A DNA stretch of 64,000 bases from Schizochytrium sp. TIO01 (taxonomy: Eukaryota; Protista; Bigyra: Labyrinthulomycetes): assembly GCA_004764695.1 (NCBI GenBank), contig SMSO01000031.1:4502436-4566435 (forward strand), read 5' to 3'. Below, piece by piece: positions 1 to 64,000 of the stretch (positions are counted from its first letter, which is position 1; every line of letters begins with the position of its first letter). The notes under the pieces were generated by a model. The model ran no database searches. It had not been told where the DNA came from and was given only the letters and a program-made list of their open reading frames with translations. A program made the translations under genes and the position numbers.

Positions 1-294
1 CTAAATCAGATGAACCTATTTTTAAAGTACCATTGCTTCACCTCGACATCACACTTCAATAGAGATAGATCAATATCATGCATGCTATCGCGTAGAATCC
101 GATTTCCGTATCTCTTTTCTTAGAGTGTAATATATTAATTGTTATTGGTTCAAGAAATTATTTTAATTGTAATAATATCATACCATAAAAGTCATCGCGT
201 GGGATCCCAATTCACTATCCTTAAGTTCTTGCAGTTTGATATATATATGTTTCTCCATCCAATAGAATAGTTTACTTGTACCATGCCGTCAATC

Positions 295-1476
295 TCATTG
301 CGTAAGATATCCTTTGCGTATCCTTTTTCTTGCTGCTTGGTAAAGCTGTGCTCCATCTAAAGGGGTAATTGGGAATAAGTTTGTTTGAGCAACAGCGAAA
401 TTAAGCGTTGTAAAAATTCGGATAGCAGAATAAAGTATTTCAAAGCTGTGTAGTATGATAGAATTACCAGTACGAAGCTCGCGCGCAGTAGTTGCCGCAA
501 AAAAGTACCACCACCATTCTGCCTCACTTATTTGCTGTATTTTCACGTTGCGGAGTGAGTTTCCCAAAGTTTCACGATCGTAAAAGTGTACATGTGCAGC
601 CCCTGCTTCCCATATCAAATTTATATTCGAGCATGTCGGCATGAGCTCGGCATTATTCTCTCGAGACCATATTCGCAAGTTATTATTCGTCATTGTATCT
701 GGAATTCTCCATTGGTCTCGTGATGGTAAAGAGTAATACAGATGCTCCAAAGTCCTATGAAAACTCTCAACACTTGAAGTATTGTAGCCATTGATGCTTG
801 ATAACATCATCCCAGGCACTAGCCCTGCATCTCGAAGTGCTCCTTGGGAAGGCATAACTGTCAAAATCAGCCCCCCAATAGAAGGCATTGTTGGCACAAC
901 ATTATGAAGGTAAGAAAGAAAGCACAGAAGGCACATAACAGCAACTAGGTTATGCCAGATTCCCGCCAAAATTACAACCACTTGTTGTGGGAAGCATGCT
1001 TGCTCAAAAGCCCTCTGTTCAAGCAGAGTCTCAGCTCGCCATAATGTAGTAAATCTCAAGCGAGGTTTTAGGCCGATCGCGTACGCAGCAAGCCAGTGGC
1101 CGGTCTCACTGAAGAAGTAAGCTATGTTAGAGGTCCGGAGGAGAGTGCCAATGAGAACATGTGCATTTCCAACTTACTGTATAGTCAATGTCAATCCTGC
1201 AGATATCACGGTTTGACAAACAACACTTAACACTGAATATGAGTCTTGAAGAAAATCCCAGCACTCGCTCGGGCTCAGAAGCAGAGTCCAAAGAACCTGT
1301 AGACTTTGCTTAAAAGGTAACGCAAGCTGCGTTGATGCTTCTTCTGTGAGATCAGGCAGGTGGTCACCTCTGAGAAAGCCCCAGGCGCGGTGAACTTCCG
1401 CCTGAATACAAACCAACGCAAACACGAGAGTGAGGAGTGCACCTACACTATACCATACATAAAGAACCCATCTCAT
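295..1476 (-). CDS. Site-2-protease-like intramembrane zinc metalloprotease (peptidase M50) with PDZ-like insert; exons 1476-1178 and 1108-295, 69-nt intron 1177-1109
   Basis: Splicing GTAAGT(1177)...CTAAC...TTCTTCAG(1109) joins ORF 1174-1476 in frame to ORF 295-1059 and creates IHETGHWLAA (HExxH). Downstream are VILAGIWHN, PDZ-like GALRDAGLVPGMMLSSING and the M50 motif NLFPITPLDG. Further 5' exons cannot be excluded. Confidence 0.85.
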
Positions 1477-2710
1477 GGAAAGAGGTCAAGACAGAGGCAG
1501 GATCTCTGGTTAGAGTTTGCGTCACAGTTGATTGAAGTAGGTACGTACTTCCCAGCTTGGTATGTTCCCTACATTCCCAACCTCTAAAGCGGTCTATGAT
1601 TAAATAGACCTCTTATCAGTTCTGGAGGTGATACAGGACGCCAAGCAATACTGTAGCCAGCTTTCTGTTAAAGCTGACAGACTTTGAAGGTGGGAGAGCA
1701 CTATTAAATAGGGAGAGCTATCCCGTTCAATTCGAAAAGCGTAATATCTTTTGATGTATGAAATTGATAGATTTTTAAAGAAGAAATACGAGACGGTAGA
1801 AAAGGTTGTGAATTATCACGTTGGCCATGGTCATGAACTGAGTGCATGGTACTTGAATCCCAATTGGATTAGTTGAATGGGCTAGATTGATGCACCTGGT
1901 TGGCCTCGGTATATCTGGAAATCGATTGACAATGCAAATCCTTTTCCGACAGATTTTGCGATGTTCTCCCGCAGGTTTGAAAACTTCAAAGGCCTTGGCC
2001 TCTACAAAGGATTTTTCTTACAGGAGGCATAATCATTCTCAGTCATGGTCCAAGATTTTCGAAAATTTCATTGCATATGGTAATGTTGCAATGAAATCGG
2101 GACTCTCTGTGGTTGTTCTTGAACTTCTTTGTTGTTGGTCCACCACCGACTCGCATTTACTTGTCCGTGAGGCCTACTTAATTTGGTGTTTCTTGTGCAA
2201 AAGTAATAAGCAGCGCATCAGAACTACGTGTGGTGCAGCATAATGAGGCTTATGCTATTTGGAGACTTCGGCCAGCAAGTCAAAAACGTAAAAGAAGAAA
2301 AAGGTTGACATAAAACAGATCGAATTTTGGGTTGGTTTATACTATTGTGCTTAAAGTGCTATTAACCATAAAGAGATTTGTGTAAAGTAAGAGGCGCGCA
2401 TCGCCGATTGATTTTAATGTATAGAGTACTATCCACAGTTCCTTCCGCCAAAGTTGGGCCTTTCAGGACTAGGTATGGGTCCAAATTTTGCGGAGGAATC
2501 GCGCTCGCCAGCCGTAATGCCCCAGTCGATTCATTCGAGGACGGCAATAGACTGTTGTAAAAATTGCCTCAAAGCTGAGTGTTGAGAATGTGTATATGTT
2601 CCTGATGCAAAAGGAGTTGTTATGAGCGCGAGAACGTCACAAAGGTTTGCGTGCTAGCAATCACAACTGTGATTGACTGGCACATGCATGTGTAATGAGA
2701 CGCCATTGAA

Positions 2711-3361
2711 TTAGGCAATTGTCACAGCGGACTTCTTTGCCGGAACCTCAGAAGGCATGTTGTTCGACAATGAGTCGAAGGAGAAGATCTTGGAGAGGTC
2801 CGGTGCGCCGTGGTGGTGGACGTGATCGAGGAGGGTGTTCCAGATGAGGTTAGCAAAGGCCACGAAGGTCACACGGAAGTTAACTGGGATAACAGTGAAA
2901 GTGAAGATGTTGACGGGGACCCAAACGCAAAGAAGACTCTGCATGATGGTAGGGAATTGCTCGCGCAGGGTGGCAAGCGACTCAGTGACAGTGCTTCCTT
3001 CAACGGCGCCGGTCCACAGAAAGAAGGTGGGCAAGTAGAGGAACGGGGAGTGGCCAAAGTTATCCATGATACTGCTGGCAATGCCCTCACCCATGCGGTG
3101 CTTCTTAATCCTGGCCGGGATGATACGCGGATACATTTCGAAGACCTTGAACTGAATGCGCGAGTAAAATGCACTGAAGGTGACCATGCTGAGGAATCGC
3201 TTCTGGTCAAAATCCTTGAGGGATTTGCCCTCCACGCCGAACTGGCAAATTGCGTCACCTGCCGCTCCGAGCAGGCCTGCGGTGACTGCGTTTGTGACAA
3301 TGGGACGTTCCGTCAAGAGACGGTCGTACCGGGAGAGACCCATACGTATTGCTGACATCAT
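2711..3361 (-). CDS. Mpv17/PMP22 family membrane protein
   Basis: YDRLLTERPIVTNAVTAG..GDAICQ, DQKRFLSM, VWVPVNIFTFTVIPVNFRVTFVAFANLIWNTLL are typical Mpv17/PMP22 motifs; about 4 hydrophobic segments. Confidence 0.9.
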   Translation of the reverse strand: MMSAIRMGLSRYDRLLTERPIVTNAVTAGLLGAAGDAICQFGVEGKSLKDFDQKRFLSMVTFSAFYSRIQFKVFEMYPRIIPARIKKHRMGEGIASSIMDNFGHSPFLYLPTFFLWTGAVEGSTVTESLATLREQFPTIMQSLLCVWVPVNIFTFTVIPVNFRVTFVAFANLIWNTLLDHVHHHGAPDLSKIFSFDSLSNNMPSEVPAKKSAVTIA

Positions 3362-4184
3362 CGTGCTGGCTGCTTCTGTGACGGGTTTAACGTTGATCCG
3401 AAACGTGATGACTTTCTCGTGCCAAAGTACTAGCTATCGCTGCTCTCCGTAAGCAACAGTAGCAGCAGTCTTACTTGACCTGAGAAGCAAGTAGTAGTAG
3501 TGCTTGTTGTTGTTGTTGTAGTAGCTTGGCTCTGCGAATCAGCTGCTCGTACCTGAGAGCAGAGTTGCTAACTTTCTATCGCGTCTTGCTGGCTATCGCT
3601 CGCTTTCGCGTTTGGGGTTTGCTGGGCGCCCAAGTTCGGGGTTTGCTCGCGCCGCATTCTTTCCCATTTCTCTTTCTTTCTCTTTTCTCTTTTCACTTTG
3701 TTAATTTTTCTTTCTTTCTTTTCTTCTTTCTCTCTTCCTCTCTCCGCTCACTTCCCTCTCTGCCTTTTCATTTCTTCTTTCCTTGCTTCCTTCTTTTCAA
3801 ACTCAAAGCTACTTTCATCTCCAATTCTTTTAGTTTCATTGTTTTCATCGTAAAACATTCTCTTTACCTCCTTCCTCCCTCACAGTCCTTTCCGTCATTT
3901 TTGGCCATCATACAAATCCAAAGTGCTGCGGTGGACCTCCTCCCGTTCCAGCCCCCCCAGAGTGACGCCTTTCCCCTGTCCCATTCATCTCCTATTTTTA
4001 AAAACTAAAATAAAATTTAAACAAATATTTTATTTTATTTATTTATTTTACGAATACATATAAATTAAAAAATAGTTATATTTTCGAAGACCTCATCGCT
4101 TCGATCGACCATTTCGAACGAAGTCGAGCTTTGTCTATCGAAGCCGAGCGGTCGTCGCTGCGAGCGGCCATTCTGACTGCTGCG

Positions 4185-4487
4185 GCTGCTGCTGCTGCTG
4201 CTGCTGCTGGCGCCGGCCTGCCTGCCCCTCGACTCCGATCTTCGCTTCTCGCTACTGGTCCCTCCTCCTCCTCCTCCTCCTTCCTGGTTCTCCTTCGCTG
4301 CGAATGAAATGAGCGCTTCGCTGACGACGATCTGAGAACGCAAGATTGCGCCTGGTCGCGGGCGGGCTCTCTCTATATCTCTCTCCTGCCTGCCTGGCTG
4401 CGGGTGCCGGCGCAGGGCCAGGGCGGGCCAGGGAGCGGGCAGGCTCTCGACGCCGCGGTCCCTTTCCTTGCTTGCTTGCTTGCTTGC
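4185..4487. repeat. Microsatellite cluster: (GCT)n ~4185-4209, (CCT)n ~4260-4280, (CTTG)n ~4466-4487
   Basis: Directly visible simple repeats. Confidence 0.9.
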
Positions 4488-7400
4488 TGCGCGAGAGGGC
4501 TCGGGCGCGAGAACATCGCCGTCGATGGAGAAGGAGCGAAGATGAGGCATCGATCGATAACTCATTCACTCACTCACTCAAAAGGAAACATCGCTGCGTC
4601 TTCGAAAAACTTCTTTCATTCTTTTCATTTGGTGGAAAGTGTTTTACTATGATGATGTTTTATTATTATTATTATTATTATTGATTAAAAGTTTTGCAGA
4701 TTAGAAAATACCAGGTGCCAAAGAGAGAGAGAGAGGCCTGCCTTTTTGTAGAGAAGCGACTCGGATAGCGAAAGATGTTAGTTATATGGAGGCTTGAGGC
4801 GGGTATGTATAGGGCGAAGCAGGAGCAGAGAGGCTCCGACAGTGGTGGATCCTTTTGTTAGAGGCGGCTCGCTGGAGGAAATGATTTCTGCGATGAAAGA
4901 ACTGATACGGAAACACTCGCAATGAAGCTTGCTCTTCAGCAACTGATACAAATCTGATGGCGGGCGGTCAGGCTCACTTCGATAAGCTTCCACCTCTTAA
5001 TAAGTCACCACTTTGCTTTTTATTTTATTTTATTTATTAAAAAATATTATTTTTTAAGTAGGCGCGAAAACAAAAAATAAATAATAAATGTAAAACATAG
5101 GGTTTGAGAGAACATACACAGACGTTTCTCGATGGTCCTGACTACCAAGTCAATAGCCACGAGCATAGCTCCATCTCAGCCTCCTCCTCCTTCTCCTAGC
5201 ACTGATTGCTACTTCGACCGAGCAGCTTCCATCCCCGTTATATTCTACACTCGACATGGAACAACCAAAGTACTAGCCTAGTATCGCTGCTTTCGGTGAC
5301 AACTTCTTTGTTTCTCCATGCTTATTTCTCACTTTTCTATTATTCAGGTATTCGCAATTCTTATTTGATTCATTGATGTTTTTAGAAAAACCCAGACCTA
5401 GTCATAGATCGATCAATAGATAGGTGGTGCATAGATAGAACTGGATGGATGCCCAAATCGAAACCTGGAGCAAAGAAAACCGAGGGAACACAGGAAATCT
5501 CAATCATGCACTGGGTCCTGGTACATATGGAAACGGATTTTCCTTCTTCTTGACAAATACCAGTTCCTCGATCACTCCTATAGTTCTTCCCATTTAGCGC
5601 CTACCAGTGCAGCCTCCAAGGTACAGTGGAAACCGCCTCCCAAGGCTTCTCCACCTCTACCTCCATAGACCTACCCCCGTGGGGTATAGTACACCCCAGT
5701 GTCAAGCGTTCGCGGCCGCCTCGCTGCACCTTTAACCCCCTTTACCTACATACTCTATACAATCAATGGTGACTTGAGGGTCCCTTTCCACACCGTCATT
5801 AACTGCCCCCTTGGGTGGGGAAACTCGACGGAACTGGGGTGTATTAGAGGTGTCCAAAGAAGCACCCCGGAATTCCACAAGAACTGACGCCCTGTCTCGT
5901 GCACTGCACCACCCTCTCTGTACCTGTCCCACATTCTGGGCCACTTTCGAGGGGTAGGTTTCCCCTAGGCTTTCCGTAAGCCTCCGCGGAGGAAGGGCGG
6001 AGCAGGAAGGACCTGGCGAGAAAGAGGGATAAGCAGAGAACGCAAACTTTGCCTTCCATACGGCGCAACGAGGGCCTCGCTAAACTCGTATGAAAGTCTG
6101 GGGCGCAAGCTGGCGGGCACGTGCGAAGGTGGCGGCTTGGCAGAAGTTTCTTGGCGAGAGGAAGGCGGCGGGGCTCATACTACCACAAGCGGCGGCGCGG
6201 CAGGACTTGTATGTGAACCTGCGGAGCACCAAGTCGAGCTTGCTTGCGCCAAAGCGGCGGCGACCTCGACGGCGAATGGATGAATGAATGAATGAATGAA
6301 TTGCCTGCGGATTTTGCTCCGTCGGCCTCGGGGCTCCAGGTAATTAATTAATTAATTAATTCACCTCGGGATTCGCGCTGCGTGCGCAAGAATCTGCAGG
6401 AACCCGGTTCCACTCTGCGCTGCGATACGGGCGCGAGCTTCGAAGCTTGCCTGGCATTATTGCGCGGCGGCGATGATTGAGGGAGACTTACTTGGTCTTC
6501 TGGCTCAGGTATTATTACATAGAGGGAAGAACTCCAAGTGTCGCCAAATAGAACACTTGCCATGATGAGGCTATATCTGTCCCATTCGTGGTCCTCCAGT
6601 ACTTGAAGAAATGGAACGCGAGACGCTGGCTACTTCGATGACTGTGAAGAAGAATAAACGATGTTTTCTCGCTTTCTTTCTTTATAAGGGTAAACACGTA
6701 TGTCTTGTGATCAATTTATTAATTAGTTTATTACTATTATTAATTGTTTTATTTTAATTGATTAAATTAAAAGTGAAAACTGTAGTCTTCATGAAAAAGC
6801 ACAGCAGTGGAGCGGCTCGCGGTAGGCAGGCTCTTGGCTTTGCGTGTACGCACCGTGGAAAGTGAGCGCAAGATGAGGCGAGCCGCGAGACCAGCACGAC
6901 TCAAGTGCGCGAAGGAGTGAATAGTTCGACTGAGAGCAGGCCTCGAGACACTCTTTTAGATGACACCTTGTACTCTCGCAGAACTTGGTTTTTGTCAGGC
7001 CTCCGCTTTTGTTAAACGCTAGGCCATTTTTCTTTTAAAGTAAAGTTAGATTAATCAATTTATTTCTTTCATCTTAAAGCAGAAAAGGTTTCGAGTAAGC
7101 ACACAGCCTACCTTGAGAATGCGAAGGCACGTACGTACCTCTGCCATGACAGAAATGCCTTCGACAAATGGGCCCCTGCCATGACGAAGACACGCAGACA
7201 CCTCAGGAAGCAGGCTGGTAGGGTTTCTCCGCTCGGCTTCGTCTCGTTGCTCATATATTAGAGCGAACTCGGAACACAAGTGGTGTGGTGCACTGCATCA
7301 TTTGCTCGCAGAATTTTGCGCAGCCGAACGTTGTTGGAGAATGAATCTAACTGCAATCAATCGACGATGAACAAAGAAAGAAAGAGCAAACAGCGTACAT

Positions 7401-10107
7401 ACATCATAAAACCTTTTATTTAAGAAATTAAATAATAATAATAAAATTAAGAAATGTGTTACTATTACTACTTGAATGAAGGAATAAACAAAGGAATGAA
7501 TGAATGAATGAATGATGAAGGAAAGAATCGCAGACAGAAAGGCCAAGCGTATCCTAATATTCCTTGGTCAGCTTGTCCTCCAGCACGCATGTCTGCGTAC
7601 TTCTATGCATTTATTTTGCGGTTTTAGTTGCTTGGCTGACTGACCGTTGTCTCTCGCTCGAAAGTTGCAACCACAGGGCAAACAGGTTCTCATTTGAGGG
7701 TGTTGAAATTGATGCAATCTTGAACGGATCGTTGACGCCTCATTTACTATAGTAGTATTACTATCTCTCTTCAGATGTTATGACATTCTATAGGCAGGTA
7801 GGAGACTAGCTACCTAGATATAATTTCTTTTAGTACTCTTTGTAGAGTTTTAAATTAGTTATTTAAATATGAAAAATACCAGAGTCCTAAGAGAGAACAG
7901 AAAGACGCCTTAGGTCCCACAGTAAGATAGATGAAAACAGGGTTTTTAGAGCTTGGGTTCCTGAAAGTAACTATTTGTTGCTTTGGAGTGGTGGCATGAT
8001 AAGGACTACTACGTATTGCAAATAGAACCAATAAAGAGGAAACTCGAGCGAAAGTAGGAGAGAAACGCTCACTAGGCTGTTGCTTGACTCAAAGGCCATT
8101 CCCGAGAGCCTTCAGGAGGAGGGCCAAATCATATCGTGCACTGATTAACTAACTTGGTAGCTAGCTATTGTTTGGTTGCGAAGAGGAGAAAACTTGTCTT
8201 CGTTTTACATTGAGTTTTGGGGAAATTCAAGACAAAAGGCCCATCAATGGCCTCTCTAAAACTCAAGAACCGGTGCGATGCGAAGAAAGTAAGATTGCAG
8301 CCGTCGTAACTTTTAGAAGCACCTGGGCACGTACTGCACATCAAAAGAGTGCTCTCCAACACAATATTGAGATTTTTTAGAATTTGATGCCTCACATGCT
8401 CGACTACTGCTTGGTTAAGGAAGAAGTTGGGAGTAAATCGCAATCAGAAGACGTGCTTGTGTGTTTGATCAATCATGGAAGACATCAAACAGTCGCAAAT
8501 TATATAGGCATTGCTTAGGCATGGCCACTAAGATGCATAACATTTGCGCATGAGATCGTCCCAACTGAAAAGCCCATTAACTTAGTAAGACCCCGTACAG
8601 CTTACAATGACACTTCTATAAAGACTTGAACCGCTTTGTTGAAAACTACTACTAGTACCAGTTTGGTTCTTTAATATATCGACTTGGATCGTTCACATTG
8701 CGGAGAAATCATCTGGTTGCCAACGCAATGGTGGTGGTCCACTCGTAGGAATCTACACTTATTCGTTTTTATCATTAAATTGAACTCGGAAACCCATGTT
8801 TTGCTCTAAAGGAGTAGTACGCACTCGTATTCTGCGACTGGGCGTGTGTACATCTAACGACGTGATAGACCCGGTCAAACAATTTTAGAATTGATCAATC
8901 ACTCGACGTCTTCCTCGAGTCGATCATCATTCTAAATATTCTAAGAAGTATATTGAAATGAAACAATATCGGTGTACCCTTTCGTTCCTACGATGTCTAC
9001 ATGGAATGATGCCCAGCCCGACACGAAAAGTATTCGCAATACAGCCGTGGTTCTATGATGTACTTGGCCGTCGCAGCATACTTTATCATAATGAACATGA
9101 ATAAATACAAAGCGTGCGCCACCTCCTTGTGTGCTTTCCTTCTTGCCACTATCTAAAGCACATTTTACCCTTCCGTCCAGGTAGGCTTTGATAATATAGG
9201 GGCACGATATTTATAAGATCGCAAGGCAAAAACCTTCAAAACCTTCGCAAGCTTAATTGATCAAACTAATTCCATAAACCATTAACCAGTAGCAGGCGGT
9301 AAAAGGTGCCTGCTTGACCCTTTACGTCAATTGTTTTCATGCGGTCATCACTATGATCTGAATTTTAGTTGCTCGATTCGAATCATGTCCATTAGTATCG
9401 TAATAAATAGAGATCACTTAACTTTCCAGGTAGTGTTGGCTACAACTACCATCTCTTTATGCTCCTTTCCCTTGCTCTGCAGGAGTACATACAAGTTTAG
9501 GTGGAATTCAGGAGCGTCCCGCTCTTCGCAAACCTTGGACTTCCGCTGGTCGCAAACCCTTTTGGGAGGTAGTCCCTCTTTCTATATACCTTTTTCAATA
9601 GAAGAGCCTATGCGCTACCTACTTCCAGGTAGCACTTGGGTTTTCCATGCTTGTAGTAACAGAAGCGTCTTCCATGTTAGTTACATACACAAATAGATAG
9701 ACAGACCGTTTCCTTTTGACAATAGTATTTTATTTAATTTTAAAAAAAAAGTAATAATTAATAATAACTTCGTGAATAATAATAAATGAGCAAGTGAGTA
9801 GTGAGTGAAGAGAAAAGCTATTCGCTAAAATCCTCCAATTCGCTCCTTATGTTTGACATCTCCGCAGAGTTTGATGTTCTGGGGTACAAGTCAATTCGTC
9901 CGCTTCTTACTCATGAGATCGCATTAGGAACCCGACTGTCTTTCTCGAACTCCTAACTCAATAGGTAGTCAGTCATTCATCGGGTTCTTGAAGAAATAAG
10001 TGGTTACGACGGGATGAATTTATCAAAATGGTCAGTGCTTTGCTTGAACTAAGGCTCCCAGAACTCGCATTGTCAGGAAACAGCTAAGAACAACAACCCA
10101 AAATGCA

Positions 10108-10222
10108 GCCTACCTGGAGACTCAATATATCTCTGAGATCCCACGATGGTCATCATCTCAAGATAACTCTAGAGCCTAGTGGAGACTCAAGTGTTCTCTA
10201 AAGATCAACGATGGTCATCTTC
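10108..10222. repeat. Diverged direct repeat, two ~50-bp units with ~66-bp period
   Basis: gccta..tggagactcaa....tctct.agatc..acgatggtcatc occurs at 10108 and again at 10174. Confidence 0.75.
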
Positions 10223-11377
10223 ATTCAGGCTGTTCTTTGTGTTCTTTTTGTTCTCTCCGTTCTATTGCCACGCGGCAACCGCAGTTGTTCGTAGACGCAA
10301 AGAACTGCTCGTGGACGAGACGAGTTTGCGGTCCTAGCCACGTGCAGCTTGCGTCGCACGATTCGAGGGACGACTTGTGCCCGCTGAGGCCTCCCTCGCT
10401 CGCACAGGTGGGTGGGCACCTGTCGGTAGCTAGCTCCAGAGCAAGGCTGCGCTGCGTTGCGCAGCTTTGGGAGTCGAGCGGTGCTGATTACAAGTTGGCC
10501 TTGTTCTCATTGAGAACTAGAACGAGAATCATTGAAGAGAGAAGAAAGAAAAGTACGCGGAATTCCTATCGTACCAGCCATTAAGCAAGTACTACTCATA
10601 CGGCGCGCCCTAGCATTCAAATAAGGACTGATACCCCCTGTCTCTACCACTAAGTGCTGGCTACGGGTAGGTACGTAGATACTGTTGTGAAAATTAAACA
10701 TTAGTGGTAAAAGGAAAAGGAAAAGAAAAACGGGGGAAAATTGTAATGTTGGTCTGTATCTGAGAACAATAAATAAGAAAAGCACTGAGAATACCTTTTT
10801 AAGTTGTGGAGACCAAGTCGAGGAGCAAAGCAAGACTTCTTCACGAGGACCCAACAGAAAGGCCATCTGCTCAAACAAGATAACCTTGGGCCTCCTGGGT
10901 TAGTTTCACAGCTCCTCTTCGCTCCGAGGTCCACAGAGAACATCCAAGCAATCAAGAATGCAGAGCCTCTCATTTCCCACTGCTGAGTCAGAAGACAGAG
11001 AGATACGCTACTACACTACTAACCCATGTGTCGCTTTTTCCCACGAAACGAATGGATCAATCGTTATCATGAAAAAAAATAAAAATTCGTGCGAACTAAT
11101 TTGATGGGAAAGGAAAGGGCAGCGCCATTCGTAATCCTCGAAGCTCGTGGTTATGACGAGGAACTTGCAACAAACTAGTTGAGAAATGATAGATAGCCAT
11201 CGCAGAGGCGCAAGTGCAAAGGTGGAGCAGAGAGGGAGTGAGGGAGTGAAGTAAGCGAGCGGCCACGGGCGTGCGAACGAGCAGCGACTCACTGCCTTTC
11301 TAACGAGAGACCCAGGAGGAGGCCAGGTTTGCTCTGCCTCTAGGAAGGCGAAATTACAAAAATTTCAAAGTTCTTTC

Positions 11378-11402
11378 TTACTTACTTACTTACTTACTTA
11401 CT

Positions 11403-11457
<55 letters not shown>

Positions 11458-11477
11458 CTTACTTTATTTATTTATTT
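11378..11477. repeat. Compound (TTAC)n/(TTTA)n microsatellite
   Basis: Directly visible. Confidence 0.95.
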
Positions 11478-12531
11478 CCCGAAGCTGGTAGTACCAGTTA
11501 GGAAGGCGCCTAGGTGACGAAGAATTTTAACACATCATGTGCAGTATCAGTACTTTTCTCTTTTTCTCTTTTTTTTAAAACTAAAACTAATACTTCTATC
11601 TCTCTCTTTTTAAAAAATCAATAGTAATAAAATATGTAAGAAACATAGGCCAATGTATATAAGTATTCCGATTAAGTTGGTTGCGCTGTGAATATTTTCA
11701 AGAGCATTTGGAGAGCCCAGTACTTGTCTCAATCACGATGCGAGTCTTGCTTGCATGCGTGGGTTTCAAGTAAAGCGTGCATCTGCTTTAGATTCGTGAG
11801 ATGGCGGCATGCCGTGGCAGTTTCGTCGTAAGTGTGTGGCAGTGATTTTGTGTCTTCTTCTTTACTACAAGCCTTTCTTTGCATTATCACCTTTGTAAAT
11901 CTGGCCACTAGCTCACAGAATAATACCCCCCTTGTCAAAGTATCTCTCCGAGGGACCGCAGACGAATGCCAGCTTGCTTGATAAAAGGGACAAACCTCTC
12001 TCTTGAGGGTCCCGACAAACTCAGCAGAATATTCCAACGATGAGAGTTACGAGGTGAACTCTTCCCAGGCTACTAGTGCATTGTTTTGACGGAATTGTTG
12101 TTGAAGAAGAAGCTAGAACCTATTGCATTGAGCATTCGGCACGAACTGTTAGCATTTGGACTTAATCAGACCAGCAGCACCCATTCCAAAATGAATGAAG
12201 AATGAATGAATGAATGAATGAATTATTGAGCAAATGAGTGGACAGATGAATGGATGAGATCATTAATCAAAATGATTTGCAATTTGTAATGAATCGCCTA
12301 TATCAAGGTGGTAGGTAGGAGAGACAGATCTTTTGATGCCCGACCTCTCTCAGTGGGAGGAGGTCTGGTGGGTTCGATCTAAAGTAAAATACTTTATCAG
12401 CGATCGAGCGATGAATCTGAGTAGAAGTAGGCTACTCAGGAATTAACAACAGCCTACTTCCCCCTCCACACAAACATCGCATGATGCCTGAATGCTCTTA
12501 GGTGTCATATCCTTTTCATGATCCAACTCTA

Positions 12532-12596
12532 ATGTGGCAATGGTTTGTTTGATGTGGCGATGGTTTGTTTGATGTGGCAAAGGTTTGATGTAGCAA
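12532..12596. repeat. ~20-bp minisatellite, about 3 units (atgtggcRatggtttgtttg)
   Basis: atgtggcaatggtttgtttg atgtggcgatggtttgtttg atgtggcaaaggtttg atgtagcaa. Confidence 0.85.
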
Positions 12597-15500
12597 GTTC
12601 TAAAAGCACCGGCAAGCCACCAGGAATCGTGGCAATAAATAAATTTGGCACGCGAAAGATGTTGCTTCACATTTTACCTATGCAGAAGCATGGACAGGTA
12701 CTTCGGCCACGCCAAATGCCATGATGTCGCTGGACGATCGTGACTTGCGATTGGCTAAGACAGTGGCCCGGATGCTCTGATCGATCGATGACTGATGGCC
12801 TGAGCCTAAAGCAGCCGCTGGTTCTACTGAAGGCCTCCTAGTACTTTGAAGTAACCTCGGATAGATTGGTTATCTTGAAGCATAGTGCAAGGAAGCTTAT
12901 TGAAGCATGTAATGCAATATCCAAAAAAGCAGCACTACATACTGACTGCAGTGTTCGTCGCTTAGCAAGAGAGCAGGTACACGCAGGCGGCGCCTAAGTT
13001 GCAGCTCCGAGCAACGGTCATCGAGTTCTGAATGTCATAGAGACTGCGCAGATGTGCACTTTACCATCATGACTGCTAATTGAAGTATGCTACCTCTTAC
13101 ACTAGTTCCCTGCGCTTCTCCAATCAGCATCAACGCTGAAGAATATCGTCTTGAGTAACAGATTGTTATTGGCCTGCCTCGTATTGATTAATCAATCAGT
13201 CATGCCTCAGAAAGCCTTTGATCCTTATTTACATCGTGCTGCTATACTTGCATAGGTAACTAGGTAGGTATCCCGTATTGTACGACTGACGTATATCTGA
13301 GGTGCAGAGTAGCGACCACTCAGTTCAATAGTTCATTTCAATCCAACTGAAGAAGCAGTAGGTCGGTATCGAATACTGCTTCTCTATAATGCTACCTTCT
13401 CTTCGTAGCTTTTTGCAGGGTCTATTTTCACACAATTTTTTAAAACTAATAAAGTAAGGATATTATTATATAAAAATACTTTAGCAGTCTATATTTGCCA
13501 TATGAAACTATTTTTGTTTTTAAGACTTTGTTTGCTTTTCATTAATTAAAAAAGAAGTTTAAAAGGAAGAGGTGGAAAAGAAAGTCAGCTCTAAGCCCGT
13601 CGCCTCGTATGTGTATAAGCTGCTCGCAAGTGGACTGGCTCAAGTCTTGAGATCACATAGTGGAACGAGCTCGAATCAAGCGATATATATCTTGACCGAT
13701 CTTATGTTTGCATAAACTCTATATTTTCCTACGTCGGTATTGCCGCATGGCTATACAGCGAACTCATTTACTCCATTTATTTAATTTTTAGCTTTCAAGT
13801 AGTGTCGTTTTTCCTGTCCTAGTAGAAATTGGAAATGAAAGGAAAAATAATTTCTTAATAAACGTTTTTGAAAGTTTTTTTTTTTCTTTTTCTTTCTCTT
13901 TCAGATATAGATTTAGAAAAAGTTTGTTTACCTTGAAAAGAAACGACGATGGGTGATTCTCAAGTTTGCATCGCAAAAAGCTGTCTAGACAGAACTATAG
14001 GATAGGATAGCGTGGGAAGAAAGGATGGCAAAAATCCCATCTTGTGTCAATGGCCCCGTAGTGTGATACAGTAAAGAACCAAGCGGATCTTATTTGGTAC
14101 CAGATCGCCGCGACAGGCTGAGCTCTGGTGTTTGCTCTTCAAGATGTTGGGGCGATGTTTAGTAGCTGGCGAGATTGAAATCGAGTTGAGCAGCAAGATA
14201 TCCATCGATTGAATGGCTAATTGATGCAGCATTGGTAGATTCACCCTCTTTGTTAGATGCGGTCTGTCCTCTGGCAGCACCAGGAGTTAGAGCACTGTGC
14301 TAACTCGTCAAGGTAGATTTTTTGCGCAAGCCACTACTGTCTCGTGCCTTAAGTATACTGCATATTGATTGGATTGCACTGCAGATATGAATATAAACAC
14401 ATTTATAGATGTGCCTGCGAAAGGCTGCCTCGTCTTTGGTAGATGATCACCGAGGAGGTGCTGAGCTCTCGCGAGCTTGCTTGCAGAAACGAACGTTGGG
14501 GAATTAGGAATGGGTAAGTATGAAGTGCAAGCCCGCCCCCATAATTTACTAGCTGGAGAGCTGCCCGAATTCACAGCACAGCGTGCCGACCTCTAAACTT
14601 GGCCAGAATGTAGGTCTAGCCAAGGTATTTCGACCGATACCTAGTTAGAGCATAGATACGCAACCACGAATGTATAAGACCCAAAAGCCCCAAGGGCAAG
14701 AGCAAGCTTCATCTTTTAAAAAGCTAGGTAAGTGCTCTATCTTCAAGGTTGACTGCTTGCCTCCCAATGGAGTGGTCCACTAACTGGTCCACCTACAGGC
14801 GACAAACTAACTAGTAAAGGAGTTTGTAAGACGCTGCCACGGGCCCAAGCCGATGAACATATCGGTAGATGGGGGTTTCAACTGCTTTTGTCAGCTAGCT
14901 TGCCGACAATTTGGCAAAAACAATCGAGGCTTGTTGCGATAAAGCTGAAGCTAGCTTGCCATGAGGCAACTGCTTTGATGAAGAGTTCCATGAGTTATAT
15001 CCGCTAGAAACTGTGTTTTTGTGGTTTGCTGGTAGAAGGCCTCATTTACTTTTAATAGTAAAAGCATTTTTTAATTTTTTTCGCTTTCTTGATAAGTGTT
15101 TTTCTAAGTTTTATTGGAAACTGTTGGTCCGAGTAGTGTGGTGATATTTCCTAAGAAAACTCAGCTCATCGGAAAGTGGGATCAATCAACCTTGGCGTAC
15201 TGTGGCTGCATAAGCATTGGCACTATCATGCTGCCGATGACGTAGTTAGCAGCGCGAGGCGCTTCAAATGTCACCCTATTCATTAGTCCCCGTGCCAAGG
15301 TTGAACAATGAAGTTAGTGTTAGACTGTCAAAGAAAGTTGTCTCTTTTAGTATAGGCCTGTCATCTACCTGCCCTATATTCCACTAAAAAGAACCGGATA
15401 GAAATCTCGTTGACTTGTGGATCCCGTGTCCTAGTGTGATGAGCTAACCTAAATGGTAGGAGAATTGACACTCCTGTCCCTGGGTCCTACTCAACAAAAA

Positions 15501-16120
15501 CAACCTCCGCCCATCTGACTGCCAATAAGCACTTCTTCACTCATCACCCTTGTTGTCAAATATTGCAATTTGTTACCAACCTGCGAAAACGTGGAAGCAT
15601 TTGGATCAGATTGGTCCGCACGGTTCTGAGATAGGTTTACGTACCAAGAGGCTCTTTGGCCAACCAGTACGAGAACGGCCTTTGGCTTGCTTACTTTGGC
15701 TAATCAGGTTAACTGCGAAGAAGAAAACCCAACAAACAAGTCCCTCGCGGCGACTCTTCCACCTCTGGACAGAGAAATTCCGCCTTTGGGAACAACATCC
15801 ACTCACTTTTTACCAATACGTTGACTGACGAAACCACAATCACACATAAGGCCACTATATGGCCACTACCCCGGCGCATAGCCTCCGCGAGATAATGCCT
15901 AGGCGCAGCAGTGCCCCTTCTTCGTTGCCATTGGCCGCAACAGTTGCTTTGCACTGCAGCAAACTGACTGACTAATAGGATGGCATCAGAATGGTCTTGT
16001 TCTTGCACATTGAAGAACCCGATCTTACCGTCGCTCTCACTTGAGGAATTAATTCCAAGACGCTGGTGGTTGCCAAGCTTGTCTTCCAATCAAGAGGTCA
16101 CTTCTCATTTCGAAAGAGGC

Positions 16121-16194
16121 ATACATTTATACATTTATACATTTATGCATTTATACATTTATGCATTTATACATTTATACATTTATACATGCAT
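16121..16194. repeat. 8-bp tandem repeat (ATACATTT/ATGCATTT)n, about 9 units
   Basis: Directly visible; a related motif in the opposite orientation (ATAAATGC) lies at 17441-17473. Confidence 0.9.
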
Positions 16195-16592
16195 CAGGGA
16201 AATGCTTAAATGATTATGAAATCGCAAAATCCTTACAACCAACACTGCGATCACTTTTTCCCATGTCGGCTGATGGAATCCGTCGCGTTCCTGCCAGTTC
16301 ATCTTGCTCTCTCCTAAGGAAAGTAAGTGTAGTGCTCAATTCTCTTCCGTATTTCCCACTGATCCTGAAATCCTGGAAAACCCAAGTTAGCGCTGCTTCT
16401 TCTTTTACTTCCGTAGCGTACTTTGGCGTACTTTAGGTTCCTTTTGCCAAGCCTACTGAACGCAGCGTTGCAGATCGCGCCGGGTTTGTCAGCACCGAAA
16501 TGAGGTTATTTCTGCCACCGAGTCCTCCTCCTTCAAGAGTAAAAACAACTCAGACAGCGAGCGACCGAGACGACTTTCCTTCAGGTCTTACT

Positions 16593-16594
<2 letters not shown>

Positions 16595-16626
<32 letters not shown>

Positions 16627-16714
16627 GTTACAATGCTTTTTATCCGACTTACCCTTAAGAAAGAAACTAATTTTTATTTTCAACTTTTTCGCCTTCTTCT
16701 TCTTCTTCTTCTTC
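16595..16714. repeat. T29 homopolymer (16595-16623) and (TTC)n (~16693-16714)
   Basis: Directly visible. Confidence 0.9.
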
Positions 16715-17117
16715 ATTAAAATTAATTAAAGCATAAAAAACTAATACTAAGTACAATCAATGCTAACAATCATAAAATTAATCTACAGTAAACAGCGCCT
16801 TCGAGAGACACAAAGTAGTCACAACAAATAAACAAACAAACAAAGCGGCGCCGCTTGTGGCCTCCTCCCACATGCGCAACCGAAGGGCGTCTCTCCATCC
16901 ACGTCCAAGCAGGCATGCGCAGGAGAGTCAGCGAGCAGACAGACAAACAAACAGACAGACAGACAGCCGGCCAGACAGACCCCGGCCCAAAGAAAGCAGC
17001 GGCCTCCAGCGCTGCGCTGCGTGTGTTTTGCATTGCTCTCTATGAAGAGATCGAGCTGGGCGAGTCCTCGCGGCGCAGACCTCTCATCGCATTGCATTCC
17101 TTACTTACTACTTAGAT

Positions 17118-17150
17118 CGCATCGCATTGCATTGCATTGCATTGCATTGC
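17118..17150. repeat. (GCATT)n microsatellite
   Basis: Directly visible. Confidence 0.9.
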
Positions 17151-17843
17151 AGTATAGTATTTCTTTCTTCCCTTTTAACTCTAAAGAGCAGCGAGCACTG
17201 CTAGAGGCCCCACCTAGCGCAAACGGTAGCAGTGCCAAGAGACATTTGCTACGGGGGCGTACAAGGGAGGGGAACCCGCAGGAGCCTGCGTAACGCCTAG
17301 TCCCCGGCTGAGGAAATGTCATGGAGGGCTTTGGCGCTTGGATCATCGCATGATCGCAGACCTTCGCGCGATGAAGACCTTCGAGGCGATCGAAGACCGT
17401 CGAGGCGAAGCACGAGGAGGACGACCTGAGGAGGGCCGCGCATAAATGCATGCATAAATGCATAAATGCATGCTTGCAGAGAACAACTCACTCCAATCGC
17501 TGCGGAATTCGATCGACGAAGGCGGAGAAGATCTGGAGCTAGCTTGCTGCCGAGCCAGGGCTCCTGCTTGTAGACTGGATATTCATTTTGTGGGAGGAGG
17601 GCATGGCCGCGCAGAGGCAGAGGAGAAGCGGCACCGGCTGGCTGGAGCTCGCTGAGGAGACGAGGCTCGACCTCAGTGCGTGCGAAGGTGGGCTCATTGG
17701 GTCGCGTCTTCGAGCAGAGGCCGGGCTGCTGGCTGGCTGAATGCCCTGCCGCGTGGGAGCCACCTGATACGGCGACTTGGCGAAGCAGTTGAAACTGATA
17801 AGCTCAGTACTTGCTTGCGGCAGAGCAGCAGAGCAGCAGAGCC

Positions 17844-17890
17844 GACTGACTGATTGACTGATTGACTGACTGATTGACTGACTGACTGAC
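17844..17890. repeat. (GACT/GATT)n microsatellite
   Basis: Directly visible. Confidence 0.9.
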
Positions 17891-18830
17891 GGCTCGCTTG
17901 GCATCGCGTGTCAGGAGATCCAGAGCAAGCTGGTCGGTCAGCTGCAAGGCCGAAAGCCCGGTGTCTATGGACGAGCAGCCTGTCTCGCTGCGGCCGCGGA
18001 TGGCGCCAAGGCTCTTTGTGGACCTTGCCTGGTGCGATTACTTCTTGAAAGATCGCTGTGCGTTCAACGGTAGGTTGGACAACGGCCTGTGCAACGCAGA
18101 TTGGCAAACCTGACAGAGATAGATGGGCGGCTCCTAATTGATGCACGAGACCGCCGGCGGTCATAAATGCACAGGCGCCACTTAGGCAGGTAGTGCTTTC
18201 AGGATCATGTCAATGCGAGATTCTATGGTAGACTGAGAGCCCATGACCCCGATTTGGCCGCTTACGCTTCTTATCAAATGCCTGCCGACCGAGCCTGCTC
18301 TTCTTTTGTCGTAGTTTGACAGGTAATGGATGAAGGTTCCTCTGCTCCTGCTCCGGGAGCTAGTCCTCGAAGTGGCCTCAACGAGTTGGCGATCGCTTTC
18401 TTGAACACCTGCTGATCTTGCTTTCCATTTCTCGAGCTTTTAATACAACACAGTGCCTACTGCGTGTTACCTTCTCGAGCTCTGCTCTGTGCGAGCAATC
18501 GGCATCATCATCTTTGCTCCCCAGCACCACCTGGAAAAAGTCAAGCGTTTGCAGCTTCGTAGCATGAAGCTGAGAAGATATATGGGTTATAGGGTCATGT
18601 TACTGGGTCCTATCATGTGCTGCGCCCTGTAACTAACTCTGTATGAGGGGCACTCAGTCAGGACGGGAAATGCGAGGCGCGCATCAACGAGAAGGAACCC
18701 GGCCATGTCTGAAGAGCCGTGCCTCGGACTCAGAAAGAAGTCGCGTCTCCATCGCACAGACCTCACGGCAGCGCCATTTTTCGGATTCGCTGCTCTTGGC
18801 GTCTCCAGCAGGGAGGGAGACCAGCACTCT

Positions 18831-18863
<33 letters not shown>
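18831..18863. repeat. (GCAA)8 microsatellite
   Basis: Directly visible. Confidence 0.95.
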
Positions 18864-18864
<1 letters not shown>

Positions 18865-21800
18865 TCTGAAGGCAGAACTACCTCAAAAAGCCTAGCACGT
18901 ATGGAGGGAAATGAAGCTTTAAAGCTCTCCACGACAATCGCGATGCCCATGCTCCGAACCCACAACGTTGTGTACCTCTCGGCATTCAGAAGCGGCTGCA
19001 CGTAGGTAGGTAGGCGCCTGAGCTAGCCAGAAAGCCTGTCTGCATGAGCTGGCGAGCCAGCCAATGGGCTTCCTGGACATCTTGGAGGGGGTGCCTTGCC
19101 CGCGATGCTTCTTGATGGCACAAGAGACTCGACAAACGCCAAGATCATCCATGGATGGCACCATTTTCCTCAAGCCAATCAATCAATCAATCAATCATAT
19201 GACGAAACAAAAGGAAGATGCAGGCAAAACACAGCTTGAGAAACACAATCGTCGTCATCAACAGCCTGTCTCAAACACGTCACAGCAGAAAGCTTCCAGG
19301 AATAGCTGCTGTTTCCCAGCGCAGAGCCCCTCTGCTCTCTTGATCCGGAGCCAAGGCGGCCTCAAGTTTCGTTCCAAGTGAGCACGCATTCACCTCTTCT
19401 TGCATCAAAGGCGCCTCTGATCAGCAGCCATCTAGCTAGCACACTAAAAACTGCATTGAGCCTCACTCGCTCCTCAAGCCTCTCTTACCTGCTTTCTACA
19501 TGTCCACATGATGCTTGCACTAACCAATTAATTAACTTGGACTGACTGACTGAGGTCGAGAGCGCTCTGTGTTTCCAAGCAGTTCTTTGCAAGTGGAACT
19601 CCGCTCCTTGCTGGTTTGCCCCGGTTCCGGCGCAGCTTGTTCCGTTCTGTTCCTCAAGCGCACGGCAGCAATGAGAAGTCTGAATGGTCTCGCAGCTCCG
19701 CTGTGGTAGACGAAAGCAGTAGCAGAGACTAGCGTCCCACCGAAAGCTACTGTTGCTTAGGCGATACAGGCAGACCGAAAGCGAGAATGAAAGGAGGAAT
19801 CGCTCGCTGTCTGTCTGTCAAGGCGCACCAAGGGACGAGTCTGGCTTACGGAGAGAGGGCGCGATGGAGCCCACCGTCCACTCACCGCTCCCACCAGCAC
19901 CTCGACCCCGGAGGACGATGGGCCTGGCTTGCTTGCTACGTTTAGCGCATAGTGGGTCTTCAAATATTGAGGTTTCACTGCACCTGTGAATAGAATGGAT
20001 TCCTCCTTCGTAGGTACCAAGAAAGGGAGACACTTTTGTTCTCGAGAACCTTTTCACCTTTCTGTTTATTTTCTTCTTTCCAGCCCTTCACACCCTAAGC
20101 CCTGCTATCGTTTCGTTAGTGTACTTGAACTTTTAAACTTGTTTTCTCTCCCTTTTCGTTTCTTTTTGCTTTCTCTCAGGCTCTTTCAAGTTCAACTCCA
20201 TTTCCTCCTCTGCCTTCCAAGAGAGGTTTTCAAATTATAGATAAGACCTCCATAGCGTAAACATTATTATTATTAAATTTAATTTTAAAACATTTAATTA
20301 AGTTTTTAGTTCTGCAGTAACACCCTAGGACTACGACTAAATCAATCTAATTTTTGTTTTTAATTCCTGTCGCACAAAAAAAAAAAAATATTAGTCATAT
20401 AACTTTTAGTTCAAAGAATACACTTTTAATTGTTTTTTGTTTTTGTTTTTGTTTATACTTAATGAAAATTTTGCGGCGGCTTTCCCTAAGCGCTCATGAG
20501 CGATTGCAATTGAAGCAAGGGTTTTCATCACTCAGAAAGCTACCTCTAGACCAAGGACCTGGCCGATTGACTGGTGGCCACACCTCGACCGCAACTCAGG
20601 CAGTCTTGGCAGGCCCCTTCCAGTGAGTAATCCTCCGTGTCCTGCACAACTTGCAGGACGCAGCTCAATCTCTACTCACGCACGAACAAGCCTTGCTCCT
20701 CCTCCTCCTCCTCCTCCTCCATAGGACCCCCTAACCCCCGCCTACCCAAAACACAGCGATTGATTCATTTCATCATCCATTGTTCAACTACCTAGTAGGC
20801 GGTAAGGGTATATACGCGGCTCAATAGCAGTTCGAGTTTGGAATCAAACAGAACAGCCCGTCCTAGCGAAAAGTAGCTGACCCTTACCGACACATTCGTA
20901 TCGCCTATTTTCCCCGGGTCCCTTGCGCAAACAGCCACCCCCGGCAAAGGCGGCGCGTCTGTCCGCCGAATAAGCGCCATTTCTACTTAATTTGTTAAGG
21001 ATGCTGAGTTGGCAGGAGCCCTCAGAGGGGACACATGCAATTGATGACACTGGATCCTATATGAGAGGAGAAAGAAGCGCTACGACCTCTCTGCCATGGA
21101 CTACCCGAGTTCAGGCGCTAGTAAAGTCCACTCTACTCTCTAGCTAGATGAATGGGTTAGAAGCAGCAGTGGAGGGCTCATGGATTGGAAACTCGATTCC
21201 ATCAAGAACCTAAAAGTTGCAAAGAATATGAATGGCCGTGCAAAGATGCTTGGTGGGGAGTGAGTGCAGTAGGAAGGCAAGAATAGTTTCGCGGGACTGA
21301 ATTGGTCTTTGATTTGGAGGGCAAGAAAGCTTTTCTCACGGTTTTATATTCGCATCGAAAAAGTGGGAATCAAGAATGATTGATTGTTGCTCAAAACTTG
21401 GATGGAAATAAAATGGCTTCAGCGAGGAAGGTGACTGACAGCTCGAAATTTTCACGCCGATGCTTGCCCCGGTTGCAACTTTAATTCACAAGTCTAGAGT
21501 GAAGTGACGAGAATGACGACGAGGAGGAACAGTTGAAAGGGGACAAGGCTTCCAGGGCAACAATTGCATCCTACAAAAATAGATGGGCACAAACGTAGCA
21601 CAAAACTGTTGGGAAATTCTTGCATAAATTAAATCTACTATCAAGGTACACTGCCCTGTGATTGCATATCATTTATTCCCTTGGAAGAAAGTCAGGATTT
21701 CTGCCTTCTCTATGAGGTAATGTGGATAAATAATATGGGGAATCTAGGGAACCTCTTGACATCACTCGTTGTATGCTCCCTATCCCTATCAACGGAGCCT

Positions 21801-22266
21801 CAGAGCTGGAGCCTAAAAGGGTCTAGTATAGACAATGCTACACCTATAGTTTAAGATAAGGACAACTTCATAGGACCCTCGCACGTGCACTTGGCGAGAC
21901 TACGTACTACCTAGCTAATGAAGTACTTCAGATTACTGCCGCTCGAGAAATAAAGTTATAAGCGCAGAGTCATTGCTTGAGGGGATAGCAACATTCTACA
22001 GACGTTCCGGGGCTTCAGGCGTCGTATAATTCTCCCCGCGCTCCCACTCCCCCGCCTTTAAGACGAAACAATATCCACGAGAACTTGAGAAGAGTTGAGC
22101 TGATCTTGTCACAAAAGGGTCAGAACACACTCCATCTTTCAGCTCGGGCTGGCAGCGGTACAGCGACCAACACGACTACACCATCTAGAGACACTGAGAA
22201 GATCACCTACACGTAACGGTGGTAGCTGATAACTAATAACCTTTGAGATCATAATCAAGAGAATAA

Positions 22267-23034
22267 ATGACGGCAGAAACTGCTAAAAGCGTCACTTATG
22301 AATTTGGAAACAACTTCTCGAGGAGCGACTATGATAAGAAACTCAAATGCTACGTGTCTGAGCGAGAAGAAGTGGCCTATGTCGATGTAGAGTATAATTC
22401 AAAGCCTCGTTCTACAGCGATCCGCGTAATACATGCACGGAATACCCAATATTTCCTTACCGCGCTTCTTATTTTCGATGTCATCCTCCTTTTCGGGCAG
22501 GTTTTTCTTGATGCACATTTTCCGCCATGCTACGCAATTACTGCAAATGCAGAGTGTGTTGACGTTAATGGCGTTGAGTCCGATACTGCGCATGTTCATT
22601 GCGAGGAACACTCATATGCTGTAGAGTCGGTGGCTGTGGTCATGTATTTTGCAAGTCTGATCATCCTCAGCATCTTTGAGATCGAACTCGTTGCACTAGT
22701 TCTCACTCTCGGCCCAGTTCAATACCTTCGTAACTTATCTTATTGGCTTGATACGTTTATCATTAACGTTAGCATTGTTCTTGAAGTAGTTCTTCACGAA
22801 ACTAAGGATGACGCTCTTGCGTCTGCGCTTGTTGTAGCTCGTGTTTGGCGTCTCATTCGTATCAGCCATGGTATTTTTACTACCAAGCGCCGTCAGCTTA
22901 TGGCAAGTATTGTCGCTGGCCAAGAGCTTGTGAAAAGTGAACCGTGGGAAGAGGTTGACTCGGAAGAAGAGGAAGAGGATAGTCGTCAGTATCGTAAGTC
23001 TCGCGTTGCTTCAGTTCCGGCAACCTCCTTATGA
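22267..23034 (+). CDS. HVCN1: Voltage-gated proton channel Hv1 (voltage-sensor-only protein)
   Basis: Four TM segments and no pore domain. S1 acidic selectivity residue in LLIFDVILL; S2 ILSIFEIE; S3 LDTFII; S4 Hv signature RxWRxxR (ARVWRLIRISHG). Confidence 0.88.
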   Translation: MTAETAKSVTYEFGNNFSRSDYDKKLKCYVSEREEVAYVDVEYNSKPRSTAIRVIHARNTQYFLTALLIFDVILLFGQVFLDAHFPPCYAITANAECVDVNGVESDTAHVHCEEHSYAVESVAVVMYFASLIILSIFEIELVALVLTLGPVQYLRNLSYWLDTFIINVSIVLEVVLHETKDDALASALVVARVWRLIRISHGIFTTKRRQLMASIVAGQELVKSEPWEEVDSEEEEEDSRQYRKSRVASVPATSL

Positions 23035-23535
23035 AGTTTCAGACCCAAATTCTGCTTGTACTACCTTCGGTCCTTTCTGAGTTGGCACAACGCCCTGCAA
23101 TCTCCTCTGTTTTTCTCTTCTTTTGTTCTTTTCTTTGTTCTGTCGTTTTGTGCAAGATCAAGCTGGTTTGTGCTCCACTGGTAAAGCTGTCACGTTCTGT
23201 TGTATTTCCGCTTAGCAATAACAAATAACTCCTGCTCAAGCTTGATTCTAGCGTATGATATCGATATTTGTTTTCATTTTTTTTTTGGTGGACATTTGAT
23301 ATCTTCACGAATATAAGGTGGCTACCCCTCTCTTTAAAAGTTCCTCTTCCAATCTTGAAGATGGTTTTCCCCCATTCTTTGCAGACTCAAATATCTGGGA
23401 TGATGCAAATACACTTACTATGAATTCAAAGACTAACTAGATGCAAAATTTATCATCCAAAACGTTTGCTCACCAAAGTGAGCAATCTCAAATAGACCAG
23501 TCGCTCAATGTAGTTAGTTTAAAAGCTACTTACGT

Positions 23536-26210
23536 TTACTGTTTCACGAGTCTTTTTGATATAAAATCCTGTAGACCTCCCATAAATGTTACAAGAAGTA
23601 TTTCCTCTGCAAATTCATGATCCTTATTATGACCAGAAGCAACGTTATGAGCAAGTTCATGGCAAAAGGTTACGTACCAGTAGCTTTCAATATATCTGCT
23701 GGGGTTTCGAGTTTGTAGCTGAACATGAGCGTACCGTGCATTAAAAAACAACTTGCCACCATAATTAAAAGCGATTCGTTCTGCATCTTCCCAGAATACA
23801 CGCATACAAGAAGCGAGATCAGATATATTGAAGACAGATCTCGCTAGATCCGCTATGAATATTGCAAACTCTGACATGAATCTTGCTCGCTCCTGATTGC
23901 AACCAAGTGAGACAGCCATGTCTACATTTTCTCCTTCATGATATAGAGGTAGTACTGAATTCGGAAATGCAAGTGGTATTAGATTGATGGCACTTTGGCC
24001 GGAGCAGTGCGATCTCTCAAACTGAAACGAAGCTGGGGCTCCGTTATGGCGAATGGCAGAGAGATATGGATCATTTGCTTGTTGAACTGTGCCATTGAAA
24101 CAAGCTTGCAAAAGTGTCGAGTTGCTCTGAGACTCGCCTAATGCCACCCCGCGTTTCTGCTCTGGAATATCTTCTTCAACTGTCTCAATTTCGCTGGAAT
24201 CTGAAGAGGGCTGTTTCGACTTATCCAAAGGTGCATGATTTTTTCTCTGTACAGACAAACTTGTAGGAGACTGTTCCGAAGAGTGAGGTAGATTTGCTGA
24301 ACAATTTCGACCATCCGAAGAAGAATGCACAGGATTGGGCAAGATTTGAACTGCATCAAGATCGCTAACTTGATGACGCATCATAGCGATCTTTTGCATC
24401 GCATCTAAGTCCATTGAGTATCCAACAACCTTTTGCAGACATATCTTTAAAGCCTCAGAATAGTAAAGCATCGTACAACCTCCTCCACAGCGAGTCTCAT
24501 TCTGCTTTGGGTCAATACACCTTTTCCCAGAGCTGCAAGACTGCTTTTGTACCCACTTGTGAGTGGCTTCTGGGCTATCGAGCAAAACCATATCTATTGC
24601 ATAAATTCGCTCATTCTGCTGATTCTTCCCTGGAACAACAAGGCGCTGATTCCCAGGTGGAAAACATTTATATACTAGCCTAGTATTCTTCAATGCTTTT
24701 TTGAACCAGGCAATACCTAAAGAACGAAAACGCTCAGCGGTCTCTTTTGCTTTCGCGTTCGGAGCAACCCAGTCCGGAAGATTATAGACTTGTTCTTCTG
24801 CTTTTGCCCAAAGCTCCACTACATCTGGGCAGTGTTGACTCATCTTCAGTAGTTCATACAATGGCTCAGGCACCTCAACAGGATTGAAGTTAAAGTACTC
24901 AGCATCCTGGGCTTCGTGGACGTCATTACTACGACTCACTCTCTAGCATACTGGATACGGCTCACGCACATTCGCATTCTGCTTTTTGAAAATTGATACT
25001 AGCCCATCTGCTAGAAGATCATAACAGTTCTTGCTAAATTCCCAGCTTGACAAATCTGCAGCCTTGTCTTCCTGCATATCAGATCGCCACTGCGACCCCT
25101 CAAGAGCATCACGATACTGTATCAGACTGTCTGTTGAGATTTTGACATTACTAAGACTACCCACGTCTCCTGCGCCATCGGGCTTTGCAAGAATGTCATA
25201 TAAAAACTGAACAAGCTTGCCAAAAGTGCTGTCTCGTTGTGTTTGGCTTCCTTCACTCTGATAATGCAAAGACTGAACCAGTATCGGAATCCACGCGATG
25301 AGATATCTAACAGTAATAGAGTCTCGGTCACGCGTGAAGTCGAACAATTTGTGAAGCTTCATTCCTGCCATAAAGTTCAGCCCAAACCCTTTGATATCTT
25401 TGCTCTTACATACAAATATGCCCCGTGCAAAGACCTTGCCGTGATGCTCTTCGCTAAATAGCACCTCCAAGACGTCGTCACCCACTTTCGGTGTCGGTGG
25501 TTGCATAAAGAGATAGTTTTCTCTCGGCACTGATAGCTTCACCTTACTCGGGGCTAAGAGACACACTGAATGGTGGTTGCAATTATCGCCAGTGTCTTTT
25601 GCTTCAAGAAACAGTTTGTTCTGGCTCGAGCCGCCCTCTTTTTCATGGAAAAATCTCCAATGCATCCTTCCTGTAAAAACCTGAACGTCCACATTCCTGG
25701 CGACAAGCCTGTTGATCTCAACTTTCATGCCTTCGCCATACGCCCCTGCAGCAGCCTTGCTTGTTTTTGGCTAAAACCTAAGGTCAGTGCATCTCTGTGG
25801 AGCACTGTTGAGAAATTGGTCAGTTCAATGTAGGTAGATTCTCCCAAGTTCTTCTCTAAAATGAAGCTTGCGATTATGTTACCTTGTTGAAGGGTTCGAA
25901 CATGATACAACAGTCTTGTGTTCATATCTACTTGAATGTCCTGAACAAACGACGGCTCGCCTCCCAAAGCCTCTAAGGTCCGATCGTACCAGTTTTGTAC
26001 GAGTTCACGAACTGAGCTGAAGCCATCAATCCAACTCGCATATTGATCGTTCATGTTTAAATCAAAGCGCCCACTATCTGCAGACGTTTGGGTTGTCTGT
26101 TGTATATCATTCCGTACCAAAACGCGTTGTCCTCCGATGGCTTTAGTGAATAGGTCTTGAGTTTCTCGGTTTGTCCATCTTTCAAAGCTGATGTGTTTCG
26201 GTTGGCTCAT
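23536..26210 (-). pseudogene. GHKL-ATPase + HExxH metalloprotease fusion gene, copy 1 (disrupted)
   Basis: Colinear with copies 2 and 3 but split into three ORFs. A 1-nt deletion lies in a T run (25764-25768; T5 versus T6 in copy 3) inside the ATP-lid motif, and TCG>TAG creates a stop at 24943-24945. ATG (MSQPKH) at 26210. Confidence 0.8.
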
Positions 26211-26500
26211 TTTGCTTGCTCGGGTTGTTGAAAGGGTGTCTGGTTGCGGCTTTAGTTTCTGAATATGCAAGCGTCTTCGCAATTAGGATCTGCTGTCAGT
26301 TGGAAAACGCGATCTATTTACTGAGTATATATTGAGTAATCAGTTTTATGCATAGGAGAGACGTACGGTCCTCTCATTACGGAAAATTCTGACTTTTCTC
26401 ATACTTTAAATTCCGATTTTGAGGTAAGCTAATTATAGCAAAGAGGTAAGTTGATGTACAATTGATAATGAAAGTACTGTCCTAAAGATTGTTTTTAAGG

Positions 26501-27343
26501 TACCTGCAGAGGTCTTTCAACATTTAGAAAAATCCAAGGCTACTTCAAATATTGAATCTTTGGGAGGTTTTACTTCAGCAACCATTTTGACAAAACCAAG
26601 TTGAGAACAAGTCCTGTACACTCACTTTCGCATTATACTCATCTTGTGCAAAAAAAATTGTCGAGCGCTTATATCTCACGAGGGCAGGACTATATATTCA
26701 GGTTTCTAGCCATGACAAGGTGACAGCATCTTGGAGCGAGAAGAACTCTATTTTCGTCAATAAAACTTACTTTCGAACTGAAAGTTCATGCCGTCAAGCG
26801 CTCGGGTATAGTATTAATGGTGCCTGCTTTATGAGCTTTAGTCTTGGATCTATGAAATTACTTTACGTCAACTGTAAACTCCGTTGCGGAGTCCGAATCA
26901 TGAAACTGCCCTAGTGTTAAGATCGCTAGTTGATTAGAATTAAACATTTTAAGGTCTATTTCTTACCGAGAATTGGGACTTTTCCAAAACGCGAACGATC
27001 AGTATCAATGATGTCATGAGCCTTTGGTTCACAAAAGAGGCTTTGAAAGTTCTTCTAATGACCCAGCGATCCGCTTACCTTGCGCGAGTTTCGAGGGCAT
27101 TTGGTTTTGGAAACATAAAGGGCCCTCGCAGGAGCATTTTGGCTTTGTACAGATCCTGAGCCATTTATTCTGGCTTCGCCTAGCTCTAATTTATCAGTTC
27201 TATGAATGCTATTGTAGTTTCGAGACCCTTAAATATGATTATATATATACAAACTTACTCAAGCGTATATAAGCCTCTTGGTTTCAGCGGGGTGAAGATG
27301 GTGATTGTGAAGTGTTCTTACTATAGATTATCTACATAATTTT
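26501..27343. repeat. 3' flank of copy 2, near-identical duplicate of 31382-32232
   Basis: Both begin tacctgcagaggtctttcaacatttagaaaaatcc and align up to the stop codons of copies 2 and 3. Confidence 0.95.
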
Positions 27344-30043
27344 TTAATGGTTGACTTGTGTATTATTCAACCTTCTTGATATAAAGTCATGTAACCCCCC
27401 CATATGTGATACAAGAAGTATTTCCTCCGCAGACTCATGATCCTTATTATGACCAGAAGCAACGTTATGAGCAAGTTCATGGCAAAAGGTTACGTACCAG
27501 TAGCTTTCAATATATCTGCTGGGGTTTCGAGTTTGTAGCTGAACATGAGCGTACCGTGCATTAAAAAACAACTTGCCACCATAATTAAAAGCGATTCGTT
27601 CTGCATCTTCCCAGAATACACGCATACAAGAAGCGAGATCAGATATATTGAAGACAGATCTCGCTAGATCCGCTATGAATATTGCAAACTCTGACATGAA
27701 TCTTGCTCGCTCCTGATTGCAACCAAGTGAGACAGCCATGTCTACATTTTCTCCTTCATGATATAGAGGTAGTACTGAATTCGGAAATGCAAGTGGTATT
27801 AGATTGATGGCACTTTGGCCGGAGCAGTGCGATCTCTCAAACTGAAACGAAGCTGGGGCTCCGTTATGGCGAATGGCAGAGAGATATGGATCATTTGCTT
27901 GTTGAACTGTGCCATTGAAACAAGCTTGCAAAAGTGTCGAGTTGCTCTGAGACTCGCCTAATGCCACCCCGCGTTTCTGCTCTGGAACATTTCCCACGAC
28001 GGTGTTGGGTTTGTTGAATCCTGGAGAGTGCTGGATTGGTTGATTGGAAGAAGTGTGACTCACGCCCTGTGAAGAAAGGTTTGCAGGAGACGAATTAGAA
28101 TCATATGCTGTATTTGGTGAATGATTTGATCTATTTGCAGAAGAATGCACCGGATCTGGCAAAATTTGAACTGCATCAAGATCGCTAACTTGATGACGCA
28201 TCATAGCGATCTTTTGCATCGAGTCTAAGTCCATCGAGTATCCAACAACCTTTTTGAGACATCTCTTCAAAGCCTCGGAATAGTAAAACATCGTACAACC
28301 TCCTCCACAACCAGAAGTCCCGCCCGCACTCTTCTTTTGATCAATACAGTTTTTCTCGGTGTTCCAGGTCTGCTTTTGAATCCACTCGTGAATTTTTCCT
28401 GGATGGTTAAGCAACATCATATCTATTGCATAAATTCGCTCATTCTGCTGATTCTTCCCTGGAACAACAAGGCGTTGGTTCCCAGGTGGAAAATATTTAT
28501 ATACTAGCCTAGCATCTCCTACGGCTTTCCCGAACCAGGCGATACCTAAAGAACGAAAACGCTCAGCGGTCTCTTTTGCTTTCTCGTTCGGAGGAACCCA
28601 GTTCGGAAGATTATAGACTTGTTCTTCTGCGTCTCTCCAAAGCTTGGCTAGATCCGGGCAGTGTTGACTCATCTTCAGTAGTTTATACAATGGCTCCGGC
28701 ACCTCCACAGGAGTGAAGTTAAAGTATTCAGCATCCTGGGCTTCGTGAATGTCATTACTACGACTAACTCTCGAGCATAGTGGATACGGCTTACGCACAT
28801 TCCAATTCTGCTTTTGGAAAATTGATACTATCTCATCTGCTAGAAGATCATAGCAGCTCTTGCTAAATTCCCAGCTAGACAAATCTGCATCCTTGTCTTT
28901 CTGCATACCAGATCGCCACTGCGGCCCCTCAAGAGCATCACGATAACGTATCAGTCTGTCTGTTGAGATTTTGACATCACTAAGACTATCTAATTCCCCT
29001 GCGCCATCGGGCTTTGCAAGAATGTCATATAAAAACTGAACAAGCTTGCCAAAAGTGCTGTCTCGTTGTGTTTGGCTTCCTTCACTCTGATAATGCAAAG
29101 ACTGAACCAGTATCGGAATCCACGCGATGAGACGTTTAATACGTATAGAGTCTCGGTCACGCGTGAAGTCGAACAATTTGTGAAGCTTCATTCCTGCCAT
29201 AAAGTTCAGCCCAAGCCCTTTGATATCTTTGCTCTTGCATACAAATATGCCACGTGCAAAGACCTTGCCGTGATGCTCTTCGCTAAATAGCACCTCCAAG
29301 ACGTCGTCACCCACTTTCGGTGTCGGTGGTTGCATAAAGAGATAGTTTTCTCTCGGTACTGATAGCTTCACCTTACTCGGGGCTAAGAGACACACTGAAT
29401 GGTGGTTGCAATTATCGCCAGTGTCTTTTGCTTCAAGAAACAGTTTGTTCTGGCTCGAACCGCCCTCTTTTTCATGGAAAAATCTCCAATGCATCCTTCC
29501 TGTAAAAACCTGAACATCCACATTCCTAGCGACAAGCCTGTTGATCTCAACTTTCATGCCTTCGCCATACCCCCCTGCAGCAGCCTTGCTCGTCTTTTGG
29601 CTAAAACCTAAGGTCAGTGCATCTCTGTGGAGCACTGTTGAGAAATTGGTCAGTTCAAGGTAGGTAGATTCTCCCAAGTTCTTCTCTAAAATGAAGCTTG
29701 CGGTTGTGTTACCTTGTTGAAGGGTTCGAACATGATACAACAGTCTTGTGTTCATATCTACTTGAATGTCCTGAACAAACGACGGCTCGCCTCCCAAAAC
29801 CTCTAAGGTTCGATCGTACCAGTTTTGTACGAGTTCACGAACCGAGCTGAAGCCATCAATCCAACTTGCATATTGATCGCTCATGTTTAGATCAAAGCGC
29901 CCACTATCTGCAGACGTTTGGGTTGTCTGTTGTATATCATTCCGTACCAAAACGCGTTGTCCTCTGATGACTTTAGTGAATAGGTCTTGAGATTCTTGGT
30001 TTCTCCATCTTTGAGATCTGATTTTATGTCTTCGTTGGCTCAT
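27344..30043 (-). CDS. GHKL-type ATPase + Wss1/SprT-like zinc metalloprotease fusion protein, copy 2 (899 aa, intact)
   Basis: N-box VRELVQNWYD, lid LGFSQKTSKAAAGGYGEGMK, GKVFARGIFV...DFTRDRD segment, Cys cluster, Ser/Asn-rich linker, C-terminal IAFNYGGKLFFN...TFCHELAHNVASGHNKDH. Confidence 0.85.
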   Translation of the reverse strand: MSQRRHKIRSQRWRNQESQDLFTKVIRGQRVLVRNDIQQTTQTSADSGRFDLNMSDQYASWIDGFSSVRELVQNWYDRTLEVLGGEPSFVQDIQVDMNTRLLYHVRTLQQGNTTASFILEKNLGESTYLELTNFSTVLHRDALTLGFSQKTSKAAAGGYGEGMKVEINRLVARNVDVQVFTGRMHWRFFHEKEGGSSQNKLFLEAKDTGDNCNHHSVCLLAPSKVKLSVPRENYLFMQPPTPKVGDDVLEVLFSEEHHGKVFARGIFVCKSKDIKGLGLNFMAGMKLHKLFDFTRDRDSIRIKRLIAWIPILVQSLHYQSEGSQTQRDSTFGKLVQFLYDILAKPDGAGELDSLSDVKISTDRLIRYRDALEGPQWRSGMQKDKDADLSSWEFSKSCYDLLADEIVSIFQKQNWNVRKPYPLCSRVSRSNDIHEAQDAEYFNFTPVEVPEPLYKLLKMSQHCPDLAKLWRDAEEQVYNLPNWVPPNEKAKETAERFRSLGIAWFGKAVGDARLVYKYFPPGNQRLVVPGKNQQNERIYAIDMMLLNHPGKIHEWIQKQTWNTEKNCIDQKKSAGGTSGCGGGCTMFYYSEALKRCLKKVVGYSMDLDSMQKIAMMRHQVSDLDAVQILPDPVHSSANRSNHSPNTAYDSNSSPANLSSQGVSHTSSNQPIQHSPGFNKPNTVVGNVPEQKRGVALGESQSNSTLLQACFNGTVQQANDPYLSAIRHNGAPASFQFERSHCSGQSAINLIPLAFPNSVLPLYHEGENVDMAVSLGCNQERARFMSEFAIFIADLARSVFNISDLASCMRVFWEDAERIAFNYGGKLFFNARYAHVQLQTRNPSRYIESYWYVTFCHELAHNVASGHNKDHESAEEILLVSHMGGLHDFISRRLNNTQVNH

Positions 30044-31276
30044 TTTGCTTGCTCGGGTTGTTGAAAGGGTGTCTGGTTGAGGCTTTAGTTTCTAAATATG
30101 CAAGCGCCTTTGCGATTGGAACTTGCTGTCCGCTTAAAATATTTGATCTATCTACTTATCTATTGAGTCTACTTCGCTTATTCAGGTCCATATAGAATTA
30201 AAAAATGCAATGTAGAGTTATCCTTTTGGTTGTGAACAGGAACTCCATTTTCTTAAATCGCTAATGACAAATATAATATGATCACAGCAATTAAGTAATC
30301 CAGTATACACATTTTTATGCTAGCTCTGCTATCTCTAAGTCTGTGGGCTTTGATTGAGCTATTTTTGAACAACAGGATTTGGACTATAGACACTCTCTGG
30401 CGAGGGACATAGGGAGATCGCATGATTTGATTGAATTTCTTTTGAGTGGATTCTGCTTCATCCAACTGTTAAAAACTTGATTCCAAGCTGAGAGCGGTCT
30501 GTCTACAGTGTTTGCTAGAGTGTGAGGCCTGCATATTTTGCCGTGGAGTTACGCTCCTAGCAATCAGACTACTTGTCGAGTGGCTCAGGATACTTAAAGC
30601 TTTAGTTCGATGGTTTATGACAGAACGAGTTCGACAGTACACTTTACAGTATTCGCCTATTCCAGTGGACTTCAGTCAGTCATGATCGAGTCATGATCGA
30701 TAAATGTAACTGAAAATGAAAATGGATCAAGTTTAACCCTCACTCTAGTCCTCTGTACCTATAAACTATGTCATTTGCTCTTACTTACGCTTTCGCCCAA
30801 GGAAAAGGATTGATAGCAGTAATGAGATCGCCCATTAGGCCTTCCGAGCACTAGGTAGTAGGGATATGACTTTGGTGAGACACCTGCTACCCTAGAACTT
30901 ACGTATGTATCCAGGTAGGAGGTATTTTGCAAATGGTAAGGAGTCTGATTATAAAGTCTTTCCTTAGACGCAGAGGTTCGGCTGAGGAATCACACCTAGA
31001 AGACATCGCAATTTGGTTTATTTAGGCGAAGAGGTGGGCGGTTTCTTCGTTCAAGTTATGCATATTCTATGAAGTCAGTGAGTACCGACATACTATCACA
31101 AAACTATATGGGGTGTGTACTTTTCCCCCCATTAACAAATTTTAGTTTCTGATTATTTATGAAGTTCCCCTAGTTACTCCCTAGGCTATCGATAAGAGGA
31201 TATGAGCATGAAACTGAAACCCTATTAGACAGGTGCATCATGTCTTTTCCTGAAACGTTCTAGTACTAAATTTTGA

Positions 31277-31362
31277 GATAGACAAGTCTGCATCTTTGTC
31301 TTCCTGCATACCAGATCGCCAATGTGACCCCTTTTTTAGAATATCACATCAGACAGCCTGTG
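31277..31362 (-). pseudogene. Short internal relic of a fourth GHKL-protease paralogue
   Basis: Minus strand reads GSHWRSGMQEDKDADLS, matching GSQWRSGMQKDKDADLSS of the full genes; flanked by non-coding sequence. Confidence 0.8.
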
Positions 31363-31381
31363 CAACTTTCGGTATTACTTA

Positions 31382-32232
31382 TACCTGCAGAGGTCTTTCA
31401 ACATTTAGAAAAATCCGAGGTTACTTCAAACATTGAATCTTTGGGAGGTTTTAGATCTTCTTCTTGAGCAACCACTTTGACAAAACCAAGTTGAGAGCAA
31501 GTCCTGTACACTCACTTTCGCATTATACTCATCTTGTGCAAAAAAAAATTGTCGAGCGCTTATATCTCACGAGGGCAGGAATATATATTCAGGTTTCTAG
31601 CCATGACAAGGTGACAGCATCTTGGAGCGAGAAGAACTCTATTTTCGTCAATAAAACTTACTTTCGAACTGAAGGTTCATGCCGTCAAGCGCTCGGGTAT
31701 AGTATTAATGGTGACTACTTTATGAGCTTTAGTCTTGGATCTATGAAATTACTTTACGTCAACTGTAAACTCCGTTGCAGAGTCCGGATCATGAAACTGC
31801 CCTAGTGTTAAGATCGCTAGTTGATTAGCAATAAACATTTTAAGGTCTATTTCTTACCGAGAATTGGGACTTTTCCAAAAAGCGAACCATCAGTAACAAT
31901 GATGTCATGAGCCTTTGGTTCACAAAAGAGGCTTTCAAAGTTCTTCTAATGACCCAGCGATCCGCTTACCTTGCGCAAGTTTCGAGGGCATTTGGTTTTG
32001 GAAACAGAAAGGGCCCTCGCAGGAGCATTGGCTTTGTACAGATCCTGAGCCATTTATTCTGGCTTCGCCTAGCTCTAATTTATCAGTTCTATGAATGCTA
32101 TTGTAGTTTCGAGACCCTTAAATATGATTATATATATACAAGCTTACTCAAGCGTATATAAGCCTCTTGGTTTCAGCGGGGTGAAGATGGTGATTGTGAA
32201 GTGTTCTTACTATGGATTATCTACATAAATTT
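31382..32232. repeat. 3' flank of copy 3, near-identical duplicate of 26501-27343
   Basis: Direct alignment by eye shows few substitutions and small indels. Confidence 0.95.
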
Positions 32233-34920
32233 TTAATGGTTGACTTGTGTATTATTCAACCTTCTTGATATAAAGTCATGTAACCCCCCCATATGTGATA
32301 CAAGAAGTATTTCCTCCGCAGACTCATGATCCTTATTATGACCAGAAGCAACGTTATGAGCAAGTTCATGGCAAAAGGTTACGTACCAGTAGCTTTCAAT
32401 ATATCTGCTGGGGTTTCGAGTTTGTAGCTGAACATGAGCGTACCGTGCATTAAAAAACAACTTGCCACCATAATTAAAAGCGATTCGTTCTGCATCTTCC
32501 CAGAATACACGTATACAAGAAGCGAGATCAGATATATTGAAGACAGATTTCGCTAGATCCGCTATGAATATTGCAAACTCTGACATGAATCTTGCTCGCT
32601 CCTGATTGCAACCAAGTGAGACAGCCATGTCTACATTTTCTCCTTCATGATATAGAGGTAGTACTGAATTCGGAAATGCAAGTGGTATTAGATTCATGGC
32701 ACTTTGGCCGGAGCAGTGCGATCTCTCAAATTGAAACGAAGCTGGGGCTCCGTTATGGCGAATGGCAGAGAGATATGGATCATTTGCTTGTTGAACTGTG
32801 CCATTGAAACAAGCTTGCAAAAGTGTCGCGTTGCTCTGAGACTCGCCTAATGCGACCCCGCGTTTCTGCTCTGGAATATCTTCTTCAACTGTCTCAATTT
32901 CGCTGGAATCTGAAGAGGGCTGTTTCGACTTATCCAAAGGTGCATGATTTTTTCTCTGTACAGACAAACTTGTAGGAGACTGTTCCGAAGAGTGAGGTAG
33001 ATTTGCGGAACAATTTAGACCATCCGAAGAAGAATGCACAGGATTGGGCAAGATTTGAACTGCATCAAGATCGCTAACTTGATGACGCATCATAGCGATC
33101 TTTTGCATCGCATCTAAGTCCATCGAGTATCCAACAACCTTTTGCAGACATATCTTTAAAGCCTCAGAATAGTAAAGCATCGTACAACCTCCTCCACAGT
33201 GAGTCTCATTCTGCTTTGGGTCAATACACTTTTTCCCAGAGCTGCAAGACTGCTTTTGTACCCACTTGTGAGTGGCTTCTGGGCTATCGAGCAAAACCAT
33301 ATCTATTGCATAAATTCGCTCATTCTGCTGATTCTTCCCTGGAACAACAAGGCGCTGATTCCCAGGTGGAAAACATTTATATACTAGCCTAGTATTCTTC
33401 AATGCTTTTTCGAACCAGGTAATACCTAAAGAACGAAAACGCTCAGCGGTCTCTTTTGCTTTCTCGTTCGGAGCAACCCAGTCCGGAAGATTATAGACTT
33501 GTTCTTCTGCTTTTGCCCAAAGCTTCACTACATCCGGGCAGTGTTGACTCATCTTCAGTAGTTTATACAATGGCTCCGGCACCTCAACAGGATTGAAGTT
33601 AAAGTACTCAGCATCCTGGGCTTCGTGGACGTCATTACTACGACTCACTCTCGAGCATACTGGATACGGCTCACGCACATTCGCATTCTGCTTTTTGAAA
33701 ATTGATACTAGCCCATCTGCTAGAAGATCATAGCAGCTCTTGCTAAATTCCCAGCTAGACAAATCTGCATCCTTGTCTTTCTGCATACCAGATCGCCACT
33801 GCGACCCCTCAAGGGCATCACGATACTGTATTAGACTGTCTGTTGAGATTTTGACATTACTAAGACTACCCACGTCTCCTGCGCCATCGGGCTTTGCAAG
33901 AATGTCATATAAAAACTGAACAAGCTTGCCAAAAGTGCTGTCTCGTTGTGTTTGGCTTCCTTCACTCTGATAATACAAACACTGAACCAGTATTGGAATC
34001 CACGCAATGAGATATCTAACAGTAATAGAGTCTCGGTCACGCGTGAAGTCGAACAATTTGTGAAGCTTCATTCCTGCCATAAAGTTCAGCCCAAGCCCTT
34101 TGATGTCTTTGCTCTTGCATACAAATATGCCCCGTGCAAAGACCTTGCCGTGATGCTCTTCGCTAAATAGCACCTCCAAGACGTCGTCACCCACTTTCGG
34201 TGTCGGTGGTTGCATAAAGAGATAGTTTTCTCTCGGCACTGATAGCTTCACCTTACTCGGGGCTAAGAGACACACTGAATGGTGGTTGCAATTATCACCA
34301 GTGTCTTTTGCTTCAAGAAACAGTTTGTTCTGGCTCGAACCGCCCTCTTTTTCATGGAAAAATCTCCAATGCATCCTTCCTGTAAAAACCTGAACGTCCA
34401 CATTCCTAGCGACAAGCCTGTTGATCTCAACTTTCATGCCTTCGCCATACGCCCCTGCAGCAGCCTTGCTTGTTTTTTGGCTAAAACCTAAGGTCAGTGC
34501 ATCTCTGTGGAGCACTGTTGAGAAATTGGTCAGTTCAATGTAGGTAGATTCTCCCAAGTTCTTCTCTAAAATGAAGCTTGCGGTTGTGTTACCTTGTTGA
34601 AGGGTTCGAACATGATACAACAGTCTTGTGTTCATATCTACTTGAATGTCCTGAACAAACGACGGCTCGCCTCCCAAAACCTCTAAGGTCCGATCGTACC
34701 AGTTTTGTACGAGTTCACGAACTGAGCTGAAGCCATCAATCCAACTCGCATATTGATCGTTCATGTTTAGATCAAAGCGCCCACTATCTGCAGACGTTTG
34801 TGTTGTCTGTTGTATATCATTCCGTACCAAAACGCGTTGTCCTCCGATGGCTTTAGTGAATAGGTCTTGAGTTTCTCGGTTTGTCCATCTTTCAAAGCTG
34901 ATGTGTTTCGGTTGGCTCAT
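32233..34920 (-). CDS. GHKL-type ATPase + Wss1/SprT-like zinc metalloprotease fusion protein, copy 3 (895 aa from first ATG, intact)
   Basis: Same motifs as copy 2. The ATG at 34920 (MSQPKH) is preferred over the TTG at 34992 because copy 2 has an in-frame stop in the equivalent upstream extension. Confidence 0.85.
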   Translation of the reverse strand: MSQPKHISFERWTNRETQDLFTKAIGGQRVLVRNDIQQTTQTSADSGRFDLNMNDQYASWIDGFSSVRELVQNWYDRTLEVLGGEPSFVQDIQVDMNTRLLYHVRTLQQGNTTASFILEKNLGESTYIELTNFSTVLHRDALTLGFSQKTSKAAAGAYGEGMKVEINRLVARNVDVQVFTGRMHWRFFHEKEGGSSQNKLFLEAKDTGDNCNHHSVCLLAPSKVKLSVPRENYLFMQPPTPKVGDDVLEVLFSEEHHGKVFARGIFVCKSKDIKGLGLNFMAGMKLHKLFDFTRDRDSITVRYLIAWIPILVQCLYYQSEGSQTQRDSTFGKLVQFLYDILAKPDGAGDVGSLSNVKISTDSLIQYRDALEGSQWRSGMQKDKDADLSSWEFSKSCYDLLADGLVSIFKKQNANVREPYPVCSRVSRSNDVHEAQDAEYFNFNPVEVPEPLYKLLKMSQHCPDVVKLWAKAEEQVYNLPDWVAPNEKAKETAERFRSLGITWFEKALKNTRLVYKCFPPGNQRLVVPGKNQQNERIYAIDMVLLDSPEATHKWVQKQSCSSGKKCIDPKQNETHCGGGCTMLYYSEALKICLQKVVGYSMDLDAMQKIAMMRHQVSDLDAVQILPNPVHSSSDGLNCSANLPHSSEQSPTSLSVQRKNHAPLDKSKQPSSDSSEIETVEEDIPEQKRGVALGESQSNATLLQACFNGTVQQANDPYLSAIRHNGAPASFQFERSHCSGQSAMNLIPLAFPNSVLPLYHEGENVDMAVSLGCNQERARFMSEFAIFIADLAKSVFNISDLASCIRVFWEDAERIAFNYGGKLFFNARYAHVQLQTRNPSRYIESYWYVTFCHELAHNVASGHNKDHESAEEILLVSHMGGLHDFISRRLNNTQVNH

Positions 34921-36983
34921 TTTGCTTGCTCGGGTTGTTGAAAGGGTGTCTGGTTGAGGCTTTAGTTTCTGAATATGCAAGCGTCTTTGCAATTGGGGTC
35001 TGCTGTCGGTGAGGGAAACTTGTTTGCCATGTTGATTAAGTCTACTTTATTCTAGCCCATGTAAAATAAGAATGCATTCTGTGCAGCTATGCTTTAATTA
35101 CAGAAAGTTTGTTGTTTCAAATAGCCAAAGTCAATTTAAGCTAATATAACCAATGATACAAGTAATTTTGTGCACACGCTGTATGTATCTTTAGGCGTTG
35201 CTCAAGGGTTGTAGGCTTTGGTTGAGCTTTAGTTCAACGTCAGGAATTGGGGTAAATGTATTTTGCCAAAGATTTTATGATTTGGGCAGGAAGAATTGTT
35301 TCAAGATGAACTCTGTTCCTTCAAAGTAGAAATTGATCCCGCCTTGTCCTCAAGAGTCTGACTGCGTCTTGCTCATTATTCGCGGTTTCAACCTTGACTC
35401 TTGGACTTATAGAGGCCTTAATAGCCCGTGCAAGGTTTTGCCGCGGGATTCGATCAGTAATGCTGCGCTAGACTCAAGGTTGCTGGTCGAGTTTTCCAGC
35501 ACATTTGTCAAAATCTCAAAAGCAATAGAAAGAGCTGTAGCAACAGCACCTGCATGTTTATCACATAAGATCGCAGTCAGTCAGTCGTGATCGCTACAAC
35601 AGCCATTGTGAAAATGGACCAAGTTCATTTTTTACCTCACTCTAAACTCCTCTGCTTCAATGCAATGTAATTTTGTTCACTGTGTCTCACTCAGCATACA
35701 ATAATTTAATGTTTTATATTTAATTTCAAATGTTATTTGAAAAAAAAAAACAAAAAAAAAAACGGATTGAACGTTGCATGTCTCCATTAATCTGTTCATT
35801 GAAGAAGTAACTCAGGTCAATATGAGAGGTTCCTATAAAAGCTCTCATTTCTATATCACTTTTAGTATCGGGCGATCTGAAATCCCTATGTAAACTTTGG
35901 ACAATATAAAATCGCATTCTTGTAACTCCCGAAGGTAGTGAGGCATGCACCATGACCGATGGCGTCAACTGTATTTTAGGATATGATTATGTAAGAATTT
36001 ATCAAGTCATCCAGTTTCAAACATGCAGACATGGAATTGGAAAAAGAAACCTTTTTTCATGGCTGCTGTAGCCCAAGTGATAAGAAATCGAGCATCTAAC
36101 AGTATGCACATAACAGCAGGTATCACGAAGTCAATTGTAGAAAACACCATAGATACCGCAGTACCACTAGCATTTATCTGTTAATTGTACTTGAAGAAAG
36201 CAACATGAGAGATCGCTTGGCTTGAGATGCTACCCATGGAACTATACCCAAGTTGAAGGACGCCTCAACTCTTAGTAAGAGTGAATAGCCTAGGTTGTTC
36301 GACACAGATATTAGTATTTACTAGAGAGGGGGTACCTACCTATATCAGCCAATACCGAGTTTACACTGGCTTAAAGTGGGTGTGTGTACCTTCCCCAGCT
36401 AACAAATTTTGTTTGCTGATTAGGCATAATGGTTCCCTAGTTACTACTTAGGCTACCAGTCTGAGTGGATGAGAAGATATGGGCATGAAACAGGTGCATC
36501 GTGCCTTCTCCTGGAAGCTTCTGGTACTACTTACTAACACTCCTTACTAACTTACATAGTAGGCACTGCAAAGGTCGAATCTTCGTTCTTAAAAGCGTAG
36601 CTCTAAGCTACATACTCTGGCCATCACCCACCAAAACCAGCTTGGCAGCCCATGCTACTTACTATACAGACACCATCGTATTTTGCGATGACCAGGCCAT
36701 TCAAAATCCGAAAGTGTATGGAGAGCTATCAAATGGGCTAGTAATCACAGTTCCAAGGCTCTCAGACAGAATTACTATTTATGTAAAAAAAGACTAAGTG
36801 ATCAGCGTTACCTTCTGAATGCTTAACACTTGGGAAACACTTCTGATGGGTTGGGGCGCGTACAAACTCAAGCATGCAAGGTAAAACCCAAATACAACAT
36901 TCAGGGAATGGCCAATATATATAGCAGCAGACTTTAGAGCTTCGAGAGGCATCCATTCTAGCTTCCATTAACCTCTATTTGCA

Positions 36984-37547
36984 ATGAAGAAATATGCTTC
37001 TCCTGTGGAAAGAATACTATTCGTACTTATCTACTGTACTCATTGCTTGAGGAGTTATGTTGTCCGTGGGTCCTGCGTTGATATGCTTGGGTATGATGCT
37101 ATGACTGAGTGGTGCTTCGAGGAAACTTTCTCGTGCTACACTACTGCTCTATGGTATGACGGTTTAATTGAATGCACATGTAAGGATGGCAGCATGTGCT
37201 TCATGTCGTCGACCAACACAACTCATGGTTGTCCATGTCTAGATTATGTGGCCCCTACTCCAGCCCCAACCTCGGCACCAACCTCCGACTCAACAGGAGA
37301 CGGCTTTAATCTACTGTATTTGATTATTATAGTGCCCGTGGGAGCCTTTCTCCTGTGTTGTGATTTAATCCCCAAGCTTCTTCGATGCTTGTTTCCTAAC
37401 CTATTCCAGCACGACGAGGATGTGGAGGCAAACAACTATTCTGTTGGCACTTGGCAATGGTTTGTCGTTTCTTATGGAGGTGTTCACCATGGAGATGGTG
37501 GCAGTGTTGGAAGTGGGGGCGGCGACGGCGGCGGTGGTGGCGATTAG
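36984..37547 (+). CDS. Small single-pass membrane protein: signal peptide, Cys-rich ectodomain, APT(P/S) stalk, TM helix, Gly-rich tail
   Basis: ATG start, hydrophobic N-terminus, 8 clustered Cys, APTPAPTSAPTS, LLYLIIIVPVGAFLLCC, C-terminal GGSVGSGGGDGGGGGD. No family recognised. Confidence 0.6.
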   Translation: MKKYASPVERILFVLIYCTHCLRSYVVRGSCVDMLGYDAMTEWCFEETFSCYTTALWYDGLIECTCKDGSMCFMSSTNTTHGCPCLDYVAPTPAPTSAPTSDSTGDGFNLLYLIIIVPVGAFLLCCDLIPKLLRCLFPNLFQHDEDVEANNYSVGTWQWFVVSYGGVHHGDGGSVGSGGGDGGGGGD

Positions 37548-38351
37548 AAAAATTACCTGACCGAAGCTCCTTATGAAGAACTTTGTATACTATGAATTTC
37601 ACCCAAAGACCGTGGTGCAACCCGCTTGCTAATGAGATATCCTATGAATAGCATAGGTAAAGTTATAACATGGAATCAACATTAGTTTATAAGGTTAAAG
37701 AACAGATTGATAAATTCATGAGCTAACTTTGAGTTCTACTCCATATCTCCAATACTATTAATTTGCAATGCATACAATGATATTCATCAAATTCTCTTGC
37801 AGAAAGCAACCGACATCGACGTTAAATTGTTTGCAGAAGCCTCTGACGACATCTAGATGGAAAGTCTAGCTTGGCAAATGTGCCTCGCAAGAATGTGTAG
37901 TAAGAAAGCAACCACCGTTGAGTGCAAATCCACCCATCGCGCAGTGCTATGCAGCTAATGAAACGAATATTCACCCTTATTTCAAATCATCAATGATTTG
38001 AAATTATATATTCAAATGCACATCATTGTTACTAATGACGCCCTGGTTTGTGTTGTTTTACAAGACGATTGAATTCCGATAGTTGCCTGCAGTAAATCTA
38101 TTAAATGTCTTTAGATTCCCGTATAAAAATCATACGCACGAGTAAGGAAAAGTCAAGTTGTATATAGATGGCCTATGCTGAGGCAACTACAAAAATAGAG
38201 ATCGAAGGAATCAGTGATTCAGGAAAGATGGCAATATGAGTAATAGCTAGTATTCGCACGAGTAAGTAATACAAAAGACCATTTGGTGACTCATCGTTAT
38301 GTGCTTTGGTCTGGTGTCTGGTAAACAGCAATTATAAAGGAGGGTATCCCA

Positions 38352-39755
38352 CTACTTGGTTTGAATGGCCCGCAGGCTTGAGGCCCAGGCACTTAGCGCC
38401 GCAAACTTGCGATTCATTGAAACATTTGTTGGGGGTTCTTCCCCATCCCCTAGAGAGGTCGATTTAGAGTCAACGTGCTCACTGTATTTCTCAAGAATGC
38501 CCAATCGCTGATCCACACGTGCACTGATACGGTGATCAAGAATGAGTTGGACCAGAATCTCTTCTACTTGGGCTGTAGTAACGTTGATTTCCCGAGCCAG
38601 AAAGTCCAAATGCACACGCTTGTAGGGGCGTACAATGATCATCAATACTTGGCTACGAATATTGTGGAGTAGATCATTAATGTAGCGCATGATGAACGGA
38701 TCATTGGCAATACCCAATTTTTGGTCATTGAGTAGACGTTCAAATTCCTTCACGTCGGAAGACTCATAAGCAGAACGCAATTCCATCATCGCCTTAATTT
38801 CTGGATCATCCTTGTATACTTTGGCCTCGCGACTATCGAATGGATTGATGTCCTTGAGTGCAATCATGTTCGCCAGGACTACATATTTGAGGCACTGCTT
38901 TGCCCGCGGGTTGCCTGCCTCCTGGTAGTTGCGAAAACTCTCAAAAAACTCATCATAAGCTTCAGACCAGGCCTCTTCCTCCATGCGCATTTTACCGCCT
39001 GCTTCTCGCAGGCCGCCAAAAATACGTGGGTCTTGAATGGCCGCTGACAAGGACTGAGTCTTCGGCCAAATTTCCTTTAATTTGGCCTTTTGCCGAGTGG
39101 CGCTGTACATGGCAATCTCCAGCGCGTAGACCTCCAAGAGATACGCGTCTCTGTTTGGATCATCCTTTGATTGACCTGTCTCTAGCGACTCATGCAGCGA
39201 TCCAATCACCTTTTCCAGAGCTACGTAGTCTCCCTGATCTAGCAGCATCTTGCCGAGTTTCAGGTTCGTGTTGAACCACAGCCTTTCGTTATTCGCGGCC
39301 CGAAGCACATCCAACGTAATTTCGTACATGCGGCCAAGCGAAATCTGCGCTCCTTGAGGTCCTGCACCTGCCGATACTGTATCAAGTACGTGATTGATTG
39401 TATCATTGCATTCATTCCGTGTCACTTTGTCCAAGCATCGTAGCAATTCCTGGTAAACTTCAAGCATTGATTCACCCTGACCTAATCTGTGGTGCAACAC
39501 CACCATGTGCTCTAGACTCTTGAACCGCCACTTAACTTCATCAGGGCGATTGTCCTTTTCCAGCTGGACAACCTTCTCAAACAATGAAAGAGCTGCTCGA
39601 GGATCGTCGCGGCGCTTGTCGTCAGCCTCGTAAAAGGCGTTTTCCACCTCGATAGCGTAGTCACTCTGGCCGCCGCCTTCTTCCTCTTCACCACCATCAG
39701 AGTATTGGTAGTCTCCGTCTTCGTCGTCGCTGTACACATACTCGTCGTCAGACAT
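38352..39755 (-). CDS. CSN2: COP9 signalosome subunit 2 (PCI domain)
   Basis: Acidic N-terminus, ENAFYEA, WRFKSLEHM, NNERLWFNTNLKLGK, LLEVYALEI, INPFDSREAKVYKDDPEI, C-terminal PCI helices. Confidence 0.95.
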   Translation of the reverse strand: MSDDEYVYSDDEDGDYQYSDGGEEEEGGGQSDYAIEVENAFYEADDKRRDDPRAALSLFEKVVQLEKDNRPDEVKWRFKSLEHMVVLHHRLGQGESMLEVYQELLRCLDKVTRNECNDTINHVLDTVSAGAGPQGAQISLGRMYEITLDVLRAANNERLWFNTNLKLGKMLLDQGDYVALEKVIGSLHESLETGQSKDDPNRDAYLLEVYALEIAMYSATRQKAKLKEIWPKTQSLSAAIQDPRIFGGLREAGGKMRMEEEAWSEAYDEFFESFRNYQEAGNPRAKQCLKYVVLANMIALKDINPFDSREAKVYKDDPEIKAMMELRSAYESSDVKEFERLLNDQKLGIANDPFIMRYINDLLHNIRSQVLMIIVRPYKRVHLDFLAREINVTTAQVEEILVQLILDHRISARVDQRLGILEKYSEHVDSKSTSLGDGEEPPTNVSMNRKFAALSAWASSLRAIQTK

Positions 39756-40958
39756 CTTGGACTTTGCGAGGCTTTATGACGAGAGGAACGAGAGCGACAG
39801 ATCGAGGGACAAATTGATGTGACGGATAGATAGATATTCTGAGAAAACGAAGGAAGCAATGCTTAGCGAGGCTGTTCTGCTCTGGAAAAGTAGAGAACAG
39901 CACAGCTTAGAAGCCTAGCGGCTGTCAGTTGCTGACGCACGACAAAGGTTGAAGAGCTTAGGAATGGAGAGAGAAGATCCTAAGGCAATTGTGATCGTTC
40001 GTTGTTTGTTTTTTAATCAACATGACTTTTATTGTTGTTGCTATCTAAGACTCCTAGCTATGGCTAGCCTAGTATTGATGCCAACATTGTATCTCAAGCA
40101 CCATATGCCCGATCTAGACATATCTGGAATTATGATTGATAAGCAAAAGAAATACAAAAAGAAAGCATGTGAAGACAATCACTCACGACTTCGATGTCCT
40201 TACGTACAATTTCTTAAATGAACTTAATTAAGCAGTACAGGAATAACCTTTTCTGACCGCGCTGAGCACAGATCTATGGGAACTACATTTGTTCATAAAC
40301 TGCGGAAATAATGGAGACTGGCCACTAGACATCGTGTCAAACACTCAATATCACACTTGATTATTCAGCAAAAAAAATATAGGACATAGTCAACCTAGCG
40401 AAGACTCGCAAAAGCGCTCTCTGAACTACTAAATAAAACGAATTGTCTTTAAACCTTGCTTGGCAATGACAATAGTCCTTATTGGGATAGAGCGTTAACT
40501 TGACAATCAAACAGAATGAGGACTATTGAACTAGCTAGCAGACGTAATTATTAATATCGCGCAGACATGGAAATACTGAGACCTGAAACGTGGTCGCGAA
40601 GCCCAAGAGCAACCTACCATGGGACTGGACGGTGGAAACCTTTTCAAAGCTTTGTATTGCAAGTAGTTAACGCAACAACCTTTATTCGATCCCTTTCTAG
40701 TATGTATTGATTTAAACTACTTGACGCAAGCAATTTGACAAAACGCGAGGATTCTGAGATATTTCCAGAATCTTCAACGCTCCATTAAACAAAGGGAAGT
40801 ATGATAGAGCATCAAAAGAACGATATAACAATCAAAATCAATTTTCACCGGACAAAGGTTATGCAGTAAATTAAAATTCCAAATGCAAGGAGTTTCAATG
40901 GGAAAACATTGAAGATGTACTTTTTGAGATGCGCACAAGACACAGCTTAGGGCTATGC

Positions 40959-43715
40959 CTAAAGGGGGGTTTTGAACTCTTGACGCGCTGATGATGATGT
41001 GGAAGCAGATCCAGACGGCGGTTGTGTTCCGCCACGCATATGGAAGAAGAAATCTGCGCGGCGAGCCCCAAATGCAGATCGCCAATTACGTGTTGAAAAG
41101 TAGCGGTCACCCGAAGAGTTATCTCTTTCAAAAATTTCATCTTCATCATCATCAGAGAGAACATGATCACCAGCATCCATTCCATGGAAACTATCATCAT
41201 CATCTTCTTCATCAAGATGGACCTCAAAGCTATCAGCATGGTCTTGTTGCATTCGAGAAGCCTGGCGCCGCCTTGCGGCAGCATCAGAGTCAGCGTAACG
41301 GCCTGGTTGAGACCCATCAGAAGTAGAGCCAAGGGAGGAACCACTATCTTCATCATCTACATCCTCCGGGTCGAATTCATCCCCGTCAAAGCCGCCGCGT
41401 AAGTCATGATCGATATCTCCTGGCATACCTGTGCGAGAATGTACACTCGAGCGACGTCCAAAACCAGACTCAGGGAAACCAGATGGTTCAGCATCACGAT
41501 AGCTGCTGGCGCCACTGTTGCTGTTGTTGCTACCTCGCTCTTCAGCACCTGCCCCAGAAGAAGCAGCGCCACTACCAGCTCCACTGGTAGTAGATGACGT
41601 GAATGGGGAGTTTCGCTTGCTTGAGTAGTTGTGGCGGGACCGCTTAGATGTCGAATAATAGCTGGAACTTGCCTCTGTAGTGGCATTCCACTGGGTTTGT
41701 TCTTCATGTTGGCGACGTACGATGTCATCCATGCGCTTAGAGATGCGATCAATGTCATACAGCGTTCGTTTCTGCTCATCGCTCAGAACTTCGTTGGCTT
41801 CGTTGATAGCCTTGAACATGATGGAGGCACGCGCCATATCATCTTCGGTTCCCCGATGCTTGTCAGGATGCCATTTAAGGCATTGTTTACGGAAGGATTG
41901 TTTGACTTGCGTCGGCGTGGCGTCCGCTTGCAGACCAAGAACAAGGTAGTGGTCAGTTGCCTTGGCAGCCAAATCACGAGCGCGTTCAAGGCAGGCTGTC
42001 CAGTCCTCCGTACCTGCAGCTGTGGCAGTGCTTCGACTTTGCTGCATTAGCTGTTCGTAGTCACTTACAGCGTGCGAGTAGTCAAAGAGAGCCATGTATG
42101 AAGATGCGCGCTGCGCAAGGGCGTTAGGATAAACTCCACCTTTCAGATCAATTGCCTTTGTGCAGCGCTCAACAGCTTGCAAATGAAGACCTGCCTTGAC
42201 GCAAGCTCGAGCACTGTTATAATAAAGAGTTGCACGGTTGGTGGATGTCGCAACCTTGTTGTCCTTCACAGTCTCTGCGAGCTCAATCGCCGATGAATAG
42301 GCACCTAGGGCACCCTTGAAGTCTTCTTGGGCGTACAAGCGATTTGCACGTACCGAATGCGACCAAAATAACATGTCTGCATCGCATAACAACTTCTCAA
42401 CAGCGACATGCGAAGCGTTGCTATTTGTTGGAATGGGGCTAGACCCCTGAGCAGCACGTGCCTTCAAACCATCAGGATCCGTAGTTTTTCTTTCATTGTC
42501 GGTGCTTGATGGACTCTTTCGAGCTGCAAAGGGAGCGCCCGGGTCATCATCATGGTCCAAAATATCGTCATCGATGTCTTCCTCGTCCTCAATGTCGGCA
42601 GACATGTCCAAGTTGGGCTCCTGGCTAGCAGCAATCTTAGCCTCCATGGTAGTGGTATAAGCAATCTTGGCAATTTCTTGAGGAGTCTTGCCAGAGTTGT
42701 CCTTTGCAGTTGCGTTGGCGCCATTGCGAAGCAAGAGTCGCACACATTTGGCGTGGCCTCCTTGGGCAGCCAAGTGTAGTGCAGTCTGTGCACTGGCTAA
42801 AGTAGCGCGTTCAAGATGCTCGCCCAGCGACTTTGCTCCAAAACTCAGCATCTTTTCCAGACTCTTATCAGATCCAGCAGCACTGGCATAATGTACAGCA
42901 TTCCAACCCTTCTTCTCGTCCACGACAGCAAAGGGATCGGCACCACATGTGAGAAGCAAAGTTACCATGTCAAAGGCTTTCCGACCGCGAATGCCCGCTG
43001 CCTCAGACAATGCAGCAGAAAGAGTCCGGCGATACGCCTCCAAGGCGCTCGATACAATTGCTCGCTCAGGATTCAACAAGGCCTTCACAGTCTCTAGCTT
43101 TCCCTCTCGCGCGGCGGTAAGCAACTGCTGAGAGTAAGATACAGTCTTATTCGATCCAAACTTACCGCCATTAAGCTTTGTTGGAGTATTCGGATCATCG
43201 TTTTCTACCGCAGAAGTCTTATTTGCGATATTGGATTTGTCGGTACCTCGCGGGTCTACCGGGGTTGCGTTAAGAACTTGAAAGCGCAAGGCCATAACCT
43301 CTGCGCGTAGTGCTTCGACCTCCTTGACAAGTTTACCCTGCTCCAAAAGCCGTTCTTTGGATTGAATATTTTCTACGAGCTGTGAATCACGTAGCTGTTG
43401 CTGCAGTGAATCAATAAGTTCTTGTTGACGAATGGACCTTGCCTTTTCAAGATCTAGAGTGGCCTTCAAAGACCCGACTTTGTCATGCAATGTGACGATA
43501 GCATTCTCGTAGCGGTCTTTCTCCTCCATGAAAGAAACCTCCACCTCCTCCACGACCTGCTGAAGTTTCTGCGACAGCAGAGATGTTACGCTAGATGAAT
43601 ATGAGCTGCTGCTAGTGGATCTTGATCCGAAAGGGTCTCCATCGCGCCGCGAGGAATCAAAAGTTGAGCCTCCACCGCGTCTGAAGCCGCCCTGGGACTG
43701 CTGCGAGCTTCGCAT
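40959..43715 (-). CDS. Coiled-coil + ankyrin repeats + TPR + DnaJ (J-domain) co-chaperone-like protein
   Basis: Ankyrin motifs GWNAVHYASAAG and QTALHLAAQGGHAKCVRLLLRNGA; TPR ATLYYNSARA; J-domain DHYLVLGL...KWHPDK...AINEANEVLSDEQKRTLYD. First ATG at 43715 (ORF track starts at GTG 43739). Confidence 0.85.
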   Translation of the reverse strand: MRSSQQSQGGFRRGGGSTFDSSRRDGDPFGSRSTSSSSYSSSVTSLLSQKLQQVVEEVEVSFMEEKDRYENAIVTLHDKVGSLKATLDLEKARSIRQQELIDSLQQQLRDSQLVENIQSKERLLEQGKLVKEVEALRAEVMALRFQVLNATPVDPRGTDKSNIANKTSAVENDDPNTPTKLNGGKFGSNKTVSYSQQLLTAAREGKLETVKALLNPERAIVSSALEAYRRTLSAALSEAAGIRGRKAFDMVTLLLTCGADPFAVVDEKKGWNAVHYASAAGSDKSLEKMLSFGAKSLGEHLERATLASAQTALHLAAQGGHAKCVRLLLRNGANATAKDNSGKTPQEIAKIAYTTTMEAKIAASQEPNLDMSADIEDEEDIDDDILDHDDDPGAPFAARKSPSSTDNERKTTDPDGLKARAAQGSSPIPTNSNASHVAVEKLLCDADMLFWSHSVRANRLYAQEDFKGALGAYSSAIELAETVKDNKVATSTNRATLYYNSARACVKAGLHLQAVERCTKAIDLKGGVYPNALAQRASSYMALFDYSHAVSDYEQLMQQSRSTATAAGTEDWTACLERARDLAAKATDHYLVLGLQADATPTQVKQSFRKQCLKWHPDKHRGTEDDMARASIMFKAINEANEVLSDEQKRTLYDIDRISKRMDDIVRRQHEEQTQWNATTEASSSYYSTSKRSRHNYSSKRNSPFTSSTTSGAGSGAASSGAGAEERGSNNSNSGASSYRDAEPSGFPESGFGRRSSVHSRTGMPGDIDHDLRGGFDGDEFDPEDVDDEDSGSSLGSTSDGSQPGRYADSDAAARRRQASRMQQDHADSFEVHLDEEDDDDSFHGMDAGDHVLSDDDEDEIFERDNSSGDRYFSTRNWRSAFGARRADFFFHMRGGTQPPSGSASTSSSARQEFKTPL

Positions 43716-45454
43716 AGTATGACTTGTGCTTTTAACCACGTACTACACGCGGGTCGATTCGAAAAAGTCTGTGTTTCGATGGCAGCAAAGTTGCCGCTAC
43801 AGCAATTCTGTTTGCCTTCTTTGCGGATAAATCTGAGCTTAAGAACTCGTTTTACAGCTATAGTTGGCTTTACCCCTCGACAATAAAAGTCCGAGGACCC
43901 ACCACCAAAGCACTAGGAGACAAGAACAGCCAAGCCCTAGTGGCCTTAATCGGCCACACGGCACAGGCTTCTGTGCAAGCGACCACCAGCTGTCCAGGTG
44001 ATTCAACTCCCGTTTGCTTACCAACTAATACCCAAGTTTGCCGGCAGCTGATCGAACAATCGATGAGCAAGCGAGCGAGCTAAGCCGGCAAGACCTTGCA
44101 CGGACCGTGCGTCTGTAAATCGAGCGAGCTTAGACCTTTGCACTTGTGAGTTTATGCGGTTTCGCGGCAATCTGGTCTCCACGTTCGAACGGCGAAACTG
44201 TCTTTTCCGTCACCCGATTTTCACAAACAGACAAACAAACAACTAAAGAAACACACAAATAAAAACAGAAACAGAAGAAACAGAAACAACAAAACAAAAG
44301 AACGATCGTGAACGAAAGAACGAACGATCGAACGAATGAATGAGCCAAGTTGATCGCGGCGAACCGCACGCGACGACCGTGCCTGAGGCGAGGATCTCCT
44401 TCACAGCTAAAACCCCCACCCCCCCTACAAGCACCTCTGTAGGTTCCGGTGGCGGTACCTCGAGCCTGTCTGCCTGCCTGTCTCACCAGGTATGCACGAG
44501 CAAGATGAGGGTTTGGCTGAGTTTGAATTTGCTCTCTATTTCTTTTCTTTCTGTTCAAGACTTTGAAAACCTTTGAATCTTTGAAACTCCAAGGTTTGAA
44601 ATCAGCAGTTCTAGGCAGACAAAGGAAGGCTTGCTTGCACTGGCGAGGTCCGCGAGAGAACTGGAGGAGACAAAGCTGCGCCAGGAGAGAGGCACGACCC
44701 TCTTTCAAGGGCGGGACTTGCTCGCCGCAGTTCTGGAGGCAGCGGGTTCTGGTCTGGGACTTGCGCGTAGACCCGCCTCGACTGCTATTTTCTTTATTCT
44801 GTTATAGATCTCCTCTCATCCTGATTCAAAATGATTGCCACCTTTCCTTATTAAAAGTTTCCAAACCTCTGGGAGTGGAGGAACGGAATACTCCACTGTG
44901 CACCCCCCCTATAACCCACTTTGAGCCGGTATTGCAAGTAGACTATACGGAATAAACTCCATTGAACGCGTATCATGAAAGCGCAACTGATTTTGTTCAA
45001 AGAAAAAGGGAGTTTCTTCTCTCCATCGGGAGTTATTGTAGTTACACTGAGCGAACTTACAGTTTATATTAGCTACTGCTACCGATTAGCAGCTAACGAT
45101 GACGATGCCGTTAGGAAGGCAGGCGCGGTTTGCAGAACGCAAATTAGAGAAACGCAAATTGGGTTAAAAGGGGTTGCGCAAATGTCAAGTTTGGGATGGT
45201 GATGGAGAGAAGTGATGAGTGCGACTTGAGACAACGCAAGAAACTGATAAAAAGGAAAAAAGGATTTGGGGGACTGTGAATGTCAGGCACTCAGACACAA
45301 AGCACTAAAGACATTCTTCATGGGCATAGCCTGAACTCTGCCCAAGGAGTCAGCTGACCTTTTTCTGCAGATAAAAGTTGTGTGACTTTCAACGGTTCGT
45401 TTGCAAGGGTGAAAAAGCAGAGGCAACAGAGCAGAAATCATATCTACGGTCGTC

Positions 45455-46945
45455 ATGGTCGAAAGAAAAGCACCACAACCTCGCAGCGCAGCGCTTGGTA
45501 TGCAAGGTGGGGACGATGGACTTGATGCAGGAGCAGAAAGTGGTGGAAGCCGTTTAGGCTTCATTCGCTTAAAATGTTTCAGTGTCTCGCGAACAATCAA
45601 GTTTTACACAACGTGTCTAGGCTTTGACCTAAAAAGAAAAAGCGAGCTAGAGGAAGGTGCCGTGACGATGGTATTTCTCACGCCCAAAGCAAGCGAAGAG
45701 TTTCCATTAGATTTACGTTTTGAATGCGAGCGATACAAACAGATGAAGTATAGCAAGGTTGCAAAGGTGCCAGTTTGCACGACCAGTCGCATTAAGCTTG
45801 TCTTTTATGTGCGTGACATGCGATCAGCACTGCTCTCAGTGGAGCGCAGCGCTACGGGATCTTGGGTTTTCAGCCTTCCTCAGCGCCATGCAAGCGTACT
45901 TATTGCAGTTGTGGTGGACCCAAATGGAATTCTTGTTGAACTTGTGGAAATGTCGGATAGCCTCCTCAAAGTGCCACCCCAGTTTCTTTCAGAATTTGAC
46001 AAGGTATCGCGTCAAAATGAAAATCATCATTCAAATCAAGGTCCTGTCAGGTTTGGATACGCGACTATCCGTTCGCCTGCCGCTCTTGAACATGCTCGAT
46101 ATTATGAAGCACTGTTTCGTCCTCGCTTGGATACTCGAAAAGGCCAGCGTTTGGCTCGCAAAAATAGAAGTTCTATGGCACAACAAACTCAGGGTATTCA
46201 TATTGTTGATAAGGAAGATTTTCCTGAGCTCCTGGCCTCCTTTGTCTGGATTGGATCTGGCCCACGCTCTCATTGTAGTACTGTCTGTTTTGTGCACAAA
46301 ATCGAACGCCAAGGCCTAGAAGTTCCTCGTTTACGTTTTGCTGCAAATACAACTAAGACTGTCCGCCAGAACCCACACGCGAGCTTCTCCCATCGTAGAG
46401 AAAGTTTACATCCTGATAACTCCGACCCAGCCACTAATCATAGTACTTCATTTCGGACACGTGGACACACAGCCGACGCTGCTAAGAAAGCCTTTCACTT
46501 TCTTATGGAGGCCAAGTCTGCTGAGGAAATTGACCCATTTATTGGTATAGGCATCTTTGTAAATGATCTTTTGGCGACACGGTCACGCCTGGAGCGTCAC
46601 ACACGCTATTCGATTACATTTATTGATGAACCCCATGAGCAAGAGGCAGTTGGTCGACTTTGTTCCTTCGCAGATGAGCACGGTGTTCTTGTACAGCTCG
46701 TTGATAACCGCTCAGCAATGCTCATCGACTTGCCAAAGGACCAACCGTTTGCTAAAGAACAAGTACGCAAGGAGCAAGGTCCATCCTCAGATACGCAGCG
46801 TAACCAAAGTCAAGAGCTCAACTCCAGCCGCGATCCTTCATCGACATCTTCTCCTTCTTCTTCTCGTGTTTTCCCTAGCCGTGTTGATCGCATCGTGGAC
46901 CCACGGACAAGGTACGATCCTCGCCATCCTGCACCTAGCAAATGA
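45455..46945 (+). CDS. VOC/glyoxalase-fold protein with two glyoxalase-like domains
   Basis: SVSRTIKFYTTCLGF, LVFYVRDM, VVDPNGILVELVE; second domain IGIFVNDL...FADEHGVLVQLVD. Confidence 0.75.
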   Translation: MVERKAPQPRSAALGMQGGDDGLDAGAESGGSRLGFIRLKCFSVSRTIKFYTTCLGFDLKRKSELEEGAVTMVFLTPKASEEFPLDLRFECERYKQMKYSKVAKVPVCTTSRIKLVFYVRDMRSALLSVERSATGSWVFSLPQRHASVLIAVVVDPNGILVELVEMSDSLLKVPPQFLSEFDKVSRQNENHHSNQGPVRFGYATIRSPAALEHARYYEALFRPRLDTRKGQRLARKNRSSMAQQTQGIHIVDKEDFPELLASFVWIGSGPRSHCSTVCFVHKIERQGLEVPRLRFAANTTKTVRQNPHASFSHRRESLHPDNSDPATNHSTSFRTRGHTADAAKKAFHFLMEAKSAEEIDPFIGIGIFVNDLLATRSRLERHTRYSITFIDEPHEQEAVGRLCSFADEHGVLVQLVDNRSAMLIDLPKDQPFAKEQVRKEQGPSSDTQRNQSQELNSSRDPSSTSSPSSSRVFPSRVDRIVDPRTRYDPRHPAPSK

Positions 46946-47514
46946 GACTTCTCCCATTCTATCGCAGGCTGTCTCCTCCATAAATTGTTTTTTGTCCAAT
47001 GTAATTTACATGGATTGGCTACGGTCTCCATTTTAAAGTAATCATTGAGCTTTTATCCCCAGGGCTCCTGCAATTTGTTGCAGCTGAAGAACCCTCCTCG
47101 AAAGCTATAGAACTCCTCTTTTTCCTTTATATTTCACCTAATCTATATCCTGAACTTTCCCATAACCTCTGTGTAGACTCAATTTGATGCTCTTGCCCCA
47201 CCGAAGGGGTTTCCATCTACTATTTCCTCTTCGATGTACCTTCGCTTATTCCTTCGCTCAATAATTCATTCATACACCATTTGCTCACTCCCCAATTCAG
47301 CATTCTCCCCTAGAGGGACATACCTATATAGTCCCCGGTAGTTAGGTCATAGTCTACTTATACAACCTTTTATAAGTGGCTTGTAGATGGGTCTCTCAGT
47401 AGGCTTTAGAGGGATACAAGTAGAGTATAGCACATAGCAAGTAGAGTATAATTAGAGCGGTACGCTTCTTGGGGACCAGAACGCTATTGCTTCGCCAACT
47501 GGCGCCAGATCCGC

Positions 47515-50055
47515 ATGCAGGCTTCGCTCGCGGCGGTGGGCATTTGCGCAACGAGAGGGCTGCGCATACGCTTCGTTTCACCTGCGATTAGAGGTCTTCA
47601 AACCGTCCCGCCTCCTAGCGTACCCGGAAGCAGGCCGCAGCTCGCAACGCTCTGGTCGCCTCAGGCTAACATGGACATCCGTAGCTTTTTCGCCAAGGGC
47701 CGTGGTGGCGCTAAATCCGCTGGAAATGTTAGCACAGAGAGTGCAAACAAGATCGAAAAAAGTAGTAACAGCAAAGACAAGAATGCTAAAGAAACTACTG
47801 AGAAGAACAACCTCAGCAGTAGTAGCTCAAACGCACCGACGCTGACAGCAAGAAAGGTTGCAGACGCCAAAGCCACAACCACACCATCTATTTTTACCAA
47901 AAAGCAGGCAGAAGAATCCTCTGATAAACGCAAACGCGAAGAAGATCTTGAGGAATTAAAGGCAAAAAAGGTTGTTGTCAAGGAGGATAGTAAAGGAGGC
48001 AAGCGCGTGCAGGTGCAATCCAGCCCCAAGAAGAAATCTGAGGTCGCGAAAGCTGTAGATGATGGCGTTGTTCCGTATGGCTGGGTTGCGGATGCATTTG
48101 ACAAGATCGAGGCCACGACAAAACGCTTGGAGATCCAACGTATTCTTTGCGGCCTTTTTAACCAAGTCCTCAGCGCGAACCAAGATGCACTCCTCCCGTG
48201 CGTATACATTTGCTCAGGACAGGTTGCACCCGCGTTCCATGGTATAGAAATGGGCGTAGGTGATGCGTTACTCATGAAGGCAATTGCCAACTCGACTGGG
48301 CGTACAAAATCTGCAATCTCGAGCAAGTATGAAGAGCATGGTGACCTTGGTACCGTGGCAATGGTCTGCAAAAAGTCCCAAAACACGATTTTTGGTGCCA
48401 AGCCTAAGCCGCTCTCTGTTGATCATGTATTCGCGCAAATGCGCAAAATCTCTGAAATCGGGGCCCAAGATGCAAAAGAGAAGCTAATTCACAAGCTTCT
48501 TGTGAATGGTGTTGGCACTGAGCCCAAATACCTTGTTCGCTTTCTTCAAGGCAAGCTTCGCATCGGTCTTGCCGAGCAAACCGTAGTTATCTCTCTTGCG
48601 CATGCGCTCTGTGAATACCATTATCAGCAGCAACTCAAGGCCGTAGGAGGAGCTGCCTCAGAATCAGTTGACAGTGATGATGATATTGAAGACGTTGAGG
48701 AAGGGGATGACAAAACGAAACCAATCCGGATTAAATGGAACCCTGCGGATGCTAAAATCCGTGAAGAGGCCGTCAACATGCTCAAACAAGTACAGTGCGA
48801 ATTGCCTGTGTATGAGGAAATTCTCAAAGCTAGTCTGAAGCCGACTGAACCGAATGAAATGTGGTACACTAACCTTCGCAAGGAGTGCCACATTCGTGCT
48901 GGTGTTCCTTTGAAGCCTATGCTTGCAAAACCGACGAACGGCGTCAGTGTGGTTCTGGACCGCTTCGCTGACCGCGCATTCTCTTGTGAATACAAATATG
49001 ATGGCGAGCGTGCCCAGATCCACATGACCACTGATGACAAGAATGCTCCTGAGGTAAAGGTTTACAGTCGCAACTCCGAAGACAACACTGTCAAGTACCC
49101 AGATATTGTTCAAGATATTCTGGCCGCTTTTAGTACAGAAGGTGAAAGTGGTGTATCTAGTTTCATCATGGATGCTGAGGCGGTGGCTTACGATGTAGAA
49201 AAGGCCACTCTTTTGCCCTTTCAGATCCTCAGTACTCGTGCGCGAAAAGACGTCAATATTGAAGATGTCAAGGTTAAGGTCATCGTGTGCGCCTTTGATC
49301 TTTTGTATTTGAACGGAGAGTCCCTTCTCGAGAAACCTCTTGAAGAGCGCCGGGATTTGTTGCGCAAGCATTTCAAGCCTGTGGAGCACAAGTTCTGTTT
49401 CGCACAATCTATGGATGGCACTGACACAGAGGACATTGAAGCATTTCTTAACAAAGCTGTAGAAGATAAATGCGAAGGTCTGATGGTGAAGGCTCTGCAG
49501 GGACCTGAATCCTTCTACGCTCCTGCACGCCGGAGTTTGAACTGGCTCAAGCTTAAGAAGGATTACCTGAATAATCTAGCTGATTCACTCGATCTTGTCC
49601 CGATCGGAGCGTTTCACGGTCGTGGTAAGCGCACTGGTGTTTATGGTGCCTATGTACTTGCATGCTATGATCCAGACCTTGAGCAATACCAAAGCATTAC
49701 CAAGATTGGTACTGGCTTTTCTGATGAGGCTCTCAAAGAGTTTACTGACTTACTGAAGCAATCTGTTGTAGAAGAGAGGCCGTCAGACTATGACTGTGAC
49801 TTAACCCCCGATGTTTGGTTTACGCCTACTCAAGTTTGGGAGGTTCGAGCTGCTGATTTATCTATCTCTCCCTTGCACCGCGCTGCGGTAGGTAAGATCG
49901 ATCCGGGTAAGGGCATTGCTCTTCGGTTCCCACGCTTTTTGCGTATTCGTGATGACAAGGCTGTCGAAGATGCAACCAATGCTCTTCAAGTGGCTGAAAT
50001 GTACTCCAGCCAGAGTCTAGCTTCAGACCGTAACGCAATGGAGGAAGACTTTTAG
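47515..50055 (+). CDS. LIG1: ATP-dependent DNA ligase I
   Basis: PLKPMLAKP, motif I EYKYDGERAQIH, FDLLYLNGESL, EGLMVK, WLKLKKDY, GIALRFPRFLRIRDDK; N-terminal DNA-binding domain. Confidence 0.97.
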   Translation: MQASLAAVGICATRGLRIRFVSPAIRGLQTVPPPSVPGSRPQLATLWSPQANMDIRSFFAKGRGGAKSAGNVSTESANKIEKSSNSKDKNAKETTEKNNLSSSSSNAPTLTARKVADAKATTTPSIFTKKQAEESSDKRKREEDLEELKAKKVVVKEDSKGGKRVQVQSSPKKKSEVAKAVDDGVVPYGWVADAFDKIEATTKRLEIQRILCGLFNQVLSANQDALLPCVYICSGQVAPAFHGIEMGVGDALLMKAIANSTGRTKSAISSKYEEHGDLGTVAMVCKKSQNTIFGAKPKPLSVDHVFAQMRKISEIGAQDAKEKLIHKLLVNGVGTEPKYLVRFLQGKLRIGLAEQTVVISLAHALCEYHYQQQLKAVGGAASESVDSDDDIEDVEEGDDKTKPIRIKWNPADAKIREEAVNMLKQVQCELPVYEEILKASLKPTEPNEMWYTNLRKECHIRAGVPLKPMLAKPTNGVSVVLDRFADRAFSCEYKYDGERAQIHMTTDDKNAPEVKVYSRNSEDNTVKYPDIVQDILAAFSTEGESGVSSFIMDAEAVAYDVEKATLLPFQILSTRARKDVNIEDVKVKVIVCAFDLLYLNGESLLEKPLEERRDLLRKHFKPVEHKFCFAQSMDGTDTEDIEAFLNKAVEDKCEGLMVKALQGPESFYAPARRSLNWLKLKKDYLNNLADSLDLVPIGAFHGRGKRTGVYGAYVLACYDPDLEQYQSITKIGTGFSDEALKEFTDLLKQSVVEERPSDYDCDLTPDVWFTPTQVWEVRAADLSISPLHRAAVGKIDPGKGIALRFPRFLRIRDDKAVEDATNALQVAEMYSSQSLASDRNAMEEDF

Positions 50056-50569
50056 ACCCATTCGATTTATTTCTACAATATTTGCCTTATTTTGTCGTTG
50101 TGATTCCCTTCGCTTGTGCAATCATCTTCACTTTGAGCCTGCCATTGTTCTATTAGGAGGCTCTAGATTAGTCGGATAAATTTCTCAAGGTGTGTCTCCA
50201 AAGATCTTGCAATCCCAATGTTCAATTAATTTGTTATTGGAATAGATCGTAAACACAGCAGGACAAACATCTGCTTTATTCTTCATCATTTTCTGAAGAA
50301 AGATAAACCGTAAAAACTCAAACTTATATCAGCATGTTCTAACTATGGGTTCACTTGACATAAATCTACTTGGTGTGACAAATCACTCCATCACATCCGA
50401 GATTCCATAAAGCAGTAAAATCGAAGAGGAAAAGTAAACAGTAGATTGGATAATGAATAAACAATTAATACAGCGCTGCACGGGTAGGTTTATTAAAGGG
50501 GAACTACTACTACTTCCTCCACCGCCACCGCTACTGCTACGCTTGTATGCAGGAATCGACAGGGTTTGC

Positions 50570-51313
50570 TTAGTAGAACTTTCCAATGAAGGGAGCCCGG
50601 TCACTCAGACAGCGGTCAAAGACCTTTTCAACAGCGGCCTTCGCAATATCTTTGCAGTGCTCATGGCCAGCCACAGAAAGTTCTGCACGCCTGCGAACGC
50701 AGCGCTCGCCCTGACCCTTGACAGAGAGTTGCCCACGACCCATTTCTGCACCCATTGTGCAGTCTCCAGACAAGTTGGCAGCACGTACCTCTGTGCAAGC
50801 CAAGTGCAAGCAGTTGTGCCAATCGACCTTTGCACGGCATGTATCATACGCATGCACAAGTTCGTGGGCTGCAGTGCGCTCAACATGTTTAGCAGAGACT
50901 TGAAATTTAGAAATGTTGTCTTCGCACAGTACAACATGAGCCTTTTCGTCGTCCTTTGCGGGTGAGAATGCGCCGATGATGCCCTCATTTTCACATGGCT
51001 GGCAACGGAAGAAATCAGGCATCGGAAAGTCACAGCCAAGTTTTTCCATACCTTCGCGAATGATCTTGACCTTGTCGCTTTCAAGGGCCTTGTCGCGGTA
51101 TTCTTTGCATTTACGACGAGCTTCTTGAGCAGCAGAATCGCTTTCCACCTCATTTCTTTTCACTTCCGAAGGCGCTGCAGAGGCAGCAGCTTCAGTCGCA
51201 TCATGACCCATGCCAGACCCTGCACTCTCGCTAGTGACGGTAGATAAGCCTGCAGAAGCAGGCTCGGCAGATGCCGTAGCTGCGTTTGTAACGACTTCTT
51301 TGGCCTCAGACAT
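50570..51313 (-). CDS. ATP23: Mitochondrial inner membrane protease ATP23 (peptidase M76)
   Basis: TAAHELVHAYDTCR, HLACTEVRAANLSGDC, CVRRRAELSV, VFDRCLSDRAPF. Confidence 0.93.
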   Translation of the reverse strand: MSEAKEVVTNAATASAEPASAGLSTVTSESAGSGMGHDATEAAASAAPSEVKRNEVESDSAAQEARRKCKEYRDKALESDKVKIIREGMEKLGCDFPMPDFFRCQPCENEGIIGAFSPAKDDEKAHVVLCEDNISKFQVSAKHVERTAAHELVHAYDTCRAKVDWHNCLHLACTEVRAANLSGDCTMGAEMGRGQLSVKGQGERCVRRRAELSVAGHEHCKDIAKAAVEKVFDRCLSDRAPFIGKFY

Positions 51314-51831
51314 TGTTGTATTGTGATTCTGAGTTTTGGTTTACTCTTGTTGCGCTTGTGGAGGACCACACGTAGTACTAAGTACTGCAAGAGGAGCCAT
51401 GGTCCTATACAAAGCGTATATGACTACTATGGTTAGCTAGGAAATGTAATACACTACAACTTTCTTACCTGCAACTAGCTATGGGCTGGTGCTGTGTATG
51501 ACAAATAAGTTGTTAAATGATTTGCGAACTCTCCGTTCGGGCACTTGAAATATAATGTCGCTTGTGGAAAACAAAAAAAGAACATTTAAGAAGTTATTAA
51601 ATGTTAGGAATAGTTTTAATTTCTCTTTACAAACGCTATATAAATATGAAAACGTGGAGATGGTTCTCCCCAATTCTCTTTAATTTTGGTACCACAATAA
51701 CGACAATACTTATTTTAATATGATTACTGTATCAGCTTCGATCAGGTGTGAATTTCATAAAATTTAAAAGCGAGAAAATAGAAACCTAAGAAAAAGTCTT
51801 CATCAAATCTGTGTAAACTTTTCTTCGTCCA

Positions 51832-54800
51832 TCAGCGATCTGATGAGCTGTCGTTGTCAAGACCAGGGGATGTTGAACGATCAAATGCATTAGGGAGCGC
51901 CTGAACAGCAACCTCAAGATTAGGATCCGCGAAGGAAGGAGGCTCACAACCAACATTTACGCCACTAATGGAAGCAAGAGTATTTTGCACAAGTCGAGAG
52001 GCACTCTCAAGCTCGAAGCGAAGTCCTTGTGGAATTATCCATGAAGCGTTGTCCATCTTCTTTGACTCATCGAGGTCCTCCAGAACCCTTGCTTCATCCC
52101 ACACCTCTGCCAACTTTTGCACACTAGAAGAAAATGCATCAACGCGATCAGGCGATTCTCCAAGGCCACCTTCAGACAATGGCGGTGTAGAAGACTTGGC
52201 CTCCTCATTAAGGCCTTCCAGAGATTCGAGAAAAGATGCGTCATGCAAGGTGCTGATGCTAATCGCAAGCTCGGTAGCTTCATCCATGTTAACTGTATCA
52301 AAAATGTGCACGGTATCACCAACGAGATAATCCACGTGTTTGTGAAAGAGACTTCTTGCACGACGAACATCAGCAGCGGCTGGGTGGTCGTCCTGAAGGG
52401 GGCCAAAAACGGCGATGACAGGTTTTCCGCAGACTGCATGTGCAATTGCGCGAACCATGCTAGAATATGCGCGTGCATCTGCCGGGAAAACGTAAAATAA
52501 GACGGAAGATGCGAGCTCCAATGTAATTAAACGCTCGAGGAATTGTCCAACATTTTCGGCATCATCATGGCGTGCCCATGCAAGTGTCAGTTCAGAAGGC
52601 TTTGTTGCTAACCAGCTTACAATTACTTGAGAGGCAGCCTGTGCATCTCCGTCATTTTCAAGTGGGCAACCCACAAATACATCGTATCGATTTTTCAGCT
52701 TCTTGTAAGGTTCACGCTTATGACCAAAGGAGGCTAACGTGTAGAGCACAGGGTCACCGCGCTCATGCAAAATTGAGGTACCCTGACGTGCAAGGAGTAA
52801 GTACATTAGAGCTAAACGTGCCAGTACAGCTTCGGCAAAACCAGTACGACTGATATTGTCACCCCTAGCATCAACAATATGTTCATGTGGACGGGCAGCC
52901 AGAATAAAAAGGTCGGCATCGCTCTTCAGAGAAGCACTCACCGAGAAGAGAGTCTCAAGACCATCAGTCCTAGCTTCCAAGACAATAAGTCTTGGGACAT
53001 GTGTTTTTGCCAGGATATCAAAAATTCCATGGTCTTCTAGCCTTGCTTGTGGAAGACCAATCATATTCTGCCTGCGAAGAACCTTGGCAAGATCATTTGG
53101 CCACGCCAGGTAATCATTCTGTGCTGGCTCCCCGATGACTAAGAGGATGTTCCAATCGAGACCCATTAGCATTGCCTCAATCTCAGAAGTAGGCAATGCT
53201 GACGAAGATTCTGTTTGATAATCTTCGCCTTCGTGATCTAACTCCTCTGTTGGAGCTAGATGGGAAACAATCAGATTCAATGCACGGCTTGTCTCGTCTT
53301 TAATGGTAGAGAGATCCGTATCTACGTACTGCGCTCCAGCCAAAGAAGGTTGGTTGCTCCCGCCTGGTCCCCAAAGGCCAGCAAGTAGGCGCACAACGTG
53401 GTCGGAAGGCAAACATGTAAGAGTATGGGCAAACTTGCCCACTACTGGATCAAGAGCCGAAAGTTGATCTCGGGTAAACGCTTGACGAACTTGCGAACTT
53501 AGATGTGCAATCTCCTGGCGCACAATCAGACGCTCCAGACGGACGTTAGCTCTTGTGGTCGTTAAAGGACTGATTGTATCACTAATTTCTTCAGTGAGAT
53601 TGCCTTCATCGGGGTCGACAAAGACCATGTTGCTACCACTACCAATACTGTAAGGCTGGTAATCGATATAGTCCATGAGGAACTCATCAAGAAGGAGGTC
53701 GTCGCACTGAGGACGTTCTTCGCGCAGTGATAGGATACAGCGACGGACGAACTTTCGGAAACGTTCGGAGACAATATCCTGCTCCAGGTTGGGCGTCATA
53801 GAATAACTGGATGCGTAGTCACGCGCGGCCTCGAAGTTAGTAACGTGGGTAAGAGGCGCCTTGCCACTCGCGCAAGCCCACATACACATCCCAAACGACC
53901 AAATGTCACCTCGCAGGTCACGAGCATTGCCCAACAAAACCTCTGGGGCAATGAACCCATAATCAAGCTGTTCAGAACGCCAAATTTCTTCCATGCGAAC
54001 AGCAACAGAACTCGGCGACACTTGCAATCCTGAAAGGTGCACATTGCCAGAGCGATCTAGAATAATATTGCGGGGGCAGAGGGCACCATGTGTTTGTCCG
54101 AAACGATGAAGCCAACCAAGACCTTGTAAAATACCCCAAGCAACGCGCGCAAGAAAATGTTCATCTGCACATCCTCCACGATCGAGAATGTCTTGCAGTG
54201 ATATACCGTTGACATAATCTAGAAGAACCATGCCTTTATTAGCATGCATGTTGTCCAAGGAGTCTAGACTAGCTGCTTGGCGTTGGGCACGCCGGAAATT
54301 GTGAGGCATACAAAGTCCTGGGCAGCTTGAGAAACGAGTTCGGATCATTTCACAGTGACGAAGGATTTGCTCTGGCTTGTCTGTGGCAGTATCTGTCTCA
54401 CTCGTTGTAAGCAGGGACTCTACGCGCCACAGTCCGAGAGTAGGTAGATTTACAGCACATTTTTTGCGAAAGATAATAGTTTGACCGTCTAAGATACCAG
54501 AAAGATCCACATCCCTTGTCTCACCTTGGGTTGTCTCCTGAAGGACGCAGATGTTTACTTGGAGTTTAAGGATTTCCTTTCCATTCATGCGAGCAAGGCG
54601 ACGCAATCTGACGGCCTTTGACGTACAGATAGGTAGGTTTTGGGCATTGAGACCTGGCTGCGAGGAAAAGAAACGCAGAGGCTCAAAAGGTTGCCGTGTT
54701 GCGAGAATCAGACGTTTGATGTATTTGATAAGTTCATTGATATGAGGCCGCTGAGATGGGTCTTGTGCCCAAGATTGCGCAAGTAATGAACGGAACTCTG

Positions 54801-56955
54801 GAGGTACTGCAAGAAGCGGAGGGCGCACATTCTGGGTAATCTCGCGATGAAGGCGCTCGCCTTCGATAGAGTCAGTCTCTGAAGTTGCTGCAGAGCTCGC
54901 TACAGACATATTTGCGGCACGTTTCTCAGCCATGCGCATCTTAGACTTGCTAGTCATCGTATTAGTAATATCAGCAGCGTTAACACCGGCCAGCATTTCC
55001 CAAAGAACATGTGCAAAATGATAGACGTCAATAGGAAAACCATCAATTGCGTCATTTTCTCGGCGTCGAGAGACGTCTGTCGTTAATTCAGGAGCAAGAA
55101 GAATGGCGTGATTGTTGCCCACAGCAAAAGGTGATCCTTTGTACGCACGTCCTACACCTGTATCAAGAAGGCGTAAGTTTGGGGGCTGGGCTGAGTCCAT
55201 AAAAACAGTGTGCGCGTGTATGTTGTAGTGAGCGAGTTTGTTTTGGTGAAGATACATGAGAGCACTGCAGAGTTGAAAGGCAAAACGAAGTACAAAAGGA
55301 TATGGGATCTCCGAGGCAGTATTGAGAAGCTCTTGCAGTGTGAATTCGACAAAGGACGTTGCCACTACGAAGAGGTTTTCTTTGCGCTTGCTGATTCCCT
55401 TGATGGCAGTAATGTTTTCGTGCTGAAGCCAACGTAAGGTTGACGAGTATTCCTCAGCATAACGTGCTGTAGATGGCAAGTCACGTAGTTTAATAACGTG
55501 AAGTTCCACAAGCTGCTGGCGATAATATCCCATGCGGTTTCCTCGCTTAGAAAGAGAAGGGAGAAACTGAAGCTCTCGGAGATCGATATCTTGCGCGTTT
55601 TGCACTCCAGTCGGTGTACCAGCAGATTGTATTGAAGGTTTTGACTGCTGACCTTGTTGCGTTCTTGGGACTTTGGGGGGAGCGCTTGATTTAGGTTCGC
55701 CCGGTGGACTGTCTGAGAATGCCTCTGCTTGATCCCTGGTTTCTGGAAAGGTTGGGTTAAGAGGTCTTGCTAACAACCCCGAGTGTGTTTGAGCTGGCCG
55801 GTTCATATCTTCTTTATCTTCCTCCTTGTCTTCTTCCTCATGACCTTCGTTGTTTGTCTCTATATCGCCCTCAATCATTTCTTCATTGTCGTCTTCTTCA
55901 CTATCTTCCTCTTCCTCCTCTTCCTCTTCGTCATCGTCATAACCGGTGCTTCGTTGGTAACGTTCATGGCCACTAGATTCACCATCATCGTCATCATCAT
56001 CGTCCCACTCAGAGTTGTGAAGTCTTGAACCCTCAGGGATCTGCTCCAACGGCTGTCCCACAGATGATGCCGCCATAGCTGATTCCGGCACTTCGTAAGT
56101 ATTCGACGGTTTCGCTGTTGCTCCCACGCTCCCCACTGCCATTTCTGATAATCTATCTACTCCTGCAGCTGGTACCTGATTTTGTGGCGATCTTCTAGCA
56201 AACCCTCTCGAACGCGCTTGCTGAGACACTCTCTGAAGTACCTCAAAAGGAATTGCACTCTCTGGATCATCCTCGTCGTCGGTTCTTCCATGCGATTGCA
56301 TCGGAAATGGAACTCCAACTGGTTGCAGAGTTCTACTTCTTTGTTTAGGTTCTGGCGGTACCCAATTGGGATCTACCTCCTCATCATCTTCCTCGTCTTG
56401 AACATCATCATCTTCGTCAGAATCTTGATCAAACCTTACATTTCTGGTAGCCTTTCCAGCACCTCTGGTCATATTTCTGCGTTCATGCTCGCGTTCTTCA
56501 AGTTCGTCGTCGTCGTCCCATTCGTCCTCCACAAATAAAATTTGGGCATGTCCTGCGGTTGTACTTCTGTTGTTATAAGATGATCTTTGATTTGGATTTG
56601 TGTCTGATGGAGAAGAGTATGAAGAGGATCTGTCCGAGTCGTCTTCGAGTCTGAGCACGCGACCACTCTTGGGCTCCGCCACACGTCCTCTGCGGGAGAG
56701 CAAGGCCTCGTCGGCAGCACGGGGTCCTATGCGAAGGCCTGGAGTGTCCTCATCATGTCTTAGAAGTAATCTTTGCAGTCGCATCCTTCGCTCCTCACGC
56801 GAGGCGGCAAAGAGCCTCGCAGAGAAGCTGCCGCTGCCCGCATCTGAGCCAATGAGGCCGCTTGCCACCAGCGGATCTGTGCAACCGGGCACGCATCCAC
56901 CCGTACCGCCGCCGGAAGTGCCCCCAGGGGCCTCCCGCGACGCCTGCGTGCCCAT
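51832..56955 (-). CDS. Large protein: acidic disordered N-terminus, two degenerate protein-kinase domains, C-terminal alpha/beta (NDT/Raw-like) repeats
   Basis: Kinase-like domain 1 (~55590-54700): LQHENI, LMYLH, LAPE, DVYHFA..LWEML, DPSQRP. Kinase-like domain 2 (~54330-53680): LDYVNG.SL, LGWLH, FIAPE, DIWSFG. First ATG at 56955 (MGTQAS); the ORF-track start at 56994 is GTG. Confidence 0.85.
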   Translation of the reverse strand: MGTQASREAPGGTSGGGTGGCVPGCTDPLVASGLIGSDAGSGSFSARLFAASREERRMRLQRLLLRHDEDTPGLRIGPRAADEALLSRRGRVAEPKSGRVLRLEDDSDRSSSYSSPSDTNPNQRSSYNNRSTTAGHAQILFVEDEWDDDDELEEREHERRNMTRGAGKATRNVRFDQDSDEDDDVQDEEDDEEVDPNWVPPEPKQRSRTLQPVGVPFPMQSHGRTDDEDDPESAIPFEVLQRVSQQARSRGFARRSPQNQVPAAGVDRLSEMAVGSVGATAKPSNTYEVPESAMAASSVGQPLEQIPEGSRLHNSEWDDDDDDDGESSGHERYQRSTGYDDDEEEEEEEEDSEEDDNEEMIEGDIETNNEGHEEEDKEEDKEDMNRPAQTHSGLLARPLNPTFPETRDQAEAFSDSPPGEPKSSAPPKVPRTQQGQQSKPSIQSAGTPTGVQNAQDIDLRELQFLPSLSKRGNRMGYYRQQLVELHVIKLRDLPSTARYAEEYSSTLRWLQHENITAIKGISKRKENLFVVATSFVEFTLQELLNTASEIPYPFVLRFAFQLCSALMYLHQNKLAHYNIHAHTVFMDSAQPPNLRLLDTGVGRAYKGSPFAVGNNHAILLAPELTTDVSRRRENDAIDGFPIDVYHFAHVLWEMLAGVNAADITNTMTSKSKMRMAEKRAANMSVASSAATSETDSIEGERLHREITQNVRPPLLAVPPEFRSLLAQSWAQDPSQRPHINELIKYIKRLILATRQPFEPLRFFSSQPGLNAQNLPICTSKAVRLRRLARMNGKEILKLQVNICVLQETTQGETRDVDLSGILDGQTIIFRKKCAVNLPTLGLWRVESLLTTSETDTATDKPEQILRHCEMIRTRFSSCPGLCMPHNFRRAQRQAASLDSLDNMHANKGMVLLDYVNGISLQDILDRGGCADEHFLARVAWGILQGLGWLHRFGQTHGALCPRNIILDRSGNVHLSGLQVSPSSVAVRMEEIWRSEQLDYGFIAPEVLLGNARDLRGDIWSFGMCMWACASGKAPLTHVTNFEAARDYASSYSMTPNLEQDIVSERFRKFVRRCILSLREERPQCDDLLLDEFLMDYIDYQPYSIGSGSNMVFVDPDEGNLTEEISDTISPLTTTRANVRLERLIVRQEIAHLSSQVRQAFTRDQLSALDPVVGKFAHTLTCLPSDHVVRLLAGLWGPGGSNQPSLAGAQYVDTDLSTIKDETSRALNLIVSHLAPTEELDHEGEDYQTESSSALPTSEIEAMLMGLDWNILLVIGEPAQNDYLAWPNDLAKVLRRQNMIGLPQARLEDHGIFDILAKTHVPRLIVLEARTDGLETLFSVSASLKSDADLFILAARPHEHIVDARGDNISRTGFAEAVLARLALMYLLLARQGTSILHERGDPVLYTLASFGHKREPYKKLKNRYDVFVGCPLENDGDAQAASQVIVSWLATKPSELTLAWARHDDAENVGQFLERLITLELASSVLFYVFPADARAYSSMVRAIAHAVCGKPVIAVFGPLQDDHPAAADVRRARSLFHKHVDYLVGDTVHIFDTVNMDEATELAISISTLHDASFLESLEGLNEEAKSSTPPLSEGGLGESPDRVDAFSSSVQKLAEVWDEARVLEDLDESKKMDNASWIIPQGLRFELESASRLVQNTLASISGVNVGCEPPSFADPNLEVAVQALPNAFDRSTSPGLDNDSSSDR

Positions 56956-59409
56956 CGCGAGCGGTCTCTGCCTGCGTGTTCCAGGTCTAGGCACAATGCC
57001 CCTTTCCTAAGTCCTTTTCCCCAAGTCAATCTCATCAACAATATCGAAAAACATGTCAATCGAAGATTTGTAACAAAAATAGTGATAAATAAACTCACTA
57101 TTGAGTCTAGTCACGAAGTTAATAAACGAAAAGAGTGATCTCTTAAAGAGATTCAACAGAACACTTGCAGTTTCCTTCATCTTTCGCTCATCTTTCATGC
57201 AAACGTGCAGTTGTAGCACTTCGAAGACCCAGGAAAATGGCCCCGTGGGCTGATGAGTCTTTCATGAGCCCTTGGTGGTTTTGCAAAATGTTCCTAATTC
57301 TTAATTTTTACTAGTTCGCGTCTTCCTCTCAATGGGTTGCCATATCACGTAGGAAGCTAGGGGGTATCTATGTCAATATCTAATAGGTACGTATTAGTAG
57401 GTATCTACTTGTCTAGGCGCGAGTATTTTCCCATCAACTCTTTTGTTTCTTTAAGAAAAAAGGAAACCTGAAAGAATATGCAAAAATTACTGAAATTGTA
57501 ACATTTCTGAGTTCTCGATCACAATATACCGCGTCATTGCATATTGGGATGCAACAGCCGTAGTCGCATGGATTCTAGTGCAGATGGAATTTTACGCATT
57601 TTCGGAAGTACAACTGTCAGGGCTTTCTAGTTCAAGCTGCGGCTTCAGACTCAATTCACGTGTTTTACATGTTTCTTTTCATGGCACAGTTCAATTATAT
57701 ATGGGAAACGACGTAAGACTTGTATGTTGGCGCTGCTAGATGGCATGGTCAGCTTGATATCAGGGTTGACGCCTCGAATAAGCCACGCTTTTCAGTGTAT
57801 CCTTATTTCGAAAACATTCCATTCTGAAGTGATTGCGCTCTCTTAATAGCTCCCATTGAGTCCGATTGAAAATCATTCTTTCTCTCTCACAGGCGGGTGG
57901 GAAAGAGAGAATTGTAATAATCTACAAAGACCGATCAACACTCCAAACTAAAATGAAAAGTGAACAACTCCGAAGGTGAACGATAGAAGAGAGCATCAAT
58001 GGACAAGATTTCGGTTCTCATTACATTAGGATTATTCCCTCAGGATCAAGACTATGCTTTATAATCAACAATCGAAACATACAAATATGATACTGTGAAA
58101 GATGATTCAATATTAAAAAACAGTGACCACTTTAAAGGAAACGAATCCCAATACTATCTTTATGTTAATTGAAACGGTCTTCAAGACATTTAATGGAGAT
58201 TGTATGTATGGTCATTCACTCACTTTTGTGCTGTGTTAGTATTTGTTAAAACATAATCGTTTCATAAATCATACTAGTCATCGTTTGTATGATAGGTTCT
58301 CCCCCTTCTCACCAGATAACGTGCAAGTTGACTTCTGTCTCCCCCTTTTATTAGAAGCGTTCGGTCAATACTAAATATAAGTCATGTGTATACATATTGA
58401 AATGAAAGCCAGGCCCGCCAACCAACATCGCTTTGATTTGCCTAACAGATTTAGATTTACGATTGTTAGCTGTATTGAACCTCTAGTTTGTTCACTTGAC
58501 CTGACAAGATTCAACATAAGGAAAATATGCTTCCCCTTCAGCATAGAGAGGGTTACACAGCTTTTCACCCCAAGCCAAACCACAAGAGAGTATACTATGC
58601 TATGTCAGTCTTCCTTCTCAGTGTAGATAGAAAGAATCTAGCATACTGAGATTTGAACTCCAAGCAGGAAACGAGCTATTAAGCGTATCATTAGTCAGTG
58701 AGAATGGAGAATAGGGGAATAAGGGAACAGAATGAATTTATGAGTTAATGAATAAATATATGATTTGGTGTGGTATCTATCCCCTCCTAATATTATTTGA
58801 GGCGACAACAATCTTTGAGATAAATTTACTGTGATAATTTACAAAATTTCATCGTAGCCATGTCCTTGTCTTGCCTTTAGTCAGACAAAGTTGCATCTGA
58901 CTATGCACCGGAGACATAGGCTTTTATAAACCAAAATTAAAGATTAGATTAGAAACATCATAAAATGCCACGAGACTATCTGCCAGGGGTTTGCCAATTT
59001 AATATTTCAAGTTTTCATATAATCGTAGTGAATGCAGATCGCTGTAATAGATTGGATTAAGATATCTTTTAAAGTAGGTGCTGCAAAGCGAGAGTATGAA
59101 TTCGTTTTTTATTACAGAATTTATGCGTCGAAATTCCTGGTGGGCTAATTCTGTAATGTATTCCAATTCTTATCCTATTCATTCAATGTTTCCTTTTTTT
59201 TAGAAAGAAAGAAAGAAAGAAAGAAAAACAGTAAAAAGAGAGTGAAGAGTTCGGGACGGGAGCTTGCAGTGCAAGTTTGCAACGTACTATTTCAATTTCA
59301 TCTTGTGGGTCTACAAAAATGAATTTGGGCAAATTCTATCAGATGTTTTCACTGGCATGCCCGGTCCAAAGATGGTGCTCAGCAGTTAGCAGGTACCTTT
59401 CTAGCATGT

Positions 59410-59451
59410 CTATATATCTATATCTATATATATATATATATATATATATAT
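59410..59451. repeat. (TA)n microsatellite; (AGAA)n also at ~59202-59226
   Basis: Directly visible. Confidence 0.9.
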
Positions 59452-61028
59452 CGAAACTGGGAGACTAAACATTTAATTAAAAATACAACGTATATAAACA
59501 AGTGTATTTTTATGACAATTTGCATTGCATCCCAAGCTAGATCTTTTTCAGAGCAGCGGGCGGGGATTTTTTTCGATCTGAACATGATCAGCAATCTCAA
59601 AACTCGAACCATAAGAAAATAAGTATCTAGAGATTATTACACCTAAGTTAAACACAAGGCGGAATCCTCCATTCTCTTGGAGAGCACAAAATACAATCAT
59701 TGCTTTACATCGAAGGTTAGAGGCCAAAATTTTATTGATCTATTATCAAAGGTCGAAGTGTTTGATACATTATATCTGGCAGTAGTCAAGTGTTAGTTGT
59801 CCACCCCTGCAGTGTGTGCTTAGCGTCCTTCTTAAGCTTCTGGCTACCCCAACGACAACAATAACTACTATGTACAACAGCGGTAATAGCTCAAAAGGTA
59901 GCTATTGCCACCACCAGCGTAGCCAACCCATATATTAGTCCGGCACGTACCAAAAAAAGGATGACAGTTATATGTATCCAGAGCGAAAATGATATAAAAA
60001 CGAGGTACACAACAATGAATTCACCTTGATTCCCATGCTCCCAACAATATGTCCATATTATTATTCTGATTTGTCCTCCAGCGAGCGCACTTCGCGCAGT
60101 CGTTGGCAACGGCACGTGATATAGGGTCCGGTATCTGGACCTACTGTTAATCCGTTACGACAGCGGTGTGGTACACACCGTCGCAGCAGAAGTTGACGTT
60201 CCCGCGGCGCACGGAGCGTTTAAAGGAGTTGAAGGTGGAAAAGGAAAAAAGTCATGAGTATGAACACCGTAAGAAGAAGCTAAGCTCAGTAAGGGGCGAG
60301 ACAAGATCCTGACAGGTGTGCACCTGAGTGTGTACTGAGAAAGTTAATTCAAGACGAAGTGAGAGAAGAAAAGAAGAAAGTACGAGTTGAAATAAAAAAG
60401 AACCTCTACTTACATAAAGGGTCCAAATATGGATAGTAGGGCAATGCGGTTGATTTAAGCAAAGCGAGCAAAACTTTGTCAAGAAGCCATCGTGACGCAG
60501 GCAGGCGACAGAAGGTGCCTGCGTTGCTGCTGGCGTGCAGGCCAGCGGAATAACGGGACATACGCAGGATTGGAGCACCTCGAAGTCGGTGCACATTGGA
60601 GGCGCGAAATTAAAGTTGCGTCTGGTGCTTTGAACTCCCGACGATCTTGTAGGTAGACCTCATCTCTTTCTGGCACCAAGAGTTTAAGCTGAAGGTTTTG
60701 TGTGCAGCCAGAGTAGAACGATACGATTGGTTGGCGACTAAGTGAATACAAACGACTACGATAAAGGAAACCACGAGTAGAAATTTTTCGACCACGAATT
60801 GGATTCAGAAATATAGATAGGACAAGCTCGAGAGACGAGAGAACATTACAATCACTATTTTATTCAGCAAGGAGAGAACAACGACTAATTCATTACAGTC
60901 GATTGAGCTGCAGGATTGGCAGGTACCAAGTGGCGGCCATCGTGCCTGCTCGCCGTGCGAAATTACGGTGCATCTTATTTACTGTGTCAATTTTTCTTTC
61001 AGTTCATACTAAGAATTAGACAAAAATA

Positions 61029-62141
61029 ATGAAGGCATTAGCGCGCGCCGTTCTAGCAGCGCTCACAGTGTTTATTTCGCTACCTGGCGCAAGCGTTGTA
61101 CATGCCGCTAACACACAGCCCAAGGCACACCACCTTGTGTATCGCGTTGCACCGGGCAGCGCAGTTGAAATCCAGCTCGTCGGATATGATATCGACGGCG
61201 ATAAACTTCAGGCGACTATTACCGCCTTGCCATCAGCCGGCACCTTGCACGATCTTACAAAAATCTATGCACAGCACGGCCATAACCCCAAGTTCTCAGA
61301 GAGTTCCCGCATCACCTCGGCTGGACACGCTGTACCTACACGGTCAAAGCTCCGGGTGATGTACCAAGCTCCGCAAGCAGCTTTGAAACCAGGTAAGCTT
61401 GCAACATTTAGCTATACAGTGTCAGACGGCAAAGCCGCGAGCGCCCGAGGGCATGTAATAATCATCGCTGACACTGGTAGCTCAGATAATATCTTGTCAG
61501 CCAGTGAATTTCGAGATGGCGCTGACGGATGGGTAATCAAGAACAATGGCAGGGCTGCTCAGCAGGCTCCTGTTCACGAGCGCTCCAGTTATCGACTTTT
61601 AAATCACTTCATCTATGCCGTTGATGAACTACTTGACATCGATCGCAGCGGCATCGACCGCAAACAATGGACTTTCTCAGCACCCAGTAAGTTCTTGGGC
61701 TTTCAAGCATGGGCATACAAAGGAACCCTCTCATTTACTCTTGGAGCATTTTCCGGAGACTTTAGCGGGACAAAGAACCCGGACGCAAACTTTGTAGTCC
61801 TAGAGTGCCGTACGTGTTCGCGAGGTGCAGGTATGCGATTTGCATACAAGCTTTCTGATATCTCGTTTACGGGAGCACCACAACGTTTCCGCTTAACGCT
61901 GTCAGAAAAAGGAGGTTGGCTCAAGCTGCCAACAAATTCTCTTCTTTCGGCTACTGTGCCATCTCAGTGTGAGTTTGTGGAAATGCTCGACAATCTCTCA
62001 GCAATCAATATTCTAGGTGACCACACATTGTGGTATGAAACCGTGGGTCTTGACGACGTCTACCTTACGGCTACCTCCACAGGTAGGTCTAACACCTTGC
62101 CCGAAAAGTGCTTATGCAGTGTTGTTGGGACCCAGTGCTAA
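61029..62141 (+). CDS. Secreted protein with a bacterial-Ig/cadherin-like repeat and a laminin IV (laminin B)-like domain
   Basis: Signal peptide; GYDIDGDKL...TFSYTVSDG; F..GADGW...WTFSAPSKFLG...AYKGTLSFTL...EFVEMLDNLSAINILG...GLDDVYL. Confidence 0.7.
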   Translation: MKALARAVLAALTVFISLPGASVVHAANTQPKAHHLVYRVAPGSAVEIQLVGYDIDGDKLQATITALPSAGTLHDLTKIYAQHGHNPKFSESSRITSAGHAVPTRSKLRVMYQAPQAALKPGKLATFSYTVSDGKAASARGHVIIIADTGSSDNILSASEFRDGADGWVIKNNGRAAQQAPVHERSSYRLLNHFIYAVDELLDIDRSGIDRKQWTFSAPSKFLGFQAWAYKGTLSFTLGAFSGDFSGTKNPDANFVVLECRTCSRGAGMRFAYKLSDISFTGAPQRFRLTLSEKGGWLKLPTNSLLSATVPSQCEFVEMLDNLSAINILGDHTLWYETVGLDDVYLTATSTGRSNTLPEKCLCSVVGTQC

Positions 62142-62721
62142 AGCGCGCTTTTCAGTCCATATCTTTTTGAAAAAGATGATGATGATCTTGCTGTGTTCCT
62201 GTTCCCTCTTCCTCTTTTTCCCTGACGATGATTCGTACGTTATCAAATTTAGAATTATATTTGTGTGTGTTCATATTCGTTCTTATAGTTCAAATTTGCA
62301 AGTGAGAACACTGCAATATTTTTTTATTTTGCATTTTGCAATGTATCAGCGTGAATGAAGATTCCATGTATCCTGACGAGGATCTTGGCAAGAGATATTA
62401 TGATTTTGCTTTATAAAGATCAGATTTGAGTTATATATAACATTGGCGTTTAAACGGTAGTATTTGGACAAACGTCCACTTGATTTGGGCTCATCATGTG
62501 TTTGTGTATGGCTTGAGCGAAAATAAAACACAGAAGCATCCAGTTTTGAATACCTCAATTGGGCCTACTTGAATCTTGGCAAATAGGCCCATAATAAAAA
62601 ATACATTCTTGATCCTCTGTTCACACACTGCTTACCAGAAAAAAATGATCATAGGGGAGTGATCAAAAGTCTGGATAGACGATCCTTTTCCTCCTTTTTT
62701 TCTTTCCTCTTACTATTTTTT

Positions 62722-64000
62722 TTAAGTAGCGTCGAGTGGAACTCCACCATGGAGCACCGACCATGCACGGTCAGTATTAGCGGTAAAATCAGCATATATC
62801 TTGTCGATAGAGCTTGTTAGGCTGCTCTGAGTATAGCGGTTCACAGTTTCTTCAGATCCATCAGTAGAGTAATCATAGAATTCAGGAAACCCTTTCCCAT
62901 CTGAAACCGAATACAGAGTCTCATCCTGGGACTTTGATTGAAGATTTCTCTTAAAGGCCATGTATTTCGTATAGCGATAGTACATCGTTCGTAGTGAGTA
63001 CCCCATAGTTGTTCTCTCAAGTCCATTGTTTTTTTTATGAGCCCAAAATTGTGATACGGCTGCAGAGCGTACTGAAGTTGAAGACGACTTGAGCGTGGGC
63101 ACAAGACTTACTCCCGAGCGTTCTTGATCACTCTGGTCGTCAACGTTGCACAGTTCAAGAAGTGTTGGAAAAATATCGTCGCCTTGCACAGGATACGAAA
63201 CAGTAGATCCAACAGCGTTGCGGAGCTTTGGAGATGCAGCCATTAAATTTGCTGATGGAACAATTGCCATTGGTACGTGTGTCGCACCATCGTACAGCGT
63301 TTTCTTTCCCCAAATCCCATGATCTCCCAAATGAAACCCATTGTCTGAAACGAAAACAATAAGAGTATTTGCTGCCAAGCTCTCCAATGCTGGTTCTTGA
63401 AGAACATCCATGACTCGTCCAAGCTGTGCATCCATAAATGAAACTCCTCGGTAGTAGTGACGAATACGATCAGCGGACGAAATTGACGCATAGTTTTTGT
63501 ATCTTGTAATTTCATAACTACCTGGGTCTGAAAAGCTATTTGCCTCGTCTGTGAAAAAGGTTAAGTTTGTTCCATCAGATGCGCGTTCAACAAGCTCATC
63601 GTCAGGAATGTCCTCAAGGAAGCTAGAATAACTCCTCGGGTAAATCCACGGCAAATGAGGCAAAGAGAAACCTACTGCAAGGAAAAATGGAGTATCAGAG
63701 TTTGCGAAGCTCCGCAATTCATTTTGTGCTGCCGTTGCCGAGCAGTAATCAACTGTGTATTTTTCCTTGTTGTTTGGAATGAGCATATACGCTTTTCCAC
63801 GGTTCTTCTTTTGTTGTTTCTTTTGCCAGGAATATTTTACTTTTGAAATATTGCAAGCGCTTCCATCCTTTTCCATTATTTCCAGGCTCACGTACTTATC
63901 CCATGAACAGTAAGTCGGGTTTGTATCTGTGCAAAGATCCAACTTTTCTTTTGACTTGAATGCACGAGGATCATACACCTTACCAAGTGCCACTGTGCGG
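62722..64000 (-). CDS. Sulfatase (iduronate-2-sulfatase/choline-sulfatase-like), 5' part outside window
   Basis: PFFLAVGFSLPHLPW, YYRGVSFMDAQLGRVMD, VFVSDNGFHLGDHGIWGKKTLYD, GYSLRT; frame open to the window edge. Confidence 0.88.
   Translation of the reverse strand, partial: RTVALGKVYDPRAFKSKEKLDLCTDTNPTYCSWDKYVSLEIMEKDGSACNISKVKYSWQKKQQKKNRGKAYMLIPNNKEKYTVDYCSATAAQNELRSFANSDTPFFLAVGFSLPHLPWIYPRSYSSFLEDIPDDELVERASDGTNLTFFTDEANSFSDPGSYEITRYKNYASISSADRIRHYYRGVSFMDAQLGRVMDVLQEPALESLAANTLIVFVSDNGFHLGDHGIWGKKTLYDGATHVPMAIVPSANLMAASPKLRNAVGSTVSYPVQGDDIFPTLLELCNVDDQSDQERSGVSLVPTLKSSSTSVRSAAVSQFWAHKKNNGLERTTMGYSLRTMYYRYTKYMAFKRNLQSKSQDETLYSVSDGKGFPEFYDYSTDGSEETVNRYTQSSLTSSIDKIYADFTANTDRAWSVLHGGVPLDAT

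Follow-up and report, generated by a model that had tools for sequence, protein, structure and literature searches.

The tandem array described here encodes a protein in which a GHL switch is joined to a Wss1-like protease, and this joined protein is a previously undescribed GHL-ATPase/effector fusion. Its architecture, namely a GHL module followed by a connector, an apparently dead zincin fold, a linker and a Wss1-like peptidase, can be assigned with high confidence. It is about an even matter whether the locus holds two functional paralogues and one decaying copy of a four-part soluble protein, and the view that this protein is a protease controlled by its switch is put forward on similarly balanced grounds. 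The array lies within the window, i.e., the whole 64,000-nucleotide stretch that was analyzed, and comprises three copies arranged head-to-tail on the minus strand with start-to-start spacings of 3.83 and 4.88 kb; a genome search found no additional copies in the 64-Mb genome. Residues are numbered according to copy C, and the features of the locus are as follows.

23536..26210, minus strand: copy A, a pseudogene in this assembly
26501..27343, no strand: 3′ flank of copy B, with a second copy, 96% identical, at 31382-32232
27344..30043, minus strand: copy B, intact, 899 aa, 87% identity to copy C, the divergence lying mainly at aa ~410-716
31266-31332, minus strand: gene relic of 67 nt (aa 371-397) inside the B-C spacer
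32233..34920, minus strand: copy C, intact, 895 aa from the ATG at 34920, stop at 32233-32235
34210..34785, minus strand: Bergerat (GHKL) nucleotide-binding fold of copy C, residues ~46-237; key residues E69/N73/D76 (N-box), T131-N132 (in place of D-x of DxGxG), G156xxG159-E-G161-x-K163 (lid) and T180-G181
33871..34203, minus strand: transducer-like second domain of GHL ATPases in copy C, residues ~240-350, with the near-invariant loop R294-D295-R296
33511..33870, minus strand: helical connector of copy C between the GHL module and the C half, residues ~351-470, model confidence partly low
33127..33486, minus strand: zincin-like fold of copy C without HExxH, residues ~479-598, with a conserved H551/C565/C575/C579 cluster
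32845..33021, minus strand: disordered low-complexity linker of copy C, residues ~634-692, pLDDT below 50, where B and C diverge most
32269..32664, minus strand: Wss1/WLM-like minimal zincin peptidase of copy C, residues ~753-884
32338-32370, minus strand: zinc motif H851-E852-x-x-H855-N856-x4-H861 of copy C (HELAHNVASGH, residues 851-861)

All copies lack introns, as can be judged from the full end-to-end alignment of B and C with their homologues. The number, orientation and intronless nature of the three paralogues claimed in the preliminary description thus stand, but only B and C are intact. Copy A is broken: it has lost one base from an A-run (A6 to A5, near position 25764, codon 149/150), immediately ahead of the GxxGxG lid, it carries an in-frame nonsense change (TCG>TAG at 24943-24945, codon S423), and its final ~25 codons are divergent. 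Since the 3′ flank of copy B recurs at 31382-32232, the downstream intergenic DNA is part of the duplication unit. The neighbors of the array are ordinary eukaryotic housekeeping genes, no transposon or viral genes flank it, and its GC content (0.40-0.45) falls inside the range of the window (0.36-0.53), which rules out a foreign base composition. With this unremarkable composition and a family found in many eukaryotic supergroups, the suggestion of a horizontal acquisition is not borne out.

Gene conversion has made mosaics of the paralogues, which evolve under purifying selection, and a differing mosaic can be found in contigs from other strains. For the B/C pair, omega is 0.34 over the GHL module and 0.54 over the variable middle, values that give no hint of diversifying selection, and positive selection on this pair is ruled out by values below 1 in every 60-codon window holding data. 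The birth-and-death evolution proposed earlier is therefore only modestly supported, by one pseudogene, one relic and the gene-conversion mosaics, against an omega below 1 everywhere. Near-identical sequence occurs in runs from 11 studies carrying several organism labels; Logan contigs of runs whose RNA label was guessed span the gene bodies, the presence of a contig saying nothing on transcription.

In the N-terminal half of copy C, the motifs RELVQNWYD (68-76), ELTNFSTVL (129-137), GFSQK...GAYGEGMK (145-163) and FTRDRD (292-297) can be located; together with the C-terminal HELAHNVASGH, these are all the motifs on which the first reading of the locus had relied. The AlphaFold model of residues 1-430 has a pLDDT of 83 and a pTM of 0.85, and when it was compared with known structures (VIA), all 50 top matches were GHKL ATPases, aligned over residues ~50-350 and thus over both the Bergerat fold and the transducer. 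The Z-scores were 10.4 for GRP94, 10.0 for TRAP1, 10.0 for T6 topo II ATPase (rmsd 4.3 over 226 residues), 8.6 for SMCHD1, 8.0 for both MutL and MORC2, and only 6.0 for Sacsin SR1; a Foldseek search of the PDB retrieved TRAP1 (E 3e-5). The structural alignments extend to residue ~350 and cover the second domain of TopoII, MutL, MORC and Hsp90. A homodimer prediction for residues 1-430 scored 0.26, below the mark of 0.32 for giving any answer, either way.

Conservation was assessed among 44-57 relatives. In the N-box, E69 is kept in 45/47, N73 in 43/44 and D76 in 42/44; in the lid, G156, G159 and G161 are invariant (100%) and K163 is found in 55/56; in the loop of the second domain, R294 is found in 50/54 and R296 in 52/53. 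The adenine-binding Asp of DxGxG (GHKL Motif II) is absent family-wide. The equivalent position, assigned by sequence alignment only, is T131 in the array protein (T131-N132-F-S-T) and T/V/C/Y/I across the family, the following N132 being retained in 46 of 48 relatives. With the Asp replaced by a hydrophobic residue or Thr throughout the family next to this invariant Asn, the nucleotide pocket is non-canonical, and it may bind bases with a specificity or affinity unlike that of ATP-binding GHKLs. The earlier claim of a GHKL fold whose DxGxG box has degenerated is thus upheld by both the structural matches and the relatives.

At the C-terminal end, structural comparison placed Wss1 first (5xbn, Z 7.0, rmsd 3.4, 108/128 residues), with Wss1 from S. 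pombe at Z 6.3, so that both folds postulated at the outset, GHKL in the N half and zincin at the C end, were recovered. A profile search aligned HELAHNxxxxH with HELTHNLFGPH of Wss1 (E 0.06), and the Pfam WLM model (PF08325) remained below threshold (15.1-17 bits over 18 aligned residues, against a gathering cut-off of 26). Among the relatives, H851, E852 and H861 are conserved in 80/80 and H855 in 79/80. Judged from these residues, the domain is an active-looking, Wss1/WLM-like zinc endopeptidase, in agreement with the HExxHx5H zincin type first assigned to it. Its homology to the C-terminal end of fungal DUF3684/Tiamat-like proteins is also clear, as had been suggested in the preliminary description: hhalign against the C-terminus of TmtA-positive fungal proteins gave a probability of 99.5% and an E-value of 8.5e-23. 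Upstream of the peptidase, residues ~479-598 match 2ejq (Z 6.0) and 3e11 (Z 5.8); lacking HExxH, this zincin-like fold, which the preliminary description had overlooked, is catalytically dead, and its H551/C565/C575/C579 cluster is a probable structural metal site. The divergence between B and C starts in the helical connector. Elsewhere, the unit formed by the middle and the peptidase can be found standalone or downstream of a M16 fragment, and giant-virus-like contigs carry the peptidase alone.

The N-domain belongs to an uncharacterized clade that includes phage proteins of phrog_6077 and, further off, phage RIIA. It matches the phrog_6077 profile with an E-value of 9.9e-15, over a partial coverage (residues 125-300 on profile positions 43-218 of 366). 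In the genome search this profile matches all three copies, and it also registers in the Thermus thermophilus control. Against viral models, the best structural matches retrieved by Foldseek were phage proteins of 360-440 aa (E-values between 2e-16 and 1e-10), with RIIA following at about 1e-6. One phage member, NVP1158O_57 from a Vibrio phage, passes Pfam HATPase_c_3, and a fungal member exists in Botryobasidium; the suggested resemblance to a sporadic phage and fungal subfamily is therefore supported by profile, structure and distribution. In phage relatives the DxGxG Asp position is occupied by S/H/K/D. Two metagenomic phage contigs (L017 and L018) already encode a fusion of the N-domain with an HExxH domain, a point absent from the preliminary description, and in other proteins the N-domain is associated with C5-DNMT, DnaJ plus SAP (the SAP-like match being weak and sub-threshold), TRAF/XAF1 Zn fingers or RING. 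Genome contigs of bacteria and archaea, scanned twice with N-domain and phage-type patterns, gave zero confirmed relatives, a null result which, the patterns being narrow, is not evidence of absence.

The family is rare, with 489 matches among 1.84 billion cluster representatives, and patchy across many eukaryotic supergroups; full-length homologues can be found in transcriptomes of unrelated protists. Naming the whole protein by means of Pfam, PDB sequences, PADLOC and NCBI-style names yielded nothing but the sub-threshold WLM match. No Pfam match to DUF3684, SACS, DnaJ or HEPN was found in the array protein, and PADLOC returned no match at E<=1 for it or for four relatives; the fungal proteins P0111 and P0095 match TmtA.

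As to how such a protein might work, the most likely mechanism would be that nucleotide binding and hydrolysis by the GHL module drive a conformational or dimerization cycle, comparable to those of Hsp90, MutL, MORC, and Tiamat, in which E69 would act as general base and N73 as Mg ligand, along with the GxxGxG lid and R294/R296 contributed by the transducer. The cycle would determine whether the peptidase can reach, or come close to, a client that the middle domains hold or the protein's own linker. The leading guess regarding its role, a tentative one, is conflict or surveillance, i.e., antiviral, anti-mobile-element or stress-triggered proteolysis. The gene neighborhood, made up of ordinary eukaryotic genes, shows no link to defense and does not back the sensor-effector immune function suggested earlier. 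The fuller version, in which an Asp-less, phage-derived GHKL NTPase gates the Wss1-like protease and the two make up a self-contained sensor-effector directed at viruses or mobile elements, in a patchy, undescribed eukaryotic family, is rather doubtful; if true, it would represent a compact eukaryotic counterpart to Tiamat-like systems, with a two-module design already present in phages.

A housekeeping function has to be weighed against the conflict role, and is itself not very likely. The array protein would then be a protein-quality-control or DNA-protein-crosslink protease, in which a Wss1/SPRTN-like peptidase is served with clients by an Hsp90/sacsin-like chaperone ATPase, with no part in conflict. 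This is consistent with Hsp90 paralogues and Wss1 being the best structural matches of the two ends, with the purifying selection on the catalytic modules, and with the relative carrying DnaJ and the weak SAP-like match, DnaJ being also present in sacsin. Moreover, NO VEIN and sacsin are eukaryotic relatives of Tiamat whose roles lie outside defense (bioRxiv 10.64898/2026.09.30.754977). Against it, the genome already harbors two canonical WLM genes and one SprT-like gene elsewhere, the family is rare and patchy and not a conserved orthologue, copy A is decaying, and by sequence the N-domain is closest to phage proteins.

Another explanation, an unlikely one, concerns the switch itself. As the Asp of DxGxG is absent, the GHL module could be a non-hydrolyzing scaffold. 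It would then be a GHKL-like module that has lost nucleotide binding and offers only a dimerization or client platform to a peptidase that is constitutively active or otherwise regulated. In Hsp90, the D79N mutation abolishes ATP binding, and the adenine-contacting Asp is missing throughout the eukaryotic members as well as from most phage relatives that were examined. However, E69, N73, the GxxGxG lid, K163 and R294/R296 are retained at 93-100% even though the sequences compared are very divergent, and as these residues serve only Mg-NTP binding or hydrolysis, a loss of catalysis is hard to square with their retention. It is improbable that the array is cargo of selfish or viral origin that was picked up recently, for example from a giant virus or a mobile element, and that it has no host function and is drifting to loss. 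Homologues of both modules on phage and giant-virus-like sequences, the pseudogene and relic, and the patchy distribution would fit, but the flanks hold eukaryotic housekeeping genes and no transposon or viral genes, the GC content is ordinary, two full ORFs are kept with omega well below 1, near-identical sequence recurs across the 11 studies under several organism labels, and unrelated protists carry full-length homologues in their transcriptomes.

Returning to the protein as a putative switch-controlled protease, GHL ATPase-effector fusions are an emerging cross-kingdom theme in genome defense and quality control, exemplified by MORC, SMCHD1, sacsin, and bacterial Tiamat, and the array protein can be regarded as a compact member. 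With Hsp90, sacsin, MORC, SMCHD1, and phage RIIA it has in common the Bergerat fold with a transducer-like second domain, the N-box, the GxxGxG lid and a basic loop in that second domain, where at the level of motifs its RDR-S-I seems to resemble NLSRExL of Hsp90 and ERESI of Tiamat-like proteins. Unlike these, it forms a sequence family of its own without the DxGxG Asp, the C-terminal dimerization domain of Hsp90, a CW domain, a coiled-coil or an S5-fold assignment; it also lacks the SACS repeat regions and the C-terminal DnaJ and HEPN domains of sacsin (Pfam). Its nucleotide pocket is thus deprived of the otherwise universal adenine-binding Asp. With Wss1/WLM proteins and SPRTN, the peptidase shares the minimal zincin fold and the HExxHNx4H spacing with a third His ligand, but it is sub-threshold for Pfam WLM and fused to a GHL module, and motifs for the binding of SUMO, ubiquitin or VCP were not identified in the array protein.

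The phage proteins of phrog_6077 (~360-390 aa), named "histidine kinase-like ATPase" or hypothetical, such as gp71 of Pseudomonas phage PaMx11 and NVP1158O_57, share with the array N-domain RELxQN(W/A)xD, LLLGxSxK, GxFGEGxK and [DE]R[DN]R as well as the degenerate DxGxG Asp. They are half the length of the array protein and most have no peptidase, dead zincin domain or linker; the fusions on L017 and L018 end in an HExxH zincin of SprT-like type (HEYGH...GH), unlike the WLM-like HELAHNx4H of the array. The ATPase module thereby ties eukaryotes to an uncharacterized phage family (phrog_6077/RIIA-like), and the array protein provides a structural and functional handle on PHROG 6077. As a soluble, intronless protein of ~900 aa, it is also a tractable system for studying how a GHL cycle may control a protease.

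Regarding Tiamat, the fungal DUF3684/Tiamat-like proteins consist of a sacsin-type GHKL, DUF3684 and a C-terminal metallopeptidase, their bacterial counterpart being Tiamat (TmtA), and the genome studied here has a separate Tiamat-like gene (2143 aa). Membership of the N-domain in the sacsin/Tiamat clade is not claimed, as profile-profile comparison with the fungal Tiamat-like GHKL aligned the N-box only (E 0.003, probability 10%) together with a weak collinear stretch (E 0.11), and the array protein has no match to TmtA or SACS HMMs. It is half the size and has neither the DUF3684 or TPR-like core nor the PD-(D/E)xK nuclease. Both types nevertheless carry a GHL ATPase at the N-terminus and an effector at the C-terminus, the active-looking Wss1-type protease being common to the array and the fungal proteins. 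In Tiamat an inactive Wss1-like/zincin-like fold lies ahead of the effector (bioRxiv 10.64898/2026.09.30.754977), and the array protein, in a likeness of arrangement, appears to place its own dead zincin-like fold at the same point. If the defense role is true, a protease-based branch would be added to the Tiamat/sacsin story in protists.

The array encodes a two-module protein of established architecture and folds, with conserved catalytic residues and links to both phage and Tiamat-like proteins, and is itself mosaic and partly decaying. ORF listing and repeat finding place three copies of the GHKL-ATPase/Wss1-like protease gene head-to-tail on the minus strand, together with a relic (residue numbers are those of copy C):

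23536-26210 (-), copy A, broken up into ORFs of 185, 261 and 467 aa
27344-30043 (-), copy B, 899 aa
31266-31332, gene relic of 67 nt
32233-34920 (-), copy C, 895 aa counted from the ATG, the open frame extending to a TTG at 34992

Aligning the units as DNA and inspecting copy A directly reveals two defects in it: an A6 run short by one A at ~25764 (codon 149/150), just before the GxxGxG lid, and a TCG to TAG change at codon S423 (24943-24945). An assembly error might account for the A-run deletion, but less probably for the substitution. The 3' flank belongs to the duplication unit (26501-27343 matches 31382-32232 at 96%), and no further copy was found in the whole 64-Mb genome, the queries being the full protein, its peptidase by itself and the phage family phrog_6077. 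Within the B-C spacer, a segment of ~155 nt (31110-31268) also resembles one upstream of the array (36379-36529; 70% identity). The neighbours are ordinary eukaryotic genes, encoding a PCI protein, an Ank/TPR/DnaJ protein, DNA ligase I, a kinase and a sulfatase, and the GC content of the array is unremarkable. Three other ORFs can be mentioned:

40959-43739 (-), 926-aa ORF with ankyrin repeats, TPR motifs and a DnaJ domain
51832-56994 (-), 1720-aa ORF containing two protein-kinase-like stretches
61029-62141 (+), ORF with Big_9 (bacterial Ig-like) and Laminin_B domains, an unusual pairing for a protist

In the DNA alignment, A and C are 95-100% identical over the gene length, B falls to 70-85% between C coordinates ~33700 and 32800, and all three are mutually ~100% identical from 32790 to 32340. 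The B/C dS changes sharply with gene position, from 0.00-0.02 at the 3' end and 0.05-0.12 in the GHL module to 0.36-0.55 across aa 540-716, a pattern typical of gene conversion. B/C omega, at 0.34 for the N third and 0.54 for the variable middle, indicates no diversifying selection. Contigs from other runs carry one gene copy with a further, different mosaic, intact at both copy A break sites; near-identical sequence can be found in runs of 11 studies under several organism labels.

The N half (residues 1-430) was modelled confidently by AlphaFold2 with a 60-sequence alignment (pLDDT 83, pTM 0.85). Against the PDB, Foldseek retrieves GHKL ATPases only (TRAP1, E 3e-5), and the independent VIA search returns GHKL proteins in 50 of 50 matches, those having a second domain being aligned over residues ~50-350, i.e., Bergerat fold plus transducer. 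The VIA Z scores are highest for GRP94 (10.4), TRAP1 and T6 topo II ATPase (both 10.0) and ParE (9.8), followed by SMCHD1 (8.6), MutL and MORC2 (both 8.0), with sacsin SR1 at only 6.0. Among predicted viral structures, the top Foldseek matches are uncharacterised phage proteins of 360-440 aa (E 2e-16 to 1e-10), then many RIIA proteins. By sequence, the protein matches phrog_6077 (function not assigned; E 9.9e-15), which is present in 106 phage records (Pseudomonas PaMx11-like, Vibrio, Pectobacterium and other phages), set amid DNA-metabolism genes. Their annotations are "hypothetical", "histidine kinase-like ATPase" and "RIIA lysis inhibitor", and one of the members passes Pfam HATPase_c_3. 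Cultured-phage members are mostly without a zincin. Two phage contigs from IMG/VR each have a protein (434-455 aa; L017:5992-7359 and L018:1310-2614) in which the phrog_6077 GHKL-like domain is followed by an SprT-like HExxH zincin at the C-terminus, a compact prokaryotic-virus form of the two-module design. The link to a phage/fungal subfamily drawn in the preliminary description is thus borne out.

Residue equivalence in the N half is based on sequence alignment, and conservation among relatives is as follows:

N-box: E69 45/47, N73 43/44, D76 42/44
Lid: G156, G159 and G161 100%, K163 55/56
W185: 55/57
Basic residues: R294 50/54, R296 52/53

The position aligned with the DxGxG Asp is T/V/C/Y/I in eukaryotes and S/H/K/D in four aligned phage proteins, and N132 directly after it is kept in 46/48. 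By this alignment, the catalytic and Mg/phosphate-binding apparatus is retained and the canonical adenine contact is not. The GHL module would be catalytically active as an NTPase, with an unusual pocket for the base. Placement of the N module in the sacsin/Tiamat clade was not adopted, as profile-profile comparison with the fungal Tiamat-like GHKL aligns the N-box only (E 0.003); a collinear stretch ahead of the R-[DE]-S-I loop is weak (E 0.11).

The model of the C half (residues 425-895; pLDDT 81) shows two zincin-like folds with a disordered linker between them. The first (~479-598) resembles TTHA0227 (Z 6.0), zincin-like 3e11 (Z 5.8), HtpX and Ste24; it has no HExxH, and conserves H551 (40/44), C575 (40/43), C579 (41/45) and also C565. 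The second (~753-884) best matches Wss1 (5xbn, Z 7.0, rmsd 3.4, 108/128 residues; S. pombe Wss1, Z 6.3), then YbeY, SPRTN, selecase and abylysin. In a family profile alignment, HELAHNxxxxH pairs with HELTHNLFGPH of Wss1 (E 0.06); the protein scores 15-17 bits against Pfam WLM, short of the 26-bit cut-off. Since H851, E852 and H861 are invariant (80/80) and H855 nearly so (79/80), the peptidase is expected to be active. The peptidase alone (152-157 aa, motif AFNxxGxLFFN...CHELAHNx4H) can be found on two AT-rich IMG/VR contigs of 78 and 85 kb that look like giant-virus contigs (L005:7755-8228, L006:7797-8255), where a RING-finger protein adjoins it.

A word-indexed search yielded nine unnamed metagenomic proteins 36-42% identical to the window protein, and exhaustive phmmer of 1.84 billion cluster representatives 489 matches at E<=1e-3, 28 of them below 1e-30. 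Many are full-length (750-1100 aa); the rest cover the N half only or the C half only. Named members occur in Ancoracysta twista, Palpitomonas bilix, Chromera velia (A0A0G4IG08), Mesostigma viride, MMETSP transcripts, Chlorokybus atmophyticus, Botryobasidium botryosum (KDQ13404.1) and Ptychodera flava; several are transcriptome-derived, so the family is expressed in those species. Each half behaves like a mobile module. Elsewhere in eukaryotes, the N half is joined to C5 DNA methylase, DnaJ, TRAF/XAF1 zinc fingers or RING fingers (carriers: the B. botryosum protein P0114, P0067 from Chlorokybus, P0057 and two RING-bearing members of the alignment of relatives, A2), the DnaJ fusion having an additional weak, sub-threshold SAP-like match. 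The middle-plus-peptidase unit stands alone in relative P0026 and follows an M16 peptidase fragment in P0040. The fungal-type proteins P0095 and P0111 (1400-1700 aa; SACS/HATPase_c_3 plus DUF3684) end in the peptidase alone and match the PADLOC Tiamat model TmtA.

The cycle of the GHL module may control the peptidase. A conflict-related (defence) role is a tentative reading by analogy, drawn from the phage relatives, the shuffling of effectors, the patchy distribution and the turnover at the locus. The protein may alternatively be a housekeeping protease for quality control or crosslinks, a scaffold built on a pseudo-ATPase or selfish viral cargo. Tiamat is described as a GHL ATPase with, behind it, TPR-like folds, a Wss1-like fold that is inactive and a nuclease; in Tiamat-like proteins the effectors are swapped, peptidases among them, and a metallopeptidase often ends ATPase-DUF3684 fusions (bioRxiv 10.64898/2026.09.30.754977). 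The same genome holds canonical WLM and SprT genes and, on another contig (G000:C31:7429969-7434426), a separate 2143-aa open frame with a SACS-type GHKL and a DUF3684-like core that matches a fungal Tiamat-like protein. The present family shares with Tiamat-like proteins the design and the peptidase (hhalign against the fungal set, 99.5% probability, E 8.5e-23), but differs in having another ATPase lineage, half the size and no DUF3684 core.
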